A stretch of 64,000 nt of DNA, taken from positions 5,466-69,465 of the forward strand of contig JBKDZP010000004.1 in assembly GCA_047971315.1 (NCBI GenBank). The letters run 5' to 3'. Positions 1 to 64,000 of this stretch are shown piece after piece. The notes below the pieces were generated by a model, which searched no databases, was not told where the DNA came from, and saw nothing but the letters and a program-made list of their open reading frames with translations. Positions within the stretch are counted from its first letter, which is position 1, and each line of letters begins with the position of its first letter. Source of the stretch: Bacilli bacterium. GTDB lineage: Bacteria > Bacillota_I > Bacilli_A > RF39 > UBA660. The position numbers and the translations under genes are program-made.

Positions 1-615
1 AACCTCCTTATTTTCTACTATTTCATCACCGTCTACATCACCAGAATCTATACTAGTATCTTCATCACTTGTATCATCACTAGTCGAAACATCTGCTTGT
101 TGTCCGCTGCTTGAATTTGTGTTAGAACTTGTTGTTTCATTAGTTGATGAACTGCCTGAATTAGTATTAGTTGATGGACTAGTTATCGTATTATTAGTTG
201 TAGTACTACTATTTGTTGTATTAGTATCTGTAGATGGTGTTGTTGGTTCTACCACAGGTTGATTTACTGTCGTATTAGTTGGTACAGATATAGAAACAGT
301 TTTGATAGTACTAAGTGCACAAATACTACCATCAGAAATCTTAACCGAAATAGTAAAAGTATCCCCTGCTGTAGCATAGGCATAATAACCATCATTATAT
401 CTTGTACCATTTATTCCATCATATGAAAGCCCAGTTGATAAACCATATACGTATATTTTATAAGTATCAGGATTTGATGTTACTACATAATTCATATAAA
501 CATTATTTGCTTGTGGCAAATACGAAGCTACCATTTCATCTGTACATTCTTCAGCATTAACTGAAATCGGTATTACAACAAACATCATTAATACTGCAAA
601 TATAAACTTTTTCAT
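1..615 (-). CDS. Secreted Ser/Thr-rich protein. The N-terminus, including the start codon at 613-615, lies in the window; the 3' end runs off the window start. Not in the ORF table because it is partial.
   Basis: The reverse complement of 601-615 reads ATGAAAAAGTTT, preceded by a GGAGT ribosome-binding site. The N-terminus MKKFIFAVLMMFVVIPISVNA is a classic signal peptide. A long T/S/N-rich low-complexity stretch follows. Confidence 0.5.
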   Translation of the reverse strand, partial: MKKFIFAVLMMFVVIPISVNAEECTDEMVASYLPQANNVYMNYVVTSNPDTYKIYVYGLSTGLSYDGINGTRYNDGYYAYATAGDTFTISVKISDGSICALSTIKTVSISVPTNTTVNQPVVEPTTPSTDTNTTNSSTTTNNTITSPSTNTNSGSSSTNETTSSNTNSSSGQQADVSTSDDTSDEDTSIDSGDVDGDEIVENKEV

Positions 616-687
616 AAACTCCTACTTTCCTTTTCTAAACAAATTATATAGGAAATAAAATTAATTTGCAAACTGTTTTTTTGAATA

Positions 688-1059
688 TTAAATTTCAATG
701 TTTGGTTCTTCTTCAATTCCATCTTCTACTTCATCTTTAGTTTTTTTAGAAGATAAGAAAGTTACTTTCTCAGCTACTACTTCCATTACGTCTTTAGTTA
801 CTCCATTTTCTTCAATTTTATTTGTTTGAATTCTACCTTTGATTCCAATCAAATCGCCTTTTTTACAATATTCAGCTGTATTTTCAGCTACTCCTGCCCA
901 AAGTACGCAAGTGATAAAATCTGTATCATAATCGCCTTCTGCATTTTTATAACTTCTAGGAACTGCCAATTTAATATCAGCTACTTTTTTTCCACTTTCT
1001 GTTTCTTTTACTTCTGGATCTTTTACTAATCTTCCTACTATTACTGTTTGATTTAATAT
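688..1059 (-). CDS. ssb: Single-stranded DNA-binding protein (SSB). The N-terminus extends beyond the ATG-bounded ORF (688-969) and uses a non-ATG start, probably ATA at 1057-1059.
   Basis: The motif DFITCVLWAGVAENTAEYCKKGDLIGIKGRIQT matches the SSB OB-fold core, and the tail is acidic. In-frame upstream sequence encodes ILNQTVIVGRLVKDPEV, a typical SSB N-terminus. AGGAGG sits 9 nt upstream of the ATA codon, with no in-frame ATG in between. Confidence 0.7.
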   Translation of the reverse strand: MLNQTVIVGRLVKDPEVKETESGKKVADIKLAVPRSYKNAEGDYDTDFITCVLWAGVAENTAEYCKKGDLIGIKGRIQTNKIEENGVTKDVMEVVAEKVTFLSSKKTKDEVEDGIEEEPNIEI

Positions 1060-1685
1060 ATATTCTTTCCTCCTATTATATACCCCATATTGACTAATTT
1101 TTCGTCAACTTCGTTTATACTTTTCTTATTATATTTTTCTTTATATTTTTCAATTTGTTCTTTTGTTAATGAAACTAAATCTCCAGCTTCATTAAATCTA
1201 GATATAAAAAAAGTGCCTGCAATTATATCATTACCGACTACTCTATTTAAATCCATATTTAGTAATTTTCCTTCTTCATTACATACAAGACAGATATTAT
1301 TATCTATATCTATCATTTCTATCAATCCATCTACCTCTTTTTGTAGTGATTTTAAATCATTGATAATTTCTTTCTCATACGGTAATTCATTAGGTTCTAC
1401 TTTTAAAATAACTAATTTATTATTTTCAATATAATTATTAATATTATTAGTTATCTTTTCTAACTCTTTTGCCTCTTCATAACATTCACTATCTTTAGCT
1501 TTTACCTTAAATGTATTTAATCTATCTAACATTTCTTTAGCTTTATTAATGTCTATTAATCCATTAGCTATTTCTTCGATTGTTTCTTCTTCATCCATTC
1601 TATGACTTACATTATCTCTATAATTATATATATCATATTCCTTGAAGAATTCATTAATGCTATTAGCTATTTGTTCTTTAGTCAT
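1053..1685 (-). CDS. Hypothetical protein of the mobile element, translationally coupled to ssb.
   Basis: A 210-aa ORF. Its stop overlaps the ssb start region. I recognise no motif. Confidence 0.4.
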   Translation of the reverse strand: MTKEQIANSINEFFKEYDIYNYRDNVSHRMDEEETIEEIANGLIDINKAKEMLDRLNTFKVKAKDSECYEEAKELEKITNNINNYIENNKLVILKVEPNELPYEKEIINDLKSLQKEVDGLIEMIDIDNNICLVCNEEGKLLNMDLNRVVGNDIIAGTFFISRFNEAGDLVSLTKEQIEKYKEKYNKKSINEVDEKLVNMGYIIGGKNIY

Positions 1686-1951
1686 TTTTCCTCCATATTA
1701 TCAGTATTCAATTTCAATCTTATATTATCAATTTCTTTTAATAAATTATTTAATTGTTTATTTTTATATATTAATTTATTATTTTTATTTACTCTTTTTA
1801 GCATTACATCATATAAATTTATAATAAAATCTAAATCATTTATTTTTTCTTCTACTATTACTAAAAGTTTTTGATAATCATCTTTTTCAGAAAATAATCC
1901 ATATTCATAACCAAAGTCTATTATTCTTTTAATTAATACCTTATTATCCAT
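1682..1951 (-). CDS. Hypothetical protein. Its stop overlaps the start of the downstream ORF.
   Basis: An 89-aa ORF sitting in the same minus-strand operon-like string. Confidence 0.35.
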   Translation of the reverse strand: MDNKVLIKRIIDFGYEYGLFSEKDDYQKLLVIVEEKINDLDFIINLYDVMLKRVNKNNKLIYKNKQLNNLLKEIDNIRLKLNTDNMEEK

Positions 1952-1962
1952 GAATTATACAC

Positions 1963-2202
1963 CTACTTAAAATAAGCTAATACCCAATCAACAAATTGAA
2001 CTGATAATAGAGCGGATACACCAGCTATAATAGTTGTTTTTATTTTTCTATCATAGCTAGCTTTTTGATTATCTTCAGAACTAGCCATTTTTAATGCATA
2101 ATCTTTTGCAACAAAAAAGCCCGTTGCTCCTATTACGAACAAGCGGACAAATCCCATTGCATCATTAATTAATTTTAAAACGTCACCTAAAATTTCTTGC
2201 AA
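1963..2202 (-). CDS. Small two-helix membrane protein of the mobile element.
   Basis: 79 aa with two hydrophobic helices (FVRLFVIGATGFFVA and TTIIAGVSALLSVQFV). Confidence 0.4.
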   Translation of the reverse strand: MQEILGDVLKLINDAMGFVRLFVIGATGFFVAKDYALKMASSEDNQKASYDRKIKTTIIAGVSALLSVQFVDWVLAYFK

Positions 2203-2231
2203 ATAATCACGCCCTCTCCTGCTGCAATTAA

Positions 2232-2369
2232 TTAATTGAATAAACCATTAAAATGATTAAATATTCCTGTTATTGAATCTGAAATGTTTCCTTGAATTAA
2301 AGTAAATAATCCAACTACTATTACAGCTCCTGTTATAACCCAGAATAATGTGTTTGTATTTTCTGACAT
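2232..2369 (-). CDS. Tiny membrane protein of 45 aa, not in the ORF table.
   Basis: The reverse complement reads GGAAGGAGGTGAACTT-ATG, and the product is MSENTNTLFWVITGAVIVVGLFTLIQGNISDSITGIFNHFNGLFN. It has a strong ribosome-binding site and one transmembrane helix. Confidence 0.45.
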   Translation of the reverse strand: MSENTNTLFWVITGAVIVVGLFTLIQGNISDSITGIFNHFNGLFN

Positions 2370-2439
2370 AAGTTCACCTCCTTCCTTAGTTTTTTGACAA
2401 TGAGATCCCTATAAACTCAAAAAAAAGAATCATATGATC

Positions 2440-2889
2440 CTATTTTAAAAACTGCTCGTCCATTCTTAGTGCTGTTAAAAATTTAATTACAGCACTTTTT
2501 CTTGACCTCACAACATATTCGCGACATATTCCTATATCGAATCCGATTTTTTCATCTACAGTGCCTTTTTCATATGTTTCAACAAGTATAACTTTTTCTT
2601 CTTGATTAAGATGACTAAATGCATATACAATTTTTGATAAGTATTTATCTAAATTTTCTTCATTTGTTAATTTTTTTACTACATAGTCTTCTACCTTTGA
2701 ATTATTTTTCCTAACGAAACTACTATATTTGATTTCATAATTTGGCGTAATTTTAGGCATCGATACTTGATCATATCTAATTTTCAACAAATTAACTGTA
2801 TTAAATATTTTTCTTACTTCTCTTGACATCAAATTATAATCATATTTCTTTAATAATTCATCTGGTAATATTGCATTGTTTTTAGTCAT
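2440..2889 (-). CDS. ArpU-family transcriptional regulator (phage/element late-gene activator-like).
   Basis: 149 aa. The C-terminal stretch LSKIVYAFSHLNQEEKVILVETYEKGTVDEKIGFDIGICREYVVRSRKSAVIKF resembles ArpU and the sigma region-4-like family. Confidence 0.5.
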   Translation of the reverse strand: MTKNNAILPDELLKKYDYNLMSREVRKIFNTVNLLKIRYDQVSMPKITPNYEIKYSSFVRKNNSKVEDYVVKKLTNEENLDKYLSKIVYAFSHLNQEEKVILVETYEKGTVDEKIGFDIGICREYVVRSRKSAVIKFLTALRMDEQFLK

Positions 2890-3448
2890 ATATTCTCTCC
2901 CTGCTAAAATGATTCAAAAAAAATAGACTATCAAGCTAATAGCTGAAAGTCCATTCAAGGTAAAATATTTACTACTACATATCAAATATTAGAAGAGGCG
3001 AAAAATTTAAATTCACTTTCATTAATAATTAAATTACTAATTACATCCATGTATTTAAACATATTTCACCTCCATAAATAAAATAGATATTCATCTCAAA
3101 TATTCAATTAGGTTATATAATAATAAAATTTTCCGTAAAAATCAAGAGTTTTTAACAAATAATTAAAAAGAAAGCATTCTAACAGCTTTCTCTTTCGTTA
3201 TACTTATCTCGATTTTACTACATTATATCACTTGACAACCTACTTGTGTCGTTAAACTTTTTCGAAATTTTAAGGCATAAAATTCAGATAGAAATAGTAT
3301 TAATTGTTAACTTAATTGTCGACGAATTGTGAACTTTTCATTCATTTGTCCCTTTAAAAACAACAAATTTAACTTTTTCAAAATAAGCGATTTTTTTTAT
3401 TAATTATTTAATATAATTACAATCATTTTTTTGTACTCAACAATAATG

Positions 3449-3640
3449 CTACTTTTTTATATTTATATTTTTTTTGTTTTTAATTGCTTTACTTTTAATT
3501 TCATTATTACATTTTATATTTTTAATTTTAGGTATCACTAATTGTCTTTCTTCTTTTTCTTTTTTGGTTCCTAACACATCATCTATTTGATCAGTAGCGA
3601 CTAGATATTCAAATAATTTATCCTCAAACATATAATTCAT
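3449..3640 (-). CDS. Hypothetical small basic protein.
   Basis: A 63-aa ORF with a lysine-rich tail. Confidence 0.25.
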   Translation of the reverse strand: MNYMFEDKLFEYLVATDQIDDVLGTKKEKEERQLVIPKIKNIKCNNEIKSKAIKNKKNINIKK

Positions 3641-3648
3641 CCTTTCTT

Positions 3649-4158
3649 TTATACATTAAAATATTTTTTATAAATATCTACTATTTCGTTATTTTGTAAA
3701 ACCATGATGCAATTAATATCATATTTTTTTGTTAATTCATTTATGGTATCAATTACTATTTTAGCTATCTCATTATGTTTGTAACCGTGAACTCCTGTAC
3801 CTATACTAACTGTTAATATATTTTTATAATTATTTTTCTTTGCACTCTCAAATATTTTATTATAAGATTCAACAAGAGTTAATAATGGTTCTGATTGCTG
3901 ATAACACTTTGGTGCAAATATATTAATTATATCTACATTTAATTTAAATCCTGGCGTTATTCTAACTTCATTAGTTATCATCTTATTTCCATAATTTTTT
4001 TTACAATATTGTTCTAAATCGTCTTTTCCAGCTCTTTTATATATTGCACCACAAACTCCACTCCCAGCTATCATATATTCATTGGTTGAATTTATTATTA
4101 CATCACAATCATTTATATAATCTAATACATTGCCTTCGACTATTTTTAAATATCCCAT
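3649..4158 (-). CDS. Macro-domain protein (ADP-ribose / O-acetyl-ADP-ribose binding or hydrolase, MacroD/YmdB-like).
   Basis: The pattern KIVEGNVLDY...DVIINSTNEYMIAGSGVCGAIYKRAG...ITPGFKL...IINIFAPK...SIGTGVHGY is typical of a macro domain. Confidence 0.75.
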   Translation of the reverse strand: MGYLKIVEGNVLDYINDCDVIINSTNEYMIAGSGVCGAIYKRAGKDDLEQYCKKNYGNKMITNEVRITPGFKLNVDIINIFAPKCYQQSEPLLTLVESYNKIFESAKKNNYKNILTVSIGTGVHGYKHNEIAKIVIDTINELTKKYDINCIMVLQNNEIVDIYKKYFNV

Positions 4159-4408
4159 ATTATCACCTATTTATAAAACAATTATAACATACATTAAAAT
4201 TTAATCACAAATCATCTTAAAATTATCGACAATTTAGTCAACAATTTATATTTATTTTATATTGAAAATTATAGAAAATCTTTAACAACACAAATGACTT
4301 GTCAAGTGTTATAATGTGATAAAGTGGAAATGTTTATATATAGGCATCTCTGTTTTTTTATGCTCACAAATAATTTGTGAGCTTTTATTTTTGAAAGGAG
4401 ATAAAGCA

Positions 4409-4645
4409 TTGAAAGCTGAAGAAACATTAGAATTAATATCAAAACAATGGTGTGATATGAAAGATTTAATGAAATTGTCTAGACTTGGAATAAATAATGC
4501 CACAAGATTAAGGCAAGAAATAAAAAATGATATCCAAAAAAAGGGATATATTTTACCAAAAGGTTTATTGCCAATGTCATGCGTTGTAGAAAAACTAAAT
4601 ATTAATATAGATTATTTAAAAAAAGTAGTTAATAACAATAAATAA
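4409..4645 (+). CDS. Small DNA-binding, excisionase-like protein upstream of the integrase. The start is probably TTG at 4409; the ORF table's ATG at 4316 is less likely.
   Basis: AAAGGAG lies 8 nt before TTG. The product, MKAEETLELISKQWCDMKDLMKLSRLGINNATRLRQEIKNDIQKKGYILPKGLLP..., is about 78 aa. Small genes immediately upstream of tyrosine integrases in Firmicute islands are usually Xis or DUF3173-like. Confidence 0.4.
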   Translation: MKAEETLELISKQWCDMKDLMKLSRLGINNATRLRQEIKNDIQKKGYILPKGLLPMSCVVEKLNINIDYLKKVVNNNK

Positions 4646-4774
4646 ACAAGCAAATTGATTTCACAAAACCTCAAATCCTGGTTTTGTTTTTTTTATTTTT
4701 TATGCTAAACTTAAATTACTTTAGAAAAAAATGAAGCAGAAAATCAATTTGATAAAACATAAAGGAGGAATTAA

Positions 4775-5893
4775 ATGGCAGTTTTACAAGTTGGTAAAGA
4801 AAATGAAACTAAAGATGGTAGAAAATGGTATTTCAAAACTAGGATAGTTCAGAAAAATGGTTTAACTAAGCAATATAAATCTAGAAAGTATCTATCAAGA
4901 ACAGAAGCTGTTAAAGCTGAACGAGATTTACTTTCTAAAATAGATAGAAGAGAAATTAATCCTTCAGATATGACATTTAAACAATTATATGAAGAGTTCT
5001 ACGAATATAAGTCTGATAAAGTTAAACATACTACAATGAGAACATATCGTGAAAGAGTAAAATATTTTACAACATTTGATAATATTAAAATAATGGATTT
5101 TGATATTAAACATTATTTAAAATGGAGAGCTAATATAAATAGCTTGCCACTTGCTGTTAAAACAAAGAATCATTATCATAAATTTTTTAAAGAAATTTTA
5201 AATTATGGAGCAAAATGGCACGATTTTAATTTTTCATCTATCTATAATAAAATGGAAAAATTTGTGGATCCTAATGCTACTCCAAAAGAGATGGATTTTT
5301 ATACATATGAGGAGTTCAAACAATTTATTTCCGTTGAAACCGAAGTTAAGTTTAAAGGTGCATTTGAAATGTTATATTATTGTGGACTTCGTAGAGGTGA
5401 ACTTAGGGGATTAACTTGGGATAATATAGATTTTGAGAATAAAACTGTATCAGTTGTTAAAAATGTCGTAAATGAAAATGGAGATTCTGGATATTGGAAG
5501 ATAACTACTCCAAAAACACGAACTAGTACTAGAACAATTCCTATGACTGATATTCTTATTGAACATTTAAAAGAATTAAAAGAAGAATGTAAAAGATACT
5601 ATGGATATAATATTAAATGGTTTGTTTTTGGAGATATAAATCCATTACACCCAGATGTTTTAAGAAGAAGGAAAAATGATAATGCTAAAAAGGCTGGTGT
5701 CAAACAAATAAGAATACACGATTTTAGACATAGCTGTGCATCTATTCTAATTAATAATGGTGCGAATATAATGATAGTAGCTAAGTATTTAGGACATGCG
5801 AAAATAGATGAAACCTTAAATACCTACACACACTTATTTAAGAATAAAATGGATGATATATTAGCTGTTATGAACAAATTAAACACTGATTAA
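4775..5893 (+). CDS. int: Tyrosine-type site-specific integrase (phage integrase family).
   Basis: 372 aa. The N-terminus is SAM-like. The catalytic region reads LYYCGLRRGELRGLTWDNID ... HDFRHSCASIL ... AKYLGHAKIDETLNTYTHL, which gives the R...H-x-x-R...H...Y signature. Confidence 0.85.
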   Translation: MAVLQVGKENETKDGRKWYFKTRIVQKNGLTKQYKSRKYLSRTEAVKAERDLLSKIDRREINPSDMTFKQLYEEFYEYKSDKVKHTTMRTYRERVKYFTTFDNIKIMDFDIKHYLKWRANINSLPLAVKTKNHYHKFFKEILNYGAKWHDFNFSSIYNKMEKFVDPNATPKEMDFYTYEEFKQFISVETEVKFKGAFEMLYYCGLRRGELRGLTWDNIDFENKTVSVVKNVVNENGDSGYWKITTPKTRTSTRTIPMTDILIEHLKELKEECKRYYGYNIKWFVFGDINPLHPDVLRRRKNDNAKKAGVKQIRIHDFRHSCASILINNGANIMIVAKYLGHAKIDETLNTYTHLFKNKMDDILAVMNKLNTD

Positions 5894-6106
5894 AATAACC
5901 TTGGTACCTAAAATGGTACCTAAAATAAATAAAAAGGCTGTGAAGCCTTATAAATAAACAAAAATGACCGGACTAGCCGGTCTTCAGGGGGTTTTTGTTT
6001 GTATTCTTAACTGAAAATCGTAAGAATACCTGCACGAATACCTCGTGCTATTATAATTATAAAATTTTTATTATTAAAAGTCAATTAAAAAATATAAATT
6101 TGAACA

Positions 6107-8089
6107 TTAATCAGTTGTTGAATTATTAATTATAAAATCTATCATATTTTTTTCTTTAACTGTATGTTCATATTGTAAATAAAGTTCACTATCTTCCTTA
6201 GCTTTAAGAAGAATTTTGTAGTCTTTTTTTAAATCTGCTATATTAAATACCATATCTCCGCTTTGTTTAATTCCAAATAAATCACCACTACCTCTAATTA
6301 AAAAATCTTCTTCGCTTATTTTAAATCCATCATTTGTTTGAGTTAGTACTTTTAATCTTTCTGTTTCTTTATTACTAATTAAAATACAATATGATTGCAG
6401 ATTATTTCTACCTACTCGACCTCTTAATTGATGAAGTGTTGATAATCCAAATCTAAAACTATCAAAAATAACAATCATAGTTGAATTTGGAACATCAACT
6501 CCAACTTCAATTACTGTTGTACTAATTAAAATTTGAATTTCATTATTTTTAAACTTTTCCATAACTTCATCTTTTTCATTATTTTTCATCTTACCATGAA
6601 GTGTTCCAATTTTATAAAACTTTCCAAATGCTTTTTTCATATTTTCTTCTATCAAATTCACATTTTTTAAATCACTATTTTCACTTTCCTCTATTAATGG
6701 AGCAATTACATAAATTTGATGATTTTTTTTTAATTCAATAAACATAGATTCTAAAACTTCAATTATTTGTGATTCTTTTTTTAATAACGTAATTATTTCT
6801 TTTCTTCCATTTGGAACTGTTTTTATACTTGAAATATCCATATCACCATATAAAGTTAATGCATAAGTTCTAGGAATTGGTGTTGCACTCATATATAAAA
6901 TATCTGGTGTTATTCCTTTATTTTTTAGATTACTTCTTTGATTTACTCCAAAACGATGTTGTTCATCAGTTATAACAAGCCCTAAATTATTAAAACATAC
7001 ATTATCTGTTAATATTGCATGAGTTCCGATTACAAAATTAATTTCCCCTGTAGATATTTTATTAATTATTTCTTTTTTTTCTTTATTTTTTATCTTTCCA
7101 GTTAATAAAGTAATTTGTATATTATATTTTTCAAATAATTTTTTTATATTGTGGAAATGTTGATTAGCTAATATTTCAGTTGGAACCATTAATGCACTTT
7201 GAAATCCTGCTAGAAAATTCATGTACATACTTATGATTGCAACAATTGTTTTACCACTACCTACATCACCTTGTAGTAATCTGTTCATTTGAAATTCACA
7301 ATTTAAATCATTATAAATATCAATGATACTTTTTAATTGATCTTCTGTTAATTTATAATGTAATTCATTAATAAATTGTTCTACTTTGTTAAAATCTATT
7401 TCCTTTTTTAATCCAATTCCCATATTTTTTTTATTTTTCAAATAATTCATTTTAAGCATAAAAATAAACAATTCTTCATATTTAAGTCGAGTTAAAGCTT
7501 TTTTCAATTTTTCTTGATTAAAAGGATTGTGTAATGTAATTATACTTTGTAGCTTATCCATAAACTTATATTTTTCTATAAATATTGATGGAATATAATC
7601 AGTTACCTCCAAATTTAAACTTAGAGCACTATTTATATATTTATGAATTTGATTAGATGTAATTCCATATGTTGTATGATAAATCGGTTCTAATTTTTCT
7701 CCTTTTAATAATCCAAATCTTAGATCACTTGCTACAATATTATTTTTAATTTTATTTATTTTTCCAATTACTGTTAATTCATTACCAATTTGCAATTTAG
7801 ACTTTAAAAATCCACGATTGAAAATAGTTATTGTTATAAGATTTACTCCTGTATTTAATTTAAAAGTCATTCTGTCTAATTTTTTATTTATGTGATATAT
7901 ATTAGGATTTGTTTCAATTATTCCATCTATTATTACCTTATCATCTATTAACTCATCCATATTTGTTTTTTTTATTGTTTCATATCTAAATGGATAGAAA
8001 TTAATTAATGAATTTAGATTATTAATTCCTAATTTATTTAGTAGTTTAACACCCTTAGGTCCAATTTTATAAATTTGTTCTAAAGTCAT
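6107..8089 (-). CDS. recG: ATP-dependent DNA helicase RecG. The start is probably the internal Met (MTLEQIYKIG).
   Basis: Motifs DVGSGKT, TDEQHRFGV, MSATPIPRT and QLRGRVGRNNLQSYC. A sigma-A promoter (TTGACA, 17-nt spacer, TATAAT at 8111-8139) overlaps the table's ATG at 8117-8119, so the GGTGA-preceded ATG at 8089 is favoured. Confidence 0.9.
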   Translation of the reverse strand: MTLEQIYKIGPKGVKLLNKLGINNLNSLINFYPFRYETIKKTNMDELIDDKVIIDGIIETNPNIYHINKKLDRMTFKLNTGVNLITITIFNRGFLKSKLQIGNELTVIGKINKIKNNIVASDLRFGLLKGEKLEPIYHTTYGITSNQIHKYINSALSLNLEVTDYIPSIFIEKYKFMDKLQSIITLHNPFNQEKLKKALTRLKYEELFIFMLKMNYLKNKKNMGIGLKKEIDFNKVEQFINELHYKLTEDQLKSIIDIYNDLNCEFQMNRLLQGDVGSGKTIVAIISMYMNFLAGFQSALMVPTEILANQHFHNIKKLFEKYNIQITLLTGKIKNKEKKEIINKISTGEINFVIGTHAILTDNVCFNNLGLVITDEQHRFGVNQRSNLKNKGITPDILYMSATPIPRTYALTLYGDMDISSIKTVPNGRKEIITLLKKESQIIEVLESMFIELKKNHQIYVIAPLIEESENSDLKNVNLIEENMKKAFGKFYKIGTLHGKMKNNEKDEVMEKFKNNEIQILISTTVIEVGVDVPNSTMIVIFDSFRFGLSTLHQLRGRVGRNNLQSYCILISNKETERLKVLTQTNDGFKISEEDFLIRGSGDLFGIKQSGDMVFNIADLKKDYKILLKAKEDSELYLQYEHTVKEKNMIDFIINNSTTD

Positions 8090-8110
8090 AATATCACCAT
8101 TTCTAACATC

Positions 8111-8139
8111 ATTATACAAAACATTTGTTCATATGTCAA
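8111..8139 (-). promoter_or_regulatory. Sigma-A-type promoter of recG.
   Basis: On the minus strand, TTGACA (8134-8139), an exact 17-nt spacer, then TATAAT (8111-8116). Confidence 0.55.
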
Positions 8140-8214
8140 ATCATATTTTTCGATATTTTAAATTTGCATAAAAAAAAGCTTGACAATTATAGCTTTTTCG
8201 ATTAGTATATAAAG

Positions 8215-8313
8215 CACCAGTTCGAAGAAATCGAGCTGGCGCTAGTATCACACTAGCCAACCCCTTTTTATTCTTTTATGAAGCTGTTCTCAGGGGGACA
8301 GTTTCTTTTTTTT
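8215..8313 (+). ncRNA. Candidate small RNA of about 100 nt with its own promoter and intrinsic terminator, in the recG-PFOR intergenic region.
   Basis: TTGACA at 8180-8185, a 17-nt spacer, then TAGTAT at 8203-8208. The transcript has three predicted hairpins: CCAGTTCGA/TCGAGCTGG, GCTAGT/ACTAGC, and GAAGCTG...CAGTTTC followed by a T9 run at 8305-8313. No protein-coding potential. Confidence 0.3.
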
Positions 8314-8405
8314 ATTCTTTTATGACTGTTCTCCTTATAAGTTAAAATGGTTAACTTAACTTATGAACAGAGTATAACATATGTAAAAACTTAATAATAT
8401 ATATT

Positions 8406-8440
8406 TTTATAAAAAAAAGTAAAGTTTACACTACTTTACT
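8406..8440 (-). terminator. Rho-independent terminator of the PFOR gene.
   Basis: On the minus strand, stem AGTAAAGT/ACTTTACT with a 6-nt loop, followed by a run of 8 U. The stem overlaps the stop codon. Confidence 0.6.
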
Positions 8441-11400
8441 CTTTTTCACTTAACATTTTATAATAATTATATCTTTCTATTGCTGATAATTTGTTTTGAT
8501 ATAATAAATTTTCTTTATTTTCCTTATTTACAATATCTAACATTTTAAATCTACTTTGAGTATTCAAAAAATCATTATATTGATTAAAATCTACATTTTT
8601 ACTATCTAAAATAAATTTTTTAGTTTCAGGATTATATCTAAATGTAAGAAAATATCCACAAGCTGTTGCTTGTTTTTCACATTCAACACTATTTTTTAAT
8701 CCACCTTCTATTCCATGAGAAATACATGGTGTATAAGCTATAATAATTGATGGCCCGTTATGTTGCTCAGCCTCTTTAAATGCTTTTATTACTTGTAACA
8801 TATTAGCTCCAATAGAAACTTGAGCAACATAAACATTTGGATAAGCTAACGCCATTTTTGATAAATCTTTTTTAGTAGTGTTTTTACCAGTTGATGCGAA
8901 TGATAAAACAGCACCTGTTGGACTTGATTTTGATGATTGACCACCAGTATTTGAATATACTTGGGAATCTAGAACTAAAATGTTAACATTATCATTACTA
9001 GCTAATACATGATCTATTCCACCAAATCCTATATCATATGCCCATCCATCTCCACCTATTGTCCAAATAGATCTTTTTTTTATAAATTCTTTAAGTTTAG
9101 ATAATTCTTCTGGAATTTCATATTTTTCCAAATTATCATATACTTCTTTTGTTATTTCATAATTATTATTATTTTCTAACCACTTATTAAATATTTCTTT
9201 ATTATTTTCGTTTTGATTATTTTTCATAATATTATAAATTCTTGTTTTTATTACATTATTACCAACTAATATTCCATATCCAAATTCAGCATTATCTTCA
9301 AATAATGAACTTGCCCAAGGAATAGTATATGGCATTGATGGACAACTTGCACCATATATTGAAGAACATCCAGTTGCATTTGCAATTATTAGTTGTTCAC
9401 CAAATAATTGAGTTAATAATTTTATATAAGCAGTTTCTCCACATCCTGCACATGCACCAGAAAATGTAAATTTTGGTTCACTAAATTGACTTCCAATTAC
9501 TGTATTGTTATTTATAATTTTTTTATCTTTAATATTTTGATCTAAGTAATTAAATATTTCTTGTTCCTTACTGTTTTTTTCTAAGAATAATTTTTCAAAT
9601 ATTAGGGCCTTATTATTAGATAATCCTGGACATATTTTTATACAAACACCACATCCTGTACAATCTTCTATTGATATTCCGATTATATAATAGAAGTCTT
9701 CTAATTCTTTGCCTTTTCCCTTGACACATTTTTTTTGAACATAATCTGGTGCTAAATTATATTCTTCCTCACTTAACAAATATGGTCTTATAACACCATG
9801 AGGACATACTAGTGAACATTGATTACATCTTATACAATTACTACTAATCCATTTTGGAACAAAATCACTTATTCCTCTTTTTTCTAAAGAAGATGTCCCA
9901 CCATCAAATGAACCATCATTATTTTTAACAAATTCACTTGTTTTAATTGAATATCCTTTTCTTTTAGATAATATATCAAAAATTGTATTATTCATATTTT
10001 CAACTTCATTTTCATTCGGTACAATATTTGTTATTTCTTTTAAATAATTATCTACTTCTTCAAGTGCTTGGAAGTTTGATTCAATAATTTTATCTCCAGC
10101 TTTTATAAATTTTTTACTTATGTATTTTTTTAATTCATTTGTCGCAAGATTTATATCAACTATCTTAGATATTTTTAATATTGCCATTTCCATTATCATA
10201 CTTATTTTATTTTGTAAGCCAACTTTTCTAGCTAATTCATATGCATTTATAATATATAATTTTATGTTTTTTTCCTGTAATACTTGATAATTTACTTTAT
10301 TCATATTTTCAAGTAAATCTTGCTCATTAGTTGTATTAATTAAACAAATTCCATTTTTTTCTAATTTATCTAGAATATCAAATTCTTTTAAATAACTTTC
10401 TTTAGATATAACAATAATACTTGGATTTTCAACATAATATGGTTTTCTTATTTTTTCTTTACCAAATCTTAAATGACTTATAGTTACTCCACCTGATTTT
10501 TTTGAATCATATTCAAAATATCCTTGAACGAAATTGCTTGTATTGTTACCTACTAAACTTATTAATGATTTAGAAGCACTAATCATTCCATCACTACCAT
10601 AGCCATATATTAGGATTTCATCTTCACTTTTGGTTTTAAAATCACAATCAAAGTCTAGACTAAGGTTAGTAACATCATCTTCAATTCCTATTGTAAAATT
10701 ATTTTTAGGTGAATCTAACATATCATAGATTGATTTAATTTGAGCAGGAGTAGTGTTTTTACTTGAAAGCCCATATCTACCACCAACTATATTAATATTT
10801 TTATCTTTAAGGATACTAATTACATCTAAATATAGTGGTTCTCCGACACTTCCATGTTCTTTAGTTCTATCTAATACAGCAATTGATTTAACTGTACTTG
10901 GTAAAACATTTAAAAAATATTTTGAACTAAATGGACGATATAAATGTACTTCTAATAATCCAATATCGCCTCCAAGAGCATCAATTGTTTCTTTAATTGT
11001 TTCATTAACTGAACCCATTGCTACAATTACTTTTGAGGCAGTACTACTTCCATAGTAGTTAAATGGTTTATAATTAGTATTGGCTAGCTCATTTATTTTT
11101 TCCATATATTTATTTACAATATCTGGTAGTTTATCATAAAAAATATTTTTAGCTTCCATTGCTTGAAAATAAATATCGTCATTTTGAGCTGTTCCCTTAG
11201 TTTTTGGAGCATTAGGATTTAAAGCTCTATTTCTAAATTCTTTTACTTTTTCTTTATTAAGCATTGATTCATAATCACTTTGTTCTAAAACTTCAATTTT
11301 ATTTATTTCATGACTTGTTCTAAATCCATCAAAAAAGTGTAAAAAAGGCATACTTGCTTCAATTGCTGAAAGATGCGAAATTCCAGCTAAGTAACTTGAA

Positions 11401-11873
11401 TCTTGAACACTAGATGAGGCAAGCATTGCAAATCCAGTCATTCTTGTTGCATAAATATCTTGATGATCTCCAAAAATACTAAGTGCATGAGTTGATAATG
11501 ATCTAGCTGCTACATGAAATACTGTTGGCAACATTTCACCTGCTATTTTATACATGTTAGGAATCATTAAAAGTAAGCCTTGACTTGCAGTAAATGTTGT
11601 TGTTAAAAGACCTGCTTGAAGTGAACCATGTACCATCCCAGCAGCACCTGCTTCACTTTGCATTTCTACAACTTTTACGGTATCATTAAAAATATTAAGT
11701 TTACCATTATTACTCCATTCATCTACATGCTCTGCCATTGGACTTGATGGAGTAATTGGATAAATTCCTGATACTTCACTAAACATATAGGCAACTTGAC
11801 TACATGCTTCATTACCATCTGCTATTATTATTTTTTTCATTTTTTCACTATCCTTTATATTTAATTTTACCAT
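8436..11873 (-). CDS. nifJ: Pyruvate:ferredoxin (flavodoxin) oxidoreductase, single-polypeptide PFOR.
   Basis: 1145 aa. Two 4Fe-4S ferredoxin motifs (CIRCNQCSLVCPHG and CTGCGVCIKICPG) and the TPP-binding GDGWAYDIGFGG region. The overall length is typical of nifJ/por. Confidence 0.9.
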   Translation of the reverse strand: MVKLNIKDSEKMKKIIIADGNEACSQVAYMFSEVSGIYPITPSSPMAEHVDEWSNNGKLNIFNDTVKVVEMQSEAGAAGMVHGSLQAGLLTTTFTASQGLLLMIPNMYKIAGEMLPTVFHVAARSLSTHALSIFGDHQDIYATRMTGFAMLASSSVQDSSYLAGISHLSAIEASMPFLHFFDGFRTSHEINKIEVLEQSDYESMLNKEKVKEFRNRALNPNAPKTKGTAQNDDIYFQAMEAKNIFYDKLPDIVNKYMEKINELANTNYKPFNYYGSSTASKVIVAMGSVNETIKETIDALGGDIGLLEVHLYRPFSSKYFLNVLPSTVKSIAVLDRTKEHGSVGEPLYLDVISILKDKNINIVGGRYGLSSKNTTPAQIKSIYDMLDSPKNNFTIGIEDDVTNLSLDFDCDFKTKSEDEILIYGYGSDGMISASKSLISLVGNNTSNFVQGYFEYDSKKSGGVTISHLRFGKEKIRKPYYVENPSIIVISKESYLKEFDILDKLEKNGICLINTTNEQDLLENMNKVNYQVLQEKNIKLYIINAYELARKVGLQNKISMIMEMAILKISKIVDINLATNELKKYISKKFIKAGDKIIESNFQALEEVDNYLKEITNIVPNENEVENMNNTIFDILSKRKGYSIKTSEFVKNNDGSFDGGTSSLEKRGISDFVPKWISSNCIRCNQCSLVCPHGVIRPYLLSEEEYNLAPDYVQKKCVKGKGKELEDFYYIIGISIEDCTGCGVCIKICPGLSNNKALIFEKLFLEKNSKEQEIFNYLDQNIKDKKIINNNTVIGSQFSEPKFTFSGACAGCGETAYIKLLTQLFGEQLIIANATGCSSIYGASCPSMPYTIPWASSLFEDNAEFGYGILVGNNVIKTRIYNIMKNNQNENNKEIFNKWLENNNNYEITKEVYDNLEKYEIPEELSKLKEFIKKRSIWTIGGDGWAYDIGFGGIDHVLASNDNVNILVLDSQVYSNTGGQSSKSSPTGAVLSFASTGKNTTKKDLSKMALAYPNVYVAQVSIGANMLQVIKAFKEAEQHNGPSIIIAYTPCISHGIEGGLKNSVECEKQATACGYFLTFRYNPETKKFILDSKNVDFNQYNDFLNTQSRFKMLDIVNKENKENLLYQNKLSAIERYNYYKMLSEKE

Positions 11874-11924
11874 ATTTTTTTGTTTTTTTTGTTTAAAAAT
11901 GTTAAAAAAACATCAATTGATGTT

Positions 11925-12464
11925 TTAATAATTGATTGCTTTTTCTTCAAAATAAGATTTTGGATGATCACAAACTGGACATGCATTTGGTACTTTTTCT
12001 CCATAATGAATATGTCCACAGTTTCTACAAATCCACATTTTAGGTACAACTCTTTTAAATACCATTCCTACTTTTACATTTTCTAATAATTTTAAATATC
12101 TTTCTTCATGTTCTTTTTCTATTTTACCTACTTCATCAAATAGATATGAAATACGATCAAATCCTTCTTCTTTAGCTGTTTTAGAAAATTCAGCATACAT
12201 ATCTGTCCATTCAAAGTTTTCTCCATTTGCAGCATCTTCTAGATTTGTTATTGTATCTGGAACTTGACCTTCATGTAATAATTTAAACCATATTTTTGCA
12301 TGTTCTTTTTCGTTTGATGCAGTTTCTTCAAAAATTGCTGCTATTTGTTCATATCCATCTTTTTTTGCTTGACTTGCATAGTATGTATATTTATTTCTTG
12401 CTTGACTTTCTCCAGCAAAAGCTGACATTAAATTTTGTTCTGTTTTACTTCCTTTTAATTCCAT
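11925..12464 (-). CDS. rbr: Rubrerythrin. The start is probably the internal Met (MELKGSKTEQNL), preceded by AGAAGGT.
   Basis: A ferritin-like diiron N-domain (EKEHAKIWFKLL) plus a C-terminal rubredoxin-like CxxC...CPVC. Confidence 0.85.
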   Translation of the reverse strand: MELKGSKTEQNLMSAFAGESQARNKYTYYASQAKKDGYEQIAAIFEETASNEKEHAKIWFKLLHEGQVPDTITNLEDAANGENFEWTDMYAEFSKTAKEEGFDRISYLFDEVGKIEKEHEERYLKLLENVKVGMVFKRVVPKMWICRNCGHIHYGEKVPNACPVCDHPKSYFEEKAINY

Positions 12465-12466
12465 AG

Positions 12467-12853
12467 TTAACCTTCTTTCTTTTCTTGACATTGTTTACAT
12501 ATTCCACAAAATAATAAGTCTTGGTTTGTTATTTCACATTCTAAATAGTTTTGTACTTGATTAGTAATATTTTCTATTATAAAGTTATTTATATCATATA
12601 TTTTATGACATTTATTACAATATAAATGAGAATGTAAATTTAGTGTTTTATCGTAACAATCACTACCTTGTGCCATGTATATTTTTTTTATTTGTTTAAG
12701 TTCTACTAACTGATTTAGATTACGATAAATAGTTCCTAAGCTGATATTTGGTATTTCTTTTTTTACCATATCATATATTATTTCAGTATTTAAATGTTCA
12801 CAACTATTTTGAATTACTTTTAATATTGTTTCTCTTTGCATGGAATATCTCAT
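12467..12853 (-). CDS. Fur-family metalloregulator, PerR-like by context (co-operonic with rubrerythrin).
   Basis: 128 aa. A winged HTH, an HSHLYC..C motif and a C-terminal CGICKQC zinc site. A palindromic box lies upstream. Confidence 0.75.
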   Translation of the reverse strand: MRYSMQRETILKVIQNSCEHLNTEIIYDMVKKEIPNISLGTIYRNLNQLVELKQIKKIYMAQGSDCYDKTLNLHSHLYCNKCHKIYDINNFIIENITNQVQNYLECEITNQDLLFCGICKQCQEKKEG

Positions 12854-12865
12854 ATGTCACCTCTT

Positions 12866-12884
12866 AATAGTAATAATTACTATT
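12866..12884. promoter_or_regulatory. Fur/PerR-box-like perfect palindrome upstream of the perR-like gene.
   Basis: AATAGTAAT-A-ATTACTATT has 9-bp inverted arms in the 7-1-7 Fur-box format. It sits 13 bp upstream of the regulator's start. A half-site AATAGTAATTATT recurs at 12918-12930. Confidence 0.5.
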
Positions 12885-12935
12885 ATTATTAGTATATATC
12901 ATAAATAAAAAAAATCAATAGTAATTATTAATTTT

Positions 12936-14126
12936 TTATCTTTTTTTTAATATTATTTTTTGTTGTTCTTTTTCTATATGAATTCTTTGTACAACTGCTA
13001 AAGATATAATTAGTGAAAGCGTATAACTACCACCATAGCTTAAAAAAGGTAAAGGAATTCCTGTAAGTGGCATAACTCCAAATAATCCTCCTAGATTAAT
13101 AAGTATATGTAAGAATATATAAGTTGCAATTCCAAGTGCTATATATTGACCTCGTATTGTATTTGAATTTGTAGAAATTTTTAATATTCTAAATAATATT
13201 ACAATATATATAATAAATATTATAGTACATTTAATAAATCCATTTTCTTCTGCTATTATAGCAAAAACTGAATCAGTATGGGCTTCTGGGATATATGTTA
13301 CTTGTTTGCTTTGTCCTAATCCAACTCCAAATAATCCTCCAGAGTTTATCGCAATAAATCCATTACATACTTGATAACCACCGTCAGTATATTTAGAACA
13401 CGGATCAAAAAAATCAAAACGGCTAGATTGAGTCTTTGTAAATAAACCACCTGTTACAATAGAATAAATACCTGCTGATGCAATAATTAATAATAAACCA
13501 AGTCCAATTGTTTTTAACTTTTCTATTCTTAGTATCGGACTTCCTAAAAACATTACTGCAAATATTAAAAAAGTAACTATCATTGTTCCTAAATCTTTTT
13601 GAAGAAATATTATTATAGGAAAAATTGTTCCAATAAATAGTATTCTTGCGATTAAATCATAATGAAATCTTTTTTTATCTTTTAGTTTAAAATATACATT
13701 TTCAAAATAAGTAGCTAATGCTATTATCATAATAGGTTTTGAAAATTCACTAGGTTGAAATTTTCCAAATATTGGTATATTTAACCAGTTTTTGTTTCCC
13801 ATATGGAATGAACCATAAATTAATAAATACACTAAACATACACCAATAAATAAAAATAGTATCTTAATCAGTGATTTATAATATTTGGTTGGAATTGTTA
13901 TTATAATCAACGAAAATATAAATCCAGCTAATAATATTTCCCCCTGTTTGAAGAAAAAAGTATAAAGTGGTATATTATAAATTACAACAACTGATTTACT
14001 TGATGCAGTTACAATATTTAATAATCCTAAAATAAATAAAATAATTGTAATAAATAAAAGAACTTTATCTGAATCCCTCAAATCATTTTTTAACGTTTTT
14101 ATAAATTTTTCTAGCATATATTTCAC
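12936..14126 (-). CDS. SEDS-family peptidoglycan glycosyltransferase (FtsW/RodA/SpoVE family).
   Basis: 396 aa and polytopic. It carries GGLFGVGLGQSKQVTYIPEAHTDSVFAIIAEENGF. Confidence 0.85.
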   Translation of the reverse strand: MKYMLEKFIKTLKNDLRDSDKVLLFITIILFILGLLNIVTASSKSVVVIYNIPLYTFFFKQGEILLAGFIFSLIIITIPTKYYKSLIKILFLFIGVCLVYLLIYGSFHMGNKNWLNIPIFGKFQPSEFSKPIMIIALATYFENVYFKLKDKKRFHYDLIARILFIGTIFPIIIFLQKDLGTMIVTFLIFAVMFLGSPILRIEKLKTIGLGLLLIIASAGIYSIVTGGLFTKTQSSRFDFFDPCSKYTDGGYQVCNGFIAINSGGLFGVGLGQSKQVTYIPEAHTDSVFAIIAEENGFIKCTIIFIIYIVILFRILKISTNSNTIRGQYIALGIATYIFLHILINLGGLFGVMPLTGIPLPFLSYGGSYTLSLIISLAVVQRIHIEKEQQKIILKKR

Positions 14127-14265
14127 CTACTTTAATATCTATTATATAACAAGTATTATTTTTTTTAAATACTTTTGATGAATTTACTACATAATTAGGT
14201 TAATATATTAACCAATTTTTTATATTTTAATAAAATATAGTAGACCTAGATAGGAGGAAACAATT

Positions 14266-14427
14266 ATGTATTATTACGGTGGATACCAAGGATATGGATG
14301 TAACCCTTGTGGTGGTGGTTATGGCTATGGTACTGGTGGCGGAGCAGGTTACGGAGCTGCTATTATTTTAGTTTTATTTATTTTATTAGTAATTATTATC
14401 GGAGCTAGATCTTGGGGAAATATCTAA
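14266..14427 (+). CDS. YjcZ-like tiny sporulation membrane protein (53 aa), not in the ORF table.
   Basis: TAGGAGGAAACAATT-ATG, product MYYYGGYQGYGCNPCGGGYGYGTGGGAGYGAAIILVLFILLVIIIGARSWGNI. A Gly/Tyr-rich head plus one transmembrane helix is characteristic of the YjcZ / tiny_TM_bacill family. Confidence 0.6.
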   Translation: MYYYGGYQGYGCNPCGGGYGYGTGGGAGYGAAIILVLFILLVIIIGARSWGNI

Positions 14428-14548
14428 TATCTAAGTCATTTAAACTCTACTTTTGTAGAGTTTTTATTATATTTTTGTATTTTTGGGTTTTTTAACTATT
14501 TATATTTTGTATTTTTTTATATACTAAAGTAGATAGGGGGAATAACTA

Positions 14549-14704
14549 ATGTGCGCAAATAATTGTCAACCTACTGGAAATCCATGTTGTGAAAGTTATT
14601 GTGGTACTCCAAGTAGATATGGTAATGGAGCTGCTATTATTCTAGTTTTATTTATTTTACTAATAATAATTATTGGTGTTAATCACTGTGGATTTGGTTT
14701 TTAA
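14549..14704 (+). CDS. Second YjcZ-like tiny sporulation membrane protein (51 aa), a tandem paralog, not in the ORF table.
   Basis: GATAGGGGGGAATAACTA-ATG, product MCANNCQPTGNPCCESYCGTPSRYGNGAAIILVLFILLIIIIGVNHCGFGF. Terminators (AAACTCTAC/GTAGAGTTT + T-run, and AGCCC/GGGCT + T-run) follow each copy. Confidence 0.55.
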   Translation: MCANNCQPTGNPCCESYCGTPSRYGNGAAIILVLFILLIIIIGVNHCGFGF

Positions 14705-14796
14705 TATTAAATTAGTTAATTAGCCCTATTTGGGCTTTTTGTTTTGTTGTAATGTTTAAAAAATTGTGTTAAAATATTTAGTATGGAGTTGGTATT

Positions 14797-15345
14797 ATGT
14801 TTAAAAAACTAAACATATTAGATGAAAAAGATAAAAAATTAAGAAAAATAAGTGAAGAGGTTATTTTTCCAATATCTAAAGAAGATAAAGATACTATTAA
14901 ACAAATAATTGAGCAATTGACCTATAGTCAAATTGAAAAATTTGAAAAAATGTATAATTTACGACCTGGAATGGGACTTGCATTTGTACAACTTGGTATC
15001 TTAAAAAGGATAATTGTTATTGTTGATGAATATGAAGAAGGCAAGTTTGACGAATATGTTGTTATAAATCCTATTATAAATAGTCATTCATCTGAAATTA
15101 TTGCTGCTGAAGCCGGTGAAGGTTGTCTTAGTGTGAATAGAGAAATTGATGGTCATGTCCCAAGATATGCTAGAATAACAATTGAAGGATATGATTTAGA
15201 TGGTAATAAAATTAAAATTCGTGCTCGCGAAGAGTTAGCAATTGCTTTTCAACATGAGATTGATCATTTAAATGGAATTCTATTTTTTGATCATATTAAT
15301 AAAAGTAAACCATTTTATAATGATAAAGAAATAAGAATTATTTAG
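14797..15345 (+). CDS. def: Peptide deformylase.
   Basis: Motifs GxGLAAxQ-like (GMGLAFVQLG), EGCLS and QHEIDHLNG. Confidence 0.9.
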   Translation: MFKKLNILDEKDKKLRKISEEVIFPISKEDKDTIKQIIEQLTYSQIEKFEKMYNLRPGMGLAFVQLGILKRIIVIVDEYEEGKFDEYVVINPIINSHSSEIIAAEAGEGCLSVNREIDGHVPRYARITIEGYDLDGNKIKIRAREELAIAFQHEIDHLNGILFFDHINKSKPFYNDKEIRII

Positions 15346-15353
15346 GAGGATAT

Positions 15354-15488
15354 ATGAAAAAATCTATTTTAAAGGTTGTTTTGCTTATTGTTGTTGCGTG
15401 TCTTTGTTCTGTTCTAATTTATTATAATTTCGAAAAAAATTCTAAACAAGACACAAATTTATTTCAAATTACGCATTTAGGAAAATAA
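15354..15488 (+). CDS. Small secreted or membrane peptide (44 aa), not in the ORF table.
   Basis: TTAGGAGGATAT-ATG, product MKKSILKVVLLIVVACLCSVLIYYNFEKNSKQDTNLFQITHLGK. A bidirectional hairpin terminator follows at 15490-15515 (AAAAATGACTT/AAGTCATTTTT). Confidence 0.4.
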   Translation: MKKSILKVVLLIVVACLCSVLIYYNFEKNSKQDTNLFQITHLGK

Positions 15489-15510
15489 AAAATGACTTAA
15501 AGTCATTTTT

Positions 15511-16263
15511 TTATACATATTTTCCAATATTTATTATATAATTATCTTTTTTTGTTTGTTTTTCTATTCCTATAAATTTATATTTACCATACTTTCTAAT
15601 ACCAAATATATCATTTTCTTTAAGAATATAGGAATTATTTGTTAGTATTTTATAATTTAAAATTATATCTTTATCATTTATTAATTCTAATATCTTAGAT
15701 CGATTTGTTTTTATTATTTTTGGTAATACTGCATCAATTCTAAATGAGGGAACTATTATTTGTTCTGTTACATATTTTTGTGCAACATTATTTAAAGTAT
15801 CAATTTCTACTTGTTCTAATGATACATTATATTTTCCTATTTTAACTAAATTTTGAGATAAATAATAGGAAATATGTTCTTTAACTACTATATACCAATT
15901 ATCATTAAATATTATGTCTCCAAATAAATTTTGATTTAAATTTAAAGCAAATAAGCTACCTAGTATATCTTGATGTCTTAGGTTATTATTTGTAGTTATT
16001 TTATAAATAATTATATTTGGACAACTAGTATATATTACATTTTTTTCACTATCAATTGATGGTTTATAAATTTGATAATTAGTTTTATTTTTATTTAGTA
16101 CACTAGTTACTAGTTGTAATTGTCTTGGGTCAAGAAAAGGTGTTGAACCACCTTTATTTATTTTTTCTATTTCATTTTTTATTAATATTTTATCTTCTTT
16201 ATTTAGTTCCATATTTTTCCATGAATTCATCATATGAAATTTGCTTATCAATATAACTTCCAT
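15511..16263 (-). CDS. Hypothetical protein with a C-terminal S4-like RNA-binding region (YlmH-like?). The true start is probably an internal Met.
   Basis: 250 aa. The C-terminus KILELINDKDIILNYKILTNNSYILKENDIFGIRKYGKYKFIGI is S4-like. The 5' 65 nt overlap the upstream ABC-F gene, which argues for a later start. Confidence 0.3.
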   Translation of the reverse strand: MEVILISKFHMMNSWKNMELNKEDKILIKNEIEKINKGGSTPFLDPRQLQLVTSVLNKNKTNYQIYKPSIDSEKNVIYTSCPNIIIYKITTNNNLRHQDILGSLFALNLNQNLFGDIIFNDNWYIVVKEHISYYLSQNLVKIGKYNVSLEQVEIDTLNNVAQKYVTEQIIVPSFRIDAVLPKIIKTNRSKILELINDKDIILNYKILTNNSYILKENDIFGIRKYGKYKFIGIEKQTKKDNYIINIGKYV

Positions 16264-17806
16264 CTTCTTTTAAAAGTATTATACGGTTACTAATTGTTTC
16301 AATTAATTGTTGATCAAATGTAGTAAATGCTAGTACACCATTAAAACTTTCTAAAGAATTATTTAAAGATGTAATCGCTTCAATATCTAAATGGTTTGTT
16401 GGTTCATCAAATAATAATACATTTGATTTTTCCAACATCATTTTAGAAAACATTAATCTTACCTTTTCTCCTCCAGATAATACTGATGTGTTTTTTAAGG
16501 CTTCTTCTTTAGAAAATAACATTCTACCTAAAAATCCTCTTACAAAACTTTCATCTTTATTTTCAGAGTAATTTCTTAAAAAATCAACTAATGTATAATT
16601 ATTATCAAAATATTTATCATGATTTTTAGCAAAGTATGATATTTTTGCATTTCCACCTACTTTAATTGTACCACTATCTGGTTCAATTTCACCTGCAAGT
16701 ATTTTTAATAATGTAGTTTTTCCAAGTTCGTTAGTTCCTAAAATAGCTATTTTATCATCTGGTTTAATTGTTAAGTTAATATTTTTTAATATTTCTTTTC
16801 CATCAATACTATAATTTACTTTTTCTAGTGTAATAACGTCTTTACCAACAGCTTTTTCAAACTCAAATTTAATAAATGGATATTTACGACTTGATGGTTT
16901 TATTTCATCTAGTACTATTTTTTCTAGTGATTTTTTTCTTGATGTTGCTTGTTTTGATTTTGATGCATTAGCAGAAAATCTTCTAATAAAGTCCTGGAGT
17001 TCTTTTATTTTTTCTTCTTTTCTTTTGTTTGAATCTCTCATTTGGCTTTGAATTAATTCACTTGATTGATACCAAAAATCATAGTTACCAACAAATAATG
17101 TTATTTTTTCATAGTCAATATCCACCATATGAGTACACACTTTATTTAAAAAATGTCTATCATGTGAAACAACTAATACAGTATTTTTAAAATTTATTAA
17201 AAATTCTTCTAACCAAAATATACTCTCAGCATCTAATCCATTTGTGGGTTCATCTAAAAGTAATATATCTGGATTTCCAAATAATGCTCTAGCTAATAAA
17301 ACTTTTACTTTATCTTTATCTTTTAATTCACCCATTAATGAACTATGATATTCGTTTACTAGTCCTAATCCTGATAAGAGTATTGAAGCATCACTTTCAG
17401 CTTGCCATCCATTTTTTTCTTCAAATCTAGCTTCTAATTCTCCTGCTTTTATACCGTCTTCCATACTAAAATCTGGTTTCATATATAATGCTTCTTTTTC
17501 TTTCATTATTGAATAAAGTTCTTCATCACCCATCATTACTGTTTCTAATACAGTGTTTTCATCAAATTCATGGTGATTTTGTTTTAAAACTGATAAACGT
17601 TCATTTTTTCCTATTATTACATTTCCCTTTGTTGAATCTATTTCTCCACTTAATATTTTAAGAAATGTAGATTTACCAGCTCCATTTGCGCCAATTATCC
17701 CGTAACAATTATCTCCAGTAAATTCTAAGTTTACGTCTTCAAAAAGGATTCTGCTACCGTATCTTAATCCTATATCATTTGCTTTTAACATATTATCTCT
17801 CCTCAA
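16199..17806 (-). CDS. ABC-F family ATPase (tandem ABC domains, no transmembrane domain).
   Basis: Two Walker A motifs (GANGAGKST and GTNELGKTT), two signature motifs (LSGG-like and SGGEKVRL), and D-loops LLLDEPTNGLD and LLFDEPTNHLD. Confidence 0.85.
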   Translation of the reverse strand: MRRDNMLKANDIGLRYGSRILFEDVNLEFTGDNCYGIIGANGAGKSTFLKILSGEIDSTKGNVIIGKNERLSVLKQNHHEFDENTVLETVMMGDEELYSIMKEKEALYMKPDFSMEDGIKAGELEARFEEKNGWQAESDASILLSGLGLVNEYHSSLMGELKDKDKVKVLLARALFGNPDILLLDEPTNGLDAESIFWLEEFLINFKNTVLVVSHDRHFLNKVCTHMVDIDYEKITLFVGNYDFWYQSSELIQSQMRDSNKRKEEKIKELQDFIRRFSANASKSKQATSRKKSLEKIVLDEIKPSSRKYPFIKFEFEKAVGKDVITLEKVNYSIDGKEILKNINLTIKPDDKIAILGTNELGKTTLLKILAGEIEPDSGTIKVGGNAKISYFAKNHDKYFDNNYTLVDFLRNYSENKDESFVRGFLGRMLFSKEEALKNTSVLSGGEKVRLMFSKMMLEKSNVLLFDEPTNHLDIEAITSLNNSLESFNGVLAFTTFDQQLIETISNRIILLKEDGSYIDKQISYDEFMEKYGTK

Positions 17807-17851
17807 CTTGTACTATTTTATCATATATAACATAAAAAAGTAAGATTTTTC

Positions 17852-20797
17852 TTACTTTATTTTTTCTAATTTAACACTTACTAATTTACTAACTCCAGAT
17901 TCTTGCATCGTAATACCATATAATACATCTGCATATTCCATTGTTTTTTTCTTATGTGTAATAAGAATAAATTGTGTTTTGCCTTTTAGCTTTTTTATAT
18001 ATTTTCCAAATGTATCAACATTTACTTCATCGAGTGCTGCTTCTACTTCATCTAAAACACAAAAAGGTACTGGTCTAGATTTCAATATTGCAAACAATAA
18101 ACTAATTGCTGTAAATGTTTTTTCACCACCTGATAATAATGAAATACTTGTTAATTTTTTTCCTGGAGGGGAAGCCACAATTTCAATTCCTGTTTCTAAT
18201 AGATTAGATGGATCAGTTAATCTTAAATCAGCAAATCCACCTTTAAATAACTCATTAAAAGTTTTAGAAAAATTTTCTTTTACAATGTTAAAAGTTGTAA
18301 TAAATTCTTCTTTCATCACTGTATCCATCTCTTCAATAATTTCCAATAAAGTATTTTCAGCATGTAATAAATCTTCTTTTTGATTTATTAAAAAATCATA
18401 TCTTTCTGCTACTTTATCATATTCTTCAATAGCACCTAAATTAATTACTCCTAAATCTTTAATTATATTTTTTAAGTTACTTACTTTATTTCTAGCAACT
18501 TCATCATCAATTTCTAATTTGTAATTTAATTTTGCTGATTCATAGGTTAAACTATACGTTTCATTTAATTTGTTTAATAGAGTATCTAGTTTAACATCCA
18601 TCCTGTTTACTTCTATTTCTAAATCTTTTAAAATTTTCGATTTTTCTTTATAAATACTATTTTCTTTTTTTAATGAAAACTCAAATTCTTCTAAATCACT
18701 TTTTATATTTGTTCTTTTTTTAATTATATTTTCTAAATTAATTTCTAAATCATTCTTTATTTTTAATTGTTCGTAGTATTTATTTATAATAATATCTTCT
18801 TCACTACTTAAATTATTATTTAAAATACCATCAATACCAGATATTTCATTTATAACTGTTTTTAAATTATTTTCTGATTCCATCAATAATTTATTTTTAT
18901 TTGAAATATATTCTTCATTATTAATTTTATCTTTAGTTAATAAATAAATTTTATCTTCAATTGATTTTAAATTATAATCACAAATATTAATTTTTTCTTC
19001 TAAATCTTTAATATCTGAAATAATTTTTGAATGTTCTTTCAAATAATTTTCTAATTCATATTTTTCAGAAATAATGCTTTTAGTTTTTAATAAGGTACCA
19101 CCAGTTAGTGACCCACCAATATGTAATAATTCACCATCTAATGTAACTATTTTATATTTATGATTTAATATTTTACTTATTTTTGTTGCATTTTCTATAT
19201 TATCTGTAATAATTACATTACCTAATTGATTTTCTATAATATTTTTATACATTGGATTAAATTTTATTAATTCACTAGCTATATTTATATACCCTATCTC
19301 ATTTTTTATTATATTTATAATATTACTTTCTATATATTTTGATTTAATAATATTTAAAGGAAAAAATGTTACTCTACCTAACTTATTTGTTTTTAAATAA
19401 TTAATAGCGTTTTTCGCACATTTATCATCATCAACTATTACATTATTACTATTTGCTCCTAGGGATGTTGTAATTGCTGTTGTATATGATTCTTCTACTT
19501 CAATTATATTTCCAATTGCATTATGAATACCATTTAATTTGGGATTTTCCAATACTTCTTTTACCCCATATGGTAGTAAACTATTATTTTCAATACTTGT
19601 TTTTAGATATTTTATTTTATTTTCTAATTCAGTTTTGTTAGATATTAGTTTTGTTAAATCAAATTCAAATTTATTTTTAATATTTTTTGTTTTATTTAAT
19701 TCGTTTTCTAATTGTTCAATATTAATAATTGTATTTTTTAATGTTTCATCTAAATTACTTATTTCCAAGTTTAGTGTATAAATATCACTGTCTAATTTTT
19801 TTGATGTTTCTTTTAAATCTAATGCTCTATTATGAAGAACTTTATCTTCTACTTCATATTTTTTTCTTTCAACTAATATTTTTTTTTCACTATTAATTTG
19901 TTCAACTAAAGTATTTTGATTTAATAATTGTTTTTGTAATCCACTAATATTTTTATCAAATTCTAAAATATTTTTATGAATTGTTTCGATTTTTGTTTCA
20001 TTGCTGTTAGAGTTAATTCCTAGTTCTATTAATTCTAAATTTAAGTTTTCAATTGTTTTTTTATTTTCTTGATAAGTATAGTTTATATTTGTTATATCAG
20101 TTGTTATTAAAGATATTTCTATATTTTCTAATTCTGATGCTTTTTCTTGATAAATCAATGCTTTTTCTTTTTGTTCTTTTAAAGGAACTACTTGATGTTC
20201 CAATTCATTAATAATATCTTCTACCCGATTCATATTATTATGAGTTTTTTCTAATTTTCTTAAAGCTTCTTCTTTTCTTTTTTTATATTTCAACACTCCA
20301 GCTGCTTCTTCTAATATTACTCTTCTCTCATTTGCTTTACTACTTATTATCTCATCAATTTTTCCTTGTGAAATAATATTAAAACTTTCCTTAGCAATTC
20401 CACTATCTAGTAAAATATCAGTAACATCTTTTAGTCTACATTTTTCATTATTAATTGAATATTCATTTGTACCATCTTGATATACTCTTCTTCTTATTTC
20501 TACTTCAGAATAGTCAAGTTTTAAGTATTTATCACTATTATCAAATATTAATGATACAGTTGCCATGTGCATGGTATTTCGAGATTTGCTACCAGAAAAT
20601 ATTACATCTGTCATATTTCCATCTCCTCTTAGAGACTTTACAGATTGTTCACCAAGAACCCATCTAATAGCATCAACTACATTACTTTTTCCACTACCAT
20701 TTGGTCCAACAACTCCAGTTATACCATTTTCCAAATCAATTGTTATTTTGTCTGCAAATGATTTAAATCCACTAGCAATTATTTTTTTTAAATACAT
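17852..20797 (-). CDS. smc: Chromosome condensation and segregation protein SMC. The start is probably MYLKKIIASGF.
   Basis: N-terminal Walker A (GPNGSGKSN), a long coiled coil, a hinge region, and a C-terminal LSGGEKTFTAISLLFA...LDEVEAALD. Confidence 0.85.
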   Translation of the reverse strand: MYLKKIIASGFKSFADKITIDLENGITGVVGPNGSGKSNVVDAIRWVLGEQSVKSLRGDGNMTDVIFSGSKSRNTMHMATVSLIFDNSDKYLKLDYSEVEIRRRVYQDGTNEYSINNEKCRLKDVTDILLDSGIAKESFNIISQGKIDEIISSKANERRVILEEAAGVLKYKKRKEEALRKLEKTHNNMNRVEDIINELEHQVVPLKEQKEKALIYQEKASELENIEISLITTDITNINYTYQENKKTIENLNLELIELGINSNSNETKIETIHKNILEFDKNISGLQKQLLNQNTLVEQINSEKKILVERKKYEVEDKVLHNRALDLKETSKKLDSDIYTLNLEISNLDETLKNTIINIEQLENELNKTKNIKNKFEFDLTKLISNKTELENKIKYLKTSIENNSLLPYGVKEVLENPKLNGIHNAIGNIIEVEESYTTAITTSLGANSNNVIVDDDKCAKNAINYLKTNKLGRVTFFPLNIIKSKYIESNIINIIKNEIGYINIASELIKFNPMYKNIIENQLGNVIITDNIENATKISKILNHKYKIVTLDGELLHIGGSLTGGTLLKTKSIISEKYELENYLKEHSKIISDIKDLEEKINICDYNLKSIEDKIYLLTKDKINNEEYISNKNKLLMESENNLKTVINEISGIDGILNNNLSSEEDIIINKYYEQLKIKNDLEINLENIIKKRTNIKSDLEEFEFSLKKENSIYKEKSKILKDLEIEVNRMDVKLDTLLNKLNETYSLTYESAKLNYKLEIDDEVARNKVSNLKNIIKDLGVINLGAIEEYDKVAERYDFLINQKEDLLHAENTLLEIIEEMDTVMKEEFITTFNIVKENFSKTFNELFKGGFADLRLTDPSNLLETGIEIVASPPGKKLTSISLLSGGEKTFTAISLLFAILKSRPVPFCVLDEVEAALDEVNVDTFGKYIKKLKGKTQFILITHKKKTMEYADVLYGITMQESGVSKLVSVKLEKIK

Positions 20798-20959
20798 AAA
20801 AAACCACTCATTTCTGCTATTTATTATACAGTAATAGTAGTTTATAAGCAAGTAATAGAGTTTTTAAAAATGTTACTCTTTTTTTATATTTAAGTACAAT
20901 ATTCAACATAAGTTTTAATCTAAAATAATAATATATAAAAACACTTTTTTAAAGTGTCT

Positions 20960-21310
20960 TTAATCTTTAGGACTAAAAATAAATGATAAGAAAAATGAAA
21001 TAACAATTGCAGAAATAATTCCAGATGATGTAAGATCAAACATTCCCATAGCAAGTCCCATTACACCATATTCTTCTGCTTTTTCTAAGGCACCATGAAT
21101 TAAAAGATGTCCAAAGCTTGTAATAGGAACTAGTGCTCCACCACCTGCAAAATCTACAATCTTATCATAAATACTAAACGTATCTAAAAAAGCTCCAGTA
21201 AATACAAACAAAGTTGTAATATGTCCAGCTGTTAATTTAGTATTATCCATTATAATTTGTCCAATTAAGCAAACAAATCCACAAAACAAGAAGGCATTAA
21301 AATAGATCAT
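20960..21310 (-). CDS. spoVAEb: Stage V sporulation protein AEb (SpoVAEb).
   Basis: A 116-aa membrane protein of the SpoVAC/SpoVAEB family. It is last in a three-gene operon with SpoVAD. Confidence 0.7.
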   Translation of the reverse strand: MIYFNAFLFCGFVCLIGQIIMDNTKLTAGHITTLFVFTGAFLDTFSIYDKIVDFAGGGALVPITSFGHLLIHGALEKAEEYGVMGLAMGMFDLTSSGIISAIVISFFLSFIFSPKD

Positions 21311-22296
21311 GAAAATACCTCCAAACTAATAGCATGCGCTATTGAAGGAATTGAGTTTTTTTCATTCACAACAGTAGTTGATAATAAAGCACCAGTTGCG
21401 ATTATTAAAACCTTTTTTATTTTTTCTTGTTTCATATCATTGAAAATTTTTGTGTATGTGACTAGTGGCAAACAAGCAGGTCCACTTCCACCCGCATAAA
21501 CAGGTTGTTTTTCAAGATCATAAATAATTGTTCCAGCATCATTATAATTATTAAGATTAATGTTATACTTTTTTTTCATATATTCTATAGATATACTTTT
21601 ACCATATTTTCCTAGATCACCGCTTAAAATTAAATCGTAGTAATTAACTTCTCTATTTGTTTCACTAAGATGTGTATAAAGTGTTTCACAAAATGCTTTT
21701 GACATTACTGCCCCCATATGATATGCATCATATATGTTTGCATCTTCAACTATTCCAACTGTAGCACTTTCTATTTTTATTCCTTTTTTATTACTTGTTA
21801 AAAATGCAGCTACTCCACCAGTAGTTGTGAAAGTTGCAGTTTTCCTTTTAGGACCACCATATTCTATTGGATATCTAAATTGTCTTTCAGCTGCATTATT
21901 ATGAGAAGATACAGTACAAATACAGTTTTTAGTTTGCTTACTTTCTATCATATTTGCACCAATAATTAAACCTTCTACACTTGTAGCACAAGCACTATAT
22001 ATTCCAAACATTGGAATTTTTAGTATTTTATTAGCATAAGAAGAAGCAACAATTTGATTTAATAAATCTCCAGATAAAATAATATCAATTTCTTCCTTTC
22101 GAATATTTATTTTCTTTAACAAAGTTTCAACACTATCTATTATTAATTTAGTCTCTGCCATCTCAAAGTTTTTTTCTTTAAAATAAAGTTCCTTGTAACT
22201 TTTATCAAATAAATTACCAAGCGGTCCTAATTTTTCATACGGTCCTGTAATTGTAGCTGTTTCATTAATATAAACATTTTTATATTTAAATGTCAT
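21307..22296 (-). CDS. spoVAD: Stage V sporulation protein AD (SpoVAD), thiolase/KAS-like fold.
   Basis: 329 aa with a thiolase-like architecture (IYSACATSVEGLIIGANMIESK). It lies between the two SpoVAC/AEb-family membrane genes with overlapping stop and start codons. Confidence 0.75.
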   Translation of the reverse strand: MTFKYKNVYINETATITGPYEKLGPLGNLFDKSYKELYFKEKNFEMAETKLIIDSVETLLKKINIRKEEIDIILSGDLLNQIVASSYANKILKIPMFGIYSACATSVEGLIIGANMIESKQTKNCICTVSSHNNAAERQFRYPIEYGGPKRKTATFTTTGGVAAFLTSNKKGIKIESATVGIVEDANIYDAYHMGAVMSKAFCETLYTHLSETNREVNYYDLILSGDLGKYGKSISIEYMKKKYNINLNNYNDAGTIIYDLEKQPVYAGGSGPACLPLVTYTKIFNDMKQEKIKKVLIIATGALLSTTVVNEKNSIPSIAHAISLEVFS

Positions 22297-22739
22297 ACGC
22301 TACCTCCAAATATTAATATTCTAATTAAACCAAATACATAAGCACTTACTACTCCAACAATTATAACTGAACCGGCAAGTTTAAACATATTTGCACCTAA
22401 TCCGGTTACTATTCCTTCCTTTCTATATTCCAAAGCAGCACTCATCATAGCATGGGCAAATCCAGAAATAGGAATAAATAATCCTGCTTTTGCGAAGTTA
22501 ACAAATTTATCGAAAAATCCAAAACAAGTTAGCAAACAAGATATAAATATTAAAGTAATAATCATATATGTTCCTGCTTCTTTTGAAGGTATATCTAAAA
22601 AATATTTATACGCATTTAACATTAATTCACCAAGTATTCCCATAATTCCACCTATAAAAAAAGATATTATTCCATTTTTTAATCTATCTTCTTTTGGTGT
22701 AAATTTATCTACAATAATTTGATAATCTTTTTTATCCAT
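22293..22739 (-). CDS. spoVAC: Stage V sporulation protein AC (SpoVAC).
   Basis: A 148-aa polytopic membrane protein of the SpoVAC family. It is first in the spoVAC-AD-AEb order. Confidence 0.7.
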   Translation of the reverse strand: MDKKDYQIIVDKFTPKEDRLKNGIISFFIGGIMGILGELMLNAYKYFLDIPSKEAGTYMIITLIFISCLLTCFGFFDKFVNFAKAGLFIPISGFAHAMMSAALEYRKEGIVTGLGANMFKLAGSVIIVGVVSAYVFGLIRILIFGGSV

Positions 22740-22904
22740 TTTTTCCTCCTATTTTATTATGTATTTATATTAAAAATTTAATACATTATATTTAAAAAAC
22801 TCTTTTAATACTTAAAATTGCAATTACAGTTTGATAATGACTTATTAAACTTTACATTTATTAAAAAATGTGTTAATATAAGCTACCAAGGAAGTGAGTT
22901 TTAA

Positions 22905-23567
22905 ATGAATAAAAATTATTTAATATGGGATTTAATTCCAGCTATAAAAGAAATCACAGCATCAAAGGAATATAATTATACTTTCCCAGTTGATAAAATG
23001 ATTGAAACAATATTAGAAATGATGAATCAACCAATAGAAGATAAAAATTTTTCAATTGAAGAAGCAACTTCAGATATACTAAAAAAATTAGAGTTAACTG
23101 AAGATGAATATACTATCTCCAAATTAATTTCTGGTGGAACTATTATTTCTAAAAATAAAAATAATAATTCAATACAGTATTTATTTAGCTATGTTCTTCA
23201 TAAAAAAGAAGATTATTCTAAAATTATTAGTGAATTTTATGATGAAAATTATGAAGAATTATTTTGCTCTATTAATAAAAATTTAAATACTGAAATCGAT
23301 GAAATTAATTGGTGGAATAGAAAAAATGTGAAAAAACAAATTCAAGTATACAATACACTTTTAAATAACAATGAAGCTGTAATAATTGCACAAAGTTATT
23401 TTACTGCTCCTAATTTAGCTAAAGTATTTGAAATGACAAACAATGGTCTTGGAAAAATATTTACTAGTTTATCTTTAAATGATGAACAAGATTTTAGTTA
23501 TTTTGATATTAATGATGAAAAATTTATAGATGAAAATGCAGAATTTGTTAAAAAAAAATTATATTAG
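22905..23567 (+). CDS. Hypothetical protein.
   Basis: A 220-aa ORF with no recognisable motif. Confidence 0.35.
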   Translation: MNKNYLIWDLIPAIKEITASKEYNYTFPVDKMIETILEMMNQPIEDKNFSIEEATSDILKKLELTEDEYTISKLISGGTIISKNKNNNSIQYLFSYVLHKKEDYSKIISEFYDENYEELFCSINKNLNTEIDEINWWNRKNVKKQIQVYNTLLNNNEAVIIAQSYFTAPNLAKVFEMTNNGLGKIFTSLSLNDEQDFSYFDINDEKFIDENAEFVKKKLY

Positions 23568-23652
23568 ATTTTAAATAAAAATCTTTTTAATAATTAAATA
23601 AAATTTATACATATTAAGTAAAGATAAGTAACTTGGAAGGAATGATGTTAAC

Positions 23653-24084
23653 ATGAATATCGATTTTAAAAATGATGACGCGTCTAATAGAAAAGAAAAT
23701 GATTATATCAATTCAAAAATAATTATTGATATAATTGATGATAATGTTAAAAATATAAATGATTCATCTAAATATTACCTTGTTCATATTTTACACAAAA
23801 AAATACATTCTCCATTTATAGTAGGAATATTTACTAATCCTGAAAATGAAAAAAAATGTTATTCTCAAATTGATGAATGTGATCAAACAATTATTTCTGA
23901 TTTAAATAGTACAATTGAAAATGGTATAACTTATAGACTTAACAATTTAAAAAATCTATTAAAAAATAATGAGATTAAAATTATGTCTGTAGAAATGTTT
24001 GAATCTAATACAATTAATGAAATTATAAATATTTCAAAAAATAACAAAAATACACTTATCAAAAAAAGAAAAAATAATTCTTAG
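23653..24084 (+). CDS. Hypothetical protein.
   Basis: A 143-aa ORF. Confidence 0.3.
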   Translation: MNIDFKNDDASNRKENDYINSKIIIDIIDDNVKNINDSSKYYLVHILHKKIHSPFIVGIFTNPENEKKCYSQIDECDQTIISDLNSTIENGITYRLNNLKNLLKNNEIKIMSVEMFESNTINEIINISKNNKNTLIKKRKNNS

Positions 24085-24219
24085 ATGTACAAAAATATTA
24101 AATAAAGAAGTTATATTTAGTATATTTTAAAAAAATAATAAAAAAAAGATAAATTTTTCAATTAATCTTTTTTTTTTACATTAATTTTTTTATTTAAAAG
24201 GTATTATTTTATCAATTTT

Positions 24220-24894
24220 TTAAACAAAATCTTTTTCTTTTAAACTATTTTTTAATTTTTGTTTTATCTTTTCTTCTAATCTAGATACTTGAACTTGGTT
24301 TACACCAATATTATTAGCAATTTCATTTTGAGTTAAATTATCAAAATAACGCCATTTTATTATTTGTTGTTCGGTAATATTTAATTTTTCTAATTCGAAT
24401 TTTAATGCAATTAAAGTATTAATATCCATTTTTTTATCTTCAATAATATCATATAAATTTACTGTTTTCCCTTCAGAGTTTAAATCATCATCTAAACTTT
24501 GAATATTAGTACTATTTGTTATAACACTAATACAATATTCTAATTTACTAGTTGGTATATTTAATTCTAAAGCAATTTCATCAAGTGATGGCACTCTCAT
24601 ATATTTTTGAGTCAATAATATTTTTATTTTTTCGCTTTCATAATATATTTTTTTTAAAGTTGGACTTGGTCTTAATATCTTATCTTCTCTAATATATTTT
24701 TTCATCTCACCTAAGATATGCTTATAAGCATATGTTGTAAATTTAATTCCTAAATTCTCATCATATTTTTTATATGCTTTAAGAAGTCCAATCATACCTG
24801 CTTGATATAAGTCATCTTTATTTTGATACCACTCAAAATAATGAGTAAGTGAAAAAACAAAATTTTGATATTGTTCTATTAATTGATTATTCAT
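24220..24894 (-). CDS. Group-3 sigma-70 family sigma factor (SigF/SigG/SigB-like).
   Basis: 224 aa. Region 2 (DLYQAGMIGLLKAYKKYD...FTTYAYKHILGEM) and region 4 (LTQNEIANNIGVNQVQVSRLEEKI) closely match the SigF/G GISQVQVSRLEKKI motif. Confidence 0.8.
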   Translation of the reverse strand: MNNQLIEQYQNFVFSLTHYFEWYQNKDDLYQAGMIGLLKAYKKYDENLGIKFTTYAYKHILGEMKKYIREDKILRPSPTLKKIYYESEKIKILLTQKYMRVPSLDEIALELNIPTSKLEYCISVITNSTNIQSLDDDLNSEGKTVNLYDIIEDKKMDINTLIALKFELEKLNITEQQIIKWRYFDNLTQNEIANNIGVNQVQVSRLEEKIKQKLKNSLKEKDFV

Positions 24895-24903
24895 ATTTTT
24901 CTC

Positions 24904-25251
24904 CTATACATGTAATAATTTAAATGCATTTAATTCATTATTTGTTACTTTTAAATATTTAAATATTCTACTATTATTCAATCTAAATTTAACTTCATTG
25001 TCTTTTAAGCCACATATTAATAATTTTCCATTATTCTCTTTACACAGTTCATAACTATAAAATAATGTGTTTATTCCTCTTTCATCTATGTCAATTAAAT
25101 TTTCCATATTTAATACTACATTTTTCATTCCATTTTCTTTAATCAAATCATTTACTTTAGTTTTCAATTTTTCTACTGTAAATATACTTAATTCTCCATA
25201 TAATCTTACAAACAAAATTCCTTTTCGATATTCTAAAATAATTTCTAACAT
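24904..25251 (-). CDS. STAS-domain anti-sigma-factor antagonist (SpoIIAA/RsbV-like), without the canonical phospho-serine.
   Basis: A 115-aa STAS fold. It ends 10 bp upstream of the sigma gene. At the position of the DSSG phospho-site the sequence reads IDERG. Confidence 0.6.
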   Translation of the reverse strand: MLEIILEYRKGILFVRLYGELSIFTVEKLKTKVNDLIKENGMKNVVLNMENLIDIDERGINTLFYSYELCKENNGKLLICGLKDNEVKFRLNNSRIFKYLKVTNNELNAFKLLHV

Positions 25252-25344
25252 TAATCCACCTTCTGAATATACTTTAACACAAATATTTTATTTAAAGTCA
25301 GATTCGACAAAAGTAGTTATATTTTTGATACGACAAAAAAAGAC

Positions 25345-26736
25345 TTATTCAATTAAGTCTCTTGTAAATGTATTAACATACACTTTTACCTTATAATCTG
25401 TTAGTAAGTTATAATTATATACTTTATTATTTTTTAAATCATTAAATATTTCACTATCAAACCCAATAGTAAAACTTTTTAATGATGATCTTATACTTAT
25501 ATAATCTATCTCTGCATATTCATCTATGTATACACCTATTATGTCATTAAACTCACTATAATAACTAACATCAATTCTTACTTGATAATCTTCTAAACTT
25601 TCATCTATTTCCAATGTATCATAATTCATTGTTGTTCCCTTACTAATTTTTTCAGTATAAGTTACTACATCTTCTATATATTTATCAGGTAAATAATTAT
25701 GATATGAGAAATTAGTTATATACTCAATAGTCATTAAGGTCCCTATTACCGTAAATATTATACTAATAATCAAATTCCAAACATAAATTTTAGTTTTAGT
25801 AAAAAGCAATTTATAAATTGTATTAGTAAAAAACAATTGAAGTCCTAATATACCAATTAATAAAATTATAATTCCAAATATTTGTAAACCCTTAATAGCA
25901 AAATATATAGCAATTGTTAGAAAAATAATAAACGAAATAATAACAACCCATGCAGGTATAATAACAATAATAACAACCCATATTTTTAATAATAACATAA
26001 TTATATTTTCTACACTATTAGTTTTTTTTACCTCTTTTTTCTTTGATACTTGTATTTTTTCATTATTATTATTTTCATCAATATTATTGGTTTTTTTTAC
26101 TTTTTTTTTATTATCTTTTTTATCTGATTTTTTAATAATTTCTTTTGTTAAATCAGACTCAGTAATATTCACATATTTTTTTACAATTGAAAATATCAAT
26201 AATATACATATTGCAATATAAGATATATATACTAATAAACTCCAAATAATAGACAATAAACTGTCAAGTGGTGAAAATCCCAAATTAATTAAATTAGAAC
26301 CTAATCTAGATATTATGTTAAATGGTATATTTAATATTACTAGTAAAAAAAGACATATTATTATTTTAATTGCAATTACAAATACAGTTTCATTATTTAA
26401 TTCTTTTCCATTCTGTTGAAAAGATTTAACTATAATTTCAGTTATTTCACTTAATTTTTTTGCTCCTTTTTTTATAAGATTATCTATGTCATTTAAAAAT
26501 GAGTTTTCAGTGTCATTGGTTTTTCTATAATCTGGATTTATTTTATAAGCACTTAAAATTTCTTTAGTTAACTGGTCAATACTACCAAATTCACTAACTG
26601 CATCAATCTCCTTTTTACCGTGTTTTACTTTTTCTTCAATAATATCGCGATATTCATTTATTATATCATTCTTTTCTTCTTCGCTTAAAACTTCAAGTTT
26701 ATTTTTTAATTGTTTTAAAAATTGTTCTTTATTCAT
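25345..26736 (-). CDS. DUF1700 (HAAS-like) membrane protein partnered with PadR.
   Basis: The N-terminus MNKEQFLKQLKNKLEVLSEEEKNDIINEYRDIIEEK matches DUF1700. A polytopic membrane region follows. It lies directly downstream of a PadR regulator. Confidence 0.55.
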   Translation of the reverse strand: MNKEQFLKQLKNKLEVLSEEEKNDIINEYRDIIEEKVKHGKKEIDAVSEFGSIDQLTKEILSAYKINPDYRKTNDTENSFLNDIDNLIKKGAKKLSEITEIIVKSFQQNGKELNNETVFVIAIKIIICLFLLVILNIPFNIISRLGSNLINLGFSPLDSLLSIIWSLLVYISYIAICILLIFSIVKKYVNITESDLTKEIIKKSDKKDNKKKVKKTNNIDENNNNEKIQVSKKKEVKKTNSVENIIMLLLKIWVVIIVIIPAWVVIISFIIFLTIAIYFAIKGLQIFGIIILLIGILGLQLFFTNTIYKLLFTKTKIYVWNLIISIIFTVIGTLMTIEYITNFSYHNYLPDKYIEDVVTYTEKISKGTTMNYDTLEIDESLEDYQVRIDVSYYSEFNDIIGVYIDEYAEIDYISIRSSLKSFTIGFDSEIFNDLKNNKVYNYNLLTDYKVKVYVNTFTRDLIE

Positions 26737-26818
26737 TTTTATTACACTCCTTTATAAATTTAGAAACTGATTTTTAAAATATATTCCAAACTTCTAAATA
26801 TTCACTCATCTTTTCTTT

Positions 26819-27100
26819 TCATAAAATTGTTATTTTATAATATTTTCTAGATGGGCCCTCTTTAGATTCAACCAAATATGTATCAAAATATTTTTCATTT
26901 GTTAATCTTTTTAATAATGGATAAATAGTACCATCATTCACATCTACTACTTTTGAAACTTCTTCAACAAGTTCATATCCATACATATCTTTTTTATTAA
27001 CTGATAGTAGTACAATTAATTCTAGTACTCCTTTTTTCATTTGAGTATTAATATTATCACCTCTAAATATAATTTTATACCAACTACTATGTATTGTCAA
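26819..27100 (-). CDS. PadR-family transcriptional regulator. The start is probably the internal [10 protein letters not shown].
   Basis: The stretch [23 protein letters not shown]...[15 protein letters not shown]...SRKYYKIT matches the PadR wHTH. A TTGACA-17-TAAAAT promoter lies upstream on the minus strand. Confidence 0.7.
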
Positions 27101-27231
27101 GTACTAAATTATAACTAATAAATATTATGCGAATTTTAAAATAAAATTAATAATTAATTATACTTATTTTAGCTAAATTTGACAAATTAACTATTTGTGT
27201 TATAATATGCGATATTAATGGGGGGGTTATT

Positions 27232-27966
27232 ATGATAAACAGCAATAATAATATTAAAAATTATGCTATTTTAGAACAACATGATATAACTACAAATCTT
27301 CAAATTCAACTAAATATTAAAAACATAGTAGAAGATGATTTAAAAAAATTAGCTTTAGCTAAAGAAAATATAAAAAAGAAAATGAAAAAAGAAAGTGGTT
27401 TATTACCAATATCCTTAACTAAAGACAAACCAAAAATTAAACAAGAATTAAATAATTTCACTAAACTTATTGAAATCTACTATGATTTGGAAGAGGAAAT
27501 TTCATTAGTAAATGATAAAATAAAAGATTTAGAAAATAAAATTATTTCAACTAATAAAATTATTGAATTTTATAAATATTGTGAAAAAAAGCACGAATTT
27601 AATACTAAAACAGAGATATCTAATATTTTAACTAAATATGAAGATGATTTAGAAATTCAAAAAACTTCATCTACATTTGATAGAAAATACGAAGATGGAT
27701 CTTTTAAATTAAATTTGTTTAATGCATTAACATTTATTCAAACTAAAAGTAATATTGAACCTTTTAATTTTGATGGTAATAAAAATTATGAATTAATTAA
27801 AGATACAACAAAAAAGTTTGATGGCAAAAAAATTGACACCAAATTCGTTAAACTAATTGAAAAAAAATTTAATAAAGATTTTATTCCAAATTTAGAAGAA
27901 TTATTAGAAATAAATGATGTTACATTTGATGATGCAATGAAATCATATAAAATTGTTAAAAAATAA
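27232..27966 (+). CDS. Hypothetical coiled-coil protein.
   Basis: A 244-aa ORF preceded by a strong promoter (TTGACA, 16-nt spacer, TGTTATAAT at 27187-27214). Confidence 0.4.
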   Translation: MINSNNNIKNYAILEQHDITTNLQIQLNIKNIVEDDLKKLALAKENIKKKMKKESGLLPISLTKDKPKIKQELNNFTKLIEIYYDLEEEISLVNDKIKDLENKIISTNKIIEFYKYCEKKHEFNTKTEISNILTKYEDDLEIQKTSSTFDRKYEDGSFKLNLFNALTFIQTKSNIEPFNFDGNKNYELIKDTTKKFDGKKIDTKFVKLIEKKFNKDFIPNLEELLEINDVTFDDAMKSYKIVKK

Positions 27967-28855
27967 TGTTAGATTAAAAGGGGAATTTATGGAAAATAAA
28001 AATAAAATTGATTACACAATTATAAAATATAATCAATTATCAAAAGAGTTTGAAACTAAAAGAACATATAAAAAGACACTTCAAAAGGATTTAAACTATA
28101 ATGATAGTATTAAAAAAATATTAGAAGAAAAAATAAATAATCATGAAAATTTAATTAAAAATAAAAATTTAAAATACTCTAATGCCAGTAAATTTGCACA
28201 AAAACTTTTCAAAATTTCAAGTTGTATAACTTTAAGTACTATAATTGGTAGCAGTTTATTAATTGGAAATTCGGCAATTGGAACTATTTTTGGTAGCATT
28301 ATTGGAATTTCTGGTACATTTGCTACTAGTAGTGCCATTTATCATTTTAAACTTAAAAAAATAAAAGATGAGTTTAAAAAAAATATAATATATTCAAGTA
28401 ATGTATATAGAGCAAGAGATATTAAACAAATTGAATCATTTAATTATAGAATTACGGAATTATTAAAAAAAATATCTTTAGTTGAAAGTGAAATTAATAA
28501 TTTAAATATTGAAATTGATAAGCATAAAAATATTATAAACAATTTTGAAATTGAAAAAACAAATAAAGAAAAGATTTATTTTGAAAAACAAAATAAATAT
28601 ATTGAAAGATTATCTAATTTTATTATTAAAAGTGGAATTGATTTATCCTACTTCAATAATAATCCTGAGGATTATAAGGTAAATAATGCTCCAATTATTG
28701 GCGAAAATAATAGTAAAGAAATAAAAGTAAATAATTTTGAAATTATTCCTATATTAGAACAAATCTTACAATATAATGGAATAAAATTAGATAACTTTAT
28801 TGAAAATGATATTGATTTAACACATAGGTTAATAAAGGTAAGAAAATCACGCTAA
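27953..28855 (+). CDS. Hypothetical membrane protein with a coiled coil, co-operonic with the previous gene.
   Basis: 300 aa. The central Gly/Ser-rich transmembrane helices read ITLSTIIGSSLLIGNSAIGTIFGSIIGISGTFATSSAIYHF. The start overlaps the upstream gene. Confidence 0.4.
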   Translation: MLKNNVRLKGEFMENKNKIDYTIIKYNQLSKEFETKRTYKKTLQKDLNYNDSIKKILEEKINNHENLIKNKNLKYSNASKFAQKLFKISSCITLSTIIGSSLLIGNSAIGTIFGSIIGISGTFATSSAIYHFKLKKIKDEFKKNIIYSSNVYRARDIKQIESFNYRITELLKKISLVESEINNLNIEIDKHKNIINNFEIEKTNKEKIYFEKQNKYIERLSNFIIKSGIDLSYFNNNPEDYKVNNAPIIGENNSKEIKVNNFEIIPILEQILQYNGIKLDNFIENDIDLTHRLIKVRKSR

Positions 28856-29232
28856 ATAGTGTGATTTTTATTTTTTATAAATTCAGTTAGAATTTTAGTT
28901 AATGCTCTTTTTTCTATTCTAGATACATAACTTCTTGATATTCCTAATTTTTTAGCAATTTCTTTTTGAGTTACCTCTTTTTGATTTTCTAAACCATATC
29001 TATTTATAATTATTTCTTTTTCTCTATCATTTAAAATACTTAAATATTTTTTTAGATAATTAATATTATTTTGATTATGTATATCCAAAGCAAAATCTGG
29101 ATTTGGAGTTTTTAATATATCTAATAATGAAATTTCATTACCTTCTTTATCAAAACCAATTGAATCATTTAGACTAATATTTTTACTGTTTTTTTTATCA
29201 CTTCTAAAATACATTAATATTTCATTTGCTAT
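28852..29232 (-). CDS. sigK: 3' segment of a split sigK gene (spoIIIC-like; SigK regions 3-4). The in-frame upstream part of the ORF table entry (to 29319) is element sequence.
   Basis: [18 protein letters not shown]...[45 protein letters not shown] is near-identical in pattern to B. subtilis SigK ([18 protein letters not shown] ... LDDREKEVI..RFGL...[26 protein letters not shown]). Confidence 0.8.
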   Translation of the reverse strand: [126 protein letters not shown]

Positions 29233-30931
29233 CTTCGCATTGTGGAACAAATTTCTTTTCGCTTGTATTATTTTCACCGTCATTTTCATTAAAAAAATTA
29301 ATGAATAATGTTTCTCCATCAGTTTTAACTGAATGTATTAAAGCTCTAAGTAATGTTCTTTTTATTTCTAATGATAAGCTATCAAAAGTAGTAAAGTATG
29401 TATTAATGATATTTAATATAATTTCAGCTTGTGTCTCGTCTAATATATTACTATTAGAACTACTATTTTTAACCTCATTAATTTTAATATATATTTCTTT
29501 GTTTTTATCTTTTAGTTCTTTAATTTGTATATTGACTCGATTTAAAGCTTCACCGTCCAAATATAGTATTTTGCTAATGTAATTTTGAATTTCTTCTTCA
29601 TTTTGTTTATATGTTTTTTCAAAAAGTCTTAACTCCATAATATTTTTATCTTCTTCTTTATATTTTCCTTTGGACATATCAATAAGTTTTTTATAAACTT
29701 TTCCTGTAGGTGCAATAAGTTCTTTTACAGTATTCATAACTAGACTATCAACTTCATTACCACTAACATTAGGACATGTACATTTAGATTTACGACTTTT
29801 TTCTTTTAGTTCACACATATAATTAAAAACTAATTGACCTTCTTTATTAGTATAGTTTTTTAATTTAGGACGCATATAAGAACCACAATGAGAGCAACGA
29901 ATTAAACCAGATAGTAAAGCGTTATTTTTAGTCGGCTTTCTGTATCGTTTGTTTCCGTTTTGTTCAATTAATTCTTGAATTTCAATCCATTCTTTACCTG
30001 ATATGATTCCTTTATGCATACCAACAGAGATAATCCAGTCTTGGATATCGCGTTCATTAGTCGTTTTTCCTTTAATTTGCTCTGTTTTATTATAAACCAT
30101 TAATCCATATTTACCATTAAATTTATCTTCGTCTGCATATATTTCTACACCTAATTCTAAAAAATAATTATAAATATCTTTATCGGCAACAACATATACA
30201 GGATTTTGTAAAATATTTTTAATAGCAAACCTAGAAAAATCTATATTATTTTTAGTTTTTATATCATGTTGTATAAGATAAGTTTCTAATTTAGTTTGCG
30301 ATTTTAACTCTTTGTATTTTATATATATATTTTTAATAATATCAATTTCATCTTTTATAGGTGTTAATTTAAATAAACTTCTTTCTTTACCATCAATACT
30401 TATGTTTTTAACTTTCTCTGATTTAAAGCCTGTTGGAGTAGTACCACCAAGCCATCTACCAGTTTTTGCTAACTCTAACATATTATCACGGATTCTTTCT
30501 GCAATAGTATCTCGTTCTAATTGAGCAAAAACGCTAGCTATCATTAACATTGCTGTTCCTAATGGAGTAGAGGTGTCAAAATTCTCTGTTATTGAAATAA
30601 AGCTAACATCATATTGTTGTAGTGTATCTTTCATATTCGCAAAGTCAGACACATTACGACTTATTCTATCTAACTTGTAACAACATACACCTTTTATTTT
30701 TTTATTTTTAATATCATTAATCATAGATTGAAACTGTGGTCTTCTAGTATTATATCCCGTAAAGCCTTCATCTTCATATACCACAACTTCTTTTTCAATA
30801 TCTTCTATATTATATTTATATTGTAGGTGCTTTTTGCAAAGTTCTACTTGATTACCAACGCTATCTCCTTTGCCAGTAAATTTAGATTTTCTAGAGTATA
30901 TAGCCCATTTTTTGTTATTATCTTTATTCAT
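29222..30931 (-). CDS. Large serine recombinase (SpoIVCA-like) of the sigK intervening element.
   Basis: 569 aa. N-terminal resolvase domain (AIYSRKSKFTGKGDSVGNQ), a recombinase domain, and a zinc ribbon (CSHCGSYMRP...CELKEKSRKSKCTC). Its stop codon lies inside the recombination core at the element/sigK junction. Confidence 0.85.
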   Translation of the reverse strand: MNKDNNKKWAIYSRKSKFTGKGDSVGNQVELCKKHLQYKYNIEDIEKEVVVYEDEGFTGYNTRRPQFQSMINDIKNKKIKGVCCYKLDRISRNVSDFANMKDTLQQYDVSFISITENFDTSTPLGTAMLMIASVFAQLERDTIAERIRDNMLELAKTGRWLGGTTPTGFKSEKVKNISIDGKERSLFKLTPIKDEIDIIKNIYIKYKELKSQTKLETYLIQHDIKTKNNIDFSRFAIKNILQNPVYVVADKDIYNYFLELGVEIYADEDKFNGKYGLMVYNKTEQIKGKTTNERDIQDWIISVGMHKGIISGKEWIEIQELIEQNGNKRYRKPTKNNALLSGLIRCSHCGSYMRPKLKNYTNKEGQLVFNYMCELKEKSRKSKCTCPNVSGNEVDSLVMNTVKELIAPTGKVYKKLIDMSKGKYKEEDKNIMELRLFEKTYKQNEEEIQNYISKILYLDGEALNRVNIQIKELKDKNKEIYIKINEVKNSSSNSNILDETQAEIILNIINTYFTTFDSLSLEIKRTLLRALIHSVKTDGETLFINFFNENDGENNTSEKKFVPQCEDSK

Positions 30932-31117
30932 AAAAACATCTCCGTTCCTTTATGTGTATATTATAAATATATTATAACATAAAAACAACTATTATAATGA
31001 CTATTTTTATAAAACCCGAAAAATATAATATATTAATCCTTAAAAGATTTTATGTTATCAAAATATCAATTATACTTGGTGGTTGAAGAACTAAAAAAGC
31101 ACAATTTACATTGTACT

Positions 31118-32230
31118 TTAAAAGAAATCAATTATTGATGAAATATTAATAGTATCCAAATTATTTGCTTTAATAAATACTTTTAATGCTTTATCCTCAA
31201 CTTCTTTTAATATTATATTATAAGTTATACCATTATCTAACTTTGGAGCATAGAAACACGCAAAATCTCCAGACATAAAACCTAAATGATTATTATCTTT
31301 ATCAAGAACCTTAATGGCGTTTTTATCATATTGATTGTTATTGTCTCGTTCAAGATATAATTCATCATCAATTAACAGCTTTGAAACATGTTGTGCTCGC
31401 TCTTTAAAAGTTATCCCTACAACAGTTATAATATTGCTCATAATATTAATTTTTTCATTTTCCCAGTTAGGAATAATACTGCTGTATTTTTTATTTAACA
31501 AATAATATATATCACTATCAATTATTATTAATTTTTCGTTCGGAAATTTTTCTAAAAACAACTTTGTATTTTGCAAACTTCTATAATCAATATGTCCTTT
31601 TACTTCAATAAGTGTTTTGTTTTTTAAAATAAAGTCAGGTACATATAACTGTGAGGCATATAGATAGCTAGAGTTTTTAGAATCTAATTGAAATCCATCA
31701 GTTTCATACTCAAACTCAATATTTAAATGCTTTAAAGTTCTAGCTACATTTGCTTCCCATGATGAACGAACTTCCATCTGTAAATCATCTCTAAATTCAT
31801 TTTTAAACTGTTGACTATAATTGTTTTCTTCATGATTAGTTAAAGCATTATCTAAATTTTTATCATTTACAGTTTCCTTATCTTTTTTAACTAAATTATT
31901 AATAAACTCGTCATTGTCTTCTGGCCACTTTGAATAACTACAATTAGGAAATGTTGAGCATCCATAAAAGTATTCATTAGTTTTTGTTTTCTTTACTAAC
32001 AAATCATTTCCACACTCTGGACATTTTCCAAACACTATATTACTATTGTCGTTTTCTTTTTCAATATATTTACAATTAGGATAATTAGAGCAACTGGTAA
32101 ATTCTCCAAATCTACCACGTCTTCTGACTAAATCATTTCCACATTTAGGACATTTCCCTACAATGATAGGCTTACTCTCTATATTAGTTTTATGAATATT
32201 AGTTAATTTCATAAAAGCACCTCCATACAA
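31118..32230 (-). CDS. Fusion protein: two TopoIA-type zinc ribbons, a PD-(D/E)xK-like nuclease and a C-terminal HIRAN domain.
   Basis: Two CPxCG...C..C ribbons (CPKCGNDL..CSNYPNC and CPECGNDL..CSTFPNC). A middle YVPDFILKNKTLIEVKGH region is D...ExK-like. The C-terminus reads VVGITFKER...YDKNAIKVLDKDNNHLGFMSGDFACFYAPKLDNG, a HIRAN pattern. Confidence 0.5.
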   Translation of the reverse strand: MYGGAFMKLTNIHKTNIESKPIIVGKCPKCGNDLVRRRGRFGEFTSCSNYPNCKYIEKENDNSNIVFGKCPECGNDLLVKKTKTNEYFYGCSTFPNCSYSKWPEDNDEFINNLVKKDKETVNDKNLDNALTNHEENNYSQQFKNEFRDDLQMEVRSSWEANVARTLKHLNIEFEYETDGFQLDSKNSSYLYASQLYVPDFILKNKTLIEVKGHIDYRSLQNTKLFLEKFPNEKLIIIDSDIYYLLNKKYSSIIPNWENEKINIMSNIITVVGITFKERAQHVSKLLIDDELYLERDNNNQYDKNAIKVLDKDNNHLGFMSGDFACFYAPKLDNGITYNIILKEVEDKALKVFIKANNLDTINISSIIDFF

Positions 32231-32302
32231 ATATATTATACCATAACTTACTCGAATAGAGTAATACTAATTTTTTCAATAAATGAGAAAATATAAATAG
32301 AT

Positions 32303-32551
32303 ATGTGTGGTGATAAAATGTTTGATAGAACTAATGAAAATTTTGTATATGAATTAGTTAGCAAGAATATTAAAAAGCAACGACAGTTAAAAGGTTGGAC
32401 TCAAGAAGAGTTGGCTGATAAGATAAATTATTCTACTCAGTTTATTTCTAATATTGAAAGCAAAAACCTTCAAACGTTTTCACTGGGAACACTATGGAGA
32501 ATAGCGCTAGTATTAGAAGTTGATATTGCTACTTTTTTTCAAGAAGATTAA
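32303..32551 (+). CDS. XRE-family HTH transcriptional regulator (Cro/cI-like).
   Basis: LVSKNIKKQRQLKGWTQEELADKINYSTQFISNIE is an HTH_3 motif. Confidence 0.7.
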   Translation: MCGDKMFDRTNENFVYELVSKNIKKQRQLKGWTQEELADKINYSTQFISNIESKNLQTFSLGTLWRIALVLEVDIATFFQED

Positions 32552-32691
32552 TTCTTCTTTTTTTGTAAGAAGAAAGCAAAAATTCTTTTGCTTCCGAGGT
32601 TTATACTAAAAAATATGGATTTTCAGTTGTAAAATACCCCTATATATTGTAAAAATATATAATTATACATTATATTATGTTCAGGTAAAAA

Positions 32692-33657
32692 TTACTTACT
32701 ATTCTTTAACACATCTTTCTTCTTGGATGTGTTTTTTTCATGTATTTGTCTAACTTTATTTCGATAGTTAATCATTTTAGCTGTGTTAGCTTCTTCTTCT
32801 TTTTTACGTTCTTCATAATCAAGCTTAGCACTAAGATTCATTTTAGTATATTCTTTAGGGGATAAAATATCAGGTTGTTCATAGTTATTAATAGTATTTG
32901 CTAATTGTGCATTATCAATCTCTTGTTTCTTTTTTTCAGAGTATTCAATCCATTTTACAATATCTTTTGATTTTCTGATTCTTTTCATTAACTTTTGAAA
33001 AGCGAGCATTGCCTTAAGTTCATATAATTGCTCATCTTCATCATTGTAGAAACAATTATCAAGCATGGTTTTAGCCTCACATATTTCCTCACCTTTATCA
33101 TTAAAAAAACTCTGTGTTTCATTGATAAAATATTTATCATCAATGTATGGATTTTCTTTACTAGGATAAACCATATAAGAAAGTATGTCCCTTAATATGT
33201 TTTCATCTACACTTGATATTAAAGTGTTATAGAAAACTAAAGCACTATTTTCATGACTATTAATAAGACCACCATTGGGAACTGGTTTTGAACTGTTGAA
33301 TCTGCCATTAAATCTGTTAACGTTTTCTGCCATCATGACTCTAGCTTGTTTATTTAATAAACTCTCACCATTAGTTAAACTACTTTTATAATCAATCCCT
33401 AAAACATCTTTAACATCCAAGTCATAGGTTGTAATCATTGAAATTAAGTAACTAAAATTTTGTATACCTTTACCGCTCTCGTAATTTTTGATTGTTGTTT
33501 TAGAACAACCTAGAATCCTAGACACTTCTGTTTTTGTTAAACCTTTTCTGTCTCTTGCACTTTCTAAAGTCTTTCCTATTAATTTAGTATCCATAATTAT
33601 ACCTCCATCAAGTCCAATTTTGTGGATTATTATTATAACAATCCACAAAATCAACAC
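32692..33657 (-). CDS. XRE-family HTH regulator with a long C-terminal domain (repressor-like).
   Basis: N-terminal HTH (LIGKTLESARDRKGLTKTEVSRILGCSKTTIKNYESG) plus about 230 aa of unknown C-terminal domain. Confidence 0.55.
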   Translation of the reverse strand: MLILWIVIIIIHKIGLDGGIIMDTKLIGKTLESARDRKGLTKTEVSRILGCSKTTIKNYESGKGIQNFSYLISMITTYDLDVKDVLGIDYKSSLTNGESLLNKQARVMMAENVNRFNGRFNSSKPVPNGGLINSHENSALVFYNTLISSVDENILRDILSYMVYPSKENPYIDDKYFINETQSFFNDKGEEICEAKTMLDNCFYNDEDEQLYELKAMLAFQKLMKRIRKSKDIVKWIEYSEKKKQEIDNAQLANTINNYEQPDILSPKEYTKMNLSAKLDYEERKKEEEANTAKMINYRNKVRQIHEKNTSKKKDVLKNSK

Positions 33658-33900
33658 TTTTTATAACATAATTGTATCACAAACTTTTATATATTAAAAT
33701 CTTATCAGTTGCCGATAATGTAATTGTTAGCAACTGTGGATATATAGATACTGTAGTAATTAAGAATAGAAAACTAAATAATGATTTATGTGCTTAGAAT
33801 CGTTATTTATAAGCATTTTTCTAATTTTAATATAGGTATCTATAAATTCCTATATCTTCATGAAGAATATATGTATTTTTACCTATAAGGAGGTGTTTTA

Positions 33901-34398
33901 GTGGCAAGGATGTTGTTTGATAAAGATACTGGTGAATTAATTGGCGAGTTTGATGATAACCAAATTATCATGTCCTATGATATCAATAATTTACGTAGAG
34001 GACATTTAAACAAGAAACTATTCTATAAGTTTTATGTTGATTCGGTTAATATCTTTACAAGTGGATTATTAACTTTACCGGTTGTAAACACATTTTTCAA
34101 TTTAATTAAACACCTTAATATGAATATGAATGAATTTGTGTCATTCAACGGAATGCCTGCCAATATAGAACAAATTGCAACTAAGTTTGACGTTAGTAGA
34201 AAAACAATTTCTAATCATTTAAAGATGTTAGAAAAACATGATATGGTACGAAAAGTGAAAGTTGGTAGGCAACGACATATTTTAATTAACCCATATTTTA
34301 TTAGTTATGGAAATAACAACACAGATGAATCACTAACAATATTTTCTAATACAATTTGGGCGAAAACTACGTTTAAAAGAAGGAGAAAAATAAGATGA
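33901..34398 (+). CDS. RepL-like winged-helix replication/maintenance protein.
   Basis: 165 aa. The stretch NEFVSFNGMPANIEQIATKFDVSRKTISNHLKMLEKHDMVRKVKVGRQRHILINPYFISYGNN parallels the pSN2 RepL segment NNTMIATTREIAKATGTSLQTVITTLKILEEGNIIKRKTGVLMLNPELLMRG. Confidence 0.45.
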   Translation: MARMLFDKDTGELIGEFDDNQIIMSYDINNLRRGHLNKKLFYKFYVDSVNIFTSGLLTLPVVNTFFNLIKHLNMNMNEFVSFNGMPANIEQIATKFDVSRKTISNHLKMLEKHDMVRKVKVGRQRHILINPYFISYGNNNTDESLTIFSNTIWAKTTFKRRRKIR

Positions 34399-34676
34399 AA
34401 AATATAAAAAAGGCAATAATGCTTTTAACTAGAATAATGACCGATTTTGATTGGCAGGATGGAATAATTGAGAAAAATGGAAAAGCAATAAGTATTTCAA
34501 AAATAAGGGAGTATTTTCAATCAAATGGTAGTTTTTTTTATCAATCGATTAGACTTTTAGAAAATAATGGTTTTTGTAAAAGAAAAAGATTTGATGGAAA
34601 AGAAAAATACTTGATATTAGATAATCGTTTATTGTATCGTTTTCAAACAATGATTAGTGGTGAAAATGATGAGTAA
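34395..34676 (+). CDS. Hypothetical protein.
   Basis: A 93-aa ORF coupled to its neighbours. Confidence 0.3.
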   Translation: MKNIKKAIMLLTRIMTDFDWQDGIIEKNGKAISISKIREYFQSNGSFFYQSIRLLENNGFCKRKRFDGKEKYLILDNRLLYRFQTMISGENDE

Positions 34677-34905
34677 GTTTCACGTTAAGATAGAAGAACA
34701 AGAATCTTGGACTTTCTATGATTATGAAAATAAAACTGTCTCAATATGGACAAATCGTCCTAGTTGTGCAAGAAGAATATCGAAAGTCTTAGGCGAACCT
34801 GATGGAGGAATATCACCGTGGGCTAGTTGGCTTATTTCATTCGATGATAAAGTCACTATTAGAAAAGCATCAGCAATTAATAATTTTTTGCCATTATCCA
34901 AATAA
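34657..34905 (+). CDS. Hypothetical protein.
   Basis: An 82-aa ORF overlapping the upstream stop. Confidence 0.3.
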   Translation: MVKMMSKFHVKIEEQESWTFYDYENKTVSIWTNRPSCARRISKVLGEPDGGISPWASWLISFDDKVTIRKASAINNFLPLSK

Positions 34906-34945
34906 ATTAAGTTTAGTTTCATAAACTTTATTAGGAGGGATTGCT

Positions 34946-35131
34946 TTGAAAGTGGTGGTAAACTTACCTTTTGAAGAAGACGATAAAAACATTTTCGAAG
35001 ATAAGATTGCTACTTTTCATGCAACCTTACTTCTAGAAACAATAGATAAACTAGATATCAATAATCAAAACAAGAAAATAATTTTAAATCATATTCTTAA
35101 TAAACTTAAAGAATTAAATTTAAATAATTAA
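34946..35131 (+). CDS. Hypothetical small protein.
   Basis: 61-aa ORF. A terminator hairpin (CCTATAT/ATATAGG + T-run) follows at 35138-35168. Confidence 0.3.
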   Translation: MKVVVNLPFEEDDKNIFEDKIATFHATLLLETIDKLDINNQNKKIILNHILNKLKELNLNN

Positions 35132-35201
35132 AAATAAGCGCCTATATTGTTAGATATAGGTGTTTTTTGATGATATAATGTATATATATGGGGTGATAAT
35201 A

Positions 35202-36581
35202 TTGAAAAAGAATGTGGAACATGGAGTCGTTAAATATAAAGACAAAGATTATACTTACTCTTATAAAGATAATATTATTACACTGACGCCAAAAGAATTA
35301 GAACCATATTGGCAAAGTATGTTTAAAAAATTTAAGAGAGAAGAAAAAGAAGAAAATGTTTATGGAATAACTAATTCAAACTTCCCAGTAGCATTTATAA
35401 AACTTAATTTAATAGATATAGGTGGCGGAGTTTTGCAAGCTTTTGTTCCTGCATACATTGTTGCAAACGCAAATACAGTATCGCCATTACCAGAAATAAA
35501 TAATTTTAAATCAATGACTTTTTATGGTGATTGCATTAATTCTTTATATAATCCTAAACAAATGATTAAGGATTCAGATGTAACAAAAAAATACAAGCCT
35601 TATATGAAATTTAAACATCCTAAAGAAGTTATAAAAAACATACTAGTTAACAAACTTGACTTCATATTTAGGATTACATGGGAGTTTCCTATTAAAGATA
35701 AAGTACCTGCTGTGCTTTTAAAGTCTTTGTTAGAAATAAAGTTTGATAGTAAAAAAACTATTGATGAAATTATAGAATACTATCAGCAAGTTAAAATGCT
35801 GTTTAGTTTCATTAATAATAGGCACTATATAGAATTTTCAGACATATTATTAAAAGCTGATATGTTTGTTGAAGACTTTCCTGATAAAAAAGTTAGAAAT
35901 GTTGGAGTAAGCTATAATTTATATATTATTCTTCCAAAAGATGTTAAAGTTGATTTACCTAATTCAATATATGAAACAAGGTTGAATAAGATTGAAAATC
36001 AATTTGAGAATTTATTTAATACTTTAAATAAATGTGGTGGTTATAATTTACATTTTCCAGATAATCAATATGATGAAGACCACGTTGATATAGATAAATT
36101 TTTAAGAGTTGCATCCGCATTTGAATCATGGTTTGATATTAATTTTGATGACTTCAAATCTGATACTGACTTATTATATAAAATTTTAAAAAATGATGTG
36201 CTAAAATTTATTGCAGAAAGAGGAAAAAATACAAATGCCACTGGTAGAGACTATTTAAAACGTTTTAAGAATGAAATAGAACGTCAGGAGGGTACTTTGT
36301 TAGAGCAATTGTTGTATTCATATCAAATCTTTGAAAATTGTGTCAAAAAGGTTAAAGAACGAATATATAGGCATTATAATTTAGATGATGTAAAAATAAA
36401 TGATATCTTTCTAGCTTTAGCAAAAAAAAGAAATCGCTTATCGCATGGCGATATAAACGATTTAGGATTTTCAAAAGAAGAGATAGTTGCATTTATAATT
36501 TTAGAGAGATTAATTCAATGTTTAATATATTATAAGGCAGAATTTAGCTTAGATTCAATAAGCGAAATAGTTGATAAATAG
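35202..36581 (+). CDS. HEPN-domain abortive-infection-like protein (ApeA-like N-region plus a C-terminal Rx4H HEPN motif). The TTG start at 35202 is favoured over the table's ATG at 35160.
   Basis: GGGTGA lies 5 nt before TTG. The ATG at 35160 sits inside a TGATATAAT extended -10 element (35171-35179). The C-terminus LAKKRNRLSHGDINDL carries the R-x4-H HEPN catalytic signature, as in Abi_2 (AbiD/AbiF) and ApeA-HEPN proteins. Confidence 0.5.
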   Translation: MKKNVEHGVVKYKDKDYTYSYKDNIITLTPKELEPYWQSMFKKFKREEKEENVYGITNSNFPVAFIKLNLIDIGGGVLQAFVPAYIVANANTVSPLPEINNFKSMTFYGDCINSLYNPKQMIKDSDVTKKYKPYMKFKHPKEVIKNILVNKLDFIFRITWEFPIKDKVPAVLLKSLLEIKFDSKKTIDEIIEYYQQVKMLFSFINNRHYIEFSDILLKADMFVEDFPDKKVRNVGVSYNLYIILPKDVKVDLPNSIYETRLNKIENQFENLFNTLNKCGGYNLHFPDNQYDEDHVDIDKFLRVASAFESWFDINFDDFKSDTDLLYKILKNDVLKFIAERGKNTNATGRDYLKRFKNEIERQEGTLLEQLLYSYQIFENCVKKVKERIYRHYNLDDVKINDIFLALAKKRNRLSHGDINDLGFSKEEIVAFIILERLIQCLIYYKAEFSLDSISEIVDK

Positions 36582-36586
36582 GAGGA

Positions 36587-37729
36587 ATGACTATGATTAT
36601 ATATAATTTAATGGACATAGCAAGGAAACTTAAAATTGATTTTGATGGAATTACTTCAAAAATTGAGCATAATGGTCAAAAAGGTGATACTCGAGAAGAA
36701 TTGTTAAAAGAAAGTCTAGCGCAATTTATACCACAAAAATATAGTATAGGAAATGGAATAATAGTAGATAGCAATTTGGTTCAGAGTAAGCAACAAGATT
36801 TTATTATCTATGACGGATTTAATAGTCCTCTTATGTTGAAAAAGCAATCAATGCAAGTTGTACCAATCGAGAGTGTATATTGCACAATCGAAATAAAGTC
36901 TACATTAACAAAAACCGAATTAGAAAAGTGTGTAGCTAATATTAAAAGTGTTAGAGAATTAGAAAAAGTTTGTTTACAAACATCAGCTATCGTATATGAA
37001 AACGCAAATAATACTATTGGATTTGTTTTTGCCTATACTTCTGATAGTTCTTTAGACACAATTTATGAAAATTTAGTAGAAATGAATAAATTGATAGAGC
37101 CACATCACCAAATCAGTGGAATATGCATTTTAGATAAGGGATTAATATTAAACGTTTCTAAAAATGGAATGAATCAATTAGAATTATATCCAAATAAAAA
37201 TAGTACTCTATGTTGTTCTGATAATCCTTTAGAAAATAATTTGTATTTGTTTTATTTATTAATACTTCAGCATTTAAATATTTCAAAATTATTGCCACCA
37301 GATTTAATTAAATATGCCGAGAAACAAAATGCGTTTAATATTAGGTCACATATGAAAATAGAATTATTACCAGATGATGGAAAAGTAAATATAATGGATG
37401 GTTTAACTTTTGATGTGAAAGATGTAAAAAAAATAAATGAAATACATTCACGAATGACACCCTTTTTTAATGGTAATTGTAGTGAGCAAGAAACTGAAAA
37501 GCATCTTGTTGAAAATATAATTCCTATGCTTGAAACATTTAGTAAGTACCAAACCGTTGGCGGTGTTATAGGAGGTAATAATAATGAACCAATTTTACCT
37601 TCTGATTTTGAATTTATCAAAACAACTTATTGTAAAAAAACGAATAATGAAAAAATAACCGAGGAAGAATTGGTAAAATATAATAACTTAATTACATCAT
37701 TTGTTTCAAAAAAAGATTCAACGAATTAA
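36587..37729 (+). CDS. PD-(D/E)xK nuclease-like protein (possibly DUF6602-like), co-operonic with the HEPN gene.
   Basis: 5-bp gap to the upstream gene. The N-terminus reads GDTREELLKESLAQFIPQKYSIGNGIIVDSNLVQSKQQDFIIYD...VVPIESVYCTIEIKSTL, which gives the D...E-x-K restriction-endonuclease-fold signature. Confidence 0.4.
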   Translation: MTMIIYNLMDIARKLKIDFDGITSKIEHNGQKGDTREELLKESLAQFIPQKYSIGNGIIVDSNLVQSKQQDFIIYDGFNSPLMLKKQSMQVVPIESVYCTIEIKSTLTKTELEKCVANIKSVRELEKVCLQTSAIVYENANNTIGFVFAYTSDSSLDTIYENLVEMNKLIEPHHQISGICILDKGLILNVSKNGMNQLELYPNKNSTLCCSDNPLENNLYLFYLLILQHLNISKLLPPDLIKYAEKQNAFNIRSHMKIELLPDDGKVNIMDGLTFDVKDVKKINEIHSRMTPFFNGNCSEQETEKHLVENIIPMLETFSKYQTVGGVIGGNNNEPILPSDFEFIKTTYCKKTNNEKITEEELVKYNNLITSFVSKKDSTN

Positions 37730-37851
37730 ATTTCTTGAATTTTTTTAATATACTTATGATACTACATTTCAAATAATTGAAAATAAAAAATATTATTTTT
37801 ACATGCAGACATTTTAAATGATATAATATTCTTAGTAAAGTAAGGTGAATT

Positions 37852-39576
37852 ATGAATATATTAGAAGAGTTAAATAAAAAAGGTGTTACTTTAAACATTA
37901 GGTACTGTGGAGCTGATGATATGTTAACTGGGTTTATGGCAAAAGAATTGCTAGAAAATCAAGATGATATTTTAAAGCATTATCAACATAATAAAATTGA
38001 TAATGTTAATGAATATATAGATTATATATTTTTAGAAATATTAATGAAATTTTTTGAAATTGTACCACTAATCATTATTGAAGAAAAAAGAGAATCATTT
38101 AAGCAATTTTTAGATAAATGTAAAATAGTATATGACAAATATATAAAGAAAGACGTTATATTTTTTATAAAAAACCATTATTTAGATATTTATAGTTATA
38201 AAGATAATGAAGACAGCAGTTTATTTTTAGAACTTGATTTAAAAGATTATACTTCTATTTTTATTGGTATGAATTTTAATTCATTTTCTATAACAATAAT
38301 TGATTATGTTATTACAATTGCAACTTTTGATGTTATAGATAGTTTTGAAATTTGGGGAAAATATTTTTATAAAAATCCTAATCAACTAAACAATCTTTTT
38401 AATGAAGAAAATATTAAAAAAGTTTTTAACATGAGGTTTTCAGAAGTTAGTGATATTCTAGAAGCTTTAAAACCGAATAAAAAGTTTTCGACTATAATTT
38501 CTAATACAATTGATATTATATATGGAATAGTGAAGGAAAACTACTTTAATCCGAAAGACGACACAGGAATTTGGCAAAGTTATTATATGTTAAATGATAC
38601 ATTAGTCTTTTTAAAAAAAATGAACTCAACTTATATTTACGAGCTTGAAAAAGAATTATATCAAATAGAAATAAAGTTTAATGAAAATTTAATGAAAACA
38701 GGTTACACAAGTACTTTTGAGTACAACTTAAAACCATTTGTAGAGTTTTTTGAAAACAAAACCAGTCCATGGGAAGTTAGGATTGTTTACTTAACCCATT
38801 TTCAAGATAAAGAAGGTAATTTATGTAGTTTTTTAGAACATGGTGCTAAATCTAATATAAAAGCTTTGAGCGATGAAATTGCTAGAAAAAATCCTGGAAC
38901 TGATGACTATTTTACTAGTTGGAGGTTAAGGAATTTATCATTACAGATATTTGAAATAAAAGCACGCATAATGTCTATATTTCAAAAAAAAGAAAATGTT
39001 AGTGAATATATTTCTGATATATATGGTGAGTTAAAGTATATTTGTGAAAATAACAATACTACAATGGAACTAGAAGAATTAACTGATAATGTGGAGATGC
39101 TATCACAATATTTAGCTGATTTGTTTATTAATTTATCGACCGAGAAATCTACAGAAATGACAATAAAAAATACTATTTATGGATGTTCAATCTTTGTATG
39201 TAGTTTAATAGAAAAAGTTCTTCGTATTATTTATAAAAATAGTTTAAGGGAAATATTATATATACCCGATTCTGGTATTACATTAGGTACATTACTTAAG
39301 GAAGAAGATAAAAATAATAGTATTATAATTGACATATTGGGTAAGGAGCAAATAAAGTGCCTTAGATATTTTTTACATAAAACTGAAAATGGAATTGGTG
39401 ATAATATAAGAAATGATTTGGCTCACTTAAATGGTAGAACTCCAAGACGGTTAAATTATGATTTAATTACTGAACTACTTTCATATTTAAGCTCTATACT
39501 AAATAGTTGCGTATTATATTATCAAAGACAAACAAATAATAAGTCAAAGGAGTTAGATTCTATTGAAAACAGCTAA
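37852..39576 (+). CDS. Large protein with a C-terminal HEPN (DUF4145-like, RN..AH motif) domain.
   Basis: 574 aa. The C-terminus GIGDNIRNDLAHLNGRTPRRL carries R-x4-H. It has its own promoter (TTTACA ... TGATATAAT at 37819-37827) and AAGGTGA ribosome-binding site. Confidence 0.45.
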   Translation: MNILEELNKKGVTLNIRYCGADDMLTGFMAKELLENQDDILKHYQHNKIDNVNEYIDYIFLEILMKFFEIVPLIIIEEKRESFKQFLDKCKIVYDKYIKKDVIFFIKNHYLDIYSYKDNEDSSLFLELDLKDYTSIFIGMNFNSFSITIIDYVITIATFDVIDSFEIWGKYFYKNPNQLNNLFNEENIKKVFNMRFSEVSDILEALKPNKKFSTIISNTIDIIYGIVKENYFNPKDDTGIWQSYYMLNDTLVFLKKMNSTYIYELEKELYQIEIKFNENLMKTGYTSTFEYNLKPFVEFFENKTSPWEVRIVYLTHFQDKEGNLCSFLEHGAKSNIKALSDEIARKNPGTDDYFTSWRLRNLSLQIFEIKARIMSIFQKKENVSEYISDIYGELKYICENNNTTMELEELTDNVEMLSQYLADLFINLSTEKSTEMTIKNTIYGCSIFVCSLIEKVLRIIYKNSLREILYIPDSGITLGTLLKEEDKNNSIIIDILGKEQIKCLRYFLHKTENGIGDNIRNDLAHLNGRTPRRLNYDLITELLSYLSSILNSCVLYYQRQTNNKSKELDSIENS

Positions 39577-40591
39577 TATAAGTAGAAACAATCATTTTGT
39601 TTCACAAATGTATCTTGATGCCTGGAAAAATACTAACAATAAAGTCATGGTGTATGATTTACTAGTTCCAAATGAAAGGGTACCAATATGGACTCCTAAG
39701 TCCACAAAAAGTGTTGGTAGTATGGATAGTTTATTCGTAAGACTTAAGCATGACAAAGAAATAGATGATATAGAAAAATGGTTTTCAACAGAATATGAAT
39801 ATCCTGCTAAGGATGTATTAGAAAAAGTGATTAATGAAGATAGAATTAGTGAAGAAGAATGGCATAAATTAATTGATTTTGTTGCTTGCCATATTGTTAG
39901 GTCACCATCATTTCTAATAAGAACTTTAGAAACAGCTAAAAAAGATTGTATTCCAATTTTTGAAGAGGAAGCCAAAGAAATTCCAGAAAAGATTAAAAAT
40001 AAAATTAAAAAATCGGTTGCAAAAAAAGATTACGATGATGAACTATTTCCATTAAAAGTAACCAATATTGGTGACGATGAAACTGGTGAAAATAGTTTAT
40101 ATAAAGTAGAGACAATATTTGGAAAGCAATTCTATTTGTGGATAATGAAACACTTGCTAGGAAACACATGTAAGATTTTACATAAGCATAAGTGGTCAAT
40201 TATAACAGTAGACGAAAAAGTAATTTTACCAACTAGTGACAATCCTGTTGCATGTATTAATTATAACGATGAAAATGATTATAATTTTGTTGGAGGTTGG
40301 GGACGCAAAAACAGTAATATTTTGTTTCCTATTTCACCAAATAAAATATTATATACACAGGTTGGCACTAAACGTATTCCAAGAATAAAAGCTACTTATG
40401 AAATGAGTCTAATATTCAAAAAAATTATAGTTGAAAATTCATATAAATGCATAATTTCAAATTTTAATGATGATGAAATTCCTAAGATAAAACCAAGAGT
40501 AGTAGATTTAAATATTTTTTTGGAGGAAAAAGAGAAATGGAAAGATTTTCAAAAAAATTATATTGAAAAAGAATCAGAATTTATAAAATAA
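39563..40591 (+). CDS. DUF4238-family protein (the family used by the single-gene Rst_DUF4238 anti-phage system), translationally coupled to the upstream HEPN gene.
   Basis: The N-terminus NNHFVSQMYLDAWKN matches the DUF4238 hallmark (HYVPQFYL.(N/R)F). It overlaps the upstream ORF by 14 nt. Confidence 0.5.
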   Translation: MKTANISRNNHFVSQMYLDAWKNTNNKVMVYDLLVPNERVPIWTPKSTKSVGSMDSLFVRLKHDKEIDDIEKWFSTEYEYPAKDVLEKVINEDRISEEEWHKLIDFVACHIVRSPSFLIRTLETAKKDCIPIFEEEAKEIPEKIKNKIKKSVAKKDYDDELFPLKVTNIGDDETGENSLYKVETIFGKQFYLWIMKHLLGNTCKILHKHKWSIITVDEKVILPTSDNPVACINYNDENDYNFVGGWGRKNSNILFPISPNKILYTQVGTKRIPRIKATYEMSLIFKKIIVENSYKCIISNFNDDEIPKIKPRVVDLNIFLEEKEKWKDFQKNYIEKESEFIK

Positions 40592-40611
40592 TTAATCAAT
40601 ATTATACAAAA

Positions 40612-40643
40612 AAAGATTTAATGGACTAATTCCTTAAATCTTT
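40612..40643. terminator. Bidirectional hairpin terminator between convergent genes.
   Basis: A perfect 10-bp stem AAAGATTTAA/TTAAATCTTT with a 12-nt loop, flanked by A/T runs. Confidence 0.45.
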
Positions 40644-41121
40644 TATAGTGCTCTTTAGACATTGTATTCATACCATATTCCCATCTTTTAATTGTTGTAT
40701 AGCTAACTTTCATTCTTTTTGCTAATTCAGTCTTACTAATATTTTCTTTTAATCGGTATTCTATTATTTTTTGAGAGGGATTATCTAAAAGAAAACCTAT
40801 ATATGTGTTTGACTTCTTTAGTGGTTCAGCATCTATTTTATCAATAATAGCTTGTACAAATTTTTTGTCATAGTATTTGATATTTTTATTATTTTCTACT
40901 GCCATTATTTTATCTCGAGATACATTTAATAAATCTGCTAACTCAGTTTGTTTTATATCATTTAGACGCCTATAATATTTAATCTTTTTACCTAATTCAC
41001 TTTGCTTATTAATAATTGGCAATTTCTTATTAGAATGAAGTTTATATGAATGATTTAGATTTACTTTATTTTTGATGTTTTTATATAGTACATGAATACC
41101 TAAATATAGTTCCATGAAGTT
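40618..41121 (-). CDS. Double-HTH XRE-family regulator at the right end of the element. The start is uncertain; the table ORF reads across the sigK junction.
   Basis: Two HTH_3 motifs (LGKKIKYYRRLNDIKQTELADLLNVSRDKI and IIEYRLKENISKTELAKRMKVSYTTIKRWEYG). Confidence 0.5.
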   Translation of the reverse strand, partial: NFMELYLGIHVLYKNIKNKVNLNHSYKLHSNKKLPIINKQSELGKKIKYYRRLNDIKQTELADLLNVSRDKIMAVENNKNIKYYDKKFVQAIIDKIDAEPLKKSNTYIGFLLDNPSQKIIEYRLKENISKTELAKRMKVSYTTIKRWEYGMNTMSKEHYKRFKELVH

Positions 41122-41124
41122 ATC

Positions 41125-41459
41125 ATTGCATTTTCTATACATCTAGCACAGTAAGTAGTTATTCTAGTACCATGTTGATATGAGTAACTATCTACTCCTT
41201 TAATTAATCCAATTGTTCCAATGCTTATTAAATCATCAGTATCTTCTTTTTTATATTCATATTTTTTAACTATATGAGCTACTAATCTTAAATTATGTTC
41301 TATAAGTTTATTTCTTGCTTCTAGATCACCTAGTTTAGCCTTTTTAACGCATTCTTCCTCCTCTTCTTTTGATAATGGATTTGGAAAAACATTATTTGAA
41401 TATGCTGCAGTAAAAAGATAAAAGTCTTTAAATAAATATCTAATTATTTTTAAAAACAA
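41125..41459 (-). CDS. sigK: 5' segment of the split sigK (spoIVCB-like: pro-sequence plus regions 1.2-2). The last residues of the ORF (MITSWNYI) are read-through into the element.
   Basis: [89 protein letters not shown] parallels B. subtilis SigK [90 protein letters not shown]. Confidence 0.8.
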
Positions 41460-41612
41460 AATAAAATCACACTCCTAAATAATATTACGTAATTCAATTT
41501 GTCCATTATGACTAATATATAAATTTATAAATATTATTTAAAATAAAAAAAAGAAAAGAAATTTTCTCTTTTAAATATATTACTTATAGTTTAAATCAAA
41601 TTAAAATAATTT

Positions 41613-41831
41613 TTAATCCATATATTTATTCATTGATTTCATCATTTGATTAACTTGTTTTTGACTAGGTGTTCTTCCCATTTGAGTCATCATTGCTTTA
41701 ATCATTTGCTCATTAATTGGAGGATTTTTCTTAATATATTTTTTCATATAGTTACGAGCTATAAAAAATCCAGCTGCTGCACCTGCGATAAATCCAATTA
41801 CTACTTTTAAAATATCCATTATTAATTCCAT
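41613..41831 (-). CDS. yneF: UPF0154 / YneF-family small membrane protein.
   Basis: [67 protein letters not shown] aligns with B. subtilis YneF (…[45 protein letters not shown]). Confidence 0.8.
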
Positions 41832-41865
41832 TATATCACCTCAATTCTTATTATATATTTTTTAA

Positions 41866-44361
41866 TTATATATTATCTAAAAAGTCATCTATTGTCATTA
41901 TTTTTTTATCGATTGATTCTAAAGAAATATTTTCTTTTTCAATAATTTTATCATCTATTTCACCATCTGTTAATTTTATAGTTTCAAATACATCAATTAT
42001 ATTTTCTTTACTTATATTACTTCCAGTACTATATCTATCCGTTATTGGTATTTCTGTTAATTTTAATTCTTGTATTTCATCTTTTGTTTGATAATTAATT
42101 ATTTCTTTATAATTTATTATAAATGAATTTAGTATATAATATGGATTTGTTTTTACTTCTCTAATAATTTGAATACCTTTTCTTGCTCTTGATGAATTTT
42201 CAAACTCGATTAATTTAATTCTTTTTGCTGTATTTTTTTTAGTTATTAATGTAATATATTCCATATCTTCACTAAATATGTGTCCATTAATTACATGATC
42301 ATTTTTTAATGAAATCGCTTTTACTCCAGCAGCTTTTACTCCAACTAGTGGTACCTCAGAAATTGGATATTTTAATCCATAACCATTATTAGTTATAATC
42401 ATAATATTTTCATCTTTTGAATAATTTATTGATACAACTAAATCATTATCTTTTAGTTTTATTGAAGAAAGTGGTTTTGAATATCTTTGAACTTTAAAAT
42501 CTTTCAATAAAGTTCTTTTTACCATACCATTTTTAGTAAATATTGTAATATTTTTATTGTCATCAAAATCATAAACTGGTATTGATGCAATAACATTTTC
42601 ATCTGCTTTTATACTAATTATATTACTTACATGTTTTCCTAGTTCTTTCCATTTTAAATCTGGTATCTCATAAACTGGAATATATAAATAATTTCCTAAG
42701 TCTGTAAAAATTAAAATTGTATCAAGAGTATTCATTTTATATTTTCCAATTACATGATCTGTTTCTTTTAATGTAGTTTCTTGTGTCTCATCATAACTTC
42801 TTGGAGAAACTCTTTTAATGTATCCTTCTTTTGTTACAACAACAATACAATCTTCTTTTGGAATCATTTGGGTTGTATCTATTTTTATTTCTAAAATTTC
42901 ATTTCTAATTTCTGTTTTTCTAGGTATTGCATATTCTTCTTTAACTTTTTTTAATTCATATTTCATTAATGATTTCATTTTTTCTTCATCACTTAATATT
43001 AATTCTAAAGCTTTTATTTGATTTTTTAACATTTCAAATTCTTCTTGTAATTCAGTTACATCAGTATTTGTTAGTCGATATAATTGTAATGATACAATTG
43101 CTTTTGCTTGCTTTTCAGTAAATTGATAGTCTTTTACTAAATTAATTTCAGCATCGCTTTTATTCTTACTAGCTCTAATTGTTTTAATTATTTCATCTAA
43201 AATTGATAAAGCCTTAATTAATCCTTCAATTATATGCATTCTTTCTTTTTTTACATCTAAATCAAATTGACATCTTCTTGTAATTATTTCCTTTTGATGA
43301 GTTATATATGAATCTAATATTTTTAATATTCCAACAGTCATTGGTCTACCATTAACTATAGCTACCATATTATAATTATAAGATATTTGTAGGTCAGTAT
43401 TTTTATATAAATAGTTAAGAATTAATTCTGTATCAGCATCTTTTCTTAAATTAATCGCTATTCTAGTTGGTTCTTCAAAATTTGATTCATCTAATACTTC
43501 TACAATACCCTCGATTTTTTTATCAATTCTTATTTCATCAATTTTTCTAACAAGTAATGCCTTATTAACATCAAATGGTATTTCATTTACAATAATACTA
43601 TTTTTACCTTTTTCAGTTACTATTTCTAGTTTTGCTCGAACTATTACTTTTCCTCTTCCACTTGTAAATGCATCAATGATTCCATTTTTACCTTCAACTA
43701 TTCCACCTGTTGGAAAATCTGGGCCTTTTACAATTTCTAAGATAGTTTCTAATTTAGAATTTGGACTATCAATTCTTTTTATTGTTGCATCTATAACTTC
43801 TCCTAGATTATGTGTTGGGATATTAGTTGCATATCCAGCACTTATACCATTTGATCCATTTACTAATAAATTAGGGTATTTAGCTGGTAAAACTATTGGT
43901 TCTTTTAAGGTATCATCGAAGTTCCATACCATTTCTACTGTATCTTTATCAATATCCGCTAATAATTCGGTACTTATTTTTGATAATCTAGCTTCAGTAT
44001 AACGCATAGCAGCTGCTCCATCACCATCTATTGAACCATTATTACCATGCATATCAATATAAGGTGTATTTTGTTTCCACCATTGACTCATTCTCACCAT
44101 GGCCTCATAAATACTAGAATCTCCATGGGGATGATAAGAACCCATTATATTACCAACTGCTTTTGCTGATTTTTTATATGCTTTATCATGGGTATTTCTA
44201 TCACGATACATTGCGTATAATATTCTTCTTTGAACTGGTTTTAATCCATCTCTAATATCTGGTAATGCTCTATCTTGAATAATTTCTTTGGAATATTTTG
44301 CGAATCTATCTCCCATTATTTCTTCTAGAGCAAAATCATATATTTTGTTTAATACATTCAT
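41866..44361 (-). CDS. parC: DNA topoisomerase IV subunit A (ParC).
   Basis: 831 aa. The type IIA A-subunit carries the catalytic AAMRYTEARL region. The C-terminal domain has no GyrA-box (QRRGGKG). It lies downstream of a ParE/GyrB-type gene and is not in an oriC context. Confidence 0.7.
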   Translation of the reverse strand: MNVLNKIYDFALEEIMGDRFAKYSKEIIQDRALPDIRDGLKPVQRRILYAMYRDRNTHDKAYKKSAKAVGNIMGSYHPHGDSSIYEAMVRMSQWWKQNTPYIDMHGNNGSIDGDGAAAMRYTEARLSKISTELLADIDKDTVEMVWNFDDTLKEPIVLPAKYPNLLVNGSNGISAGYATNIPTHNLGEVIDATIKRIDSPNSKLETILEIVKGPDFPTGGIVEGKNGIIDAFTSGRGKVIVRAKLEIVTEKGKNSIIVNEIPFDVNKALLVRKIDEIRIDKKIEGIVEVLDESNFEEPTRIAINLRKDADTELILNYLYKNTDLQISYNYNMVAIVNGRPMTVGILKILDSYITHQKEIITRRCQFDLDVKKERMHIIEGLIKALSILDEIIKTIRASKNKSDAEINLVKDYQFTEKQAKAIVSLQLYRLTNTDVTELQEEFEMLKNQIKALELILSDEEKMKSLMKYELKKVKEEYAIPRKTEIRNEILEIKIDTTQMIPKEDCIVVVTKEGYIKRVSPRSYDETQETTLKETDHVIGKYKMNTLDTILIFTDLGNYLYIPVYEIPDLKWKELGKHVSNIISIKADENVIASIPVYDFDDNKNITIFTKNGMVKRTLLKDFKVQRYSKPLSSIKLKDNDLVVSINYSKDENIMIITNNGYGLKYPISEVPLVGVKAAGVKAISLKNDHVINGHIFSEDMEYITLITKKNTAKRIKLIEFENSSRARKGIQIIREVKTNPYYILNSFIINYKEIINYQTKDEIQELKLTEIPITDRYSTGSNISKENIIDVFETIKLTDGEIDDKIIEKENISLESIDKKIMTIDDFLDNI

Positions 44362-44499
44362 AATCTCACCTTTTTTAATTATAACAAAAAATAGTTAATA
44401 ATGCAAAAAAAATATGGCAATCGCTTAAAAATTATCAATCGAATTAAAGAGTTAGTATTACCTTGAAAATAAGGTTTTCTATGTTTTTATCATTAAGCA

Positions 44500-45105
44500 T
44501 ATATCTTGTTAATTTTCTTTGTAAAGGCATATTCTCTCCAAATGTTTTATCTAAGCTTGTAAATTAAATACTATTTTTTTAATAATGATAAATTTGCTAA
44601 TGAATTTCTATTTCTAGAATGATCTTCATCTAAAATAACATCTAATCTTCAGTGTAATCCTCATTCTATATTATAATAGTCTTTTATTACATATTATAAT
44701 CTTTCAATTTGAATTGGATAATAAATTACATAATAGATGTCAGTTGTTTTTATCTTTGATACATTCTACATTATAACTTAAGAAATATTCTCTTGTCTCA
44801 CTTCTACCGCGATTTTTTCTATAGTTTTAGTATATTGTATTTCTTGATTCCCATATAAATTATTTTGTTTGTAAAAATATTTTTTTATGTTTTTTTGATT
44901 TCTTTTTGATTATCCTTTACCTTTAATACAAAATGACCATTTTTTGCAACACTTGTATTCATTATTTCTGTTTGAGTTCTTATTGAATCTATTGTTATAG
45001 TTGCTTCTTCTATATATATTAAAACTAATCGTTCAGGTATAGCAGTTATTTCATTTGATTTATCATTTACTCTTACCTGACCAATTGATAATCCACATCA
45101 CCTAG
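44500..45105 (-). pseudogene. 5'-truncated, frameshifted remnant of an ISAs1-family (H-repeat-associated) transposase.
   Basis: Minus-strand translation of ~44880-45105 gives LSIGQVRVNDKSNEITAIPERL...TIDSIRTQTEI...VLKVKDNQK, matching the ISAs1 core (LTLGQVKTDEKSNEITAIPELL...TIDAMGCQ...LALKGNQ). Downstream frames are broken by stops and shifts. Confidence 0.45.
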
Positions 45106-45900
45106 AAAAGCAGATAAAATATATGGTGGACAAAGTAATTCTCAAACATCATATCAATCAAATTTAGAACAAGAATATTTAAAACTAATTGAAAGACTAG
45201 CATTGCAAAAAATCAAAAATGATCTTCCATTTGAACCTCAATTAGATGCTGCATTTAGAAGGTTAACATCTTCGGGATTTGAAATTTCAAGAGATAAAAT
45301 AATGAGTGACATTCAAAAAGTAGTTGCAAAAAAAATATTGATTTAGAATTTAATAGTGATTATATTGAAACAAAAACTGCTGATAAAGTAGATTCTCAAA
45401 AATAAGTCGTAAAAATCAATTTAGAAAACATTTTTAATGGAGTTTCTGATATAGTTGCTGAAAAAGAAATTCAAAGTTCAAGAGATATACCAAGAGAACC
45501 TGTTATTCAAATTTCAAGCGATAACAAAGAAAAGTTATCTTAATTAAAAGTGAATAATAATATTCACCCAAATCAAAATGCCCATGAAGAATTAGAACAA
45601 TTGAAATAGGCTTCTCAACAGCCAAATGAACCAACATTTGTACATTTAGGAAACTTAACACAACAATCAGAAAATATTTGGGATGATTTAAATGGATTAG
45701 ATATAAACTCAAAAGAATTTTTAATTAGGTTTGAAAAATTAAATGAAATACAAATTGAAAGATTAGCTATATTATGTGCAAATAATTCACCTGAATTTGA
45801 TAATCAATTAAGCTTTGCAGTAAAAAATATTTTAAGTATAAACGATAAATTATGCTATGTAAGCGAACAACTTTTAAAAGATATTTATTTTTATTTTTAT
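45106..45900 (+). pseudogene. Decayed fragments of unknown plus-strand gene or genes (multiple frameshifts and in-frame stops).
   Basis: Short coding-like stretches (GQSNSQTSYQSNLEQEYLKLIERLALQKIKNDLPFEPQLDAAFRRLTSSGFEISRDKIMSDIQKVVAKKILI, then PREPVIQISSDNKEKLS, then ANNSPEFDNQLSFAVKNILSINDKLCYVSEQLLKDIYFYFYL) lie in different frames with intervening stops. Confidence 0.3.
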
Positions 45901-46067
45901 CTTTAATATTTAATATATTTCTAGTATAATCAGAGTAAGATATGTAATTAGTTCCTTTCAATGTTATTTTGACTAGTTCATTGTATCATAGGTTATCTGA
46001 CATGTCTTTTATTTATAAATAAAAATAGTATCAGTGATACCTCACCAACACTATTTATTATAGAATC

Positions 46068-47975
46068 CTATTTTACGTAATAATCTGATAGTGTAAAGTC
46101 AACGTTTTCTTCAATCCATTCTTTTCTTGGTTCTACTTTGTCCCCCATTAATACACTTACTCTTTTTTCTGCTAAAGCACCATCGGTTATATTTATTTTT
46201 ATTAAGCTTCTTTTTTCCGGATCCATAGTTGTTTCTCTAAGTTGAATAGCATCCATCTCTCCTAGTCCTTTATATCTTTGCGTTTGTGATGGTTTATTTT
46301 TAAATTTTTCAAGTATTTTTTTTCTTTCTTCTTCATCCCAAGCATAGTAAGATTCTTTTCCACTTGATATTTGATATAATGGTGGATTTGCTATATAAAG
46401 TTTGCCTGATTCTACAAGTGGCTTCATATATCTATAGAAAAATGTGATTAATAAAATTTGAATATGGGCTCCATCTACATCGGCATCTGTCATTATAATG
46501 ACTTTATCATAGTTGCAGTCTTTCACATCAAAATCAGTTCCCACACCAGCTCCAATTGTATGAATCATAGTATTTATTTCTTCATTCTTAAAGATTTCTT
46601 CCATTTTTGCTTTTTCAGTATTTAATACTTTTCCTCTAAGTGGTAAGATAGCTTGATATTTTTTATCTCTACCTAATTTTGCAGAACCACCTGCCGAGTC
46701 TCCTTCTACCAAAAATAGTTCATTTTTTGTTGTATCTTTACTTTGAGCTGGAGATAATTTTCCACTTAATGCTTGTTCTTTTTTATTTTTTGATTTACCA
46801 TTTCTTGCTTCATCTCTTGCTTTTCTAGCTGCCTCTGTTGCTTGTTTACTTTTAAGCATTTTATTTAAAATATTGGTAGCAATTTCCTTGTTTTCTTCTA
46901 AAAAGAATTGAAGTTTTTCATATGTAATACTCTCAACAATATTACGTGCTATTGGTGTTCCAAGTTTTCCTTTAGTTTGTCCTTCAAATTGAAGTAAATT
47001 TTCTGGAATTTGAAGACTTATTATTGCAGTTAAACCTTCTCTAGTATTTGGTCCTTCTAAATTAGTATCTTTTGCTTTTAGAAAATTATTATTTCTAGCA
47101 TAATCATTAAATACTCTTGTTAATGCAGTTTTAAATCCAACTTCATGAGTCCCACCATCATTTGTTTTAACATTATTCACAAATGAAATAATATTTTCTG
47201 AATAATTTTCAGTATATTGAAAAGCTATTTCTACATTAACTCCATCTTTCATTCCTTCAAATTGAACAACTTTATGAAGCTCATTTTTATCATCATTCAA
47301 ATATTCAATAAAAGCATTTAAACCATTTTCATAGTGAAAAATTTCTTTTTTATTATCTAAAATATCTTCAACTTCAATTGTTAATCCTTTAAGTAGAAAT
47401 GCACATTCTTGCATTCTTTCACATATTGTAGTGAATGAAAAATTAGTTGTGGAAAAGATATTATTATCTGGTAAAAATCTTACTTTTGTTCCGGTTTTTG
47501 AGGTTTTCTCTAATTTTTTTAGTGGAATTGAAAGTTTTCCACCATTTTCAAATTTAATAAAGTGTTCATATCCATCTTTTTTTATAATAACTTCTAGCCA
47601 TTGACTTAGGGCATTTACTACACTTGCCCCAACCCCATGTAATCCTCCAGATACTTTATATCCACCACTTTCAAATTTTCCACCAGCATGTAGTACTGTA
47701 TAAACTACTTCAGGAGTACTCATTCCACTTGAGTGTTTTCCAACTGGAACTCCTCTTCCTTCATCTTCAATACTAATACTATGGTCTTCATGTAGTATAA
47801 TTTTTATTTTTTTTCCATATCCATTTATTACTTCATCTATTCCATTATCTACAATTTCCCATACTAAGTGATGTAATCCTCTTTTGTCAGTTGATCCTAT
47901 ATACATTCCTGGTCTTTTTCTTACTGCTTCTAGACCTTCTAGTATTTTAATTGAACTTTCATCATAATTTGTCAT
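46068..47975 (-). CDS. parE: DNA topoisomerase IV subunit B (ParE).
   Basis: 635 aa. GHKL ATPase domain (EIVDNGIDE, GLHGVGASVVNALS), TOPRIM (EGDSAGGSAK, PLRGKVLN) and DxD (MTDADVDGAHI). Confidence 0.7.
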   Translation of the reverse strand: MTNYDESSIKILEGLEAVRKRPGMYIGSTDKRGLHHLVWEIVDNGIDEVINGYGKKIKIILHEDHSISIEDEGRGVPVGKHSSGMSTPEVVYTVLHAGGKFESGGYKVSGGLHGVGASVVNALSQWLEVIIKKDGYEHFIKFENGGKLSIPLKKLEKTSKTGTKVRFLPDNNIFSTTNFSFTTICERMQECAFLLKGLTIEVEDILDNKKEIFHYENGLNAFIEYLNDDKNELHKVVQFEGMKDGVNVEIAFQYTENYSENIISFVNNVKTNDGGTHEVGFKTALTRVFNDYARNNNFLKAKDTNLEGPNTREGLTAIISLQIPENLLQFEGQTKGKLGTPIARNIVESITYEKLQFFLEENKEIATNILNKMLKSKQATEAARKARDEARNGKSKNKKEQALSGKLSPAQSKDTTKNELFLVEGDSAGGSAKLGRDKKYQAILPLRGKVLNTEKAKMEEIFKNEEINTMIHTIGAGVGTDFDVKDCNYDKVIIMTDADVDGAHIQILLITFFYRYMKPLVESGKLYIANPPLYQISSGKESYYAWDEEERKKILEKFKNKPSQTQRYKGLGEMDAIQLRETTMDPEKRSLIKINITDGALAEKRVSVLMGDKVEPRKEWIEENVDFTLSDYYVK

Positions 47976-48046
47976 GTTTTATCACCTTTATTTATTATAA
48001 CAAAAAATAAGAAAATATCAAAGATTTCCTTATTATGTTTTAATTT

Positions 48047-48544
48047 TTATTTAAATATTTCAATTAATTGTTCCAAATTGTTGATTTCATTTATATTAAG
48101 ATCAGTTTTTTTATCTGGTAAGAATTGTATTGCTATTCCTCCACTTGATTTCCAATCAATAATATTTTCAATTCTGTCATCTACTAAAATTGCATCTTTA
48201 GCATTAACCATTTGTGGTTTTTTAAATACTTTAGGAACTCCAATTATTGGAATTTCCTTGATACTTTTTCTAATAAACTTTGTTTTATATATAAGTTCTT
48301 CTAGACTATTCATATGAGTTAAAATACTTATATTAAAAAATTTAGATTCGATTAATTTTTTTATATTTTCAATACTATTATTTATTTCACTACTTTGTGA
48401 AATCATTTTATCCCAGTCTATATTTTTATAATACTCTTCTTTTTTTTCAAAATCATCTTGTATTTTTAAGTCTTCAATATCTTTGTTCATAAAATTTACT
48501 GTATTTAATATAACTCCATCGAAGTCAATATATAATTGTTTCAT
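48047..48544 (-). CDS. HAD-superfamily small hydrolase, 5'(3')-deoxyribonucleotidase-like (tandem paralog 1).
   Basis: 165 aa. HAD motif I LYIDFDGVI and an aspartate motif ILVDD. Confidence 0.5.
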   Translation of the reverse strand: MKQLYIDFDGVILNTVNFMNKDIEDLKIQDDFEKKEEYYKNIDWDKMISQSSEINNSIENIKKLIESKFFNISILTHMNSLEELIYKTKFIRKSIKEIPIIGVPKVFKKPQMVNAKDAILVDDRIENIIDWKSSGGIAIQFLPDKKTDLNINEINNLEQLIEIFK

Positions 48545-48560
48545 TTTTTACCTCTTCTAT

Positions 48561-49058
48561 TTAAGTTACTATATCTAATATTTGGTCTAAACTATCAATT
48601 ACTTTAAATCCTTTACCAGCTAGTTTGGTTGAAAAACATATTCCAATACCACCTTGTTTTTCCCATTCTATTAAATTACCATCAAAATCATCAATTAATA
48701 TTGCATCTTTTGAGTCAACAATATCAGTTTTATTTAATTCTTTAGGAACTAGAATTACCGTTAAATTATTTATTTTACTTTTGATATATTTTATTTTTGC
48801 GGTTGCTTCATTAATTGATAGTACATGAGTTAAAATACTTATTTCAAATAATTTACTATCGATTAATTTTTGAATATTTTTAATGCTATTATTAATTTGT
48901 TCTGATTTTTTGATGAAAGCATTCCAATTTAAACTTTTATAAAATTCGTGACATTTATTATAGTCTTTTGTACTTATACCAAGTTCTTGTAATTTTTTAT
49001 ATGACGGTGAAATTGTATCTAGTATAACACCATCAAAATCAATGTATAATTTTTTCAT
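48561..49058 (-). CDS. HAD-superfamily small hydrolase, 5'(3')-deoxyribonucleotidase-like (tandem paralog 2).
   Basis: 165 aa. LYIDFDGVILDT and ILIDD. It is colinear with its neighbour along the full length, so the pair is a tandem duplication. Confidence 0.5.
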   Translation of the reverse strand: MKKLYIDFDGVILDTISPSYKKLQELGISTKDYNKCHEFYKSLNWNAFIKKSEQINNSIKNIQKLIDSKLFEISILTHVLSINEATAKIKYIKSKINNLTVILVPKELNKTDIVDSKDAILIDDFDGNLIEWEKQGGIGICFSTKLAGKGFKVIDSLDQILDIVT

Positions 49059-49133
49059 TCTATCACCAAGTAAAGTTTATCACGAACATTTGTATTTGTC
49101 TATAGTTTTTGAAAAAAATAATCAAATTTTTGA

Positions 49134-49670
49134 TTATTTTAATGCATCGATTAATTCTGATTTTTTCATGGTAGAAGCACCTGAAATATTAGCTGTTTTA
49201 GCTAATTCTCTTAATTCAGCTACAGTTTTTGAAGAAAGATCAGTTGTTTCATTATTTTCTACTGATTTTTTTTCAACTTTTTCTTCTACTTTAGTTTCAA
49301 CTTTTGTAGTTTTACCATTTAATGCAGTATTTGCTAAATTAACAAATTCTGTAAATGCAACTTTATTATCAATTGCTATTTCAGATAACATTTTACGGTT
49401 GATACTAATTCCTGCTTTGCTTAATCCATTAATGAATTTTGAATAACTAATGTTATTTTCTCTACAAGCAGCATTAATTATTGTAATCCATAATTTTCTG
49501 AAATCTCTTTTCTTTTGTCTTCTATCTCTATATGCATATTTTAATGAATGCATTACTTGTTCTTTTGCAGTTCTATATAATCTATGTTTACTACCAAAGT
49601 AACCTTTTGCTAATTTCATTACTTTTTTACGTCTTGCGTGATGAACTGATCCACCTTTAACTCTTGCCAT
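49134..49670 (-). CDS. rplT: 50S ribosomal protein L20 with an unusual ~60-aa C-terminal extension containing a Rho_N/SAP-like helix.
   Basis: The L20 core is [42 protein letters not shown]...[25 protein letters not shown]-rich linker follows, then [30 protein letters not shown]. Confidence 0.85.
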
Positions 49671-49688
49671 GTTTTTCCTCCTTTAAAA

Positions 49689-49883
49689 CTATTTTCCTAT
49701 TATATCCTTTATTCTTGAATAATCAGCACTTGATAATAATGAACCTGCTCTACCTGTTCTATTAGATGCAGCATTCTTTTTACCAGTATTATGTCTTGTA
49801 CCTGCTTTTCCAATTTTAATTGTTCCACCTGGTCTTACTTTACAAACTTTAGCAGTACCTTTGTGTGTCTTCATTTTTGGCAT
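49689..49883 (-). CDS. rpmI: 50S ribosomal protein L35.
   Basis: Starts MPKMKTHKGTAKV, 64 aa and basic. It sits between infC and rplT. AGGAGG ribosome-binding site. Confidence 0.8.
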   Translation of the reverse strand: MPKMKTHKGTAKVCKVRPGGTIKIGKAGTRHNTGKKNAASNRTGRAGSLLSSADYSRIKDIIGK

Positions 49884-49894
49884 ATAAATTCCTC

Positions 49895-50443
49895 CTATTT
49901 TTCCTTCTTTGGCGTTAGCATCATTGTCATAAATCTACCATCTAATGATGGTTTTTGTTCGATAACAGCTATATCTTCTACAGCTGAAGCGAAACGTTGT
50001 AATACTTCTCTTCCTAATTCAGGATGAGCCATTTCTCTTCCTTTAAAACGAATTGATACTTTTACTTTATGACCTTTTTCTAATTACTTTGATGAGTTAC
50101 AAACGCGTGTTTCAAAATCATGTTTATCAATTGCAACTGAAAGTCGATATTCTTTAACTTCAAGATTGCTTTCTCTTTGTTTTTTCATGTTTTCTTTTTG
50201 TTTTTTCTTGTTTTCATATTTAAATTTGCTATAATCCATAATTTTACAAACTTGTGGATTAGCACTTTGGTTAATTAAAACAAGATCAAATCCTGCATAA
50301 CCAGCTAAAGTTAATGCATCTTTAATTGGTTTCACACCTAATTGTTCTCCTTTAGGTCCTATTACCATTACTTCTCTTGCACGTATTTGTTCATTTATGT
50401 ACATATCTTTTTCTCTATTATTTGCGATACCTGACACCTCCAT
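49895..50443 (-). CDS. infC: Translation initiation factor IF-3, interrupted by one in-frame TAA at 50083-50085. The start codon is uncertain: an in-frame ATG at 50441-50443, or a non-AUG start at ATC 50426-50428 preceded by GGAGGTG.
   Basis: The product reads ...[24 protein letters not shown]...[84 protein letters not shown]. Both halves align to IF-3 (B. subtilis ...[37 protein letters not shown]...), and the stop replaces the conserved F of KFLEKG. Confidence 0.7.
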
Positions 50444-50609
50444 TAAAAAAAGTGAACACACAGTATCCACTTATAACCATAGTATCTTATTGTATAAAGA
50501 TTATTTGGCTGTATACCCAAAGCTTATGCAATCGGGTGAGAAGTGGATCTTCTTCTTTCCTTTTTTTAAATTTCTTCTATATTATACATATTAATATTAT
50601 GTTTGTCAA
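50443..50609 (-). promoter_or_regulatory. Promoter and 5' leader of the infC-rpmI-rplT operon, with a candidate terminator/antiterminator attenuator (L20-type autoregulation).
   Basis: On the minus strand: TTGACA (50604-50609), an exact 17-nt spacer, TATAAT (50581-50586). In the leader, GATCCACTT can pair with AAGTGGATA. That pairing competes with the hairpin AAGTG-GATACTGTGTGT-TCACTT followed by a T7 run just before the ribosome-binding site. Confidence 0.4.
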
Positions 50610-50610
50610 C

Positions 50611-51504
50611 TTATTTTATGTTATTTTTATATACTGATGTTTTAACTTTAGATTTTTTAATATCTTCCTCATTAGTAGTATTATCTATTTTATAAATTTC
50701 TTCATAATCTTCTAATTTATTTAGTACATTTTCAAATGTTTCTTTATTATTATAATCAGATTCAACCATATAGTTTTGAATAATTGAAAAAATAAGTTGC
50801 AATCTTTTTGAAGCATATTTTAATGATTCTTTATTTTGAAAATACGCAGCCAATACTACTTCTTTATCATCTTTAAATTTTTTTATAACAATATCTAGTG
50901 CATTTCCATCTTGTTTTACTACTTCTAAAACTACATCTTTATCATTTCTTAATTCTTTTGAAACATACCAATATAAATATGCATCTTGTTTTACTACTTT
51001 CAATACTACTTCTTTATTATTTTTTATTTCATATGATGCAGCAGTAAAATTATGGCAGTTTTGGTATATTCTTTCCATTATTATATCATCATCAAAACGT
51101 ATTCTGCATGAAGAAAACTCACCTGCTTGCTCATTTTGTTTTACTGCTTCCAATACTACTTCTTTAACATTTCGAAATATTGCTGCAAATTCTAATGCAA
51201 GTCCATTTTGCCTTACCGCTGCTAATACTACTTCTTTATCTTTTCTTAGTTCAATTGATGCATGTTTTAATGCAAGTCCATTTTGCTTTACCGCTGCTAA
51301 CACTACTTCTTTATCTTTTCTTAGTTCAATTGATGCATATTTTATTGCAAGTCCATTTTGCTTTACCGCTATTAATATTATTTCTTTATCATTTTTTATT
51401 TCTAGTGTTTGGTTTAATAAGTTTGACCAATCTTCTTTAACTCTCTCTATAGCTTTCTTTCTTTTTTCATCATAATAAAGCATATCATTTCCCCCTAAAC
51501 GCAT
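50611..51504 (-). CDS. DUF4116 repeat protein.
   Basis: Reiterated 22-aa units of the form KEVVLAAVKQNGLALKHASIELRKD. Confidence 0.6.
   Translation of the reverse strand: MRLGGNDMLYYDEKRKKAIERVKEDWSNLLNQTLEIKNDKEIILIAVKQNGLAIKYASIELRKDKEVVLAAVKQNGLALKHASIELRKDKEVVLAAVRQNGLALEFAAIFRNVKEVVLEAVKQNEQAGEFSSCRIRFDDDIIMERIYQNCHNFTAASYEIKNNKEVVLKVVKQDAYLYWYVSKELRNDKDVVLEVVKQDGNALDIVIKKFKDDKEVVLAAYFQNKESLKYASKRLQLIFSIIQNYMVESDYNNKETFENVLNKLEDYEEIYKIDNTTNEEDIKKSKVKTSVYKNNIK
51180..51440. repeat. Tandem repeats of about 66 bp (four or more units) inside the DUF4116 gene.
   Basis: A near-identical repeat unit beginning at 51180-51245 (…gcaagtccattttgc(c/t)ttaccgctgctaa(t/c)actacttctttatcttttcttagttcaattgatgca…); the antisense ORF 51180-51440 shows the 22-aa periodicity. 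Confidence 0.7.
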
Positions 51505-51713
51505 ATACTATAGCAAAATTTATTTTAGATGTCAATATTTTTTTATCCAATCTACCAAGAGAATATTTTTAACTTGATCAAACAATTACAATATTTATAT
51601 AATATAAAAAAACATAATCCAATTTCTTATAAAGGATTATATGTTTTTTATATCAAACTCAATTTACATATTAATATTAAATTTGATAACTAGCTTTATG
51701 TTATTTATATCTA

Positions 51714-52988
51714 TTAATTTTTTTTAAGTTTTGACACATACTTTATCTTATTTTTTTTATTTAATAATTTATTAACAGCAAACATAACTCCAATTTTACC
51801 ATATTCATAAGTAAGGCCGCCTTGTTGATAAGCTATAAAAGGACTTCTTAAAGGTCCATCACAACTTAGTTCAATTGAAGATCCTTGTGTAAAACTACCA
51901 GATGCCATTATTACTTTGTCATCATAGCCAGGCATTTCCCAAGGAAATGGTAATGCATGAGCATCTATTGGTGAACCAGCTTGAATTCCTTGACAATATA
52001 ATACTAAATCAGTTTCATTTTTAAATATTATATTTTGAACTATGTCAGTTCTGTCTTCATTATATTTAGGTTCTACATCATATCCTATATTTTCCATTAC
52101 TTTGCTTGTTATTATAGCAGTTTTTAAACTACTTCCTACAACACTTGGAGCCATAAATAGTCCTTGTAATAGTGATTTATTTATTCCTAAACTTGGTCCT
52201 ACCTCTTTACCTTCTCCTGGTATAGTTAGTCTTTCACTTGCTAGTTTTACCAATTCTTTTTTACCAGCTATATATGCTCCATTAGGGGCAATTCCAGCTC
52301 CTAGATTTTTAATTAATGAACCAACAATTATATCTGCTCCAACACTTAATGGTTCATTTTTATTCACAAATTCACAGTAACAATTATCAACCATTATAAT
52401 TACTTCTTTATCTATTTTTCTAATTTTATATATTACTTGTTTTACTTTTTCTAAAGATAAACTTTTTCTTGTTGAATATCCTTTAGATCTTTGTATTTCA
52501 ATTACCTTTATTTTATTATTTTTCAGATGTTGTTGTATTTTTTCAATATCAAAATTATCATCTATTAATTCTATTTGTTGATAATTAATATTAAATGATT
52601 TTAGAGAACTTTTATTTTCTTTAATACCTATTACTTCATCTAATGTATCATATGGCTTTCCTGTTATACTAAGAAGTGTATCGCTTGGTCTTAAGAATGC
52701 GAATAATGCCACTGTAAGAGCATGTGATCCTGATATAAACTGATTTCTAACTAAACAGTCTTCTGCACCTAATACTTTAGCAAATACTTTTTCTATTGTA
52801 TCTCTTCCAATATCACCATATCCATAACCTGTAGTTGAATTAAAGTGTGTTTCTGAGATTTTAAATTCATGAAAGGCATTAATTACTTTTAAACTTTGAT
52901 ACTCAACTAATTCATCTATTTTTTTGAATTCTTTTTGAATTTCATTTTCAGCTAAATTAAATAAATTTATTATTTCATCATTTATCAT
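51714..52988 (-). CDS. PLP-dependent YnbB / aluminium-resistance-family protein (methionine gamma-lyase-like).
   Basis: 424 aa. The N-terminal pattern FHEFKISETHFNSTTGYGYGDIGRDTIEKVFAKVLGAEDCLVRNQFISGSHAL matches the YnbB family. Confidence 0.55.
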   Translation of the reverse strand: MINDEIINLFNLAENEIQKEFKKIDELVEYQSLKVINAFHEFKISETHFNSTTGYGYGDIGRDTIEKVFAKVLGAEDCLVRNQFISGSHALTVALFAFLRPSDTLLSITGKPYDTLDEVIGIKENKSSLKSFNINYQQIELIDDNFDIEKIQQHLKNNKIKVIEIQRSKGYSTRKSLSLEKVKQVIYKIRKIDKEVIIMVDNCYCEFVNKNEPLSVGADIIVGSLIKNLGAGIAPNGAYIAGKKELVKLASERLTIPGEGKEVGPSLGINKSLLQGLFMAPSVVGSSLKTAIITSKVMENIGYDVEPKYNEDRTDIVQNIIFKNETDLVLYCQGIQAGSPIDAHALPFPWEMPGYDDKVIMASGSFTQGSSIELSCDGPLRSPFIAYQQGGLTYEYGKIGVMFAVNKLLNKKNKIKYVSKLKKN

Positions 52989-53731
52989 TAATATGTTCCT
53001 CCATCTACTACAATTATTTGATTATTTATGTAACTTGCATCATCACTTACAAGAAACTTTACTACTTTAGCAATTTCTTCTTCTTTTCCATATCTTTTTA
53101 AAAATATCTTTTGTTCTTCTAACTCAATAAATTCTTTATCCATATTTTTTAATTCATTATTTGTTCCAATAAATCCTGGTGCTACAGCATTTACATTTAT
53201 ATATGGCGCAAATTGAAGAGATATATTATGAGTTAATGAATTAATACCAGATTTTGATGCATCATAGTCAAGACACATTGGATAATATTTATTTATACCA
53301 TTAGTTGATGATATATTTACAATTTTACCAAATTTATTTTTATACATTATATCTCCAATATATTTACTTACTAAGAATGTTCCTACAAGATTTGTTTCAA
53401 GTATTTTCATAAAATTTTCTTTTGTTTTATCAAAAAATAATGTATCAATTGCTATTCCTGCATTATTTACTAAAATATCTACTTTACCAAATTTATCAAT
53501 TATTTTATTTACCATTTCTTTTATTTCTAATTCACTACTAATATCACATTTTACTATAAAACATTCTACATTATAAGTATTTATAACATGTTTTTTCAAA
53601 TCTTCAGCACTTTTTTGATCAGTATTATAGTTTATTACTACATTACATTTTGAACCTGCAAGTTCTTTTATAATAGTACTTCCAATTCCTTTACTAGATC
53701 CTGTTACGAGTGCTACTTTACCTTCTAACAT
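52988..53731 (-). CDS. Short-chain dehydrogenase/reductase (3-oxoacyl-ACP reductase FabG-like).
   Basis: GKVALVTGSSKGIGSTI Rossmann motif, NNAG, and a catalytic S...YxxxK pattern (YDASKSG). Confidence 0.75.
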   Translation of the reverse strand: MLEGKVALVTGSSKGIGSTIIKELAGSKCNVVINYNTDQKSAEDLKKHVINTYNVECFIVKCDISSELEIKEMVNKIIDKFGKVDILVNNAGIAIDTLFFDKTKENFMKILETNLVGTFLVSKYIGDIMYKNKFGKIVNISSTNGINKYYPMCLDYDASKSGINSLTHNISLQFAPYINVNAVAPGFIGTNNELKNMDKEFIELEEQKIFLKRYGKEEEIAKVVKFLVSDDASYINNQIIVVDGGTY

Positions 53732-53817
53732 GATTCACCTCATTATTTCATATATAAATTGTATCATAAAAATTTATATTAATATATTATTAATTTCTAA
53801 GTATTAAAAAAAGAGCA

Positions 53818-54375
53818 CTATGCTCTTGATGAATATTTTCCATCAGCTGATGTAACTAGGATTTTTTCACCTTGTTCAATAAATAAAGGAACTCTTACTA
53901 AAAGACCAGTTTCTACATATGCGTCTTTTTGAGCGTTATTTGTAGTATTTCCTTTTACAGCTGGTTCAGTTGTTACTATTGTAAATTCAACTTTATCTGG
54001 TAAAATTACACCTAGTAATTCTCCTTGGAAAAATGAAACTGTAACCATCATATTGTCTATTAGATAAAATTTATCATCGCCTAGTTGTTCATCTGTCAAT
54101 TCAAATTGTTCATATGATTCCATATTCATAAAATAATAATCAGTTCCAGTATTATATAAATATTGGACTGTTTTTTTATCAATATTTGCTTTTTCAAATT
54201 TAATATTTGTATTGAATGTTCTTTCTAATGTTGAACCATTTTTTAAGTTTTTAATTTTAGTTTTCATAAAAGCTGAACCTTTTCCTGGTTTAACATGTAA
54301 AAATTCAATTACTTGAAAAATATTTCCTTCAATGATTAAAGTCATTCCAGTTTTAATATCGTTTACTTCTATCAT
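53818..54375 (-). CDS. efp: Elongation factor P.
   Basis: 185 aa. MIEVNDIKTGMTLIIEGNIFQVIEFLHVKPGKGSAFMKTKIKNLKNGS, where KPGKG carries the modified lysine. Confidence 0.9.
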   Translation of the reverse strand: MIEVNDIKTGMTLIIEGNIFQVIEFLHVKPGKGSAFMKTKIKNLKNGSTLERTFNTNIKFEKANIDKKTVQYLYNTGTDYYFMNMESYEQFELTDEQLGDDKFYLIDNMMVTVSFFQGELLGVILPDKVEFTIVTTEPAVKGNTTNNAQKDAYVETGLLVRVPLFIEQGEKILVTSADGKYSSRA

Positions 54376-54400
54376 ATTATCTTCCTTTTTTTATATATTT

Positions 54401-54568
54401 TTATTTTTCTTCCTTATGTGCTGTATGTTGTTGACATCTTGAACAATATTTACTTAGTTCTAGACGTGTTGGTGTATTTCTTTTATTTTTTGGAGTACGA
54501 TAATTTTTTTCTCCACATACTGTACATTTTAATGTAATATTTTCTCTTGCTTCACCTTTTTTTGCCAT
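54401..54568 (-). CDS. rpmG: 50S ribosomal protein L33 (55 aa), not in the ORF table.
   Basis: GGAGGAAGAAAC-ATG, product [55 protein letters not shown], with four Cys forming a zinc ribbon. Confidence 0.85.
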
Positions 54569-54645
54569 GTTTCTTCCTCCTTTTTTAACGCATTGTCTAT
54601 ATTATAACAAAAAATACATTTTTTTTAAATATATTTTTATCTTTT

Positions 54646-55695
54646 TTATAAAATACTTTCTTTTTTTATAAAATTCTTGTTATTTAATTCATTATCATAG
54701 TTTAAAATATACTCTTCATAATTTGCTTTATTTACATCAAATTTTTGGTATAATTCAGTTATCATATCTAATCTATCTTGATTTAGTTGTATTTTAGATG
54801 ACTTTATAAAATTATAATTTTCATTTAAAATTTTTCCAACATACTTTTGATCAATTAATAATAATTGTGCTTTAATATATAATTGAAGTAAATAACTTTG
54901 AAATTTTTCTTCATCTGTTTTTATATTACAAATTAATAAATTTTTTTGATAATTTGTAATCTCAGAATATGCAACTTCATTTATTTCTTCTTTATAAATG
55001 GATGGATCAACATAATAATATTTTAATAAATTGTTACTAATTTTTTTAGGATTTGGTATTTTACCATTTTGTAAGAAACTATTTTCTAAAAAATTATATG
55101 TTGATATTAAGTTATATTTAAATAGAATTAAATCTTTTTTGAAATTACATTCTGATTTTTTTAGTTCATCATCAATTAAATATACAATTACTCTTATTTT
55201 TTCTATTTTATATAAAAATGGAATCATAACTCTATTTTCAAAATTAAATATTTTAGTATATTCTGTTTCTAAACTTATTGGATCTTTTGCCAATCTCTTA
55301 AGATTTTCTTTTGTTAAATCCGTTGTACCAAGCTTTTTCATAGTTTCTTTAAAATATTTTCGATTAATCATATGATCAAAATTGAGATTTGTTGTTATTT
55401 CTTTTAAATATCTAGATGATTCTGTTAAATCTATTAGTTCTGTTAAATCTGGTTGATTTTTTTGATTTATTTTATTGTCGATTTTTATTTTTAATTTTAC
55501 TTTACTTTCATCATCTAATTTTCTATACGATTTATTTAATATTTCTACACATAAATTTATATATTCTAACTCTTTAGTAATACTTTGTCCTTTAAATTCT
55601 TTAATAGCTAAATTATTATAATATTCATTTTTCAATTTAGTTGTTTTAATAATAGTATCAAATATTTGATTTAAATTACTTTCTTGTTTTTCCAC
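54646..55695 (-). CDS. Hypothetical protein.
   Basis: A 349-aa ORF with no recognised motif. Confidence 0.35.
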   Translation of the reverse strand: MEKQESNLNQIFDTIIKTTKLKNEYYNNLAIKEFKGQSITKELEYINLCVEILNKSYRKLDDESKVKLKIKIDNKINQKNQPDLTELIDLTESSRYLKEITTNLNFDHMINRKYFKETMKKLGTTDLTKENLKRLAKDPISLETEYTKIFNFENRVMIPFLYKIEKIRVIVYLIDDELKKSECNFKKDLILFKYNLISTYNFLENSFLQNGKIPNPKKISNNLLKYYYVDPSIYKEEINEVAYSEITNYQKNLLICNIKTDEEKFQSYLLQLYIKAQLLLIDQKYVGKILNENYNFIKSSKIQLNQDRLDMITELYQKFDVNKANYEEYILNYDNELNNKNFIKKESIL

Positions 55696-55748
55696 ACAAT
55701 CACCTCACGTAGGTGATATAATAACACAATTTCTTATTTTTTCAACAA

Positions 55749-57827
55749 TTATTTGTTATAAATTTTAAAATAAGCATCACTTATTTTTTTAGAAATTCTT
55801 TTATTTACATATGATTGATATGTACTATTTTTATTATATGTGTAAACGTTTGGAGAAATTACTGTAAATGTTACTTTAGGATTATCATATGGGGCATATC
55901 CAACAAATGTAGTTGTTACAGTTTCTGTATCAATTTTACCATCATTATTTGTATCAACAAAGCTTTGACTTGTTCCAGTTTTTCCTGCTGGATTATATAT
56001 TTTATCAATATATCCAGACCCCGTTCCACCAGTTTTCATTACTTCTATAAAACCTTCTTTTACTCTATTTAAATATTGATTTTCAGTATTAACGGTATTT
56101 AAAATAACAGTATTTTGTTCTAATATTTTATTTGTCAAATTACTAGAACTACTATAAACTGATTTTAATAAATGAGGTTTTAGTCTATTTCCACCACTAG
56201 CTATTGTCGAAATATACTGTGATAATTGAATTGGAGTATAGTTATCATATTGTCCAATAGTAAAATCAAGTAATAAACCAGATGAATCATTTTTGCCAAT
56301 CAAGCCTACACTTTCATTTGGCAAATCAATTCCTGTTTTTACTCCTAATCCAAATTCATTAAATGTTGTTCTATAAATATTAAAAATTTGTTCATTCACT
56401 TTAAGTCCACCATTATATACATAATTTATTCCAGCTACTTTCATTGCTGTATAAAATTGATATGTATTTGATGAATATTTTAAGGCAGTAATATCATTTA
56501 ATAATCCCAAATATTTCCATGAACATTTTAAATTTGTAGAAGCTAATTTAACACAGTTATCATATCTTTGTTCACCAATTACTAAAGCATTATTATTATA
56601 ACCTACAATATGTGATGCTCCTTTTACAACAGATCCTACTGTGACTGCTTCATTTATAATTCCGGTTGTATAATCGTATATTTGATAGTTACCAGCATTA
56701 TAAACTATTTGTTTACCAGCCATCGCTAGAATTTCCCCGTTGTTTGGATCAGTTATAATTACAAATGAATGATTATAGTTTTCTGTATTTGGTTCTAATT
56801 TTGCTTTTATTAATTCTTCTTCAAGTATTTCTTCTACTTGTTTTTGTAATTCAATATCGATAGTTAATACTAAATCATTTCCCCTACTACCAGTTGATAC
56901 CAAAGTTTGATTTCCGTTTGCTTCTATTTGATAAGTATTTTTAGTTCCTTTTAAATATTTATCATAATAGTATTCTAAGTAGCTTATTCCTACTCTGTCA
57001 TTTAGAGTATAACCTTCTTTTAAATAATATTCTTTTAGTTCAAATGGAATACCAGATTCTCCTGATACTGTTCCAATAATAGATTTAAACACACTATCAT
57101 ATACATAACTTCTATTCCAGTCCAATCTAGTGTTTATTCCATTAAGTTCATTAGCCTTAATAGATATAATAGCGTATTCTTCATCAGTTACATTTTCACT
57201 TTTAATTATCTTTTCAGAATACGAATAACCTTTATTCATAAGTGTATAAATATATATAGCTTTAAGGTCAGTATCAGTATAATTTAAATCTTGATTATTT
57301 ATTCTATCTAATTTTAAGTTTTCAATTTCTTCGGATGTTATTTTTCTATTTTTTAAATCTTCATATTCTTCTTTAGTTATTTTGTTATAAGCTAAATCTG
57401 GATTACTTTTAATCCAAAATATTTTTATATTTAGAGTTGTAAGTTTAGAATAATCTAACTCTATTAAAGTAGATAATGTGTATGCCAGTTTTATTTCTTC
57501 TTTATTTGTTATACTAGTGTTTTTTTTATAGTAAATTACTTTAGTTGGTATATTATCAACAATTAATTGAAAATTTCTATCATAAATTCTACCTCTAGGA
57601 GCAGTACTTCCTTCGATTAAAGTTTTTGTAAGTTCAATAATTTTAGATTTATAAGTATCTTGATTTATTATTTGAATATTAAATAATGTTACAAACAATA
57701 AAATTATTAGTGTCATTATTATTTTAATTAATATATTATATCTTTTTTCAATTGTTTTTTTTAGATTTCTTTTTTTATTTAATGATTTAGATTGATTTTT
57801 TACTTTGTGTTTTTTTATAAATTTCAT
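55749..57827 (-). CDS. Class B penicillin-binding protein (PBP2/SpoVD-type transpeptidase).
   Basis: 692 aa. N-terminal membrane anchor and a dimerisation domain. The transpeptidase domain has SxxK (TVGSVVK), SxN and KTGT (AGKTGTSQ). Confidence 0.8.
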   Translation of the reverse strand: MKFIKKHKVKNQSKSLNKKRNLKKTIEKRYNILIKIIMTLIILLFVTLFNIQIINQDTYKSKIIELTKTLIEGSTAPRGRIYDRNFQLIVDNIPTKVIYYKKNTSITNKEEIKLAYTLSTLIELDYSKLTTLNIKIFWIKSNPDLAYNKITKEEYEDLKNRKITSEEIENLKLDRINNQDLNYTDTDLKAIYIYTLMNKGYSYSEKIIKSENVTDEEYAIISIKANELNGINTRLDWNRSYVYDSVFKSIIGTVSGESGIPFELKEYYLKEGYTLNDRVGISYLEYYYDKYLKGTKNTYQIEANGNQTLVSTGSRGNDLVLTIDIELQKQVEEILEEELIKAKLEPNTENYNHSFVIITDPNNGEILAMAGKQIVYNAGNYQIYDYTTGIINEAVTVGSVVKGASHIVGYNNNALVIGEQRYDNCVKLASTNLKCSWKYLGLLNDITALKYSSNTYQFYTAMKVAGINYVYNGGLKVNEQIFNIYRTTFNEFGLGVKTGIDLPNESVGLIGKNDSSGLLLDFTIGQYDNYTPIQLSQYISTIASGGNRLKPHLLKSVYSSSSNLTNKILEQNTVILNTVNTENQYLNRVKEGFIEVMKTGGTGSGYIDKIYNPAGKTGTSQSFVDTNNDGKIDTETVTTTFVGYAPYDNPKVTFTVISPNVYTYNKNSTYQSYVNKRISKKISDAYFKIYNK

Positions 57828-58407
57828 TTATTTTTTTAAAATCAACAATGTAAAAAAAGTTTTCTATATATTTTTGCTTATTACTTTGATAATCCAAATA
57901 ATAAGCATGTTCCCATAAGTCAATCGTCATAATTGGTGTAAAGCCATAGGCAAATGGTGTTTCTTGATTACTTGTATTTATAATATCTAATTCATTATTT
58001 TTAAGCACTAAGAATGTATAACCCGAACCAGTTATTAAATTGGCCTTCTTTTTAAATTCTTTTTTAAAATTGTCAAAGCTTCCATATTTTAAATCAATGG
58101 CATTTTTTATTTCATTTTCTGGTTTATTTGATTTATTTGGACTAATATTTTCAAAATAAAGATTATGATTTAATACTCCACCAGCATTATATAATATTTC
58201 ATCTCTAATATATAATGGAAATTTGTCAATATTTTTAACTAGTTCTTCTAAACTGTAATTACCATTATAATTTATTGAACTTAAGTATTTATTAAGATTA
58301 TTCACATAATTTTTATAGTGATTTTCATAGTGTATACCTAAAGTTCTAGCACTTAAAAATGGTTCTAATTCATCATAGTCATAATCTAGTTCTTGAATAT
58401 TATACAT
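57787..58407 (-). CDS. sodA: Fe/Mn superoxide dismutase. The start is the internal MYNIQELDY.
   Basis: HYENHYKNYVNNLN ... DLWEHAYYLDYQSNKQKYIENF carries the metal ligands and the DxWEHAYY signature. Confidence 0.85.
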   Translation of the reverse strand: MYNIQELDYDYDELEPFLSARTLGIHYENHYKNYVNNLNKYLSSINYNGNYSLEELVKNIDKFPLYIRDEILYNAGGVLNHNLYFENISPNKSNKPENEIKNAIDLKYGSFDNFKKEFKKKANLITGSGYTFLVLKNNELDIINTSNQETPFAYGFTPIMTIDLWEHAYYLDYQSNKQKYIENFFYIVDFKKINEIYKKTQSKKSI

Positions 58408-58487
58408 AATATCACCTCTATTTAAGTTTATTTCAAAAATACTACAATATTCTAATATCACTACATATATTATATAGAGGTGATATT

Positions 58488-58751
58488 ATGTTTAAAAATT
58501 TAATTAAAAATTATGTGGATAAGTTAAGTACTGAGGATATCAACTTTTTTGCTGTATCAAATAATATTTATTTAAATGAAGTTGAAAAGAAAATAATTTA
58601 TAAGGAAATAAAGGAAAACTGGAAAATACTACTTAGTGATAATTATTATTCAGTTTTAAAAAATATAAAAGATAAAGTAAGTCTTGAAACTTACTTTAAG
58701 ATAGAAAATTTAATTAAAATTTATAGAAATAAATATAAAAATTATTTGTAA
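58488..58751 (+). CDS. Hypothetical small protein.
   Basis: An 87-aa ORF. Confidence 0.3.
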   Translation: MFKNLIKNYVDKLSTEDINFFAVSNNIYLNEVEKKIIYKEIKENWKILLSDNYYSVLKNIKDKVSLETYFKIENLIKIYRNKYKNYL

Positions 58752-59644
58752 TAGTTTCTAATATCATCTAATAAATTTGGATTACTTTTTTTATTTCTAA
58801 TCATTTGAATTTCAAATTTATATGGTGGATATAATCTTTCTTTACTATCAGCTGTTTGCCCTATATATGGGGTTTCTAGGATCATCGGAATATACTCTAA
58901 TTTTTTATTATAAATGATATTAATTAAATTATCAAAACCAATTGTCCCAAATCCAAAATTTTCATGACGATCTTTTTTTGATCCAATAATATTTTTACTG
59001 TCATTTATATGAATACATTTTAAATAATTTAAACCAATTATTTTGTCGAATTGATTTAATACTTCATCAAAATTATTTAAATCATATCCAGCATCATTTA
59101 TATGACAAGTGTCTAAACATACTCCAATATTTTCTTTATAGTGAATTCCATCAATTATTGTTTTTATTTCTTCAAAATTTCTTCCACATTCTGTTCCTTT
59201 ACCTGCCATTGTTTCTAAGCATATAACTACATTTGAATTAGTTGGAATAGCTTTATTTAAAGCTATTATAATGTTTCTTAAACCAGTTTCTGTACCTAAT
59301 TTTACATGACTACCAGGATGAAGTACTAATTTAGTTAGTCCTAAAGTTTCAACTCTTTCTATTTCTTGTTTTAAAAAATCAGTTGCGAAATCTGTGTTAC
59401 TAGCTAAGTTTATAATATATGGTGCATGGACTATTACATTTTTTGAGTCAATGTTTTTTTCCTTCATTAGTTTATGAGCTAATGAAGTTATTTCAATATC
59501 TATTGGTGATCTAGCAGCATTTTGTGGAGCTCCAGTATATAACATAAATGTATTGGCATCATAGCTAATTGCTTCTAATGTACTTCCTAATAACTGTTCT
59601 TGTTTTCTAAATGAGACATGTGATCCTATAATTAATTCTTTCAT
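58742..59644 (-). CDS. nfo: Endonuclease IV (AP endonuclease family 2).
   Basis: 300 aa in the xylose-isomerase-like TIM barrel family. It starts MKELIIGSHVS and carries metal-ligand His/Asp/Glu clusters (HAPY, HPGSH, DTCH). Confidence 0.8.
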   Translation of the reverse strand: MKELIIGSHVSFRKQEQLLGSTLEAISYDANTFMLYTGAPQNAARSPIDIEITSLAHKLMKEKNIDSKNVIVHAPYIINLASNTDFATDFLKQEIERVETLGLTKLVLHPGSHVKLGTETGLRNIIIALNKAIPTNSNVVICLETMAGKGTECGRNFEEIKTIIDGIHYKENIGVCLDTCHINDAGYDLNNFDEVLNQFDKIIGLNYLKCIHINDSKNIIGSKKDRHENFGFGTIGFDNLINIIYNKKLEYIPMILETPYIGQTADSKERLYPPYKFEIQMIRNKKSNPNLLDDIRNYYK

Positions 59645-59687
59645 ATTTTACTCCTTTTGATTAATTATATCATTAATTCTTATTTAT

Positions 59688-60317
59688 TTAAATTAAATCA
59701 CTTTTTTTAATTATGAAAGTTTTATTTTCTTTATAAAATGCATAAAATATTTCATCTAGTTTTACATTTTTTTTTAGAAGTAATTTTTCTAACCAAAATT
59801 CATCCTTTTTTATTTCTTTTAAACTTTCAAAATCAATAATACCATCAAGAATAATTGGAAGAGGATAATTTATATTATTTTTAAAAACTGATAACTTACC
59901 ATTTGTTTCAAGTATAGCATAATCAACATCTTCAATATTATTAATTCCATAAATTCTTAATTGACTAAGTAAATCATCTAACGTATATCTTAATTTTGTC
60001 ATAACATTAAATCTAATTTTTCCATTTTTAATTATTATACTTGGTCTACCATCAATTAAGTATCTTATTTTACCATTTTTAAGACTAATATAGTTAACTA
60101 GTACATCAATAATTACAAGTGTTGAAATAGCAATTATGGAGACTAAAATTGACATTTTTTCTTCTTCAATTGATATTGCTGCTAGTTCAGCAATTAAAAC
60201 GGTAACTATTAAATCTCCTACTCCTAACTGTCCAATTTCCTTTTTACCCATTACCCTATATGCTGTTATAATAAATATGTAAAGTACTAATGTTTTTAAA
60301 ATAGTTTCTATATACAT
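59688..60317 (-). CDS. DUF421 (YetF-like) membrane protein.
   Basis: N-terminal transmembrane helices plus a C-terminal DUF421-like soluble domain (RPSIIIKNGKIRFNVMTKLRYTLDDLLSQLRIYGI). Confidence 0.5.
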   Translation of the reverse strand: MYIETILKTLVLYIFIITAYRVMGKKEIGQLGVGDLIVTVLIAELAAISIEEEKMSILVSIIAISTLVIIDVLVNYISLKNGKIRYLIDGRPSIIIKNGKIRFNVMTKLRYTLDDLLSQLRIYGINNIEDVDYAILETNGKLSVFKNNINYPLPIILDGIIDFESLKEIKKDEFWLEKLLLKKNVKLDEIFYAFYKENKTFIIKKSDLI

Positions 60318-60388
60318 GTAATCACCTATTTTATTATGTTTATGTAATAAATTTTTATTCAAAAAAATATAATAAAATAGGTGATAAT

Positions 60389-60766
60389 ATGAAGTTAGTT
60401 AAAAATTACGTAATTCCATTATTATTTGTGCTTGGAATTATTATAATATTTACTTTTATTTTAACTCTTTTTAGTTATTTTGATATAATAAATAGTTTTG
60501 TTGTATCAATTATTGAATTAATAATCGTAATTTCATCGATATTTATTGGAGGATTTATAATTGGAAAAAAAAGTTATAAAAAAGGATGGATTCAAGGATT
60601 AAAATTAGGTTTAATTTATTCATTTACTATATTTTTAATTAATCTAATTTTCTTTCATTATGGAATTCATTTTAAAAATATTCCATATTTTATAATTTTA
60701 TTAGTTTCTTGTATTGTTGGAAGTATTACTGGGATTAATTACAGTGAAAAGAATAAAAAGATATAG
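60389..60766 (+). CDS. Small polytopic membrane protein.
   Basis: 125 aa with four hydrophobic helices. Confidence 0.45.
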   Translation: MKLVKNYVIPLLFVLGIIIIFTFILTLFSYFDIINSFVVSIIELIIVISSIFIGGFIIGKKSYKKGWIQGLKLGLIYSFTIFLINLIFFHYGIHFKNIPYFIILLVSCIVGSITGINYSEKNKKI

Positions 60767-60884
60767 TTAATTAATATTTTAATTTATATTTTAATCATAT
60801 TAGAACAAATTAATTACAAAAAAACAGCTTATTAAGCTATTTTTTTAATAGTAATATTTAAATTTTATTACTTTAAAATAAGAT

Positions 60885-61196
60885 TTAATCTTGCTTTATC
60901 TTTGAATATGATTTTGTTGTTTCCTTTTCAAAAACATTTAAAATATTTCCAGTAAATATTATTCTACTAGCATCTACCCTATAAGAAAAAAAATCATCTT
61001 TTATTTTTCCTAATACTGATTTACCCATTGGTGAAGTTTCTGAAATAGGAACATATTCTCCATTATAATTATAAATTTGTTCTAAATTTGATAATATTTC
61101 ATAAATTCTAATTTCTTGAAAATTTCCATCAGTAATCATAGCTTCAAAAATTGATCCTGTTGTTATCATTGATTTTTCCATAATAATATCCTCCAT
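60885..61196 (-). CDS. GreA/GreB C-terminal-domain-like (FKBP-like) protein.
   Basis: SETSPMGKSVLGKIKDDFFSYRVDASRIIFTGNI resembles the Gre C-terminal domain (SPIGKALLGKKVGD). Confidence 0.4.
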   Translation of the reverse strand: MEDIIMEKSMITTGSIFEAMITDGNFQEIRIYEILSNLEQIYNYNGEYVPISETSPMGKSVLGKIKDDFFSYRVDASRIIFTGNILNVFEKETTKSYSKIKQD

Positions 61197-61324
61197 TGAT
61201 TTACATTATAAATTTTTTATTATTATTTGTCAATAAAACATATATATTTTTACTTTTTTTAATCTAAGTAAAAACAAAGAGATTATATCTCTTTGTTTTT
61301 TATTTAGTCTATTTTTTCATATTC

Positions 61325-61720
61325 TTAATCAGCAATAGCATATTTCTTTCTTGAGCTAAAGTAATTTAGCCCTTTACTAATACCAATTCCAATTAAAGCA
61401 AGTCCAAAGAAATATCCTACACTAAATGGTGTAATTGCTGGGAATGATGTTACATCAAATAATCCAATTAAAGATGCTCCAACTCCCATTGATGTTACTA
61501 AAGTTAAATTGTCTAATGATTTATTTGTTATTTCGCTACTTAAATCTTTAAACAAAGATTTAGCTGAATTAACATAGCTTTTAGTCATATTCCAAATTTG
61601 TTTAATGTATGAAAGTGTATCACCAAGTGTTTCATATCTATATCTCATAACATCACTAAATTCTTGAAAATCGACATCATTTTTAGCTATTTTTTCTCTA
61701 GTTCTTAAGTATGCTTCCAT
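61325..61720 (-). CDS. Hypothetical membrane protein.
   Basis: 131 aa with C-terminal hydrophobic helices. Confidence 0.35.
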   Translation of the reverse strand: MEAYLRTREKIAKNDVDFQEFSDVMRYRYETLGDTLSYIKQIWNMTKSYVNSAKSLFKDLSSEITNKSLDNLTLVTSMGVGASLIGLFDVTSFPAITPFSVGYFFGLALIGIGISKGLNYFSSRKKYAIAD

Positions 61721-62024
61721 TTGATCAATACGTGTATCAATTAGAGTTATTGTTTTTAATATTCTTCTAGTTTACTACTAAAATATATTATTTCTTTTCC
61801 TTTTACTTTACTTTTTTTTATAATATCAATTTTCCCCAAAGAATTCTATGTAAATTCAATCGTTTGTTGTAAATTCTCTAACGTAGTTTTCTCAAATATT
61901 ATTTCTAATTTTTTCACTCCTTACTTTATTTTTATAAATTAATATTACATTATTTTATAAAAATATACAATTGTTGTTGTGACAAGTTTTGTAAAAAAAT
62001 GGAATTTATCTAAAAAAAGCATTT

Positions 62025-63170
<1,146 letters not shown>

Positions 63171-63292
63171 TCATTATATATTATATTGGAAAAGAAAACA
63201 AGATTAAGATTATGTTCTTTTAGTATGTTTTACATATTTATTTATTCAAATTAATTATTTTTTATTGTTTAAAAAATTATAAAAAAGAAGCT

Positions 63293-64000
63293 TTAAATTT
63301 GGCTTCTTTCAATTCTAATAAATGTTTCATGACCATTTATTTCGTAAGATTCTTTTATATTTTCATCTTTTTTTATTTCATTAGCAAGTGTTTCTGTTTT
63401 AATAAAATGTTCAAAACTTTTAATTGCATTTGTAATTTCTTCATTTCCATTATAAAATATTACAATTCTATTTGTTATTTCAAAGTCATTACTTTTTCTT
63501 ATATTTTGTACTTTAGATACTAATTCACGAGCTATTCCTTCTTGGATTAGGTTTTGTGTCAATTCTGTATTTAAAATTACAAATTGATTATTTTCCATTG
63601 CTACATTAAATCCATCTTTGGCAGATATTCGAATATCTACAAGTTCATTATTAACATCATATATAGAATCATTTACTTTTAATTTAATTGTTTCTTTATT
63701 GTTTAATTTATTAATTAATTCTTCATCTAAATTTGCTAACACATCACTAAATGCTTTCATATTAGGTCCCATTACTGGTCCAGCTGTTTTAAAATTTGGT
63801 TTAAATGATAAATCCATATATTTATTTAAATCTTTTTCGAATATAACTTTTTTAACATTCAACTCTTCTATAATTAGAGGTGTTAAATCATGAATCATTA
63901 TTTCAATATTTCCATCTAAAATTATTTCAGATATTGGTTGTCTAACCTTAATTTTTGATTCTTCTCTGGAATATCTTCCTAGACTTATTAAATCTCTTAC
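63293..64000 (-). CDS. ileS: Isoleucyl-tRNA synthetase, C-terminal portion. The gene continues beyond the window end.
   Basis: The C-terminal region contains EGIARELVSKVQNIRKSNDFEITNRIVIFY, resembling the IleRS C-terminus (EGLAREL..IQ.LRK..GL.VTDRI). The reading frame stays open up to the window edge. Confidence 0.5.
   Translation of the reverse strand, partial: VRDLISLGRYSREESKIKVRQPISEIILDGNIEIMIHDLTPLIIEELNVKKVIFEKDLNKYMDLSFKPNFKTAGPVMGPNMKAFSDVLANLDEELINKLNNKETIKLKVNDSIYDVNNELVDIRISAKDGFNVAMENNQFVILNTELTQNLIQEGIARELVSKVQNIRKSNDFEITNRIVIFYNGNEEITNAIKSFEHFIKTETLANEIKKDENIKESYEINGHETFIRIERSQI

Follow-up and report, generated by a model that had tools for sequence, protein, structure and literature searches.

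The split sigK gene

In the window, by which we mean the whole 64-kb stretch of DNA analysed, the sigK gene of a spore-forming, very A+T-rich, uncultured gut-type Bacilli bacterium is interrupted by an intervening element of 11,906 bp (41130..29225; Table 1). The original prediction was that two SigK halves lie on the same strand about 12 kb apart, and all of its coordinates hold: joining 41459..41131 to 29224..28852 (minus strand) gives a single uninterrupted in-frame ORF of 233 aa, where about 235 aa had been expected, and any join point within AAATG works. The 5' fragment, which has a Sigma70_r2 match, ends with ARCIE plus the AA of Asn110 (codon 41132..41130) and then reads into foreign sequence as AMITSWNYI and a stop. 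In the 3' fragment, which has a Sigma70_r4 match, SigK reading resumes at GAA 29223 and continues to the stop at 28852. The insertion point is thus the Asn codon of the conserved RCIEN/EILM stretch of sigK. A terminator-like hairpin lies at 28842..28869, at the end of the 3' fragment.

Table 1. Coordinates of the sigK fragments, attachment cores, genes and promoter-like motifs in the window
Feature	Position	Strand	Remarks
sigK 5' fragment (spoIVCB equivalent)	41131..41459	-	TTG start at 41459; pro-sequence of about 19 aa; region 2
attL core ATAGAAAATGCAAT	41125..41138	-	likely crossover AA at 41132..41131
Tandem XRE-type HTH ORF (165-174 aa as called)	40618..41142	-	HTH_3 x2
DUF4238 protein (PADLOC DUF4238-Pers)	39563..40591	+	Pfam 3e-27; PADLOC 8.5e-11
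574-aa protein	37852..39576	+	C-terminal RNDLAH (Rx4H, HEPN-like) motif, read from the sequence
DUF6602/NucC-like PD-(D/E)xK nuclease	36587..37729	+	Pfam 2.8e-30
473-aa protein	35160..36581	+	RNRLSH (Rx4H) motif; Pfam ApeA_NTD1 1.5e-4, below cut-off (weak)
61-aa conserved small protein	34946..35131	+	KVVVNLP...IATFHATL; shared across lineages
CATAAACT, sigmaE/sigmaK-type -10-like motif	34920..34927	+	26 nt upstream of the 61-aa ORF
Operon of a 165-aa winged-HTH protein (DnaD-like match, weak) with two small ORFs of 93 and 82 aa	33901..34905	+	
XRE-type regulator, 321 aa	32692..33657	-	divergent pair; Pfam HTH_3
XRE-type regulator, 82 aa	32303..32551	+	divergent pair; Pfam HTH_3
Protein with two Topo-type zinc ribbons, endonuclease-I-like and HIRAN domains	31118..32230	-	
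TGTTATAAT, extended -10 (sigmaA-type) element	30971..30979	-	upstream of recombinase; conserved in relatives
Large serine recombinase, 569-aa integrated (truncated) form	29222..30931	-	Resolvase, Recombinase and Zn_ribbon_recom domains
attR core ATAGCAAATGAAAT	29219..29232	-	likely crossover AA at 29226..29225
sigK 3' fragment (spoIIIC equivalent)	28852..29224	-	begins with T of Asn110; ends HTI and stop

The rejoined protein scores 315.9 bits against NF004471 and 303.4 bits against TIGR02846 SigK, above both NCBIfam cut-offs (252 bits and, for the equivalog TIGR02846, 298.65 bits), and many complete SigK proteins of equal length are 78-84% identical to it. The match to B. subtilis SigK had been described as residue for residue, which overstates it, as the 5' half and the N-half of B. 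subtilis pro-sigmaK are 57% identical over 107 ungapped residues. An empty site was also looked for in other genomes, and the reconstituted attB is almost identical to a natural uninterrupted sigK (L004), matching it at 45 of 48 nt. The join is in frame, no second sigK was found within the 64-kb window, and a protein collection that includes the proteins of this metagenome-assembled genome (MAG) holds no intact SigK more than 84% identical. Upstream of sigK itself the search for a sigmaE promoter gave nothing convincing, and a generic promoter scan carries no information in this DNA, with 109 sites against 103 expected.

The two cores were placed correctly by the original prediction (41138..41125 and 29232..29219) but are 14 nt each and not 15 bp; 12 of the 14 positions are the same, and both cores have AAATG at the centre. 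Such a repeat alone is not above chance, as DNA of 25% G+C holds many longer imperfect repeats, and its weight comes from its presence at both break points and its conservation in relatives. Across all 15 element pairs examined AA is the sole sequence common to attL and attR, and it is the likely crossover dinucleotide. In these 15 attL/attR pairs the attP arms flanking the core vary together as dyads, such as GTTCCA/TGGAAC and GAGCCG/CGGCTC.

A recombinase gene with attP inside it

A 569-aa large serine recombinase had been predicted to end in the core, and this is the case: the TGA stop (29224..29222) of ORF 30931..29222 spans the right junction and is built from the TG of the core and the first host base. 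An NCBI entry, MFV0249746.1, has exactly this protein sequence, and its motifs YSRKS and LDRISR are invariant across the family. At the other end of the element the tandem-HTH ORF lies directly downstream of the 5' sigK fragment, co-oriented with it and in the +1 frame. When the elements are closed into virtual circles, the recombinase is fused in frame to the tandem-HTH ORF and becomes 146-253 aa longer in 15 of 16 cases. attP lies inside the recombinase gene, and insertion cuts that gene in two; the tandem-HTH ORF is the C-terminal recombinase domain that has been split off. A tandem HTH_3 is present in the detached domain of every lineage, and in the window this domain has a dN/dS of 0.15 (vs the related element L082).

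The fused form is also found contiguous. The 739-aa virtual fusion from the window aligns end to end, with no gap at the junction, with a 753-aa recombinase (P0071) on a 7.4-kb contig that has an intact attP and is circular, as its 141-bp terminal repeat indicates. Contiguous fused recombinases are present too in one IMG/VR (viral) contig and in phage CP51, and about 14 of 150 cluster representatives have such forms; a search of IMG/VR for the attP of this element gave no match. The promoter element upstream of the recombinase is conserved as ATGTTATA(A/C)TATA, followed by AAGGAAC-GAG, in the window, L082 and L084. Expression of the recombinase from this sigmaA-like extended -10 promoter appears to be constitutive.

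Regulators, cargo and relatives

The 61-aa gene is the only one common to the lineages besides the recombinase and its C-terminal domain, and it is present even in a 3.4-kb minimal element (L137) and in the circular L087. Pfam and PHROG searches with the 61-aa protein gave no match; it is our best candidate for the recombination directionality factor. The CATAAACT motif is preceded, at a distance of 15 nt, by ATA and followed by a GGAGGG ribosome-binding site. A CATAnnnT motif at -26 to -40 before the small gene is found in 5 of 7 lineages and absent in the other 2, with a post hoc P of about 5e-6 from a test devised after the sequences had been inspected. The operon that leads into the 61-aa gene has its gene order kept in L082. 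The divergent XRE pair, which falls into PHROG repressor and regulator families, resembles a CI/Cro-type switch; it suggests phage-like induction and might drive excision independently of sporulation.

The cargo had been described as putative anti-phage genes, and at the level of domains there are matches of that kind (NucC-like PD-(D/E)xK, DUF4238, a weak ApeA match and Rx4H motifs), but no complete known defence system was recognised in the element with Pfam or PADLOC. These are probable anti-phage genes, a plausible though incomplete defence set. The NucC-like protein has PADLOC matches to PD_DExK (1.4e-39) and to the NucC effector (8e-31); its gene and that for the 473-aa ApeA-like protein are absent from L082. 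The DUF4238 gene is also in L082 and L083 and is paired in relatives with that for the 574-aa protein, which had no match in family searches and may, from its motif, be a HEPN protein. The zinc-ribbon/HIRAN protein is conserved in L081 and L082. A restriction-modification pair and several candidate systems of PADLOC are found in relatives, and there are rolling-circle Rep, primase and T4SS coupling-protein genes among family members.

The recombinase falls into a large clade whose elements vary in cargo. In 66 of 75 evaluable metagenomic relatives the end of the recombinase gene abuts a sigK fragment at the same RCIEN/EILM codon, 60 with the C-half on the same strand and 6 with the N-half on the opposite strand. 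The layout is the same around recombinases 84% and 69% identical to that in the window. Over 9,208 nt the elements of L082 and L083 have one difference, but the sigK DNA next to them is only 65% identical, and near-identical copies in such clearly different sigK genes point to recent transfer between hosts. In our reading the element is more than a fossil and is one of a family that is still mobile, with variable cargo that includes defence-type genes.

Interpretation and comparison with known systems

With its in-frame split sigK, recombinase at the edge beside the 3' half and shared short cores, an arrangement that recurs in relatives, the element has the skin-type architecture originally proposed. 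Judged on sequence it is a sigK-intervening element of a known kind, reported in at least 15 Firmicutes; precedents are in PMC5025042, PMC6957869 and bioRxiv 10.1101/2022.02.25.481979. We think it probable that this 11.9-kb element is excised in the sporulating mother cell with its timing set by the small protein. The recombinase, apparently made constitutively, would recombine attL and attR at the AA dinucleotide, the element leaving as a circle and the 233-aa pro-sigmaK gene being restored. Timing and direction would most likely be set by the protein of about 60 aa behind its sigmaE/sigmaK-like CATAnnnT promoter, a role that we infer for both; CD1231/CD1234 (C. difficile) and SpoIVCA/Skr (B. 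subtilis) follow the same logic. The mother cell would therefore lose the element and gain sigmaK, with the element kept in the spore. Integration separates the tandem-HTH domain from the recombinase and places it just downstream of 5' sigK, and excision rebuilds the recombinase of about 740 aa.

It is rather unlikely that this is an ordinary mobile element (a satellite, mobilisable island or prophage remnant) that uses conserved sigK as an attachment site and leaves by its own switch, its carriers being sporulation-deficient until then, as in "active lysogeny" at comK. The CI/Cro-like pair, the replication and coupling-protein genes of the family, the free circular form, the very recent transfer between hosts and the related recombinases of real phages all fit such an element. 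However, a mother-cell-type CATAnnnT precedes the conserved small gene in most lineages, both sigK halves are intact in all 16 complete elements, and every sigK-intervening element studied experimentally is excised in sporulation (PMC5025042, PMC6957869, PMC10745906). Mobility is in any case compatible with the skin-type model, as SPbeta does both (PMC4191935).

Still less probable is a dead sigK, in which a lineage that no longer sporulates carries the insertion as a neutral disruption that will decay. The host is known from an uncultured, very low-G+C Bacilli MAG. The named relatives nearest to it carry the labels Erysipelotrichaceae or "Tenericutes", and these groups are known to have lost sporulation genes (bioRxiv 10.1101/2022.02.25.481979). 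Against decay, the halves have no stops or frameshifts, and the joined protein is above the equivalog cut-off and close to many SigK proteins that are equally long. Genes for SpoVAD (near-complete) and for a SigF/G-like sigma factor lie within 20 kb. Purifying selection acts on the recombinase, on its detached domain and on the two att sites, all of them intact. An artefact of assembly or binning that joined unrelated contigs is barely credible, even for a MAG from a sample whose Logan contigs are short. A chimera is unlikely because attB is near-identical to natural sigK and both junctions are in independently assembled Logan contigs, the right one (attR) in L081 from another run and the left (attL) in L251; identical junction sequences also recur in dozens of unrelated assemblies. 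Excision during sporulation in the mother cell is the reading that we infer by analogy with the systems below.

The preprint of Galperin et al. (2022) catalogues skin elements in 15 Firmicutes. All have their recombinase gene at an edge, in most cases directly before the 3' half, and the elements range from 2.6 to 48 kb with no cargo genes in common (bioRxiv 10.1101/2022.02.25.481979). The survey did not extend to uncultured Bacilli or Erysipelotrichia-like MAGs, and in the text available to us an attP-interrupted recombinase gene, a conserved small protein and defence cargo are not described. The C. difficile skinCd (CD1231 and CD1234) is in a similar size class at 14.6 kb and its recombinase is also at the edge. 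A constitutive sigmaA-type promoter for the recombinase, with control by a small factor behind a mother-cell promoter (PMC5025042), appears to be common to skinCd and the element in the window. In skinCd, the C. tetani skin and C. perfringens phage PhiS63, attB is a different one, at about nt 427 in the stretch that separates sigma region 2 from region 4 (PMC3442830, PMC7192596), whereas in the window it is at nt 329-330, inside region 2. C. difficile sigmaK also lacks the pro-sequence present here.

The B. subtilis skin lies within a few bases of the same place, with a sigK junction of ...TGTATTGAAAATGAGATT/GTAATTAC against ...TGTATAGAAAATG/CAATG in the window. In both the host sigmaK has a pro-sequence and the element encodes a large serine recombinase. 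A small directionality factor, some 60 aa long, is to be expected as well; Skr has 64 aa (PMC6957869). The original prediction suggested comparison with SpoIVCA; both are large serine recombinases but not close relatives, and with 25% identity (SpoIVCA sequence verified) and a position at the opposite end of the element in the opposite orientation we rejected orthology. The window recombinase is best seen as a distant homologue or an analogue. The SpoIVCA gene is next to the 5' sigK half and convergent with it, and as it ends before the att site it stays unsplit, in contrast to the window recombinase gene. The B. subtilis skin is a 48-kb defective prophage and ours an 11.9-kb island without phage structural genes, and skr overlaps the 5' end of spoIVCA, whereas our candidate factor is about 4 kb from the recombinase.

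The integrase of Clostridium phage vB_CpeS-CP51 (NC_021325, 655 aa) is 42% identical over the recombinase core and has a C-terminal XRE-type HTH. The part of its gene that links the core to the HTH contains a perfect dyad of 12 bp, TTGTCTTTTTAT...ATAAAAAGACAA. The integrase has the contiguous "free" architecture, although CP51 itself is a full siphovirus and its internal dyad region has no similarity to sigK. Our literature search found no account of an attP-split gene for serine recombinases. Integrase genes that contain attP are known in the SSV1-type archaeal integrases and Mx8 intP/intX, and mycobacteriophages have integration-dependent immunity, these cases involving tyrosine recombinases or repressors. 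In all of them, as in the window, attP is in coding sequence and an element gene is changed or partitioned on integration, so that integrated and free states encode different proteins. Unlike them, the window has a serine recombinase that loses a tandem-HTH domain while a developmental target gene is split reciprocally.

The interrupted sigK gene

The window carries sigK as two intact, co-oriented parts with the coding sequence interrupted by 11,906 bp. The 5' ORF begins with a TTG codon at 41459 on the minus strand and after its SigK part runs through nine codons of unrelated sequence, while the 3' part is a second minus-strand ORF that ends at 28852. Joining the halves in silico at any point of the shared AAATG gives a single ORF of 233 aa, in which the junction Asn is residue 110. 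Against NCBIfam NF004471, for which the cut-off is 252, the joined protein reaches 315.9 bits, and against TIGR02846, the SigK equivalog, it reaches 303.4 (cut-off 298.65); on the SigE model it falls far under that model's own cut-off. The original prediction of a split sigK with an intervening element, from which an in-frame product of about 235 aa was expected, is thus borne out, coordinates included. The match to B. subtilis SigK is good but not residue for residue as had been claimed, since the N-terminal half is 57% identical to B. subtilis pro-sigmaK over a collinear and ungapped alignment; the pro-sequence of about 19 residues is comparable.

Uninterrupted sigK genes are present in relatives, and the predicted attB after excision, TGTATAGAAAATGAAATATTAATG, matches them, for example with 45 of 48 nt equal to the comparison locus L004. 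There are many full-length SigK proteins of 231-233 aa at 78-84% identity to the joined form, and none above 84% in a protein collection that includes the proteins of this MAG. No intact SigK identical to the joined form is on record, and a database look-up of the 119-aa 5' fragment in its attL form found no entry. A second intact sigK, beside which the two halves could be mere remnants, is absent from the 64-kb window, where the sole other sigma-like ORF (24220..24894, first seen as a fragment at 24253..24888) was rejected as a candidate because it is a SigF/G-family sigma factor. With regard to other species, two Paenibacillus loci (L032 and L035) each have two stretches encoding RCIENEILM that differ in DNA, and hence two sigK-like genes within about 20 kb.

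A repeat search of the window gave chance-level A+T-rich repeats only, the att cores being too short to stand out. In DNA of 25% G+C so short a core is not significant alone, and its meaning comes from its position and its conservation in relatives. A pattern search for sigmaE/sigmaK promoters upstream of sigK itself gave no convincing site. The finding is real and was correctly interpreted in outline, and the locus by itself is a further case of the skin-type elements, which are already well known.

The window also encodes a near-complete SpoVAD (390.9 bits, slightly below its 402 cut-off, with a 148-aa ORF upstream), the SigF/G-family sigma factor (224 aa, under every equivalog cut-off), ParC/ParE, YneF and SMC, and because of these neighbours the host looks like a spore-former. 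The recombinase and the HTH protein have exact counterparts in NCBI among the proteins of a Bacilli MAG, on a contig of 144 kb. Directly downstream of the sigK 3' end and convergent with it are two neighbouring plus-strand ORFs (27232-28855; 244 and 300 aa), rich in Lys/Asn/Glu/Ile repeats, with DNA of about 19% G+C and no family match. A search of the whole window (1-64000) with Rfam gave no family at gathering score, and no riboswitch, tRNA or other curated RNA.

Positions of the main features in the window
Feature	Position	Strand	Remarks
Sporulation gene neighbourhood	21307-24894		SpoVAD and SigF/G-family sigma factor
attR core	29232..29219	minus	ATAGCAAATGAAAT; break point of 3' sigK
Recombinase	30931..29222	minus	569 aa; Resolvase, Recombinase and zinc-ribbon domains
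CATAnnnT motif	34920..34927		CATAAACT
Conserved protein of about 60 aa	34946..35131		KVVVNLP...IATFHATL; from ORF comparison
attL core	41138..41125	minus	ATAGAAAATGCAAT; break point of 5' sigK

Genes of the element and a candidate directionality factor

The recombinase gene sits at the element's edge and, as predicted, ends exactly at the core, its TGA stop being made up of core bases and the first host base. The protein has the catalytic domain with nucleophilic Ser (PF00239), the Recombinase domain (PF07508) and the zinc ribbon with coiled-coil insert (PF13408) of a large serine recombinase. Across the family the catalytic motifs YSRKS and LDRISR do not vary, and the nearest solved chains are those of the TP901-1 and SPbeta integrases.

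From attR towards attL the recombinase is followed by a protein of zinc-ribbon/endonuclease-I-like/HIRAN type, two divergently oriented XRE regulators and a small operon coding for a winged HTH protein (165 aa) and proteins of 93, 82 and 61 aa. There are then four plus-strand cargo genes (35160..40591). The first product is weakly ApeA-like and has an Rx4H motif, the second is a PD-(D/E)xK nuclease of DUF6602/NucC-like type, the third is an orphan of 574 aa that also has an Rx4H motif, and the fourth is a DUF4238 protein. Last before attL is an ORF with tandem HTH domains. No phage structural genes were detected in the element.

The cargo had been described as putative anti-phage genes. The window does contain defence-associated domains, as PADLOC matches the NucC-like PD-(D/E)xK protein (which has no cyclase with it), DUF4238-Pers and, for the HIRAN protein, PDC-M03B; however these are single-domain or candidate matches, and PADLOC found no complete known defence system in the window. 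A set of 48 cargo proteins from across the family includes a pair for type II restriction-modification and, as PADLOC candidates, PDC-S06 (1e-196), PDC-M14A/B, PDC-S27 and PDC-S02; also in the set are an AAA_13 ATPase, one protein kinase and an ATPase_2/DUF234 protein. Judged by domains, a defence role for the cargo is a reasonable reading. In the window and in the related element L082 the cargo is between the gene for the 61-aa type of protein and the tandem-HTH ORF, whereas in other elements those two genes are adjacent and convergent, and this stretch looks like the insertion point for cargo.

When the ORFs of 14 elements were compared all against all, only three genes were common to them: those for the recombinase, the tandem-HTH domain and a protein of about 60 aa. 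The small protein has no match in Pfam or PHROG and is also present in the circular L087 and in the minimal 3.4-kb element L137 (L137:8327-11696). The latter has only the HTH domain, the protein of about 60 aa, one XRE regulator and the recombinase, and is effectively a bare recombination unit.

The sequence CATAnnnT is the -10 common to sigmaE and sigmaK promoters, and it is found 26-40 nt upstream of the start of the small gene in 5 of 7 lineages (Poisson-binomial P about 5e-6, for a test framed after inspection of the sequences). The recombinase gene is preceded by a conserved extended -10, TGTTATAAT, which points to constitutive expression. Both promoter calls rest on conservation between relatives; a generic search of the element for promoters and terminators was uninformative, with 109 promoter-like sites against 103 expected. 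The size of the small protein fits Skr (64 aa; PMC6957869) and CD1234 (72 aa; PMC5025042), and we regard the 61-aa protein of the window as a candidate directionality factor. The C. difficile recombinase CD1231 is likewise expressed constitutively (PMC5025042). Given the two kinds of putative promoter, the most economical model would be as in C. difficile, with a constitutive integrase and a small factor specific to the mother cell.

Division of the recombinase gene by integration

If the ends of the element are joined, giving a predicted attP of GATAGCAAATGCAATGATAAC, the recombinase ORF (...FVPQCEDSK) is in frame with the tandem-HTH ORF (CNDNFMELYLG...), and the two form a protein of 739 aa. 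This fusion aligns from end to end, ungapped at the junction and with 48% identity over 733 residues, with P0071, which is a real ORF of 753 aa. The 7.5-kb contig that carries P0071 has no sigK fragments and has an intact attP, GAGAATAGCAAATGCGCACCTCACATTACGGAAC, inside the P0071 ORF; its 141-bp terminal direct repeat shows it to be a circular molecule. Contiguous long forms are also found in the IMG/VR viral contig L206 (about 695 aa) and in the cultured Clostridium phage vB_CpeS-CP51, for which an integrase of 655 aa is annotated (NC_021325; L248:2498-4465). The CP51 integrase has a C-terminal XRE HTH, and between the core and HTH parts of the gene there is a perfect 12-bp inverted repeat (TTGTCTTTTTAT...ATAAAAAGACAA) that is probably its attP. 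Long forms make up about 14 of the best 150 cluster representatives.

In 15 of the 16 complete elements, drawn from about eight lineages, circularisation lengthens the recombinase ORF in frame by 146-253 aa, and every detached domain has tandem HTH_3. That the free form has one continuous integrase ORF is thus shown in silico for these 15 elements and by the three contiguous free forms. As attP is inside the recombinase gene, integration splits both sigK and the recombinase, and excision repairs both. The remaining complete element (L128:1806-8690), in which the gain is of 8 codons only and no detached HTH ORF was seen, may be a degenerate or domesticated copy.

The detached domain of the window is under purifying selection, with a dN/dS of 0.15 compared with 0.08 for the recombinase core. 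Neither a clear ribosome-binding site nor a start codon that is conserved precedes it. A PDB sequence search with the HTH domain gave no match, and a word-based homologue search found only 8 stand-alone relatives, so that generality was tested on loci instead. An exact search of IMG/VR for the attP of the window element and a single-protein scan with P0071 both found nothing.

It is possible, although we think it rather doubtful, that the division of the recombinase acts as a switch of state built into the element, in which one event reciprocally splits or repairs a host gene and an element gene, and that this holds across a large and still mobile clade of small islands with defence cargo in gut Firmicutes. 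The free element would make an enzyme of about 740 aa, and the integrated element a 569-aa core enzyme with the detached HTH domain within the sigK transcription unit. Direction or timing would then be set, together with the factor of about 60 aa, either by the two isoforms or by a detached domain made only upon transcription of sigK in the mother cell. Our literature search found no description of serine recombinases partitioned by integration, which is not proof of novelty.

The family of elements and other sigK elements

Three relatives have recombinases 84% (L082 and L083) and 69% (L084) identical to that of the window, and in each there is a Sigma70_r4 fragment directly downstream of the recombinase and a Sigma70_r2 fragment at the far end. 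Their cargo varies: the ApeA-like/NucC-like pair is missing from one, and another has a restriction enzyme of EcoO109I type as well as a C5 methylase and an AAA_13 ATPase. The elements L082:2500-11708 and L083:2347-11555 are of 9,208 bp each and differ by one base, but the adjoining 5' sigK DNA has only 65% identity and the neighbouring genes differ (RecD2-like as against RbfA/TruB). We therefore read the two contigs as from different hosts and not from one species, which indicates very recent horizontal transfer within samples of one study. The family is mobile, and some members have genes for a rolling-circle Rep, a D5-type primase or a T4SS coupling protein. With regard to the window element, the Logan contig L251 (run SRR30067233), which carries the left end, has exactly 30 nt of host sigK ahead of the element's first base (L251:1-40 is equivalent to window 41159..41120). 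This is k-1 for a k=31 graph, and such a start would arise if the graph forked between attL and an intact attB; it is a hint of that fork, while L081, the contig with the attR side, has no matching break. This start and the CATAnnnT motif are the sole, indirect hints that the element may be excised in the mother cell during sporulation and retained in the forespore.

In a metagenome scan with the family alignment, 75 relatives (41-59% identity) had sufficient flanking DNA to be evaluated. In 60 the recombinase stops at the C-half of sigK, with both on one strand, and in 6 the N-half is on the opposite strand, as for an inverted insertion. The recombinases of seven loci (L112, L114, L123, L124, L129, L146 and L168) adjoin a 5' sigK half on the opposite strand, and the clade therefore inserts in both orientations relative to sigK. 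Nine others (L092, L093, L106, L130, L140, L147, L152, L159 and L163; recombinase identity 41-52%) have enough flank and no adjoining sigK fragment, and may be free forms or users of other targets.

Both junctions, placed by motif anchoring, are present in 16 elements of 3.4-11.9 kb, and each is inserted within the Asn/Lys codon of the stretch RCIE(N/K)|E(I/V)LM. The sole bases common to 15 attL/attR pairs are AA, the first two positions of that codon, and the 2-bp crossover of a serine recombinase would leave such a shared dinucleotide. The element arms that flank the core are dyads that co-vary by lineage (GTTCCA/TGGAAC, GAGCCG/CGGCTC, GAAGCCA/TGGCTTC and TTCCAAC/GTTGGAA), as is typical of attP.

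Elements intervening in sigK are the textbook programmed DNA rearrangement of bacterial development. The locus shows that small, recently transferred islands occupy this place in sigK in uncultured gut-type Bacilli. Common to the islands is a minimal core, made up of the recombinase, its detached HTH domain and the protein of about 60 aa, and they swap cargo, including restriction-modification and candidate defence genes. It is attractive to think that cargo would stay in the germ line and be lost from the dying mother cell, but this applies equally to all skin-type elements. The locus merits experimental follow-up for its partitioned recombinase, the small protein that is conserved, the site specificity seen across the clade and the evidence of recent transfer. 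Serine integrases are widely used genome-engineering tools and the control of their directionality is an active question; the family offers a natural set of attB, attP, integrase and candidate directionality factor, with co-varying sites, that is ready for testing. If integration truly partitions the recombinase gene, the form of the enzyme would be coupled to the state of integration in a way previously undescribed for serine integrases.

The locus had been likened to the skin elements of B. subtilis and Clostridioides. The split sigK, its in-frame restoration and a serine recombinase at the edge are indeed shared, but the B. subtilis position and orientation of the recombinase and the attB class of skinCd are not. 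In B. subtilis SpoIVCA is beside 5' sigK, convergent with it and complete when integrated, with its stop about 40 nt before the junction, whereas the window recombinase is beside 3' sigK, co-oriented with it and truncated by the junction. Nor is the recombinase a close relative of SpoIVCA: the identity is 25.2% (E 3e-28) to the verified cisA sequence (exact entry AAA22314.1), and by this comparison the two share a superfamily and are not orthologues. Two classes of attB are known, the B. subtilis site and a site near nt 427 in skinCd, skinCt and PhiS63 (PMC3442830, PMC7192596). The latter, in C. difficile, C. tetani and PhiS63, is between sigma regions 2 and 4, whereas the window junction is at nt 329-330, inside Sigma70_r2, and so outside that class. 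The B. subtilis junction is within about 10 nt of that in the window, and the window clade thus uses the B. subtilis neighbourhood. A preprint survey describes skin-type elements of 2.6-48 kb in 15 Firmicutes, in which the recombinase is at the edge and cargo is not shared (bioRxiv 10.1101/2022.02.25.481979). The targeting of this spot in sigK either is ancient or arose at least twice on DNA that is exceptionally conserved.

Follow-up and report, generated by a model that had tools for sequence, protein, structure and literature searches.

A predicted zinc-ribbon, endonuclease I-like, and HIRAN fusion protein encoded in a sigK-splitting element of an uncultured Bacilli bacterium

The gene described here lies in an element of ∼11.9 kb that interrupts sigK in the metagenome-assembled genome of an uncultured, low-GC member of the Bacilli; the window referred to below is the whole stretch of 64,000 nucleotides that was analyzed. 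The 5′ half of sigK occupies positions 41129 to 41459 of the minus strand, and the reading frame departs from the gene after position 41129. The 3′ half, which encodes the Sigma70_r4 domain, is found at 28852 to 29222 of the same strand, with coding resuming at 29222. Rejoining the halves gives, in frame, a SigK of 233 amino acids that scores 303.4 bits against TIGR02846 spore_sigmaK (cutoff, 298.65) and 315.9 bits against NF004471 (cutoff, 252). The junctions are marked by a 19-bp imperfect repeat, ATAGCAAATGAAATATTAA beside the 3′ half (29214 to 29232, minus strand) and ATAGAAAATGCAATGATAA beside the 5′ half (41120 to 41138, minus strand), in which 15 of 19 positions are identical and which has an AAATG core. 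A large serine recombinase of 569 amino acids is encoded at 29222 to 30931 (minus strand) and contains the Resolvase (PF00239), Recombinase (PF07508), and Zn_ribbon_recom (PF13408) domains. Its stop codon overlaps the junction core, and its similarity to the XisF/Ccr recombinases falls below the cutoff. Other genes of the element encode ApeA-like, NucC-like/DUF6602, and DUF4238 proteins, alongside unassigned open reading frames (ORFs) of 61 to 93 amino acids. Judged by its sequence, this is a sigK-splitting element of the skin type. The skin elements of Bacillus subtilis and Clostridioides difficile also split sigK and carry a serine recombinase (SpoIVCA/CD1231) at one end, and they have in common with the present element the short imperfect junction repeats and a precise joining that restores SigK, which here is predicted from the nucleotides. 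The gene set of the present element (ApeA-like, NucC-like, DUF4238, and the nuclease) is probably a different one. A previously unannotated sigK-splitting element with defense-type genes is documented in this way for an uncultured, gut-type lineage of Bacilli.

The target gene was delimited mechanically as an ORF at 31118 to 32230 (minus strand), 370 amino acids long from a TTG codon, and residue numbers given here follow that 370-residue ORF. The true start is probably M7 (nucleotide 32212), because a Shine-Dalgarno sequence, GGAGGTG (32218 to 32224), stands 5 nucleotides upstream of the ATG at 32210 to 32212, and because an identical database protein of 364 amino acids (P0001) begins at that same ATG. 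The coding sequence would then be 31118 to 32212 (minus strand), encoding 364 amino acids. The Shine-Dalgarno sequence is preceded by a predicted extended −10 promoter element, TGgTATAAT (32235 to 32243), so that the expression signals together occupy 32218 to 32243 of the minus strand. The promoter call rests on direct reading, since a generic scan is uninformative in such AT-rich DNA and returned 41 sites where 38.6 were expected in shuffled sequences (25% GC). A terminator-like hairpin with a 10-bp stem, a GUAA loop, and a T-run (31090 to 31119, minus strand) starts at the stop codon. Its calculated stability is −10.2 kcal/mol (z = −4.1), which none of 200 shuffled sequences equaled, and it was missed by a generic scan, the stem being poor in G-C pairs. 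This hairpin stands between the target and the recombinase gene, which suggests that the target transcription unit is separate from that of the recombinase.

The encoded protein consists of two four-cysteine Top1-type zinc ribbons, followed by a T7 endonuclease I-type nuclease and then a C-terminal HIRAN domain. The first-pass annotation had proposed a fusion of two TopoIA-type C4 zinc ribbons, a D...E-x-K nuclease-like region, and a C-terminal HIRAN domain, and all three parts were recovered by profile and structure searches. The ribbons score above the PF01396 cutoff with all eight cysteines present, the nuclease claim holds for a PD-(D/E)xK domain that can now be narrowed to the T7 endonuclease I family, and the HIRAN claim agrees with both a PF08797 score above the cutoff and a beta-barrel fold match by Foldseek. 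The architecture had also been called unusual, and this is fair, as the nuclease-HIRAN family has few members, of which only a minority carry the zinc ribbons. This three-part layout is found again in ∼19 clusters, at 44 to 70% identity, with the catalytic and HIRAN motifs invariant. A low-complexity linker (31805 to 31915, minus strand; residues 106 to 142) precedes the nuclease; it is poorly conserved, its length varies in family group A1, and residues 118 to 143 have a pLDDT below 50 in the model. The gene is functional and under purifying selection. The overall dN/dS relative to the closest homolog is ∼0.12, with values of 0.06 for the nuclease and 0.09 for the HIRAN domain, and the linker stands at 0.54 versus ∼0.06 to 0.16 in the domains. 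This overall ratio and the recurrence in ∼19 clusters argue that the domain combination is beyond chance.

Zinc ribbon 1 (32045 to 32161, minus strand; residues 24 to 62) has its cysteines at C27, C30, C47, and C53, and zinc ribbon 2 (31916 to 32035, minus strand; residues 66 to 105) has them at C70, C73, C91, and C97. Two copies of Zn_ribbon_Top1 (PF01396) were matched with 100.9 bits against a cutoff of 32, the pair having an E value of 3e-29. In A1, the cysteines of ribbon 1 are invariant and those of ribbon 2 nearly so. Both profile and Foldseek searches liken the ribbons to the single-stranded DNA-binding C-terminal domains of TopoI, although the Foldseek match of ribbon 1 to those domains in Escherichia coli TopoI (4rul) is weak, with an E value of 6e-3. 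A type IA topoisomerase, or a fragment of one, was considered and rejected, since only the ribbons match and the score is 52 bits against the PRK07220 cutoff of 635. The topA_bact identity was likewise discarded (20 bits against a cutoff of 456, the ribbons alone matching), and a Pfam search found neither of the topoisomerase catalytic domains PF01131 and PF01751 in the protein. The database name, [quoted passage not shown] covers one domain only.

The nuclease domain (31445 to 31804, minus strand; residues 143 to 262) contains the motif YVPDFILKNKTLIEVKGH and has putative catalytic residues E159, D199, E209, and K211. Alignments and models together place it in the T7 endonuclease I family of junction-resolving enzymes. 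The window protein itself scores 26.9 bits against PF05367 (28.7 bits as an isolated domain), just under the Pfam cutoff of 29.1, but all 17 of the family members tested match that profile at an E value of 0.01 or lower, the best at 1.7e-12, and one relative (L041) reaches 53.3 bits. A profile built from the family finds T7 endonuclease I in the PDB with E values of 3e-12 to 1e-9. In that alignment E159, D199, E209, and K211 fall on E20, D55, E65, and K67, the catalytic residues of the T7 enzyme, and the E/D/E/K set is invariant in both family groups (A1 and A2) and in A3. The 1fzr entry has a lysine at the E65 position, an observation consistent with the alignment register. When an AF2 model of the domain alone (pLDDT, 93) was searched, the five best PDB matches were all T7 endonuclease I, with probabilities of 0.96 to 0.99, followed by other PD-(D/E)xK nucleases, with VRR-Nuc and FAN1 only distant. 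The TM score of this model against T7 endonuclease I is ∼0.36 to 0.39 with an rmsd of ∼21 Å, which is what a comparison of a compact monomer model with a strand-swapped crystal dimer should give. The full-length model gave a weak Foldseek match to the same enzyme (probability, 0.44 to 0.54), which we do not count against the fold because the family profile and the domain-only model agree. T7 endonuclease I (the gene 3 product; PF05367; 1fzr, 1m0d, and 2pfj) thus has a homologous nuclease domain, but it is a single-domain phage protein of ∼149 amino acids, whereas here the domain has two zinc ribbons on one side and a HIRAN domain on the other, and the fusion gene sits in nonreplicative accessory regions.

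The HIRAN domain (31121 to 31444, minus strand; residues 263 to 370) scores 39.5 bits against PF08797 (cutoff, 24.7) over residues 269 to 352 and carries the motif N299-x-Y301-D302-x-N304-A-I-K-V. Foldseek matched it to the HIRAN domain of human HLTF (4s0n, 4xzf, and 5bnh) and to the stand-alone bacterial protein lp_0118 (3k2y) with E values of ∼3e-6, rmsd values of 1.3 to 1.8 Å, and target TM scores of 0.65 to 0.84. The fold is common to all three, as is the N-x-Y-D-x-N-A-I-K-V motif. The HLTF domain recognizes 3′ ends at stalled forks, and Y72 and Y93 flank the pocket in which it accommodates a single-stranded dinucleotide end. Y301 and D302 of the target align with Y93 and D94 of HLTF and are conserved in the family. 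The equivalent of HLTF Y72 is F275 here, and this position varies in the family (F, M, I, L, Y, R, or V), so the end-binding pocket may differ from that of HLTF. D94 of HLTF acts in recognition of the 3′-OH. HLTF combines its HIRAN domain, which drives fork reversal, with a SWI/SNF translocase and a RING domain, whereas here the partner is a nuclease. An HLTF-like HIRAN domain joined to a junction-resolving nuclease would suit the cleavage of reversed forks, and the protein could be imagined to process stalled or reversed forks to the benefit of the host, with carriage on mobile DNA being incidental. We consider this quite improbable, given that the family is small and unevenly distributed (the nuclease-HIRAN core forms ∼105 clusters in a set of 1.84 billion representatives), that nearly all occurrences are in mobile or accessory regions, and that core repair genes were never seen adjoining the gene.

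The wider family shares the nuclease-HIRAN core and differs in its N-terminal modules, which are Top1 zinc ribbons here and a ∼200-residue unknown domain or leucine-rich-repeat-like regions elsewhere. The first-pass annotation had placed the gene in a mobile-element or defense context, next to a recombinase, and both statements stand: the recombinase gene lies 187 bp downstream of the target on the same strand, and homologs occur in integrative elements and prophage lysogeny regions and have restriction, SIR2, and ApeA neighbors. Hosts of the target gene include the present sigK-splitting element, an element that splits a PBP5 gene, a small integrase/AAA_25 island, and prophages. For the genome-derived loci, neighbors were counted as aggregate family totals. 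Of 22 contexts, 11 have a recombinase within 5 kb, and these enzymes come from two unrelated families. No partner gene is conserved among the homolog contexts. Defense-type neighbors of the homologs are a Type ISP restriction enzyme with PIF1, a SIR2 gene immediately downstream, ApeA in Guptibacillus, and GmrSD; like the defense-type genes of the present element, these are individual cases and do not amount to a statistical enrichment.

A serine recombinase directly adjoins the target in the present element, in L001/L002, and in the Guptibacillus locus L021, and it lies within 4 kb in L011, L020, and L032. This proximity could mean that the protein serves the recombinase, either as a recombination directionality factor or as a processor of excision products. 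We regard such a role as very unlikely indeed. Only 7 of the 22 contexts have a serine recombinase within 5 kb, most have none, and in several a tyrosine integrase takes its place. The serine enzymes cleave and rejoin DNA themselves, without the help of a nuclease. The directionality factor characterized in C. difficile, CD1234, has 72 amino acids, and GirX of the gerE element has been named as a second; the unassigned ORFs of 61 to 93 amino acids would fit that role better. A terminator-like hairpin belonging to the target also precedes the recombinase gene. A serine-recombinase partner was rejected as the main reading, the association not being obligatory.

Divergent from the target is a gene for an XRE-type helix-turn-helix protein of 82 amino acids (32303 to 32551, plus strand; PF01381, 1.8e-13), which might regulate the promoter region of the target. 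The XRE gene is kept beside the target in L001/L002 (84%) and in L011/L012 (46%). With the divergent gene adjoining the target in three contexts, one might think of a toxin or addiction module in which XRE protein silences the nuclease and element loss or stress releases it, thereby stabilizing the element. Many family members reside in elements that interrupt genes and have to be kept in the germ line, and MazF-type toxins and other selfish modules occur near the target in prophage contexts, as would fit such a module. However, the XRE neighbor is missing from most contexts, the arrangement is divergent rather than the codirectional two-gene operon typical of type II systems, and no small antitoxin-like partner is conserved, and we hold this explanation to be a poor prospect.

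The distribution of the fusion bears on whether the protein instead serves the element itself. As part of the element backbone it could resolve or debranch the intermediates of the element or of an ancestral prophage, or degrade host DNA upon induction. The nuclease belongs to the T7 endonuclease I family, its relatives are annotated in PHROGs as Holliday junction resolvases, the nuclease domain occurs by itself in isolated Bacillus phages, and the nuclease-HIRAN core is found on ∼20 IMG/VR predicted viral contigs. In addition, the target, the XRE gene, and the wHTH165-orf93 pair travel together in two lineages of recombinase-driven, gene-splitting elements. Against this, the fusion is absent from all 50,697 isolated phage genomes searched; it is likewise absent from 72,556 plasmids. 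A reading of the isolated-phage set as "not in phages" was set aside in its plain form, being qualified by the ∼20 viral contigs that carry the core. In the viral and prophage contexts, the target has Rha/antirepressor genes on one side and a gene for an Ltp lipoprotein on the other, MazF toxins and integrases are close by, and replication or packaging genes are not its neighbors there. Profile searches of the present element of ∼12 kb also found no recognizable replication or packaging genes, and the target occurs in unrelated element types that have no XRE, wHTH165, or orf93 partners. On balance we find an element-serving function unlikely, though not negligibly so.

The reading that we prefer, tentatively and with somewhat less than even confidence, is that of a stand-alone, structure-specific DNA endonuclease carried as mobile-element cargo and most likely directed against replicating phage or mobile DNA. 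The biochemical part of this reading is well supported. The analysis establishes the domain identities, the conservation of the catalytic residues and of Y301 and D302 in the 3′-end pocket, the purifying selection, the structure of the element, and the genomic contexts, whereas the substrate, the dimerization, the regulation, and the role in defense are inferred. The enzyme would be metal dependent, with the T7 endonuclease I-type domain cutting junctions or branches, probably as a dimer by analogy with T7 endonuclease I. Single-stranded DNA would be gripped by the zinc ribbons at the N terminus and a free 3′ end by the HIRAN domain at the C terminus, and the modules should jointly steer cutting to branched DNA that has both a single-stranded stretch and a 3′ terminus. 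Candidate substrates are replication forks, D-loops, 3′ flaps, and intermediates of rolling-circle or recombination-dependent replication. The gene would be accessory cargo of integrative elements, here the serine-recombinase-driven, sigK-splitting element of ∼11.9 kb, and would be transcribed from its own vegetative-type promoter, possibly under the divergent XRE protein. The replication intermediates of incoming phages or mobile DNA may then be destroyed or stalled, giving superinfection exclusion or a single-gene defense. Between the two functions suggested in the first-pass annotation, a DNA-end sensor or effector of the island and a part in element maintenance, the evidence does no more than lean toward a cargo or effector gene, which has its own promoter and terminator, has no obligatory recombinase partner, and occurs in unrelated element types. 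Against cargo, the cotravel with XRE and wHTH165-orf93 is also what a gene of the backbone or of maintenance might show, and against defense, the viral contigs that carry the core leave room for a role that benefits phages. Host forks also carry 3′ ends, and no feature of the sequence accounts for a sparing of self-DNA.

A broader proposal, doubtful but in our view deserving some credence, is that the nuclease-HIRAN core represents a class of single-protein immunity that reads the geometry of the replication intermediates of invaders. The HIRAN domain would sense free 3′-OH ends or, since the HIRAN pocket holds just a dinucleotide end, short DNA breakdown products. Sensing would position or switch on the T7 endonuclease I-type cutter at forks or D-loops, and the swappable N-terminal modules would tune the structures or partners that are targeted. 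Prokaryotic HIRAN domains are still described as uncharacterized and are regarded as the ancestors of the 3′-end reader of HLTF. If the immunity proposal is true, a prokaryotic HIRAN domain would for the first time have an assigned function, and HLTF-like 3′-end sensing at forks would have a precedent in bacteria. If phages or plasmids are indeed restricted, a structure-sensing, sequence-independent mechanism would be added to bacterial immunity, and a 3′-end-directed, branch-specific nuclease might become available as a reagent. The claim is otherwise modest, as nucleases are common mobile-element cargo and the protein would be an uncharacterized take on a known theme. A HIRAN domain and a well-understood junction-cutting nuclease in one gene of 364 codons nevertheless offer a tractable entry point.

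Comparison with catalogued defense systems and with other HIRAN fusions sets the protein apart. Against PADLOC-DB 2.0, the target was matched in its HIRAN region alone (residues 269 to 349), by the candidate PDC-M03B with an E value of 7e-11. The PDC-M03 or HipA-HIRAN (HipI) clusters have a HIRAN domain and a predicted defense association in common with the target, but their HIRAN proteins have no nuclease and act with a HipA-type kinase, whereas the target has a nuclease and no kinase. Membership in PDC-M03 was ruled out, the similarity being at the level of the HIRAN domain only and the HipA-type partner being absent from the element. Literature searches, in which "HIRAN" is confounded by the surname Hirano, found no description of a nuclease-HIRAN family. 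Iyer, Babu and Aravind are said to have noted computationally, in 2006, eukaryotic fusions of HIRAN to restriction-endonuclease-fold (VRR-Nuc) nucleases. Those eukaryotic fusions follow a like logic, joining a DNA-structure reader to a structure-specific nuclease of the PD-(D/E)xK type, whereas the present family is bacterial, uses a nuclease of the T7 endonuclease I type, and in the zinc-ribbon form has the additional ribbons. Both HIRAN and VRR-Nuc domains have been attributed to bacterial selfish elements.

The protein encoded at 31118..32230 (minus strand) carries a pair of C4 zinc ribbons of the Top1 type (PF01396; 100.9 bits, Pfam cut-off 32), in which eight of eight zinc-ligand cysteines are present, and a HIRAN domain at its C terminus (PF08797, 39.5 bits against 24.7). 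Between them lies a match to phage endonuclease I (PF05367) that, at 26.9 bits, falls below the Pfam cut-off of 29.1. This middle region also matched, at 1e-12 to 1e-11, PHROGs families that bear the annotation Holliday junction resolvase or endonuclease. A profile of the domain, built from 17 family members, matched T7 endonuclease I in the PDB with E values of 3e-12 to 1e-9, and all 17 members matched PF05367 individually. In the profile alignment, E159, D199, E209, and K211 line up with the catalytic residues E20, D55, E65, and K67 of T7 endonuclease I (residue numbers throughout are those of the 370-residue ORF). PDB entry 1fzr has a lysine at the E65 position, consistent with the register of that alignment. 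Judged from these residues, the T7 endonuclease I-type active site is predicted to be intact.

The AlphaFold model of the full-length protein had a mean pLDDT of 74.7, with the nuclease and HIRAN domains at about 80 to 95 and the N terminus and a linker (residues 118 to 143) below 50; the nuclease domain modeled by itself reached 93. The five best PDB matches to the nuclease model in Foldseek were all T7 endonuclease I (probability, 0.96 to 0.99), followed by I-Bth0305I, a Cas4-like protein, VRR-Nuc, and FAN1, all PD-(D/E)xK nucleases. The rmsd to T7 endonuclease I was large, as expected for a compact monomer model superposed on a single chain from a strand-swapped dimer. The HIRAN domain matched those of HLTF and the bacterial protein lp_0118 with an rmsd of 1.3 to 1.4 Å. 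Its motif N299-x-Y301-D302-x-N304-A-I-K-V aligns with N91-x-Y93-D94-x-N96-A-I-K-V of HLTF, in which Y72 and Y93 border the pocket for a single-stranded dinucleotide end; the equivalent of Y72 is F275, at a position that is variable across the family. The fold is that of HIRAN, and the Y-D motif of the pocket is conserved. Both the HIRAN and the nuclease folds proposed in the first-pass annotation were borne out by profile and structure searches.

The whole architecture was found in about 19 clusters with 44 to 70% identity, across which neither the four nuclease residues nor the HIRAN motif varies. The nuclease-HIRAN core, the part common to the wider family, was searched for exhaustively among 1.84 billion representative proteins; 95 proteins were recovered at an E value of ≤1e-30, and about 105 contained the core in full. 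Only two or three of these clusters have the zinc-ribbon N terminus; most carry an uncharacterised region of about 200 to 250 residues that is devoid of cysteine motifs, and a few have other extensions. Among core proteins such as P0141 and P0149, some have long N-terminal regions that by eye resemble leucine-rich, BspA-type repeats, and others have coiled-coil or Cys-rich N termini, which suggests that the targeting end is swapped modularly.

The gene resides in an element of about 11.9 kb (~29223-41128) that splits sigK. The 3′ half (28852-29222) belongs to the gene that lies below the recombinase, 28852..29319, and the 5′ half (41129-41459) to the one at 41100..41459; both are on the minus strand. 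Joined at a common AAATG core, the halves give an uninterrupted, in-frame gene of 233 codons whose product scored 303.4 bits with the curated SigK equivalog TIGR02846 (cut-off, 298.65). An imperfect 19-bp repeat, identical at 15 of 19 positions, is present at both element junctions. The element is a sigK-intervening element of the skin type known from Bacillus subtilis and Clostridioides difficile, here in the MAG of an uncultured, low-GC member of the Bacilli. A large serine recombinase of 569 residues, whose stop codon overlaps the junction core, occupies one end. It is followed by the gene under study, a divergent XRE gene, a 321-residue HTH protein, a wHTH165-orf93 pair together with small ORFs, a HEPN protein that resembles ApeA below threshold, a DUF6602 protein matching NucC-type nuclease models, a 574-residue unknown protein, a DUF4238 protein, and lastly another HTH protein. 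The neighboring XRE gene bears on a possible role as a toxin or addiction module that the XRE protein controls, which we consider quite improbable.

The defense-type cargo block is on the plus strand (35160-36581, 36587-37729, 37852-39576, and 39563-40591). Its ApeA-like protein matched ApeA_NTD1 and HEPN_Apea, both under the Pfam cut-offs, the DUF6602 protein matched PADLOC PD_DExK/NucC models at 1e-39 to 5e-27, and the 574-residue protein has, at its C-terminal end, an R-x4-H motif (IRNDLAH) that recalls HEPN. The DUF4238 protein is part of this block as well. The otherwise collinear sigK element at two other loci, L001 and L002, is missing the ApeA-like and DUF6602 genes. These two loci have identical gene coordinates and the same homologue (P0002), and the flank upstream of the sigK 5′ half (~1-1400) differs, with a RecD2-like helicase in one and TruB in the other, suggesting rearrangement or different host backgrounds.

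The 370-residue ORF begins at TTG. A strong Shine-Dalgarno sequence, GGAGGTG (32218-32224), stands 5 nt ahead of an ATG (32210-32212), and an identical database protein (P0001, from a 144-kb contig of a "Bacilli bacterium" MAG) has 364 residues; M7 is therefore very probably where translation begins. Upstream, the sequence TGgTATAAT (32235-32243) reads as an extended -10 element. Directly after the stop codon is a hairpin with a T-run (-10.2 kcal/mol, z = -4.1), which suggests a transcription unit apart from the downstream recombinase gene. Against the closest homologue, that of L001 (69%), dN/dS was 0.12 overall and 0.06, 0.09, 0.16, and 0.54 for the nuclease, HIRAN, ribbons, and linker, respectively, ratios that are rough since dS is near saturation. 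The gene is under purifying selection.

Elsewhere, homologues occupy varied genomic contexts. In L011 to L013 and L022, an element with two large serine recombinases splits a Peptidase_S11/PBP5-type gene, and its proteins compare with those of the window at 46% (XRE), 48% (the fusion protein), 52% (wHTH165), and 29% (orf93). The interrupted gene of L011 lies at 6032-6661 and 15424-15963, and the L012 element carries a reverse transcriptase (RVT_1) as an extra. In other Bacilli MAGs, L023 (8517-9668) and L037 (4424-4861), the homologue is within a few hundred bases of a PBP5-type gene; that PBP5-type gene looks intact in L023 (383 residues) and is a 145-residue fragment in L037, a hint of repeated insertion at this locus or of element remnants there. 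Other homologues were seen in a small island that also holds a tyrosine integrase, HTH_17, and an AAA_25 protein (L003), beside a Type ISP restriction enzyme and a PIF1 helicase (L014), beside a Mob_Pre relaxase (L018), and, in Guptibacillus hwajinpoensis, immediately adjacent to a serine recombinase, with ApeA in the vicinity. In L007 (6772-11267), the homologue sits between a 408-residue unknown protein and a SIR2 protein, with gaps of 3 and 10 bp, and a 487-residue unknown follows SIR2; the arrangement is kept in four contigs (L007 to L010) and may be a multigene system in that lineage.

When all neighbors of 22 distinct loci were clustered, 11 loci had a site-specific recombinase within 5 kb (serine in 7, tyrosine in at least 4), and no other partner spanned more than three loci. 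A recombinase accessory role is highly improbable, because homologues also occur away from any recombinase and because CD1234, a characterised directionality factor, has only 72 residues; GirX is a second example of such a factor. The fusion was not found in 50,697 isolated phage genomes, where the nuclease or HIRAN occurs alone, or in 72,556 plasmids. The core was present in about 20 predicted viral contigs of IMG/VR, beside integrase, Rha/antirepressor/Bro, MazF-toxin, and Ltp-lipoprotein genes; its position there is in a lysogeny or accessory region, not among replication genes. The family behaves as a stand-alone gene in mobile and accessory DNA.

Four-way junctions are among the branched DNAs that T7 endonuclease I cuts, and the C-terminal ribbons of topoisomerase I, whose structures 4rul and 6pcm our ribbons matched weakly in Foldseek, bind ssDNA. 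The HIRAN domain of HLTF binds 3′ ssDNA ends. From what the same modules do elsewhere, the protein would cleave branched DNA in which both ssDNA and a 3′ end are exposed, and forks, D-loops, 3′ flaps, and rolling-circle intermediates are candidate substrates. Such an activity might also serve host repair, an option we rate as poor, or the element itself, by debranching or by degrading host DNA as T7 gene 3 does, which seems unlikely. The most economical reading, a tentative one given somewhat under an even chance, is that the protein serves to exclude or combat phages and other mobile DNA, which produce many such branched, 3′-ended structures as they replicate. It is favored because of the gene's location, its own predicted vegetative-type promoter, and the company it keeps; the main problem is how host forks would be spared. 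That the gene provides structure-sensing single-gene immunity, which would give prokaryotic HIRAN a first function, is doubtful.

To judge from the sequence, every domain clearly belongs to a known family, and the pairing of HIRAN with a structure-specific nuclease has, in principle, a precedent. A 2006 comparative-genomics paper reportedly has HIRAN joined to VRR-Nuc. No description of the T7 endonuclease I/HIRAN family or its zinc-ribbon variant was found in the literature searched, where comparative genomics links HIRAN with VRR-Nuc and prokaryotic HIRAN domains were still called uncharacterised in a 2024 paper. The protein belongs to no system among the PADLOC models searched. The family is a well-defined, testable candidate rather than a surprise. 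Identification as a topoisomerase was rejected by the domain searches.

Other genes in the window merit mention. Ribosomal protein L20 (49134-49670, minus strand) has a C-terminal extension matching Rho_N (PF07498, 2.6e-10, residues 144 to 177), an unusual fusion to rplT. Adjoining infC/rplT, a 297-residue protein (50611-51504, minus strand) consists of six DUF4116 repeats (214.7 bits). Two tandem paralogous genes of 165 residues (48047-48544 and 48561-49058, minus strand) had no Pfam match at an E value of ≤0.001; their products begin MK.LYIDFDGVIL, a start whose DxDG resembles, by eye, the motif of HAD-type phosphatases.

Follow-up and report, generated by a model that had tools for sequence, protein, structure and literature searches.

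A recurrent pairing of genes for a short ApeA-like HEPN protein and a DUF6602 NucC-fold nuclease on a Bacillota mobile element

Architecture of the transcription unit

The two genes described here lie on the plus strand of the window, i.e., the whole 64-kb stretch of DNA that was analyzed, and their host is represented by an AT-rich Bacillota MAG. Gene 1 (35202..36581) encodes a short ApeA-like HEPN protein of 459 aa, and gene 2 (36593..37729) encodes a long-form DUF6602 protein of 378 aa that consists of a NucC-fold PD-(D/E)xK nuclease and a C-terminal extension. The two are arranged as a single transcription unit, which is part of a serine-recombinase element and adjoins a DUF4238 gene, in agreement with the setting on mobile DNA beside a DUF4238 system proposed in a preliminary description of this DNA. 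The terminator and extended -10 promoter that had been placed ahead of the pair are both present. An intrinsic-terminator-like hairpin with an 11-bp stem and a 4-nt loop, followed by U6 (35138..35168, plus strand), was identified by RNA folding; the hairpin itself spans 35138-35162, and the fold of 35128-35172 has a dG of -15 kcal/mol and z = -5.7, with 0/200 shuffles equaling it, and a simple terminator scan did not pick it up. The upstream small-gene block is terminated by this hairpin. On the same strand, a sigma-70-type promoter-like site (35151..35179) combines TAGATA (35151), a 17-nt spacer, and TG-n-TATAAT (end 35179), namely, an extended -10 element with TG present and 10/12 matches, identified by consensus match only.

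The mechanically called ORF of gene 1 spans 35160-36581, and the NCBI 459-aa model (P0001) and the homologues start at 35202. This TTG, preceded by the ribosome-binding site GGGGTG (35190-35195), was taken as the real start because the GTG at 35160 precedes the -10 element. In gene 2, the first ATG is at 36587, and the ATG at 36593 agrees with P0034 (378 aa) and with the MFIYNL start of the homologues; the latter codon is the likely start, since the ribosome-binding site AGGAGG (36580..36585, plus strand) overlaps the gene 1 stop codon (TAG, 36579-36581) and stands at a spacing of 7 nt. The intergenic gap of 5 bp reported earlier holds when counted from the first ATG, but becomes 11 bp with the likely start. 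The 11-nt junction suggests translational coupling; it is too short for a promoter or terminator, and the RNA fold of 36560-36600 is without stable structure. The next module, comprising a 574-aa protein and DUF4238, is preceded by a strong promoter-like site on the plus strand (TTTACA, 18 nt, TG-n-TATAAT; 37798..37827; consensus match), which represents the downstream limit of the gene pair, and promoter and RNA-fold scans revealed no terminator hairpin between the pair and this module. A relationship of the 574-aa protein (gene 3) to the ApeA-like proteins or to HEPN_LA2681 was also considered and was dismissed, since no similarity to either was detectable.

Domain composition of the two proteins

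The N-terminal part of the gene 1 protein (~aa 1-245; 35202..35936, plus strand) is a beta-rich, ApeA_NTD1-like domain according to Pfam and an AF2 model, presumed to be the sensor and oligomerization part, and is followed by a C-terminal helical HEPN domain (~aa 255-459; 35964..36578, plus strand). The latter carries the catalytic motif R410-N-R-L-S-H415-G at 36429-36449 (R410 to H415, 36429-36446), and the segment previously quoted as an ApeA-type R-x4-H HEPN signature, LAKKRNRLSHGD, is indeed found in the protein. R410 and H415 are invariant among 105 diverse relatives; in these representatives the family motif reads RNxxxHG, with the N at least 90% conserved and R410, N411, H415, and G416 called invariant. 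Pfam matches to ApeA_NTD1 (21.7 bits, E 1.6e-4, aa 48-204; cut-off 25.5) and HEPN_Apea (15.8 bits, E 0.02, profile 2-135/136; cut-off 24.4) stand in the expected domain order, and the anticipated assignment was borne out family-wide, where these two families lead, but with the window protein itself below both curated cut-offs. HEPN_Apea is matched by 27 of the 105 representatives (best 6.8e-8) and ApeA_NTD1 by 14 of them at E<0.01 (best 9e-11), each of the other families, including competing HEPN ones, is matched by at most four, and P0010, a relative of gene 1 at 38% identity, exceeds the ApeA_NTD1 cut-off with 28.4 bits.

A profile search with gene 1 retrieved 608 representatives at 50% identity; among the matches listed, nearly all are 440-480 aa long and matched over their full length, with the best of them at ~450-470 aa. 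The proposed PADLOC search came back empty for gene 1 at E<=1, as it did for four relatives at E<=0.1 (PADLOC-DB v2, ApeA profile), and gene 1 had no match in NCBIfam or PHROGs or in a sequence search of the PDB. The AF2 model, of moderate confidence (pLDDT 70), combines a beta-rich N-terminal half with a helical half of ~205 aa, and fold searches with it gave no decisive match. Gene 1 is best read as a divergent short member of the ApeA superfamily, composed of a beta-rich domain and a HEPN domain.

ApeA, a single-gene HEPN system studied as Ec1ApeA (WP_000706972.1) and Ec2ApeA, has demonstrated activity against phages. Its hallmarks include a doughnut-shaped oligomer and a ligand-binding pocket, set between the NTD and the HEPN domain, that gates activity. 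Ec2ApeA comprises three domains (N, 1-198; Mid, 199-309; HEPN, 335-583) and is switched on by 5'-P deoxydinucleotides from DNA degradation, while the ligand of Ec1ApeA is not a deoxydinucleotide (bioRxiv 10.64898/2026.01.26.701840). Gene 1 resembles this system in a predicted ApeA_NTD1-like domain ahead of a predicted HEPN domain of the Apea type, and has the catalytic Rx4H motif; its family likewise occurs in defense and R-M contexts and includes stand-alone relatives, and by analogy its expected action would be ligand- or trigger-gated RNA cleavage. In contrast, gene 1 is shorter (459 aa; the ApeA proteins studied have ~580-600 aa), its model has two domains rather than the N, Mid, and HEPN domains of ApeA, it scores under the Pfam cut-offs and goes unseen by the PADLOC ApeA models, and it is co-transcribed with a DNase. 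Given its 459-aa length and two-domain model, it was classified as a short-form relative and not as a canonical ApeA.

In gene 2, the nuclease domain was delimited by Foldseek and phmmer to ~aa 1-245 (about 250 residues; 36593..37327, plus strand). The preliminary description had predicted a PD-(D/E)xK signature and a DUF6602 domain in this protein; the segments QQDFIIYD and ESVYCTIEIKS are found in it, Pfam DUF6602 is matched with E 2.7e-30, the fold is of the NucC type, and the catalytic triad is intact. A PADLOC search also yielded matches, namely to PD_DExK (1.5e-39) and to the NucC effector models (8.4e-31 and 4e-27). Foldseek aligned gene 2 with NucC structures over the whole of NucC (E 3e-16, probability 1.00, TM 0.75-0.80), and phmmer detected Serratia NucC at 5.6e-17. 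In the NucC alignment, D69 (36797-36799), E100 (36890-36892), and K102 (36896-36898), all on the plus strand, correspond to NucC D73, E104, and K106, and they are invariant throughout the DUF6602 family. On sequence grounds, these residues and R410/H415 of gene 1 form motifs that exceed chance. The C-terminal extension (~aa 250-378, ~130 aa; 37340..37726, plus strand) is mostly helical and poorly conserved, and is a candidate regulatory or sensor domain; beyond the nuclease domain, gene 2 had no Pfam or PDB match.

NucC is a cA3-activated effector endonuclease of CBASS and type III CRISPR that cuts DNA to ~50 bp, with Arg53, Tyr81, and Thr226 as its cA3-binding residues and His136 and Tyr141 as its gate-loop latch. 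Besides the restriction-endonuclease-derived fold along the entire NucC length, gene 2 shares the ID-x30-E-x-K arrangement (ID-x30-E-A-K in NucC) and the N-terminal motif H-x-G-x-x-G-x-x-x-E common to both. However, in the ungapped phmmer alignment Tyr81 of NucC is replaced by Asn77 and Arg53 by Lys49; after residue 124 gene 2 is not alignable to NucC, the gate-loop region varies with indels across the family and has no conserved latch, an extra C-terminal domain is present, and no CD-NTase or Cas10 was seen near it. Neither a cyclase nor Cas10 was among the PADLOC and Pfam matches listed for the 64-kb window (PADLOC: 25 of 45 families), and related loci, ~60 in the case of the cyclase, yielded neither. 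Judged by Asn77, the variable gate loop, and the lack of a cyclase in these searches, gene 2 is predicted not to be cA3-gated.

Gene 2, in which the adenine-stacking Tyr and a conserved gate loop are missing, for which no cyclase was found, and which carries a variable C-terminal domain, is in these respects like Damona, a single-gene DUF6602 anti-phage system from Vibrio cholerae integron cassettes. Both have a DUF6602 domain, which by Damona's description is also matched by Cas-associated PD-DExK and CBASS small-endonuclease profiles, and both are located on mobile DNA without a cyclase partner. Gene 2, for its part, belongs to a Bacillota/gut-metagenome clade with a ~130-aa C-terminal extension and has an ApeA-like operon partner in its lineage. 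DUF6602 fusions were seen only to a serine hydrolase domain, and viral-contig scans found only two DUF6602 loci, both distant. Type III CRISPR ancillary sets place Csm6/Csx1 HEPN RNases beside NucC or Can DNases, providing a conceptual analogy of a ligand-gated HEPN RNase and a ligand-gated PD-(D/E)xK DNase in one locus; in contrast to these sets, the pair in the window is without a CARF/SAVED sensor, cyclase, or CRISPR array, and its HEPN protein is ApeA-like.

Recurrence and independence of the pair

Co-occurrence of homologous pairs, proposed earlier as a check, was seen in three other contexts. One of them, a sister element (L066-68), carries both genes at 86/84% identity (gene 1/gene 2) and lacks genes 3-4, the DUF4238 module; since the pair is retained without that module, it can be regarded as a cargo module. 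In a related element (L008), the identities to the window are 33% and 68%, and in an unrelated defense island, the gene order is reversed and the ApeA-like protein is only ~21% identical to gene 1, with homology nevertheless extending along the entire protein (hhalign 98.9%). Intergenic gaps in the pairs range from 11 to 99 nt, and the strand is always shared. Pairs of clade 2 show 65% identity for the ApeA-like gene vs 85% for the DUF6602 gene, i.e., the ApeA-like gene diverges about twice as fast; because these pairs diverge in the same manner, allelic replacement of the L008 ApeA-like gene, considered in view of its 33% vs 68% identity, is not needed. Pairs are found in no fewer than two lineages that appear independent, and between these the gene order is opposite and the divergence strong, while the spacing is tight; mere stacking of two rare families would be expected to give less than this, which argues for some functional link.

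The partner is present in only 2 of ~11 informative DUF6602 lineages and in only 3 of ~8 ApeA-like lineages, and for both genes, the majority of relatives stand unpaired or beside other defense genes. Solo DUF6602 genes are located at the edges of small mobilizable elements, after type I R-M genes, and on plasmids, while ApeA-like genes are found alone or adjoining RhuM, YhcG (PDC-S02), Fic, R-M genes, or HEPN_LA2681; in two contexts, they lie 24 nt upstream of the effector-like HEPN_LA2681. No fusion of ApeA-like and DUF6602 domains was present among the 150 best of the 608 ApeA-like representatives or among the DUF6602 matches. YhcG/DUF1016 was rejected as a specific PD-(D/E)xK partner of the ApeA-like genes: at a gut-Clostridia hotspot, the ApeA-like gene may be followed by RhuM, YhcG, both, or neither, at distances of 150-240 bp, and PADLOC lists YhcG as a single-gene candidate in its own right (PDC-S02).

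Functional interpretation

We infer the defense function, substrates, triggers, and independence of both proteins from these data. The pair is somewhat more probably than otherwise a co-transcribed dual-nuclease anti-phage cargo cassette, in which two modules are each able to work alone. By analogy with ApeA, the gene 1 protein most likely dimerizes through its HEPN domains and is most likely kept in an inactive state that is released by a trigger binding away from the active site; translation would then be halted by its cleavage of tRNA anticodon loops or other RNA. Gene 2 would be a stand-alone, cyclase-independent relative of NucC, most likely cutting DNA non-specifically, and infection may switch it on by acting on the variable C-terminal domain or on the oligomeric state. 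Through the shared promoter, an abortive or restrictive response could thus be deployed at the RNA level and the DNA level together. The pairing is best read as a recurrent but facultative combination and not as an obligate two-component machine. Each gene resembles a known single-gene phage defense, and the recurring optional pairing may hint at cooperation. The strong candidacy for a novel two-gene defense system put forward in the preliminary description is weakened: the pair does recur, but each family has an experimentally demonstrated single-gene defense member, most relatives lack the partner, and any mutual dependence of the two proteins would be hypothetical.

True coupling of the two genes in a two-component system, in either of two versions taken jointly, is possible but clearly less probable than the cassette of independent modules. 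In one version, a triggered NucC-like DNase would release 5'-phosphorylated deoxy(di/oligo)nucleotides that enter the ApeA-like pocket and turn on the HEPN RNase, so that an abortive circuit leading from DNA to RNA would amplify itself; in the other, the ApeA-like protein would be a sensor that licenses the DNase. The activation of Ec2ApeA by products of DNA degradation is consistent with the former, and maintenance of the pair across strong divergence in L008 and in the reversed-order island, with short same-strand gaps in every case, is consistent with coupling in general, while the position of ApeA-like genes just ahead of HEPN_LA2681 suggests frequent work with partners. These points are offset by the minority of lineages in which a partner is present, the single-gene defenders in both families, and the absence of fusions in the sets searched; moreover, NucC products are DNA pieces of ~50 bp rather than dinucleotides, and Ec1ApeA responds to another kind of ligand. 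A more specific proposal, in which short ApeA-like proteins are alarm-sensing RNases wired by operons to a second effector, and in which the DNase of this locus makes a 5'-phosphorylated DNA signal activating a tRNase, is doubtful; if true, it would amount to a cyclase-free, self-generated second-messenger circuit leading from DNA degradation to translational shutdown.

It is unlikely that the pair serves the mobile element itself instead of phage defense, whether through addiction, through exclusion, or by fighting competing elements, in which case the two nucleases would act on rival plasmids or ICEs, or on cells that lose the element. Both families are carried almost exclusively by plasmids and by small integrative or mobilizable elements, their genes have serine recombinases, TnpV/MobC/relaxase genes, or IS elements as neighbors, and HEPN proteins are often toxins (PMC3710099). 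However, there is no antitoxin-like partner, as the four Pfam-scanned locus proteins contain no MNT domain and no small ORF adjoins the pair, and unlike in HEPN-MNT toxin-antitoxin systems, the partner of gene 1 is a PD-(D/E)xK nuclease; the neighbors are classic defense genes (R-M, DUF4238, KAP NTPase, T5orf172, and PDC-S02), and phage activity has been demonstrated for ApeA and Damona. Least probable is a role of gene 2 as a genuine cA3-activated NucC effector served by a CBASS or type III CRISPR cyclase elsewhere in the genome, with gene 1 as an unrelated neighbor. The NucC fold, the matches to the PADLOC NucC effector models, and the fact that certain DUF6602-annotated proteins are true NucC in CBASS operons all fit this proposal, but Asn77 in place of the adenine-stacking Tyr81, the unconserved gate-loop latch, the C-terminal domain missing from NucC, and the lack of a cyclase among the matches listed for the window and in the ~60 related loci oppose it, as does the tendency of long-form gene 2 relatives to travel alone on small mobile elements.

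The short ApeA-like HEPN proteins delineated here make up a sizeable family that goes undetected by current defense-annotation profiles and that, in several lineages, shares an operon with a NucC-fold DNase independent of a cyclase. Because a 2026 report described activation of ApeA by deoxydinucleotides released when DNA is degraded, the union of an ApeA-like gene and a DNase gene in one operon allows a direct test of a self-made, DNA-derived alarm signal. If the genes are instead independent, they represent a clean case of small Bacillota integrative elements stacking RNA-targeting and DNA-targeting single-gene defenses behind one promoter.

Organization and domain composition of the two genes

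All sequence features in the preliminary description of the ApeA-like gene (gene 1) and the adjoining DUF6602 gene (gene 2) are present in the window. The upstream terminator-like signal, at 35138-35162, consists of a hairpin with an 11-bp stem and a run of six U residues after it (RNA folding of 35128-35172: dG -15 kcal/mol, z = -5.7, with 0 of 200 shuffles folding as well), and is overlapped and followed by an extended -10 promoter-like site (TAGATA, 17 nt, TG-n-TATAAT, ending at 35179). The mechanical ORF of gene 1 spans 35160-36581, with a GTG at 35160 that precedes the -10 element; TTG 35202 comes after GGGGTG, aligns with the starts of homologs and yields the 459-aa NCBI model P0001 (100% identity and coverage). 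An AGGAGG sequence (36580-36585) overlaps the TAG stop codon (36579-36581), and the probable start of gene 2 is the ATG at 36593, 7 nt after AGGAGG, rather than the ATG at 36587; NCBI model P0034 (378 aa) starts there as well, and homologs share the MFIYNL N-terminus. The gap of 5 bp originally described holds for the first ATG; with the probable start, it is 11 nt. At the junction, no hairpin was found by RNA folding and there is no space for a promoter; therefore, the two genes form one transcription unit. No terminator-like hairpin was found by RNA folding 3′ of gene 2 (z = +0.8), and a promoter consensus scan placed a strong promoter-like site at 37798-37827, 5′ of the next gene pair.

The HEPN and ApeA_NTD1 domains predicted for gene 1 (35202-36581, plus strand) were both matched in Pfam and are collinear, but both matches are sub-threshold: ApeA_NTD1 at residues 48-204 (E = 1.6e-4; 21.7 vs a cut-off of 25.5 bits) and HEPN_Apea at residues 302-451 (E = 0.02, covering almost the entire profile). 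Searches of PADLOC, NCBIfam, PHROGs and PDB sequences gave no matches. Close relatives are few, comprising 33 clusters from metagenomes or MAGs only (33-86% identity, 455-470 aa); R410, N411, H415 and G416 do not vary among them, and neither does E308, which lies in a conserved SAFESWFD helix. A profile built on this clade, searched against 1.84 billion sequences, matched 608 representatives at E <= 1e-3 (285 at E <= 1e-10), and the best 150 of the 608 are nearly all 440-480 aa long and aligned end to end. Among 105 family representatives scanned with Pfam, HEPN_Apea was matched in 27 (best 6.8e-8) and ApeA_NTD1 in 14 (best 9e-11), the next families being other HEPN types, in only four; P0010, a relative with 38% identity to gene 1, exceeds the ApeA_NTD1 gathering score. 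The R-x4-H signature noted earlier is confirmed, R410 and H415 being the only invariant columns of the wider alignment. We regard gene 1 as a short-form ApeA relative rather than a canonical member, because it is ~125 residues shorter than characterized ApeA proteins; the N, Mid and HEPN domains of Ec2ApeA span 583 residues, compared to 459 aa for gene 1.

For gene 2 (36593-37729, plus strand), the expected PD-(D/E)xK/DUF6602 assignment is supported by Pfam DUF6602 (E = 2.7e-30) and by the PADLOC models for a Cas-associated PD-DExK protein (1.5e-39) and NucC effectors (8e-31 and 4e-27, residues 9-229). Phmmer matched the Serratia, Vibrio and E. coli NucC structures at 6e-17 to 1e-8 (family profile, 2e-27), and the AlphaFold model (pLDDT 82.5) superposes on the entire NucC (Foldseek E = 3e-16, probability 1.00; TM 0.75-0.80, normalized to NucC). 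Residues D69/E100/K102, invariant in the DUF6602 family, correspond in an ungapped alignment to the NucC active site D73/E104/K106. In contrast, the cA3-sensing features of NucC are not retained: the adenine-stacking Tyr81 is replaced by Asn77 and Arg53 by Lys49, and the gate-loop region (past residue 124) is unalignable with NucC, with indels across the family. NucC has no counterpart of residues 250-378, which form an additional domain that is mostly helical and shows little conservation. The DUF6602 label spans both a true 243-aa NucC in a CBASS operon and long forms (~360-390 aa) that occur as solitary genes on plasmids and small elements. Damona, found in integron cassettes of Vibrio cholerae, is a single-gene DUF6602 defense system (bioRxiv 10.1101/2024.07.02.601686), and it is matched by the same two profile types as gene 2. 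We assign gene 2 to the stand-alone NucC-fold nucleases of the DUF6602/Damona type.

Genomic context and recurrence of the pair

The proposed location of the pair in a mobile element beside DUF4238 is borne out by gene order and a serine recombinase. In this Bacilli MAG (~25% G+C), the order within the integrated element is the large serine recombinase (29222-30931, minus strand), adjoined by a 370-aa Zn-ribbon/endonuclease-I/HIRAN protein (31118-32230, minus strand), then an XRE repressor and small HTH genes, and then the pair. Immediately 3′ (37852-40591, plus strand) are genes for a 574-aa protein and DUF4238 (Pfam 3e-27; PADLOC DUF4238-Pers 8.5e-11), overlapping by 14 nt, followed by an HTH gene, gyrA and gyrB.

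Co-occurrence was examined across genomes, and the pair recurs in three further settings. A sister element (L066-68) with the same backbone, near a GyrA/ParC-type gene, carries the genes in the same order with a 14-nt gap (ApeA-like, 86% identity to the window; DUF6602, 84%); it lacks the 574-aa/DUF4238 module, so the pair behaves as cargo that is separable from this module. On a related backbone (L008; HTH, sigma70_r2, PadR, HAAS), the order is again the same, with a 37-nt gap and identities of 33% and 68%. In GC-richer organisms (L054-56 and L069-71), the order is reversed, DUF6602 preceding the ApeA-like gene by 19-99 nt, with identities of ~21% (ApeA-like) and 44-45% (DUF6602), in an island with type I HsdR and T5orf172; the 3′ gene encodes a 468-aa protein with a RAQVSH motif, whose entire length shows homology to gene 1 (hhalign 98.9%, E = 1e-17, 430 columns).

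The adjacency looks non-random: DUF6602 is the neighbor in 3 of ~8 sampled ApeA-like lineages, both families are rare, and an assumed chance of <=1% per lineage gives a rough p of order 1e-2 to 1e-3, although small Bacillota elements of the same classes carry both families; there are probably only two independent pairing events. Conversely, among 20 DUF6602 lineages sampled at 70% identity, ~11 of them with usable flanks, only two have an ApeA-like neighbor, and the most abundant long-form proteins are encoded alone, adjoining TnpV/MobC/relaxase genes or a serine recombinase. Short ApeA-like genes of clade 1 are found alone (L005) or in a gut-Clostridia hotspot (L001-L004, L006 and L021-L028, ~6000-9400 in each) 3′ of a QueH/acetyltransferase gene, where they are followed by RhuM, YhcG/DUF1016 (YhcG being PADLOC candidate PDC-S02), both, or their fragments. 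In clade 2, which includes the reversed-order pairs, one lies between a type III R-M methylase and Fic, another is alone, and others are located 24 nt 5′ of a HEPN_LA2681 gene in two different genomic contexts; HEPN_LA2681 may be a second recurrent partner, in which case a single operon would encode two HEPN proteins. On Bacillus thuringiensis plasmids, a relative of 457 aa has no such partner gene. The ApeA-like/DUF6602 pairing is thus conserved, but facultatively.

Proposed function and alternatives

ApeA is a single-protein anti-phage system that cuts tRNA anticodon loops, forming decameric or dodecameric rings of HEPN dimers activated by a ligand whose pocket lies between the N-terminal domain and the HEPN domain; the Ec2ApeA ligand is a 5′-phosphorylated deoxydinucleotide, thought to derive from DNA degradation during infection, and Ec1ApeA answers to something else (bioRxiv 10.64898/2026.01.26.701840). 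In a second preprint, Ec1ApeA cuts RNA-phage genomes without cell killing; neither preprint reports an operon partner. A co-transcribed dual-nuclease defense cassette, composed of two modules each able to act alone, is the reading we favor by a modest degree. In this reading, a trigger would switch on the HEPN RNase activity of the ApeA-like protein against tRNA or other RNA, and the long-form DUF6602 protein would be a cyclase-independent, NucC-like non-specific DNase regulated via its C-terminal domain or oligomerization. The gene anatomy, folds, catalytic residues, context and recurrence are shown here, whereas the defense role, the substrates and triggers, and the independence of the two proteins are inferred.

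The main alternative, that the two proteins are truly coupled, is appealing since the activators known for ApeA arise from DNA breakdown and could come from a partner DNase; the tight spacing supports it, as does the fact that the pair persists despite deep divergence and a changed gene order. It is nevertheless doubtful: both genes have many unpaired relatives, NucC products are ~50 bp, and no fusions of the two were seen among DUF6602 matches or the best 150 of 608 ApeA-like representatives. Residence on a mobile element might also suit an addiction or exclusion module, which appears improbable. Least plausible is a cA3-dependent NucC with its cyclase elsewhere in the genome, given the cA3-sensing residues and gate loop not retained in gene 2; no CD-NTase or Cas10 was found among the PADLOC and Pfam matches listed for the remaining 47 window ORFs, nor in the related loci examined.

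The suggestion of a novel defense system is supported by recurrence and weakened by the facultative pairing and by the proteins themselves, both of known kinds: a member of the ApeA superfamily (gene 1) and a member of the NucC/DUF6602 family, which also includes Damona (gene 2). New are a large family of short-form ApeA-like proteins, recognized here and missed by current defense profiles, the recurrent operonic link of its members to long-form DUF6602 DNases (in another branch, to HEPN_LA2681), and a testable idea, namely, a DNase and a DNA-fragment-sensing RNase operating as a circuit.

Other genes of the related loci and the window

In L069-L071 (5448-7373), the reversed pair is followed, after 40 nt, by a Metallophos phosphoesterase gene and a gene whose 378-aa product matches PADLOC PDC-M03A weakly (4e-10), both of which may be further operon members. 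In L008 (2002-4147 and 7473-10361), the pair is flanked by genes for an ADP-ribosylglycohydrolase and a 401-aa protein (weak NucS_C-like match), and for a 962-aa KAP-family NTPase, which suggests several defense candidates stacked in the same cargo slot. Where an ApeA-like gene precedes HEPN_LA2681 (L072 and L074-L076, both genes within 4001-6936 in each), the HEPN_LA2681 protein has 507-508 aa, with TnpV adjoining; the ApeA-like proteins there share 36% identity with that of L056. In L028, the ApeA-like gene is split into three ORFs and is likely a pseudogene. Some DUF6602 long forms of 559-570 aa (P0046, P0049, P0072, P0073, P0083 and P0111) carry a C-terminal serine hydrolase fusion (PF06821; loci L036, L038 and L039), one such cluster having 190 member sequences.

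Within the window, the 574-aa protein and DUF4238, with the promoter-like site at 37798-37827 as their own, form a second candidate two-gene module; DUF4238 is reportedly mentioned in the text of a paper on prophage-hotspot defense. The 574-aa protein has no family match, does not detectably resemble the ApeA-like family or HEPN_LA2681, and bears a C-terminal R-N-D-L-A-H (HEPN-like) motif near residue 520. The 370-aa protein is unusual in architecture: to a pair of topoisomerase-type zinc ribbons it adds a HIRAN domain and a region resembling phage endonuclease I (E = 4e-6, a sub-threshold match). Two ATPases of 535 and 999 aa (16202-20851, minus strand) strongly match PADLOC mad3 (9e-40 and 5e-67) and, more weakly, mad8, LmuB and GajA; these matches may reflect generic ABC/SbcC-type ATPase similarity, not a defense system. 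An SMC_N Pfam match (6e-66) was recorded for the 47 window ORFs scanned as a set, rather than for one particular ORF.

Follow-up and report, generated by a model that had tools for sequence, protein, structure and literature searches.

Rst_DUF4238, a single-gene system cloned from a P2-like phage hotspot, protects E. coli against T7 (Rousset et al. 2022, PMC9122126). The initial annotation of the locus described here had taken DUF4238 for a single-gene system from satellite hotspots, which is right as to the single gene and misplaces its source. HEPN domains of the DUF4209 or C6orf70 family are found in operons related to restriction-modification (R-M) (Anantharaman et al. 2013, PMC3710099).

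Here we analyse a two-gene operon, in a 64,000-nucleotide stretch of DNA (the window), in which the gene for a large HEPN-type protein (A) runs directly into a DUF4238 gene (B). We regard it as more likely than not that A and B are two separate, autonomous anti-phage defence genes, co-transcribed as cargo of an 11.9-kb mobile element that splits the sporulation sigma factor gene sigK.

Results

Layout of the A–B operon

The features of the operon, all on the + strand, are as follows.

37798–37827, + strand: candidate promoter of the A–B operon, TTTACA-18-TG-TATAAT (consensus match only)
37842–37848, + strand: Shine–Dalgarno-like AAGGTGA 5′ of gene A, from reading of the sequence
37852–39576, + strand: gene A, open reading frame of 574 aa, ATG start
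39548–39553, + strand: AAGGAG, ribosome-binding site of gene B, within the 3′ end of A and 9 nt upstream of the TTG
39563–40591, + strand: gene B, open reading frame of 342 aa, TTG start, DUF4238 protein

The TAA stop of gene A lies at 39574–39576, giving the 14-nt overlap with gene B that had been recognized at the outset together with the two reading frames. We considered whether a mis-called start could have created this overlap. No start codon in the frame of B precedes the TTG at 39563, and the sole later alternative, an ATG at 39609 (M16), would drop the conserved residues R8, N10, H11 and Q15 as well as position 1 of the Pfam model, which aligns at residue 9; the TTG call is therefore sound. 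The range first assigned to the locus, 37819–40591, needs adjustment at its left end, where 37819 belongs to the −10 element and the gene starts at 37852.

An operon promoter had also been proposed, and the top promoter-like score in the interval 34800–41600 does fall just upstream of A, at 37798–37827 (11/12 with an extended −10 TG), as a consensus match only. No terminator was detected between A and B, this one candidate promoter would serve both genes, and the tight junction, with the ribosome-binding site of B inside A and a 14-nt overlap, implies that the two are co-expressed. The TGATATAAT sequence had been noted as common to this promoter and the neighbouring HEPN/nuclease operon. A second copy is indeed present at 35171–35179, ahead of the ApeA-like gene. 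With 15 occurrences of the 9-mer across the window versus ~5 expected, however, it is a generic strong −10 in a 25% G+C genome rather than a mark linking the two operons. Signals for translation recur in related loci: GGTGA 5′ of A is conserved in L060, L056, L001 and L007, and a purine run resembling the ribosome-binding site of B lies inside the last codons of A in the same four.

Gene A, a predicted HEPN ribonuclease

39154–39546, + strand: C-terminal HEPN domain of A (residues ~435–565), DUF4209/C6orf70-like
39409–39426, + strand: R520-N-D-L-A-H525, predicted HEPN catalytic R-x4-H motif, from conservation and translation

The AF2 model of protein A (pLDDT 78.8) is all helical: the first ~430 aa form one helical region, and a HEPN domain follows at the C-terminal side. 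This domain is modelled as a four-helix up-and-down bundle, and its best structural matches are solved HEPN structures. At the sequence level, the window protein matched nothing in Pfam, PADLOC or NCBIfam, and a PDB sequence search with the A-family profile returned nothing meaningful. A word-indexed search gave 24 close cluster representatives, and an exhaustive profile search showed the family to be larger, with 343 representatives, nearly all of ~550 aa.

Across 76 diverse family members, down to ~20% identity, no columns other than G516, R520 and H525 are invariant, and N521, E454 and R458 are conserved at ≥90%; the R-x4-6-H motif typical of HEPN domains is thus present and conserved. The stretch NIRNDLAHLNG, first placed at the end of this protein, corresponds to residues 518–528 (nt 39403–39435) and lies ~50 residues before the C-terminus. 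The broad A alignment is too diverse for pattern scanning. A candidate second HEPN motif in the middle of the protein (RLRN, 358–361) was rejected for lack of conservation across the wider family.

The initial annotation was correct in calling the domain HEPN and less so in choosing the DUF4145 subtype. None of the 76 members matched DUF4145 (PF13643), whether as full-length proteins (E ≤0.01) or as C-terminal fragments (E ≤0.05). By contrast, C-terminal fragments of 27 of the 76 matched DUF4209 (PF13910; best 4.9e-7), one of them above the gathering score (24.6 versus 22.3 bits), and the matches span the EKxLR helix through the helix after the RNxxAH motif. Family member P0104 has a weak precomputed PF13910 match. 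The window protein itself gave no match to PF13910 even at E ≤1, so membership of A in DUF4209 is transitive and distant, resting on its homologs. We predict from these comparisons that gene A encodes a protein with a C-terminal HEPN domain of the DUF4209/C6orf70-like type and is an RNase.

Gene B, an ordinary DUF4238 protein by sequence

Residues 9–300 of protein B align with positions 1–278 of the 281-position Pfam model PF14022 (3e-27; 96.2 bits versus a cutoff of 27), and residues 6–269 match the PADLOC model PDLC03000, DUF4238-Pers, more distantly (8.5e-11; 39.9 bits). Together with the DUF4238 motif NNHFVSQMYLDAWKN at residues 9–23, these matches uphold the family first assigned to the 342-aa protein. 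Its homologs form 74 clusters, all annotated PF14022. Protein B matched DUF4238 alone and no nucleotidyltransferase family or known antitoxin, and a PDB sequence search with the B-family profile yielded nothing meaningful.

The operon as cargo of a sigK-intervening element

29224–41129 (approximate ends), − strand: sigK-intervening (skin-like) element of 11.9 kb, carrying the operon as cargo
29222–30931, − strand: large serine recombinase of the element (Resolvase, Recombinase and Zn_ribbon_recom domains)

The element lies between two parts of sigK, a Sigma70_r4 fragment (28852–29319) and a Sigma70_r2 fragment (41100–41459), with junctions reading CARCIEN/AMITSWNYI (then a stop) and AN/EILMYFRSDKK. 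Joining the halves restores a 233-aa SigK that aligns end to end and scores above the cutoffs of the TIGR02846 equivalog (303.4 versus 298.65) and NF004471 (315.9 versus 252). The closest NCBIfam similarity of the recombinase is to XisF/Ccr-type recombinases, below their cutoffs. Elements of this family measure 6.6–12 kb, less than the skin element of B. subtilis; in the window element the large serine recombinase lies at one end. Excision would presumably remove the cargo from the chromosome of the mother cell and leave it in the germ line.

Most of the cargo in the window is defence-like, and a gene for an ApeA-like HEPN protein and one for a NucC-like PD-DExK nuclease adjoin the operon. This cassette is missing from the syntenic L060 element, showing that independent defence cassettes build up at this site. 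A recurring ApeA/NucC partnership was considered and dropped: the ApeA-type gene at L065 is not significantly similar to the ApeA-like gene of the window, and the gene downstream of it is unlike the NucC-like one.

Distribution of the pair and of its members

The arrangement of A followed by B was found in five loci only, all from one clade (the window, L060, L001, L056 and L007/L008, the last being a pair of near-identical records treated as a single locus). Order and strand are the same throughout, the junctions measure −14, +2, +2, +3 and +2 nt, and the paired proteins have diverged to 66–72% identity with the junction intact, so the tight two-gene operon first proposed is a real and conserved arrangement. 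Four of the five loci (the window, L060, L001 and L056) belong to the same sigK element family and only L007/L008 lies in another kind of element; the repetition is thus mostly a matter of shared ancestry.

These features could indicate a genuine two-component defence in this clade, a lineage-specific elaboration of Rst_DUF4238 in which one protein, perhaps the DUF4238 protein, detects infection or modified nucleic acid and the other, the HEPN RNase, carries out the response, or in which B modulates A. Constant order and orientation, junctions of −14 to +3 nt, the ribosome-binding site of B inside A, a single promoter with no terminator detected between the genes, and persistence in five loci at 66–72% identity all argue for such a system. 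Moreover, the paired B genes form a clade of their own in a neighbour-joining tree, and no fewer than two kinds of element carry the pair (sigK elements and that of L007/L008), as expected of a functional unit.

The relatives outside these loci point the other way. Relatives of A at 64–66% identity (L058 and L059) have no B and stand beside R-M genes, relatives of B at 59–65% identity have no A, and the pair is absent from the 15 other A contexts and ~40 other B contexts surveyed. By neighbour joining, the solo L058 and L059 genes fall among the B-linked A genes, which thus do not form a monophyletic group, and the solo B genes are sister to the paired B clade. The ~40 solo B loci lack both an A-family gene in their vicinity and a conserved partner upstream. 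With four of the five pairs descending from one ancestral element, they are not independent repeats, and in E. coli a DUF4238 gene is active without a partner (PMC9122126). The coupling of HEPN and DUF4238, initially described as obligate, is therefore not obligate, as the partners do not consistently co-occur even within the subfamily, and we consider a two-component system unlikely, if still the foremost of the alternatives.

The survey of A contexts is small, with ~20 A loci covered in a family of 343 cluster representatives. Five of the 15 informative solo contexts abut R-M genes: A directly follows type I hsdR in L012 and L067, lies beside a type III mod/res pair in L009, and precedes hsdM in L058 and a Dam-like methylase in L059. 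Other solo A genes lie in conjugative or integrative elements. Protein A had no match among 50,697 phage records, and plasmid records searched with window A and the distant family members P0120 and P0200 gave no match beyond a single Bacillus cereus plasmid, on which the 351-aa upstream neighbour of the A relative is not a DUF4238 protein. In IMG/VR there was one relative of B and none of A.

This distribution also bears on two further explanations. First, A and B could be a toxin–antitoxin-like module stabilizing the sigK element, with the HEPN protein as toxin and the DUF4238 protein as its neutralizer. However, B is neither a nucleotidyltransferase, as the partner in a HEPN–MNT pair would be, nor a known antitoxin; A, at 574 aa, is far larger than HEPN toxins; and the putative toxin comes first, an atypical gene order. 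In addition, some close homologs of A stand without B, one of them (L011) being a pseudogene, so that A is not lethal alone. We judge an addiction module improbable. Second, A and B might serve the element or the host outside defence, such as by processing RNA or by regulation tied to sporulation-time excision; in favour of this idea, they reside in an element that is expected to excise in step with sporulation. Against it stand the recurrence of A-family genes on unrelated mobile elements and next to R-M systems, the demonstrated anti-phage member of the DUF4238 family (PMC9122126), the defence-like genes in the adjacent cargo (ApeA-like HEPN and NucC-like PD-DExK nuclease) and the presence of the pair outside sigK elements in L007/L008. 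Such a role seems about equally improbable.

Discussion

We favour two autonomous defences stacked in one cargo operon. That A and B act in defence in their host, and do so independently of each other, is our inference. In protein A, the N-terminal helical region would probably hold the protein inactive and sense an infection cue. The C-terminal DUF4209/C6orf70-type HEPN domain could then cut RNA via R520-x4-H525, an activity that, by analogy with other HEPN enzymes, likely needs dimerization, and the outcome of activation would be growth arrest or abortive infection. Pairing with B would probably reflect compaction of a cargo operon, with no physical or functional dependency between the proteins.

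There are several implications. First, if the defences are stacked, the locus is another case of defence genes piling up at a mobile-element cargo hotspot, which is useful for annotation and unsurprising, and a family of small sigK-intervening elements is the carrier of the A–B operon. Second, a label is now available for the A family, mostly invisible to Pfam: DUF4209-like HEPN proteins tied to R-M systems and mobile elements. Finally, there is a slim chance that, in one lineage of Bacilli mobile elements, DUF4238 took on a large HEPN RNase of the DUF4209 type as its obligate partner or effector. In the two-gene system so formed, DUF4238 might sense and HEPN kill, or the reverse; this too we think doubtful. 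A recruited HEPN partner would nevertheless provide the first functional handle on DUF4238 proteins, and a two-component system would offer a route to their mechanism.

Compared with Rst_DUF4238, gene B has a full-length DUF4238 match, a PADLOC match, a similar size and carriage on a mobile element. It differs in its place directly downstream of a HEPN gene, to which it is tightly coupled in a two-gene operon, in its host, a low-G+C sporulating Bacilli MAG, and in its carrier, a sigK-intervening element rather than a P2-like prophage. The A family shares with the DUF4209/C6orf70 (ERMARD) HEPN family, PF13910, the same R-x4-H motif and bacterial members linked to R-M, whereas its own conserved N-terminal region of ~430 aa (T315-H316, D341, TDDYFT) is without recognizable relatives. 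With the DUF4145 family, A has in common a HEPN domain, an R-N-x-x-A-H-like motif and R-M and Abi contexts. In contrast to the single-protein HEPN Abi effectors (the AbiA C-terminal domain, AbiD/F, AbiJ and HepS), A lacks sequence-level membership in those families and has an unrelated N-terminal domain. As in the skin elements of Bacillus subtilis and Clostridioides difficile (for example, PMC5025042), sigK in the window is split, a large serine recombinase lies beside one junction and the halves rejoin to a full SigK; what sets the window element apart is a cargo made up mostly of defence-like genes.

Operon architecture

The interval flagged in the initial annotation is filled by two ORFs on the same strand, A and B, in a window of about 25% G+C.

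Features of the A-B operon
37798-37827: promoter-like site TTTACA-18-TG-TATAAT, top-scoring within 34.8-41.6 kb
37852-39576, same strand as B: gene A, 574-aa ORF, ATG start; NIRNDLAHLNG at residues 518-528
39548-39553: AAGGAG, 9 nt upstream of B's TTG
39563-40591, same strand as A: gene B, 342-aa ORF, TTG start; NNHFVSQMYLDAWKN at residues 9-23

B's TTG is the earliest start codon available in its frame and lies 14 nt from the end of A's TAA, so the genes overlap. The overlap is genuine rather than a mis-called start: beginning instead at M16, the next candidate start, would cost B N-terminal residues that are almost invariant, along with the opening positions of the Pfam model. No terminator-like site was found between or after the two genes in a scan of 34.8-41.6 kb. 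The proposal that the operon has its own promoter fits the promoter-like site at 37798-37827. The TGATATAAT 9-mer that the upstream operon also carries is generic, as the window holds 15 copies against about 5 expected.

Gene A is a predicted DUF4209-like HEPN protein

Searched against Pfam, PADLOC and NCBIfam, window protein A gave no match. By word-indexed search its close relatives number 24 clusters (at least 44% identity); exhaustive profile comparison with 1.84 billion representatives yielded a family of 343 representatives (134 at E <=1e-30), nearly all of them full-length proteins of about 550 aa. Across 76 diverse aligned members, G516, R520 and H525 are the sole invariant columns, which makes the R-N-x-x-A-H motif the defining feature of the family; conservation is at least 90% at N521, E454, R458, Y443, L482, N551, T315, H316 and D341. 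Scanned one by one, 9 of the 76 full-length members and 27 of their 76 C-terminal fragments (best E 4.9e-7) matched PF13910 (DUF4209), and one fragment passed its gathering score, the alignment starting at the EKxLR helix, spanning the motif and reaching the final helix. Stray matches were to HEPN_Swt1, Csm6_HEPN and HEPN_AbiA_CTD, and none of the 76, full-length or fragment, matched DUF4145. By these profile comparisons, A is predicted to belong to the DUF4209-like branch of HEPN proteins; the initial assignment was right about HEPN but not about a DUF4145 subtype. Anantharaman et al. 2013 (PMC3710099) assign DUF4209 to the C6orf70 family of HEPN domains and note that this family 'occurs in R-M related operons'.

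The N-terminal helical region of A (about 430 aa) is family-specific. In mid-protein, A-family members have near-invariant T315-H316 and D341 (38794-38874, residues 315-341) as well as a TDDYFT motif, which reads NPGTDDYFT in close relatives (38890-38916, residues 347-355); these could make up another active site or a site for ligand binding or sensing.

Gene B is a DUF4238 protein

B matches Pfam DUF4238 over the entire model (3e-27) and PADLOC DUF4238-Pers (8.5e-11), confirming its initial assignment, as well as a PHROG without assigned function. PF14022 is present in all 74 B homolog clusters found; sequence search recovered no related solved structure. Directly 3' of several remoter DUF4238 genes, which share about 43% identity with B, lies a conserved 378-380-aa gene starting MKLEEYKSGEY..., overlapping in some, a possible different DUF4238 partnership (L020 6046-7188, L021 1988-3124, L033 5734-6870).

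Distribution of A and B

A is followed directly by B in five loci: the window, L060, L001, L056 and L007/L008, the last two near-identical and counted once. Junctions are -14, +2, +2, +3 and +2 nt, the RBS of B lies inside A in all five, and proteins of the other pairs are 66-68% (A) and 67-72% (B) identical to those of the window. Four of the five pairs are not independent, because L060, L001 and L056 carry them in the window's element family at the same site. In neighbour-joining trees, paired B genes form a single clade sister to solo B genes, as a lineage-specific two-component system might show, whereas B-linked A genes are paraphyletic, with L058 sister to the window and L059 nested among them. 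A also occurs in 15 contexts without B.

Loci carrying A without B
L058: 66% identical; next gene an HsdM-type methylase
L059: 64% identical; next gene a Dam-like methylase
L012, in the region 2923-7686: directly 3' of type I hsdR
L067, in the region 1-7677: directly 3' of type I hsdR
L009, in the region 2055-7701: adjoining a type III mod/res pair
L002: conjugative element
L065: edge of a tyrosine-integrase element
L061: Bacillus cereus plasmid
L003-L006, L013, L068: A without B
L011, 5986-7699: A split into two ORFs (290 + 275 aa), Bacillota MAG

The L011 homolog is likely a pseudogene, consistent with a dispensable, possibly costly defence gene. Linkage of this unannotated HEPN family to R-M genes recurs in L012, L067, L009, L058 and L059.

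Conversely, P0031, a solo protein 65% identical to B, adjoins a serine recombinase, and 37 metagenome B loci (identity up to 61%) contain neither an A-family gene beside B, by A-family HMM, nor a conserved upstream partner of any kind. The initial annotation found a real operon and, HEPN subtype aside, read its domains correctly; this distribution does not support the obligately coupled two-component variant of Rst_DUF4238 that it put forward. A two-component system confined to the paired lineage is unlikely, and a toxin-antitoxin-like stabiliser, given the solo and split A genes, is less probable still.

A skin-like carrier with variable cargo

Carrier element and upstream cassette
28852-29319: Sigma70_r4 fragment, resuming at EILMYFRSDKK
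about 29224-41129: carrier element, about 11.9 kb, splitting the sigma gene
29222-30931: large serine recombinase, within the element
31118-32230: Zn-ribbon/HIRAN/endonuclease-I-like protein, element cargo
35160-36581: ApeA-like HEPN gene (ApeA_NTD1 1.5e-4, HEPN_Apea 0.021, both below cutoff)
36587-37729: DUF6602/NucC-like PD-DExK gene (PADLOC 1.4e-39)
41100-41459: Sigma70_r2 fragment, ending ...CARCIEN, unrelated residues after

The rejoined sigma halves pass SigK equivalog cutoffs at full length, and the carrier is a skin-like sigK-intervening element, a type already known (e.g. PMC5025042). Other cargo comprises a cI-like repressor, a DnaD-like wHTH protein and two defence-like operons; the L001 element, only about 6.6 kb, holds recombinase, Fic, A and B. 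Genes for a STAS protein and for a sigma factor containing r2, r3 and r4 (24220-25251) lie near the split sigK, and the L001 locus shares the neighbourhood order STAS-HAAS-PadR-sigK. By position alone they look like candidate spoIIAA and sigF, an assignment that would suit a spore-forming host.

Comparison of window 35100-37729 with L060 8900-9010 shows that the L060 element is syntenic but without the ApeA-like/NucC-like cassette (35160-37729). The terminator hairpin and TGATATAAT promoter 5' of the cassette are orthologous to the L060 promoter directly 5' of A, so the cassette sits between the ancestral promoter and A; the GTG at 35160 overlaps that promoter, and the true start of the ApeA-like gene is thus probably downstream. 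Either the window's lineage gained the cassette or that of L060 lost it, which marks a site where defence cassettes come and go. A role for A and B outside defence is the least probable reading.

The best-supported reading, which we consider probable, is that A and B are two autonomous defence genes, co-transcribed as cargo. Two cassettes would have fused once into an operon that was then inherited and separated at least twice, the simplest account of trees and distribution. A may act as an Abi-like HEPN RNase with its N-terminal region as sensor or regulator, and B as a second defence gene that would act independently of A. Functional data on DUF4238 in the literature amount to one datum: a lone DUF4238 protein from a P2-like phage hotspot gives E. 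coli strong protection against T7 (PMC9122126).
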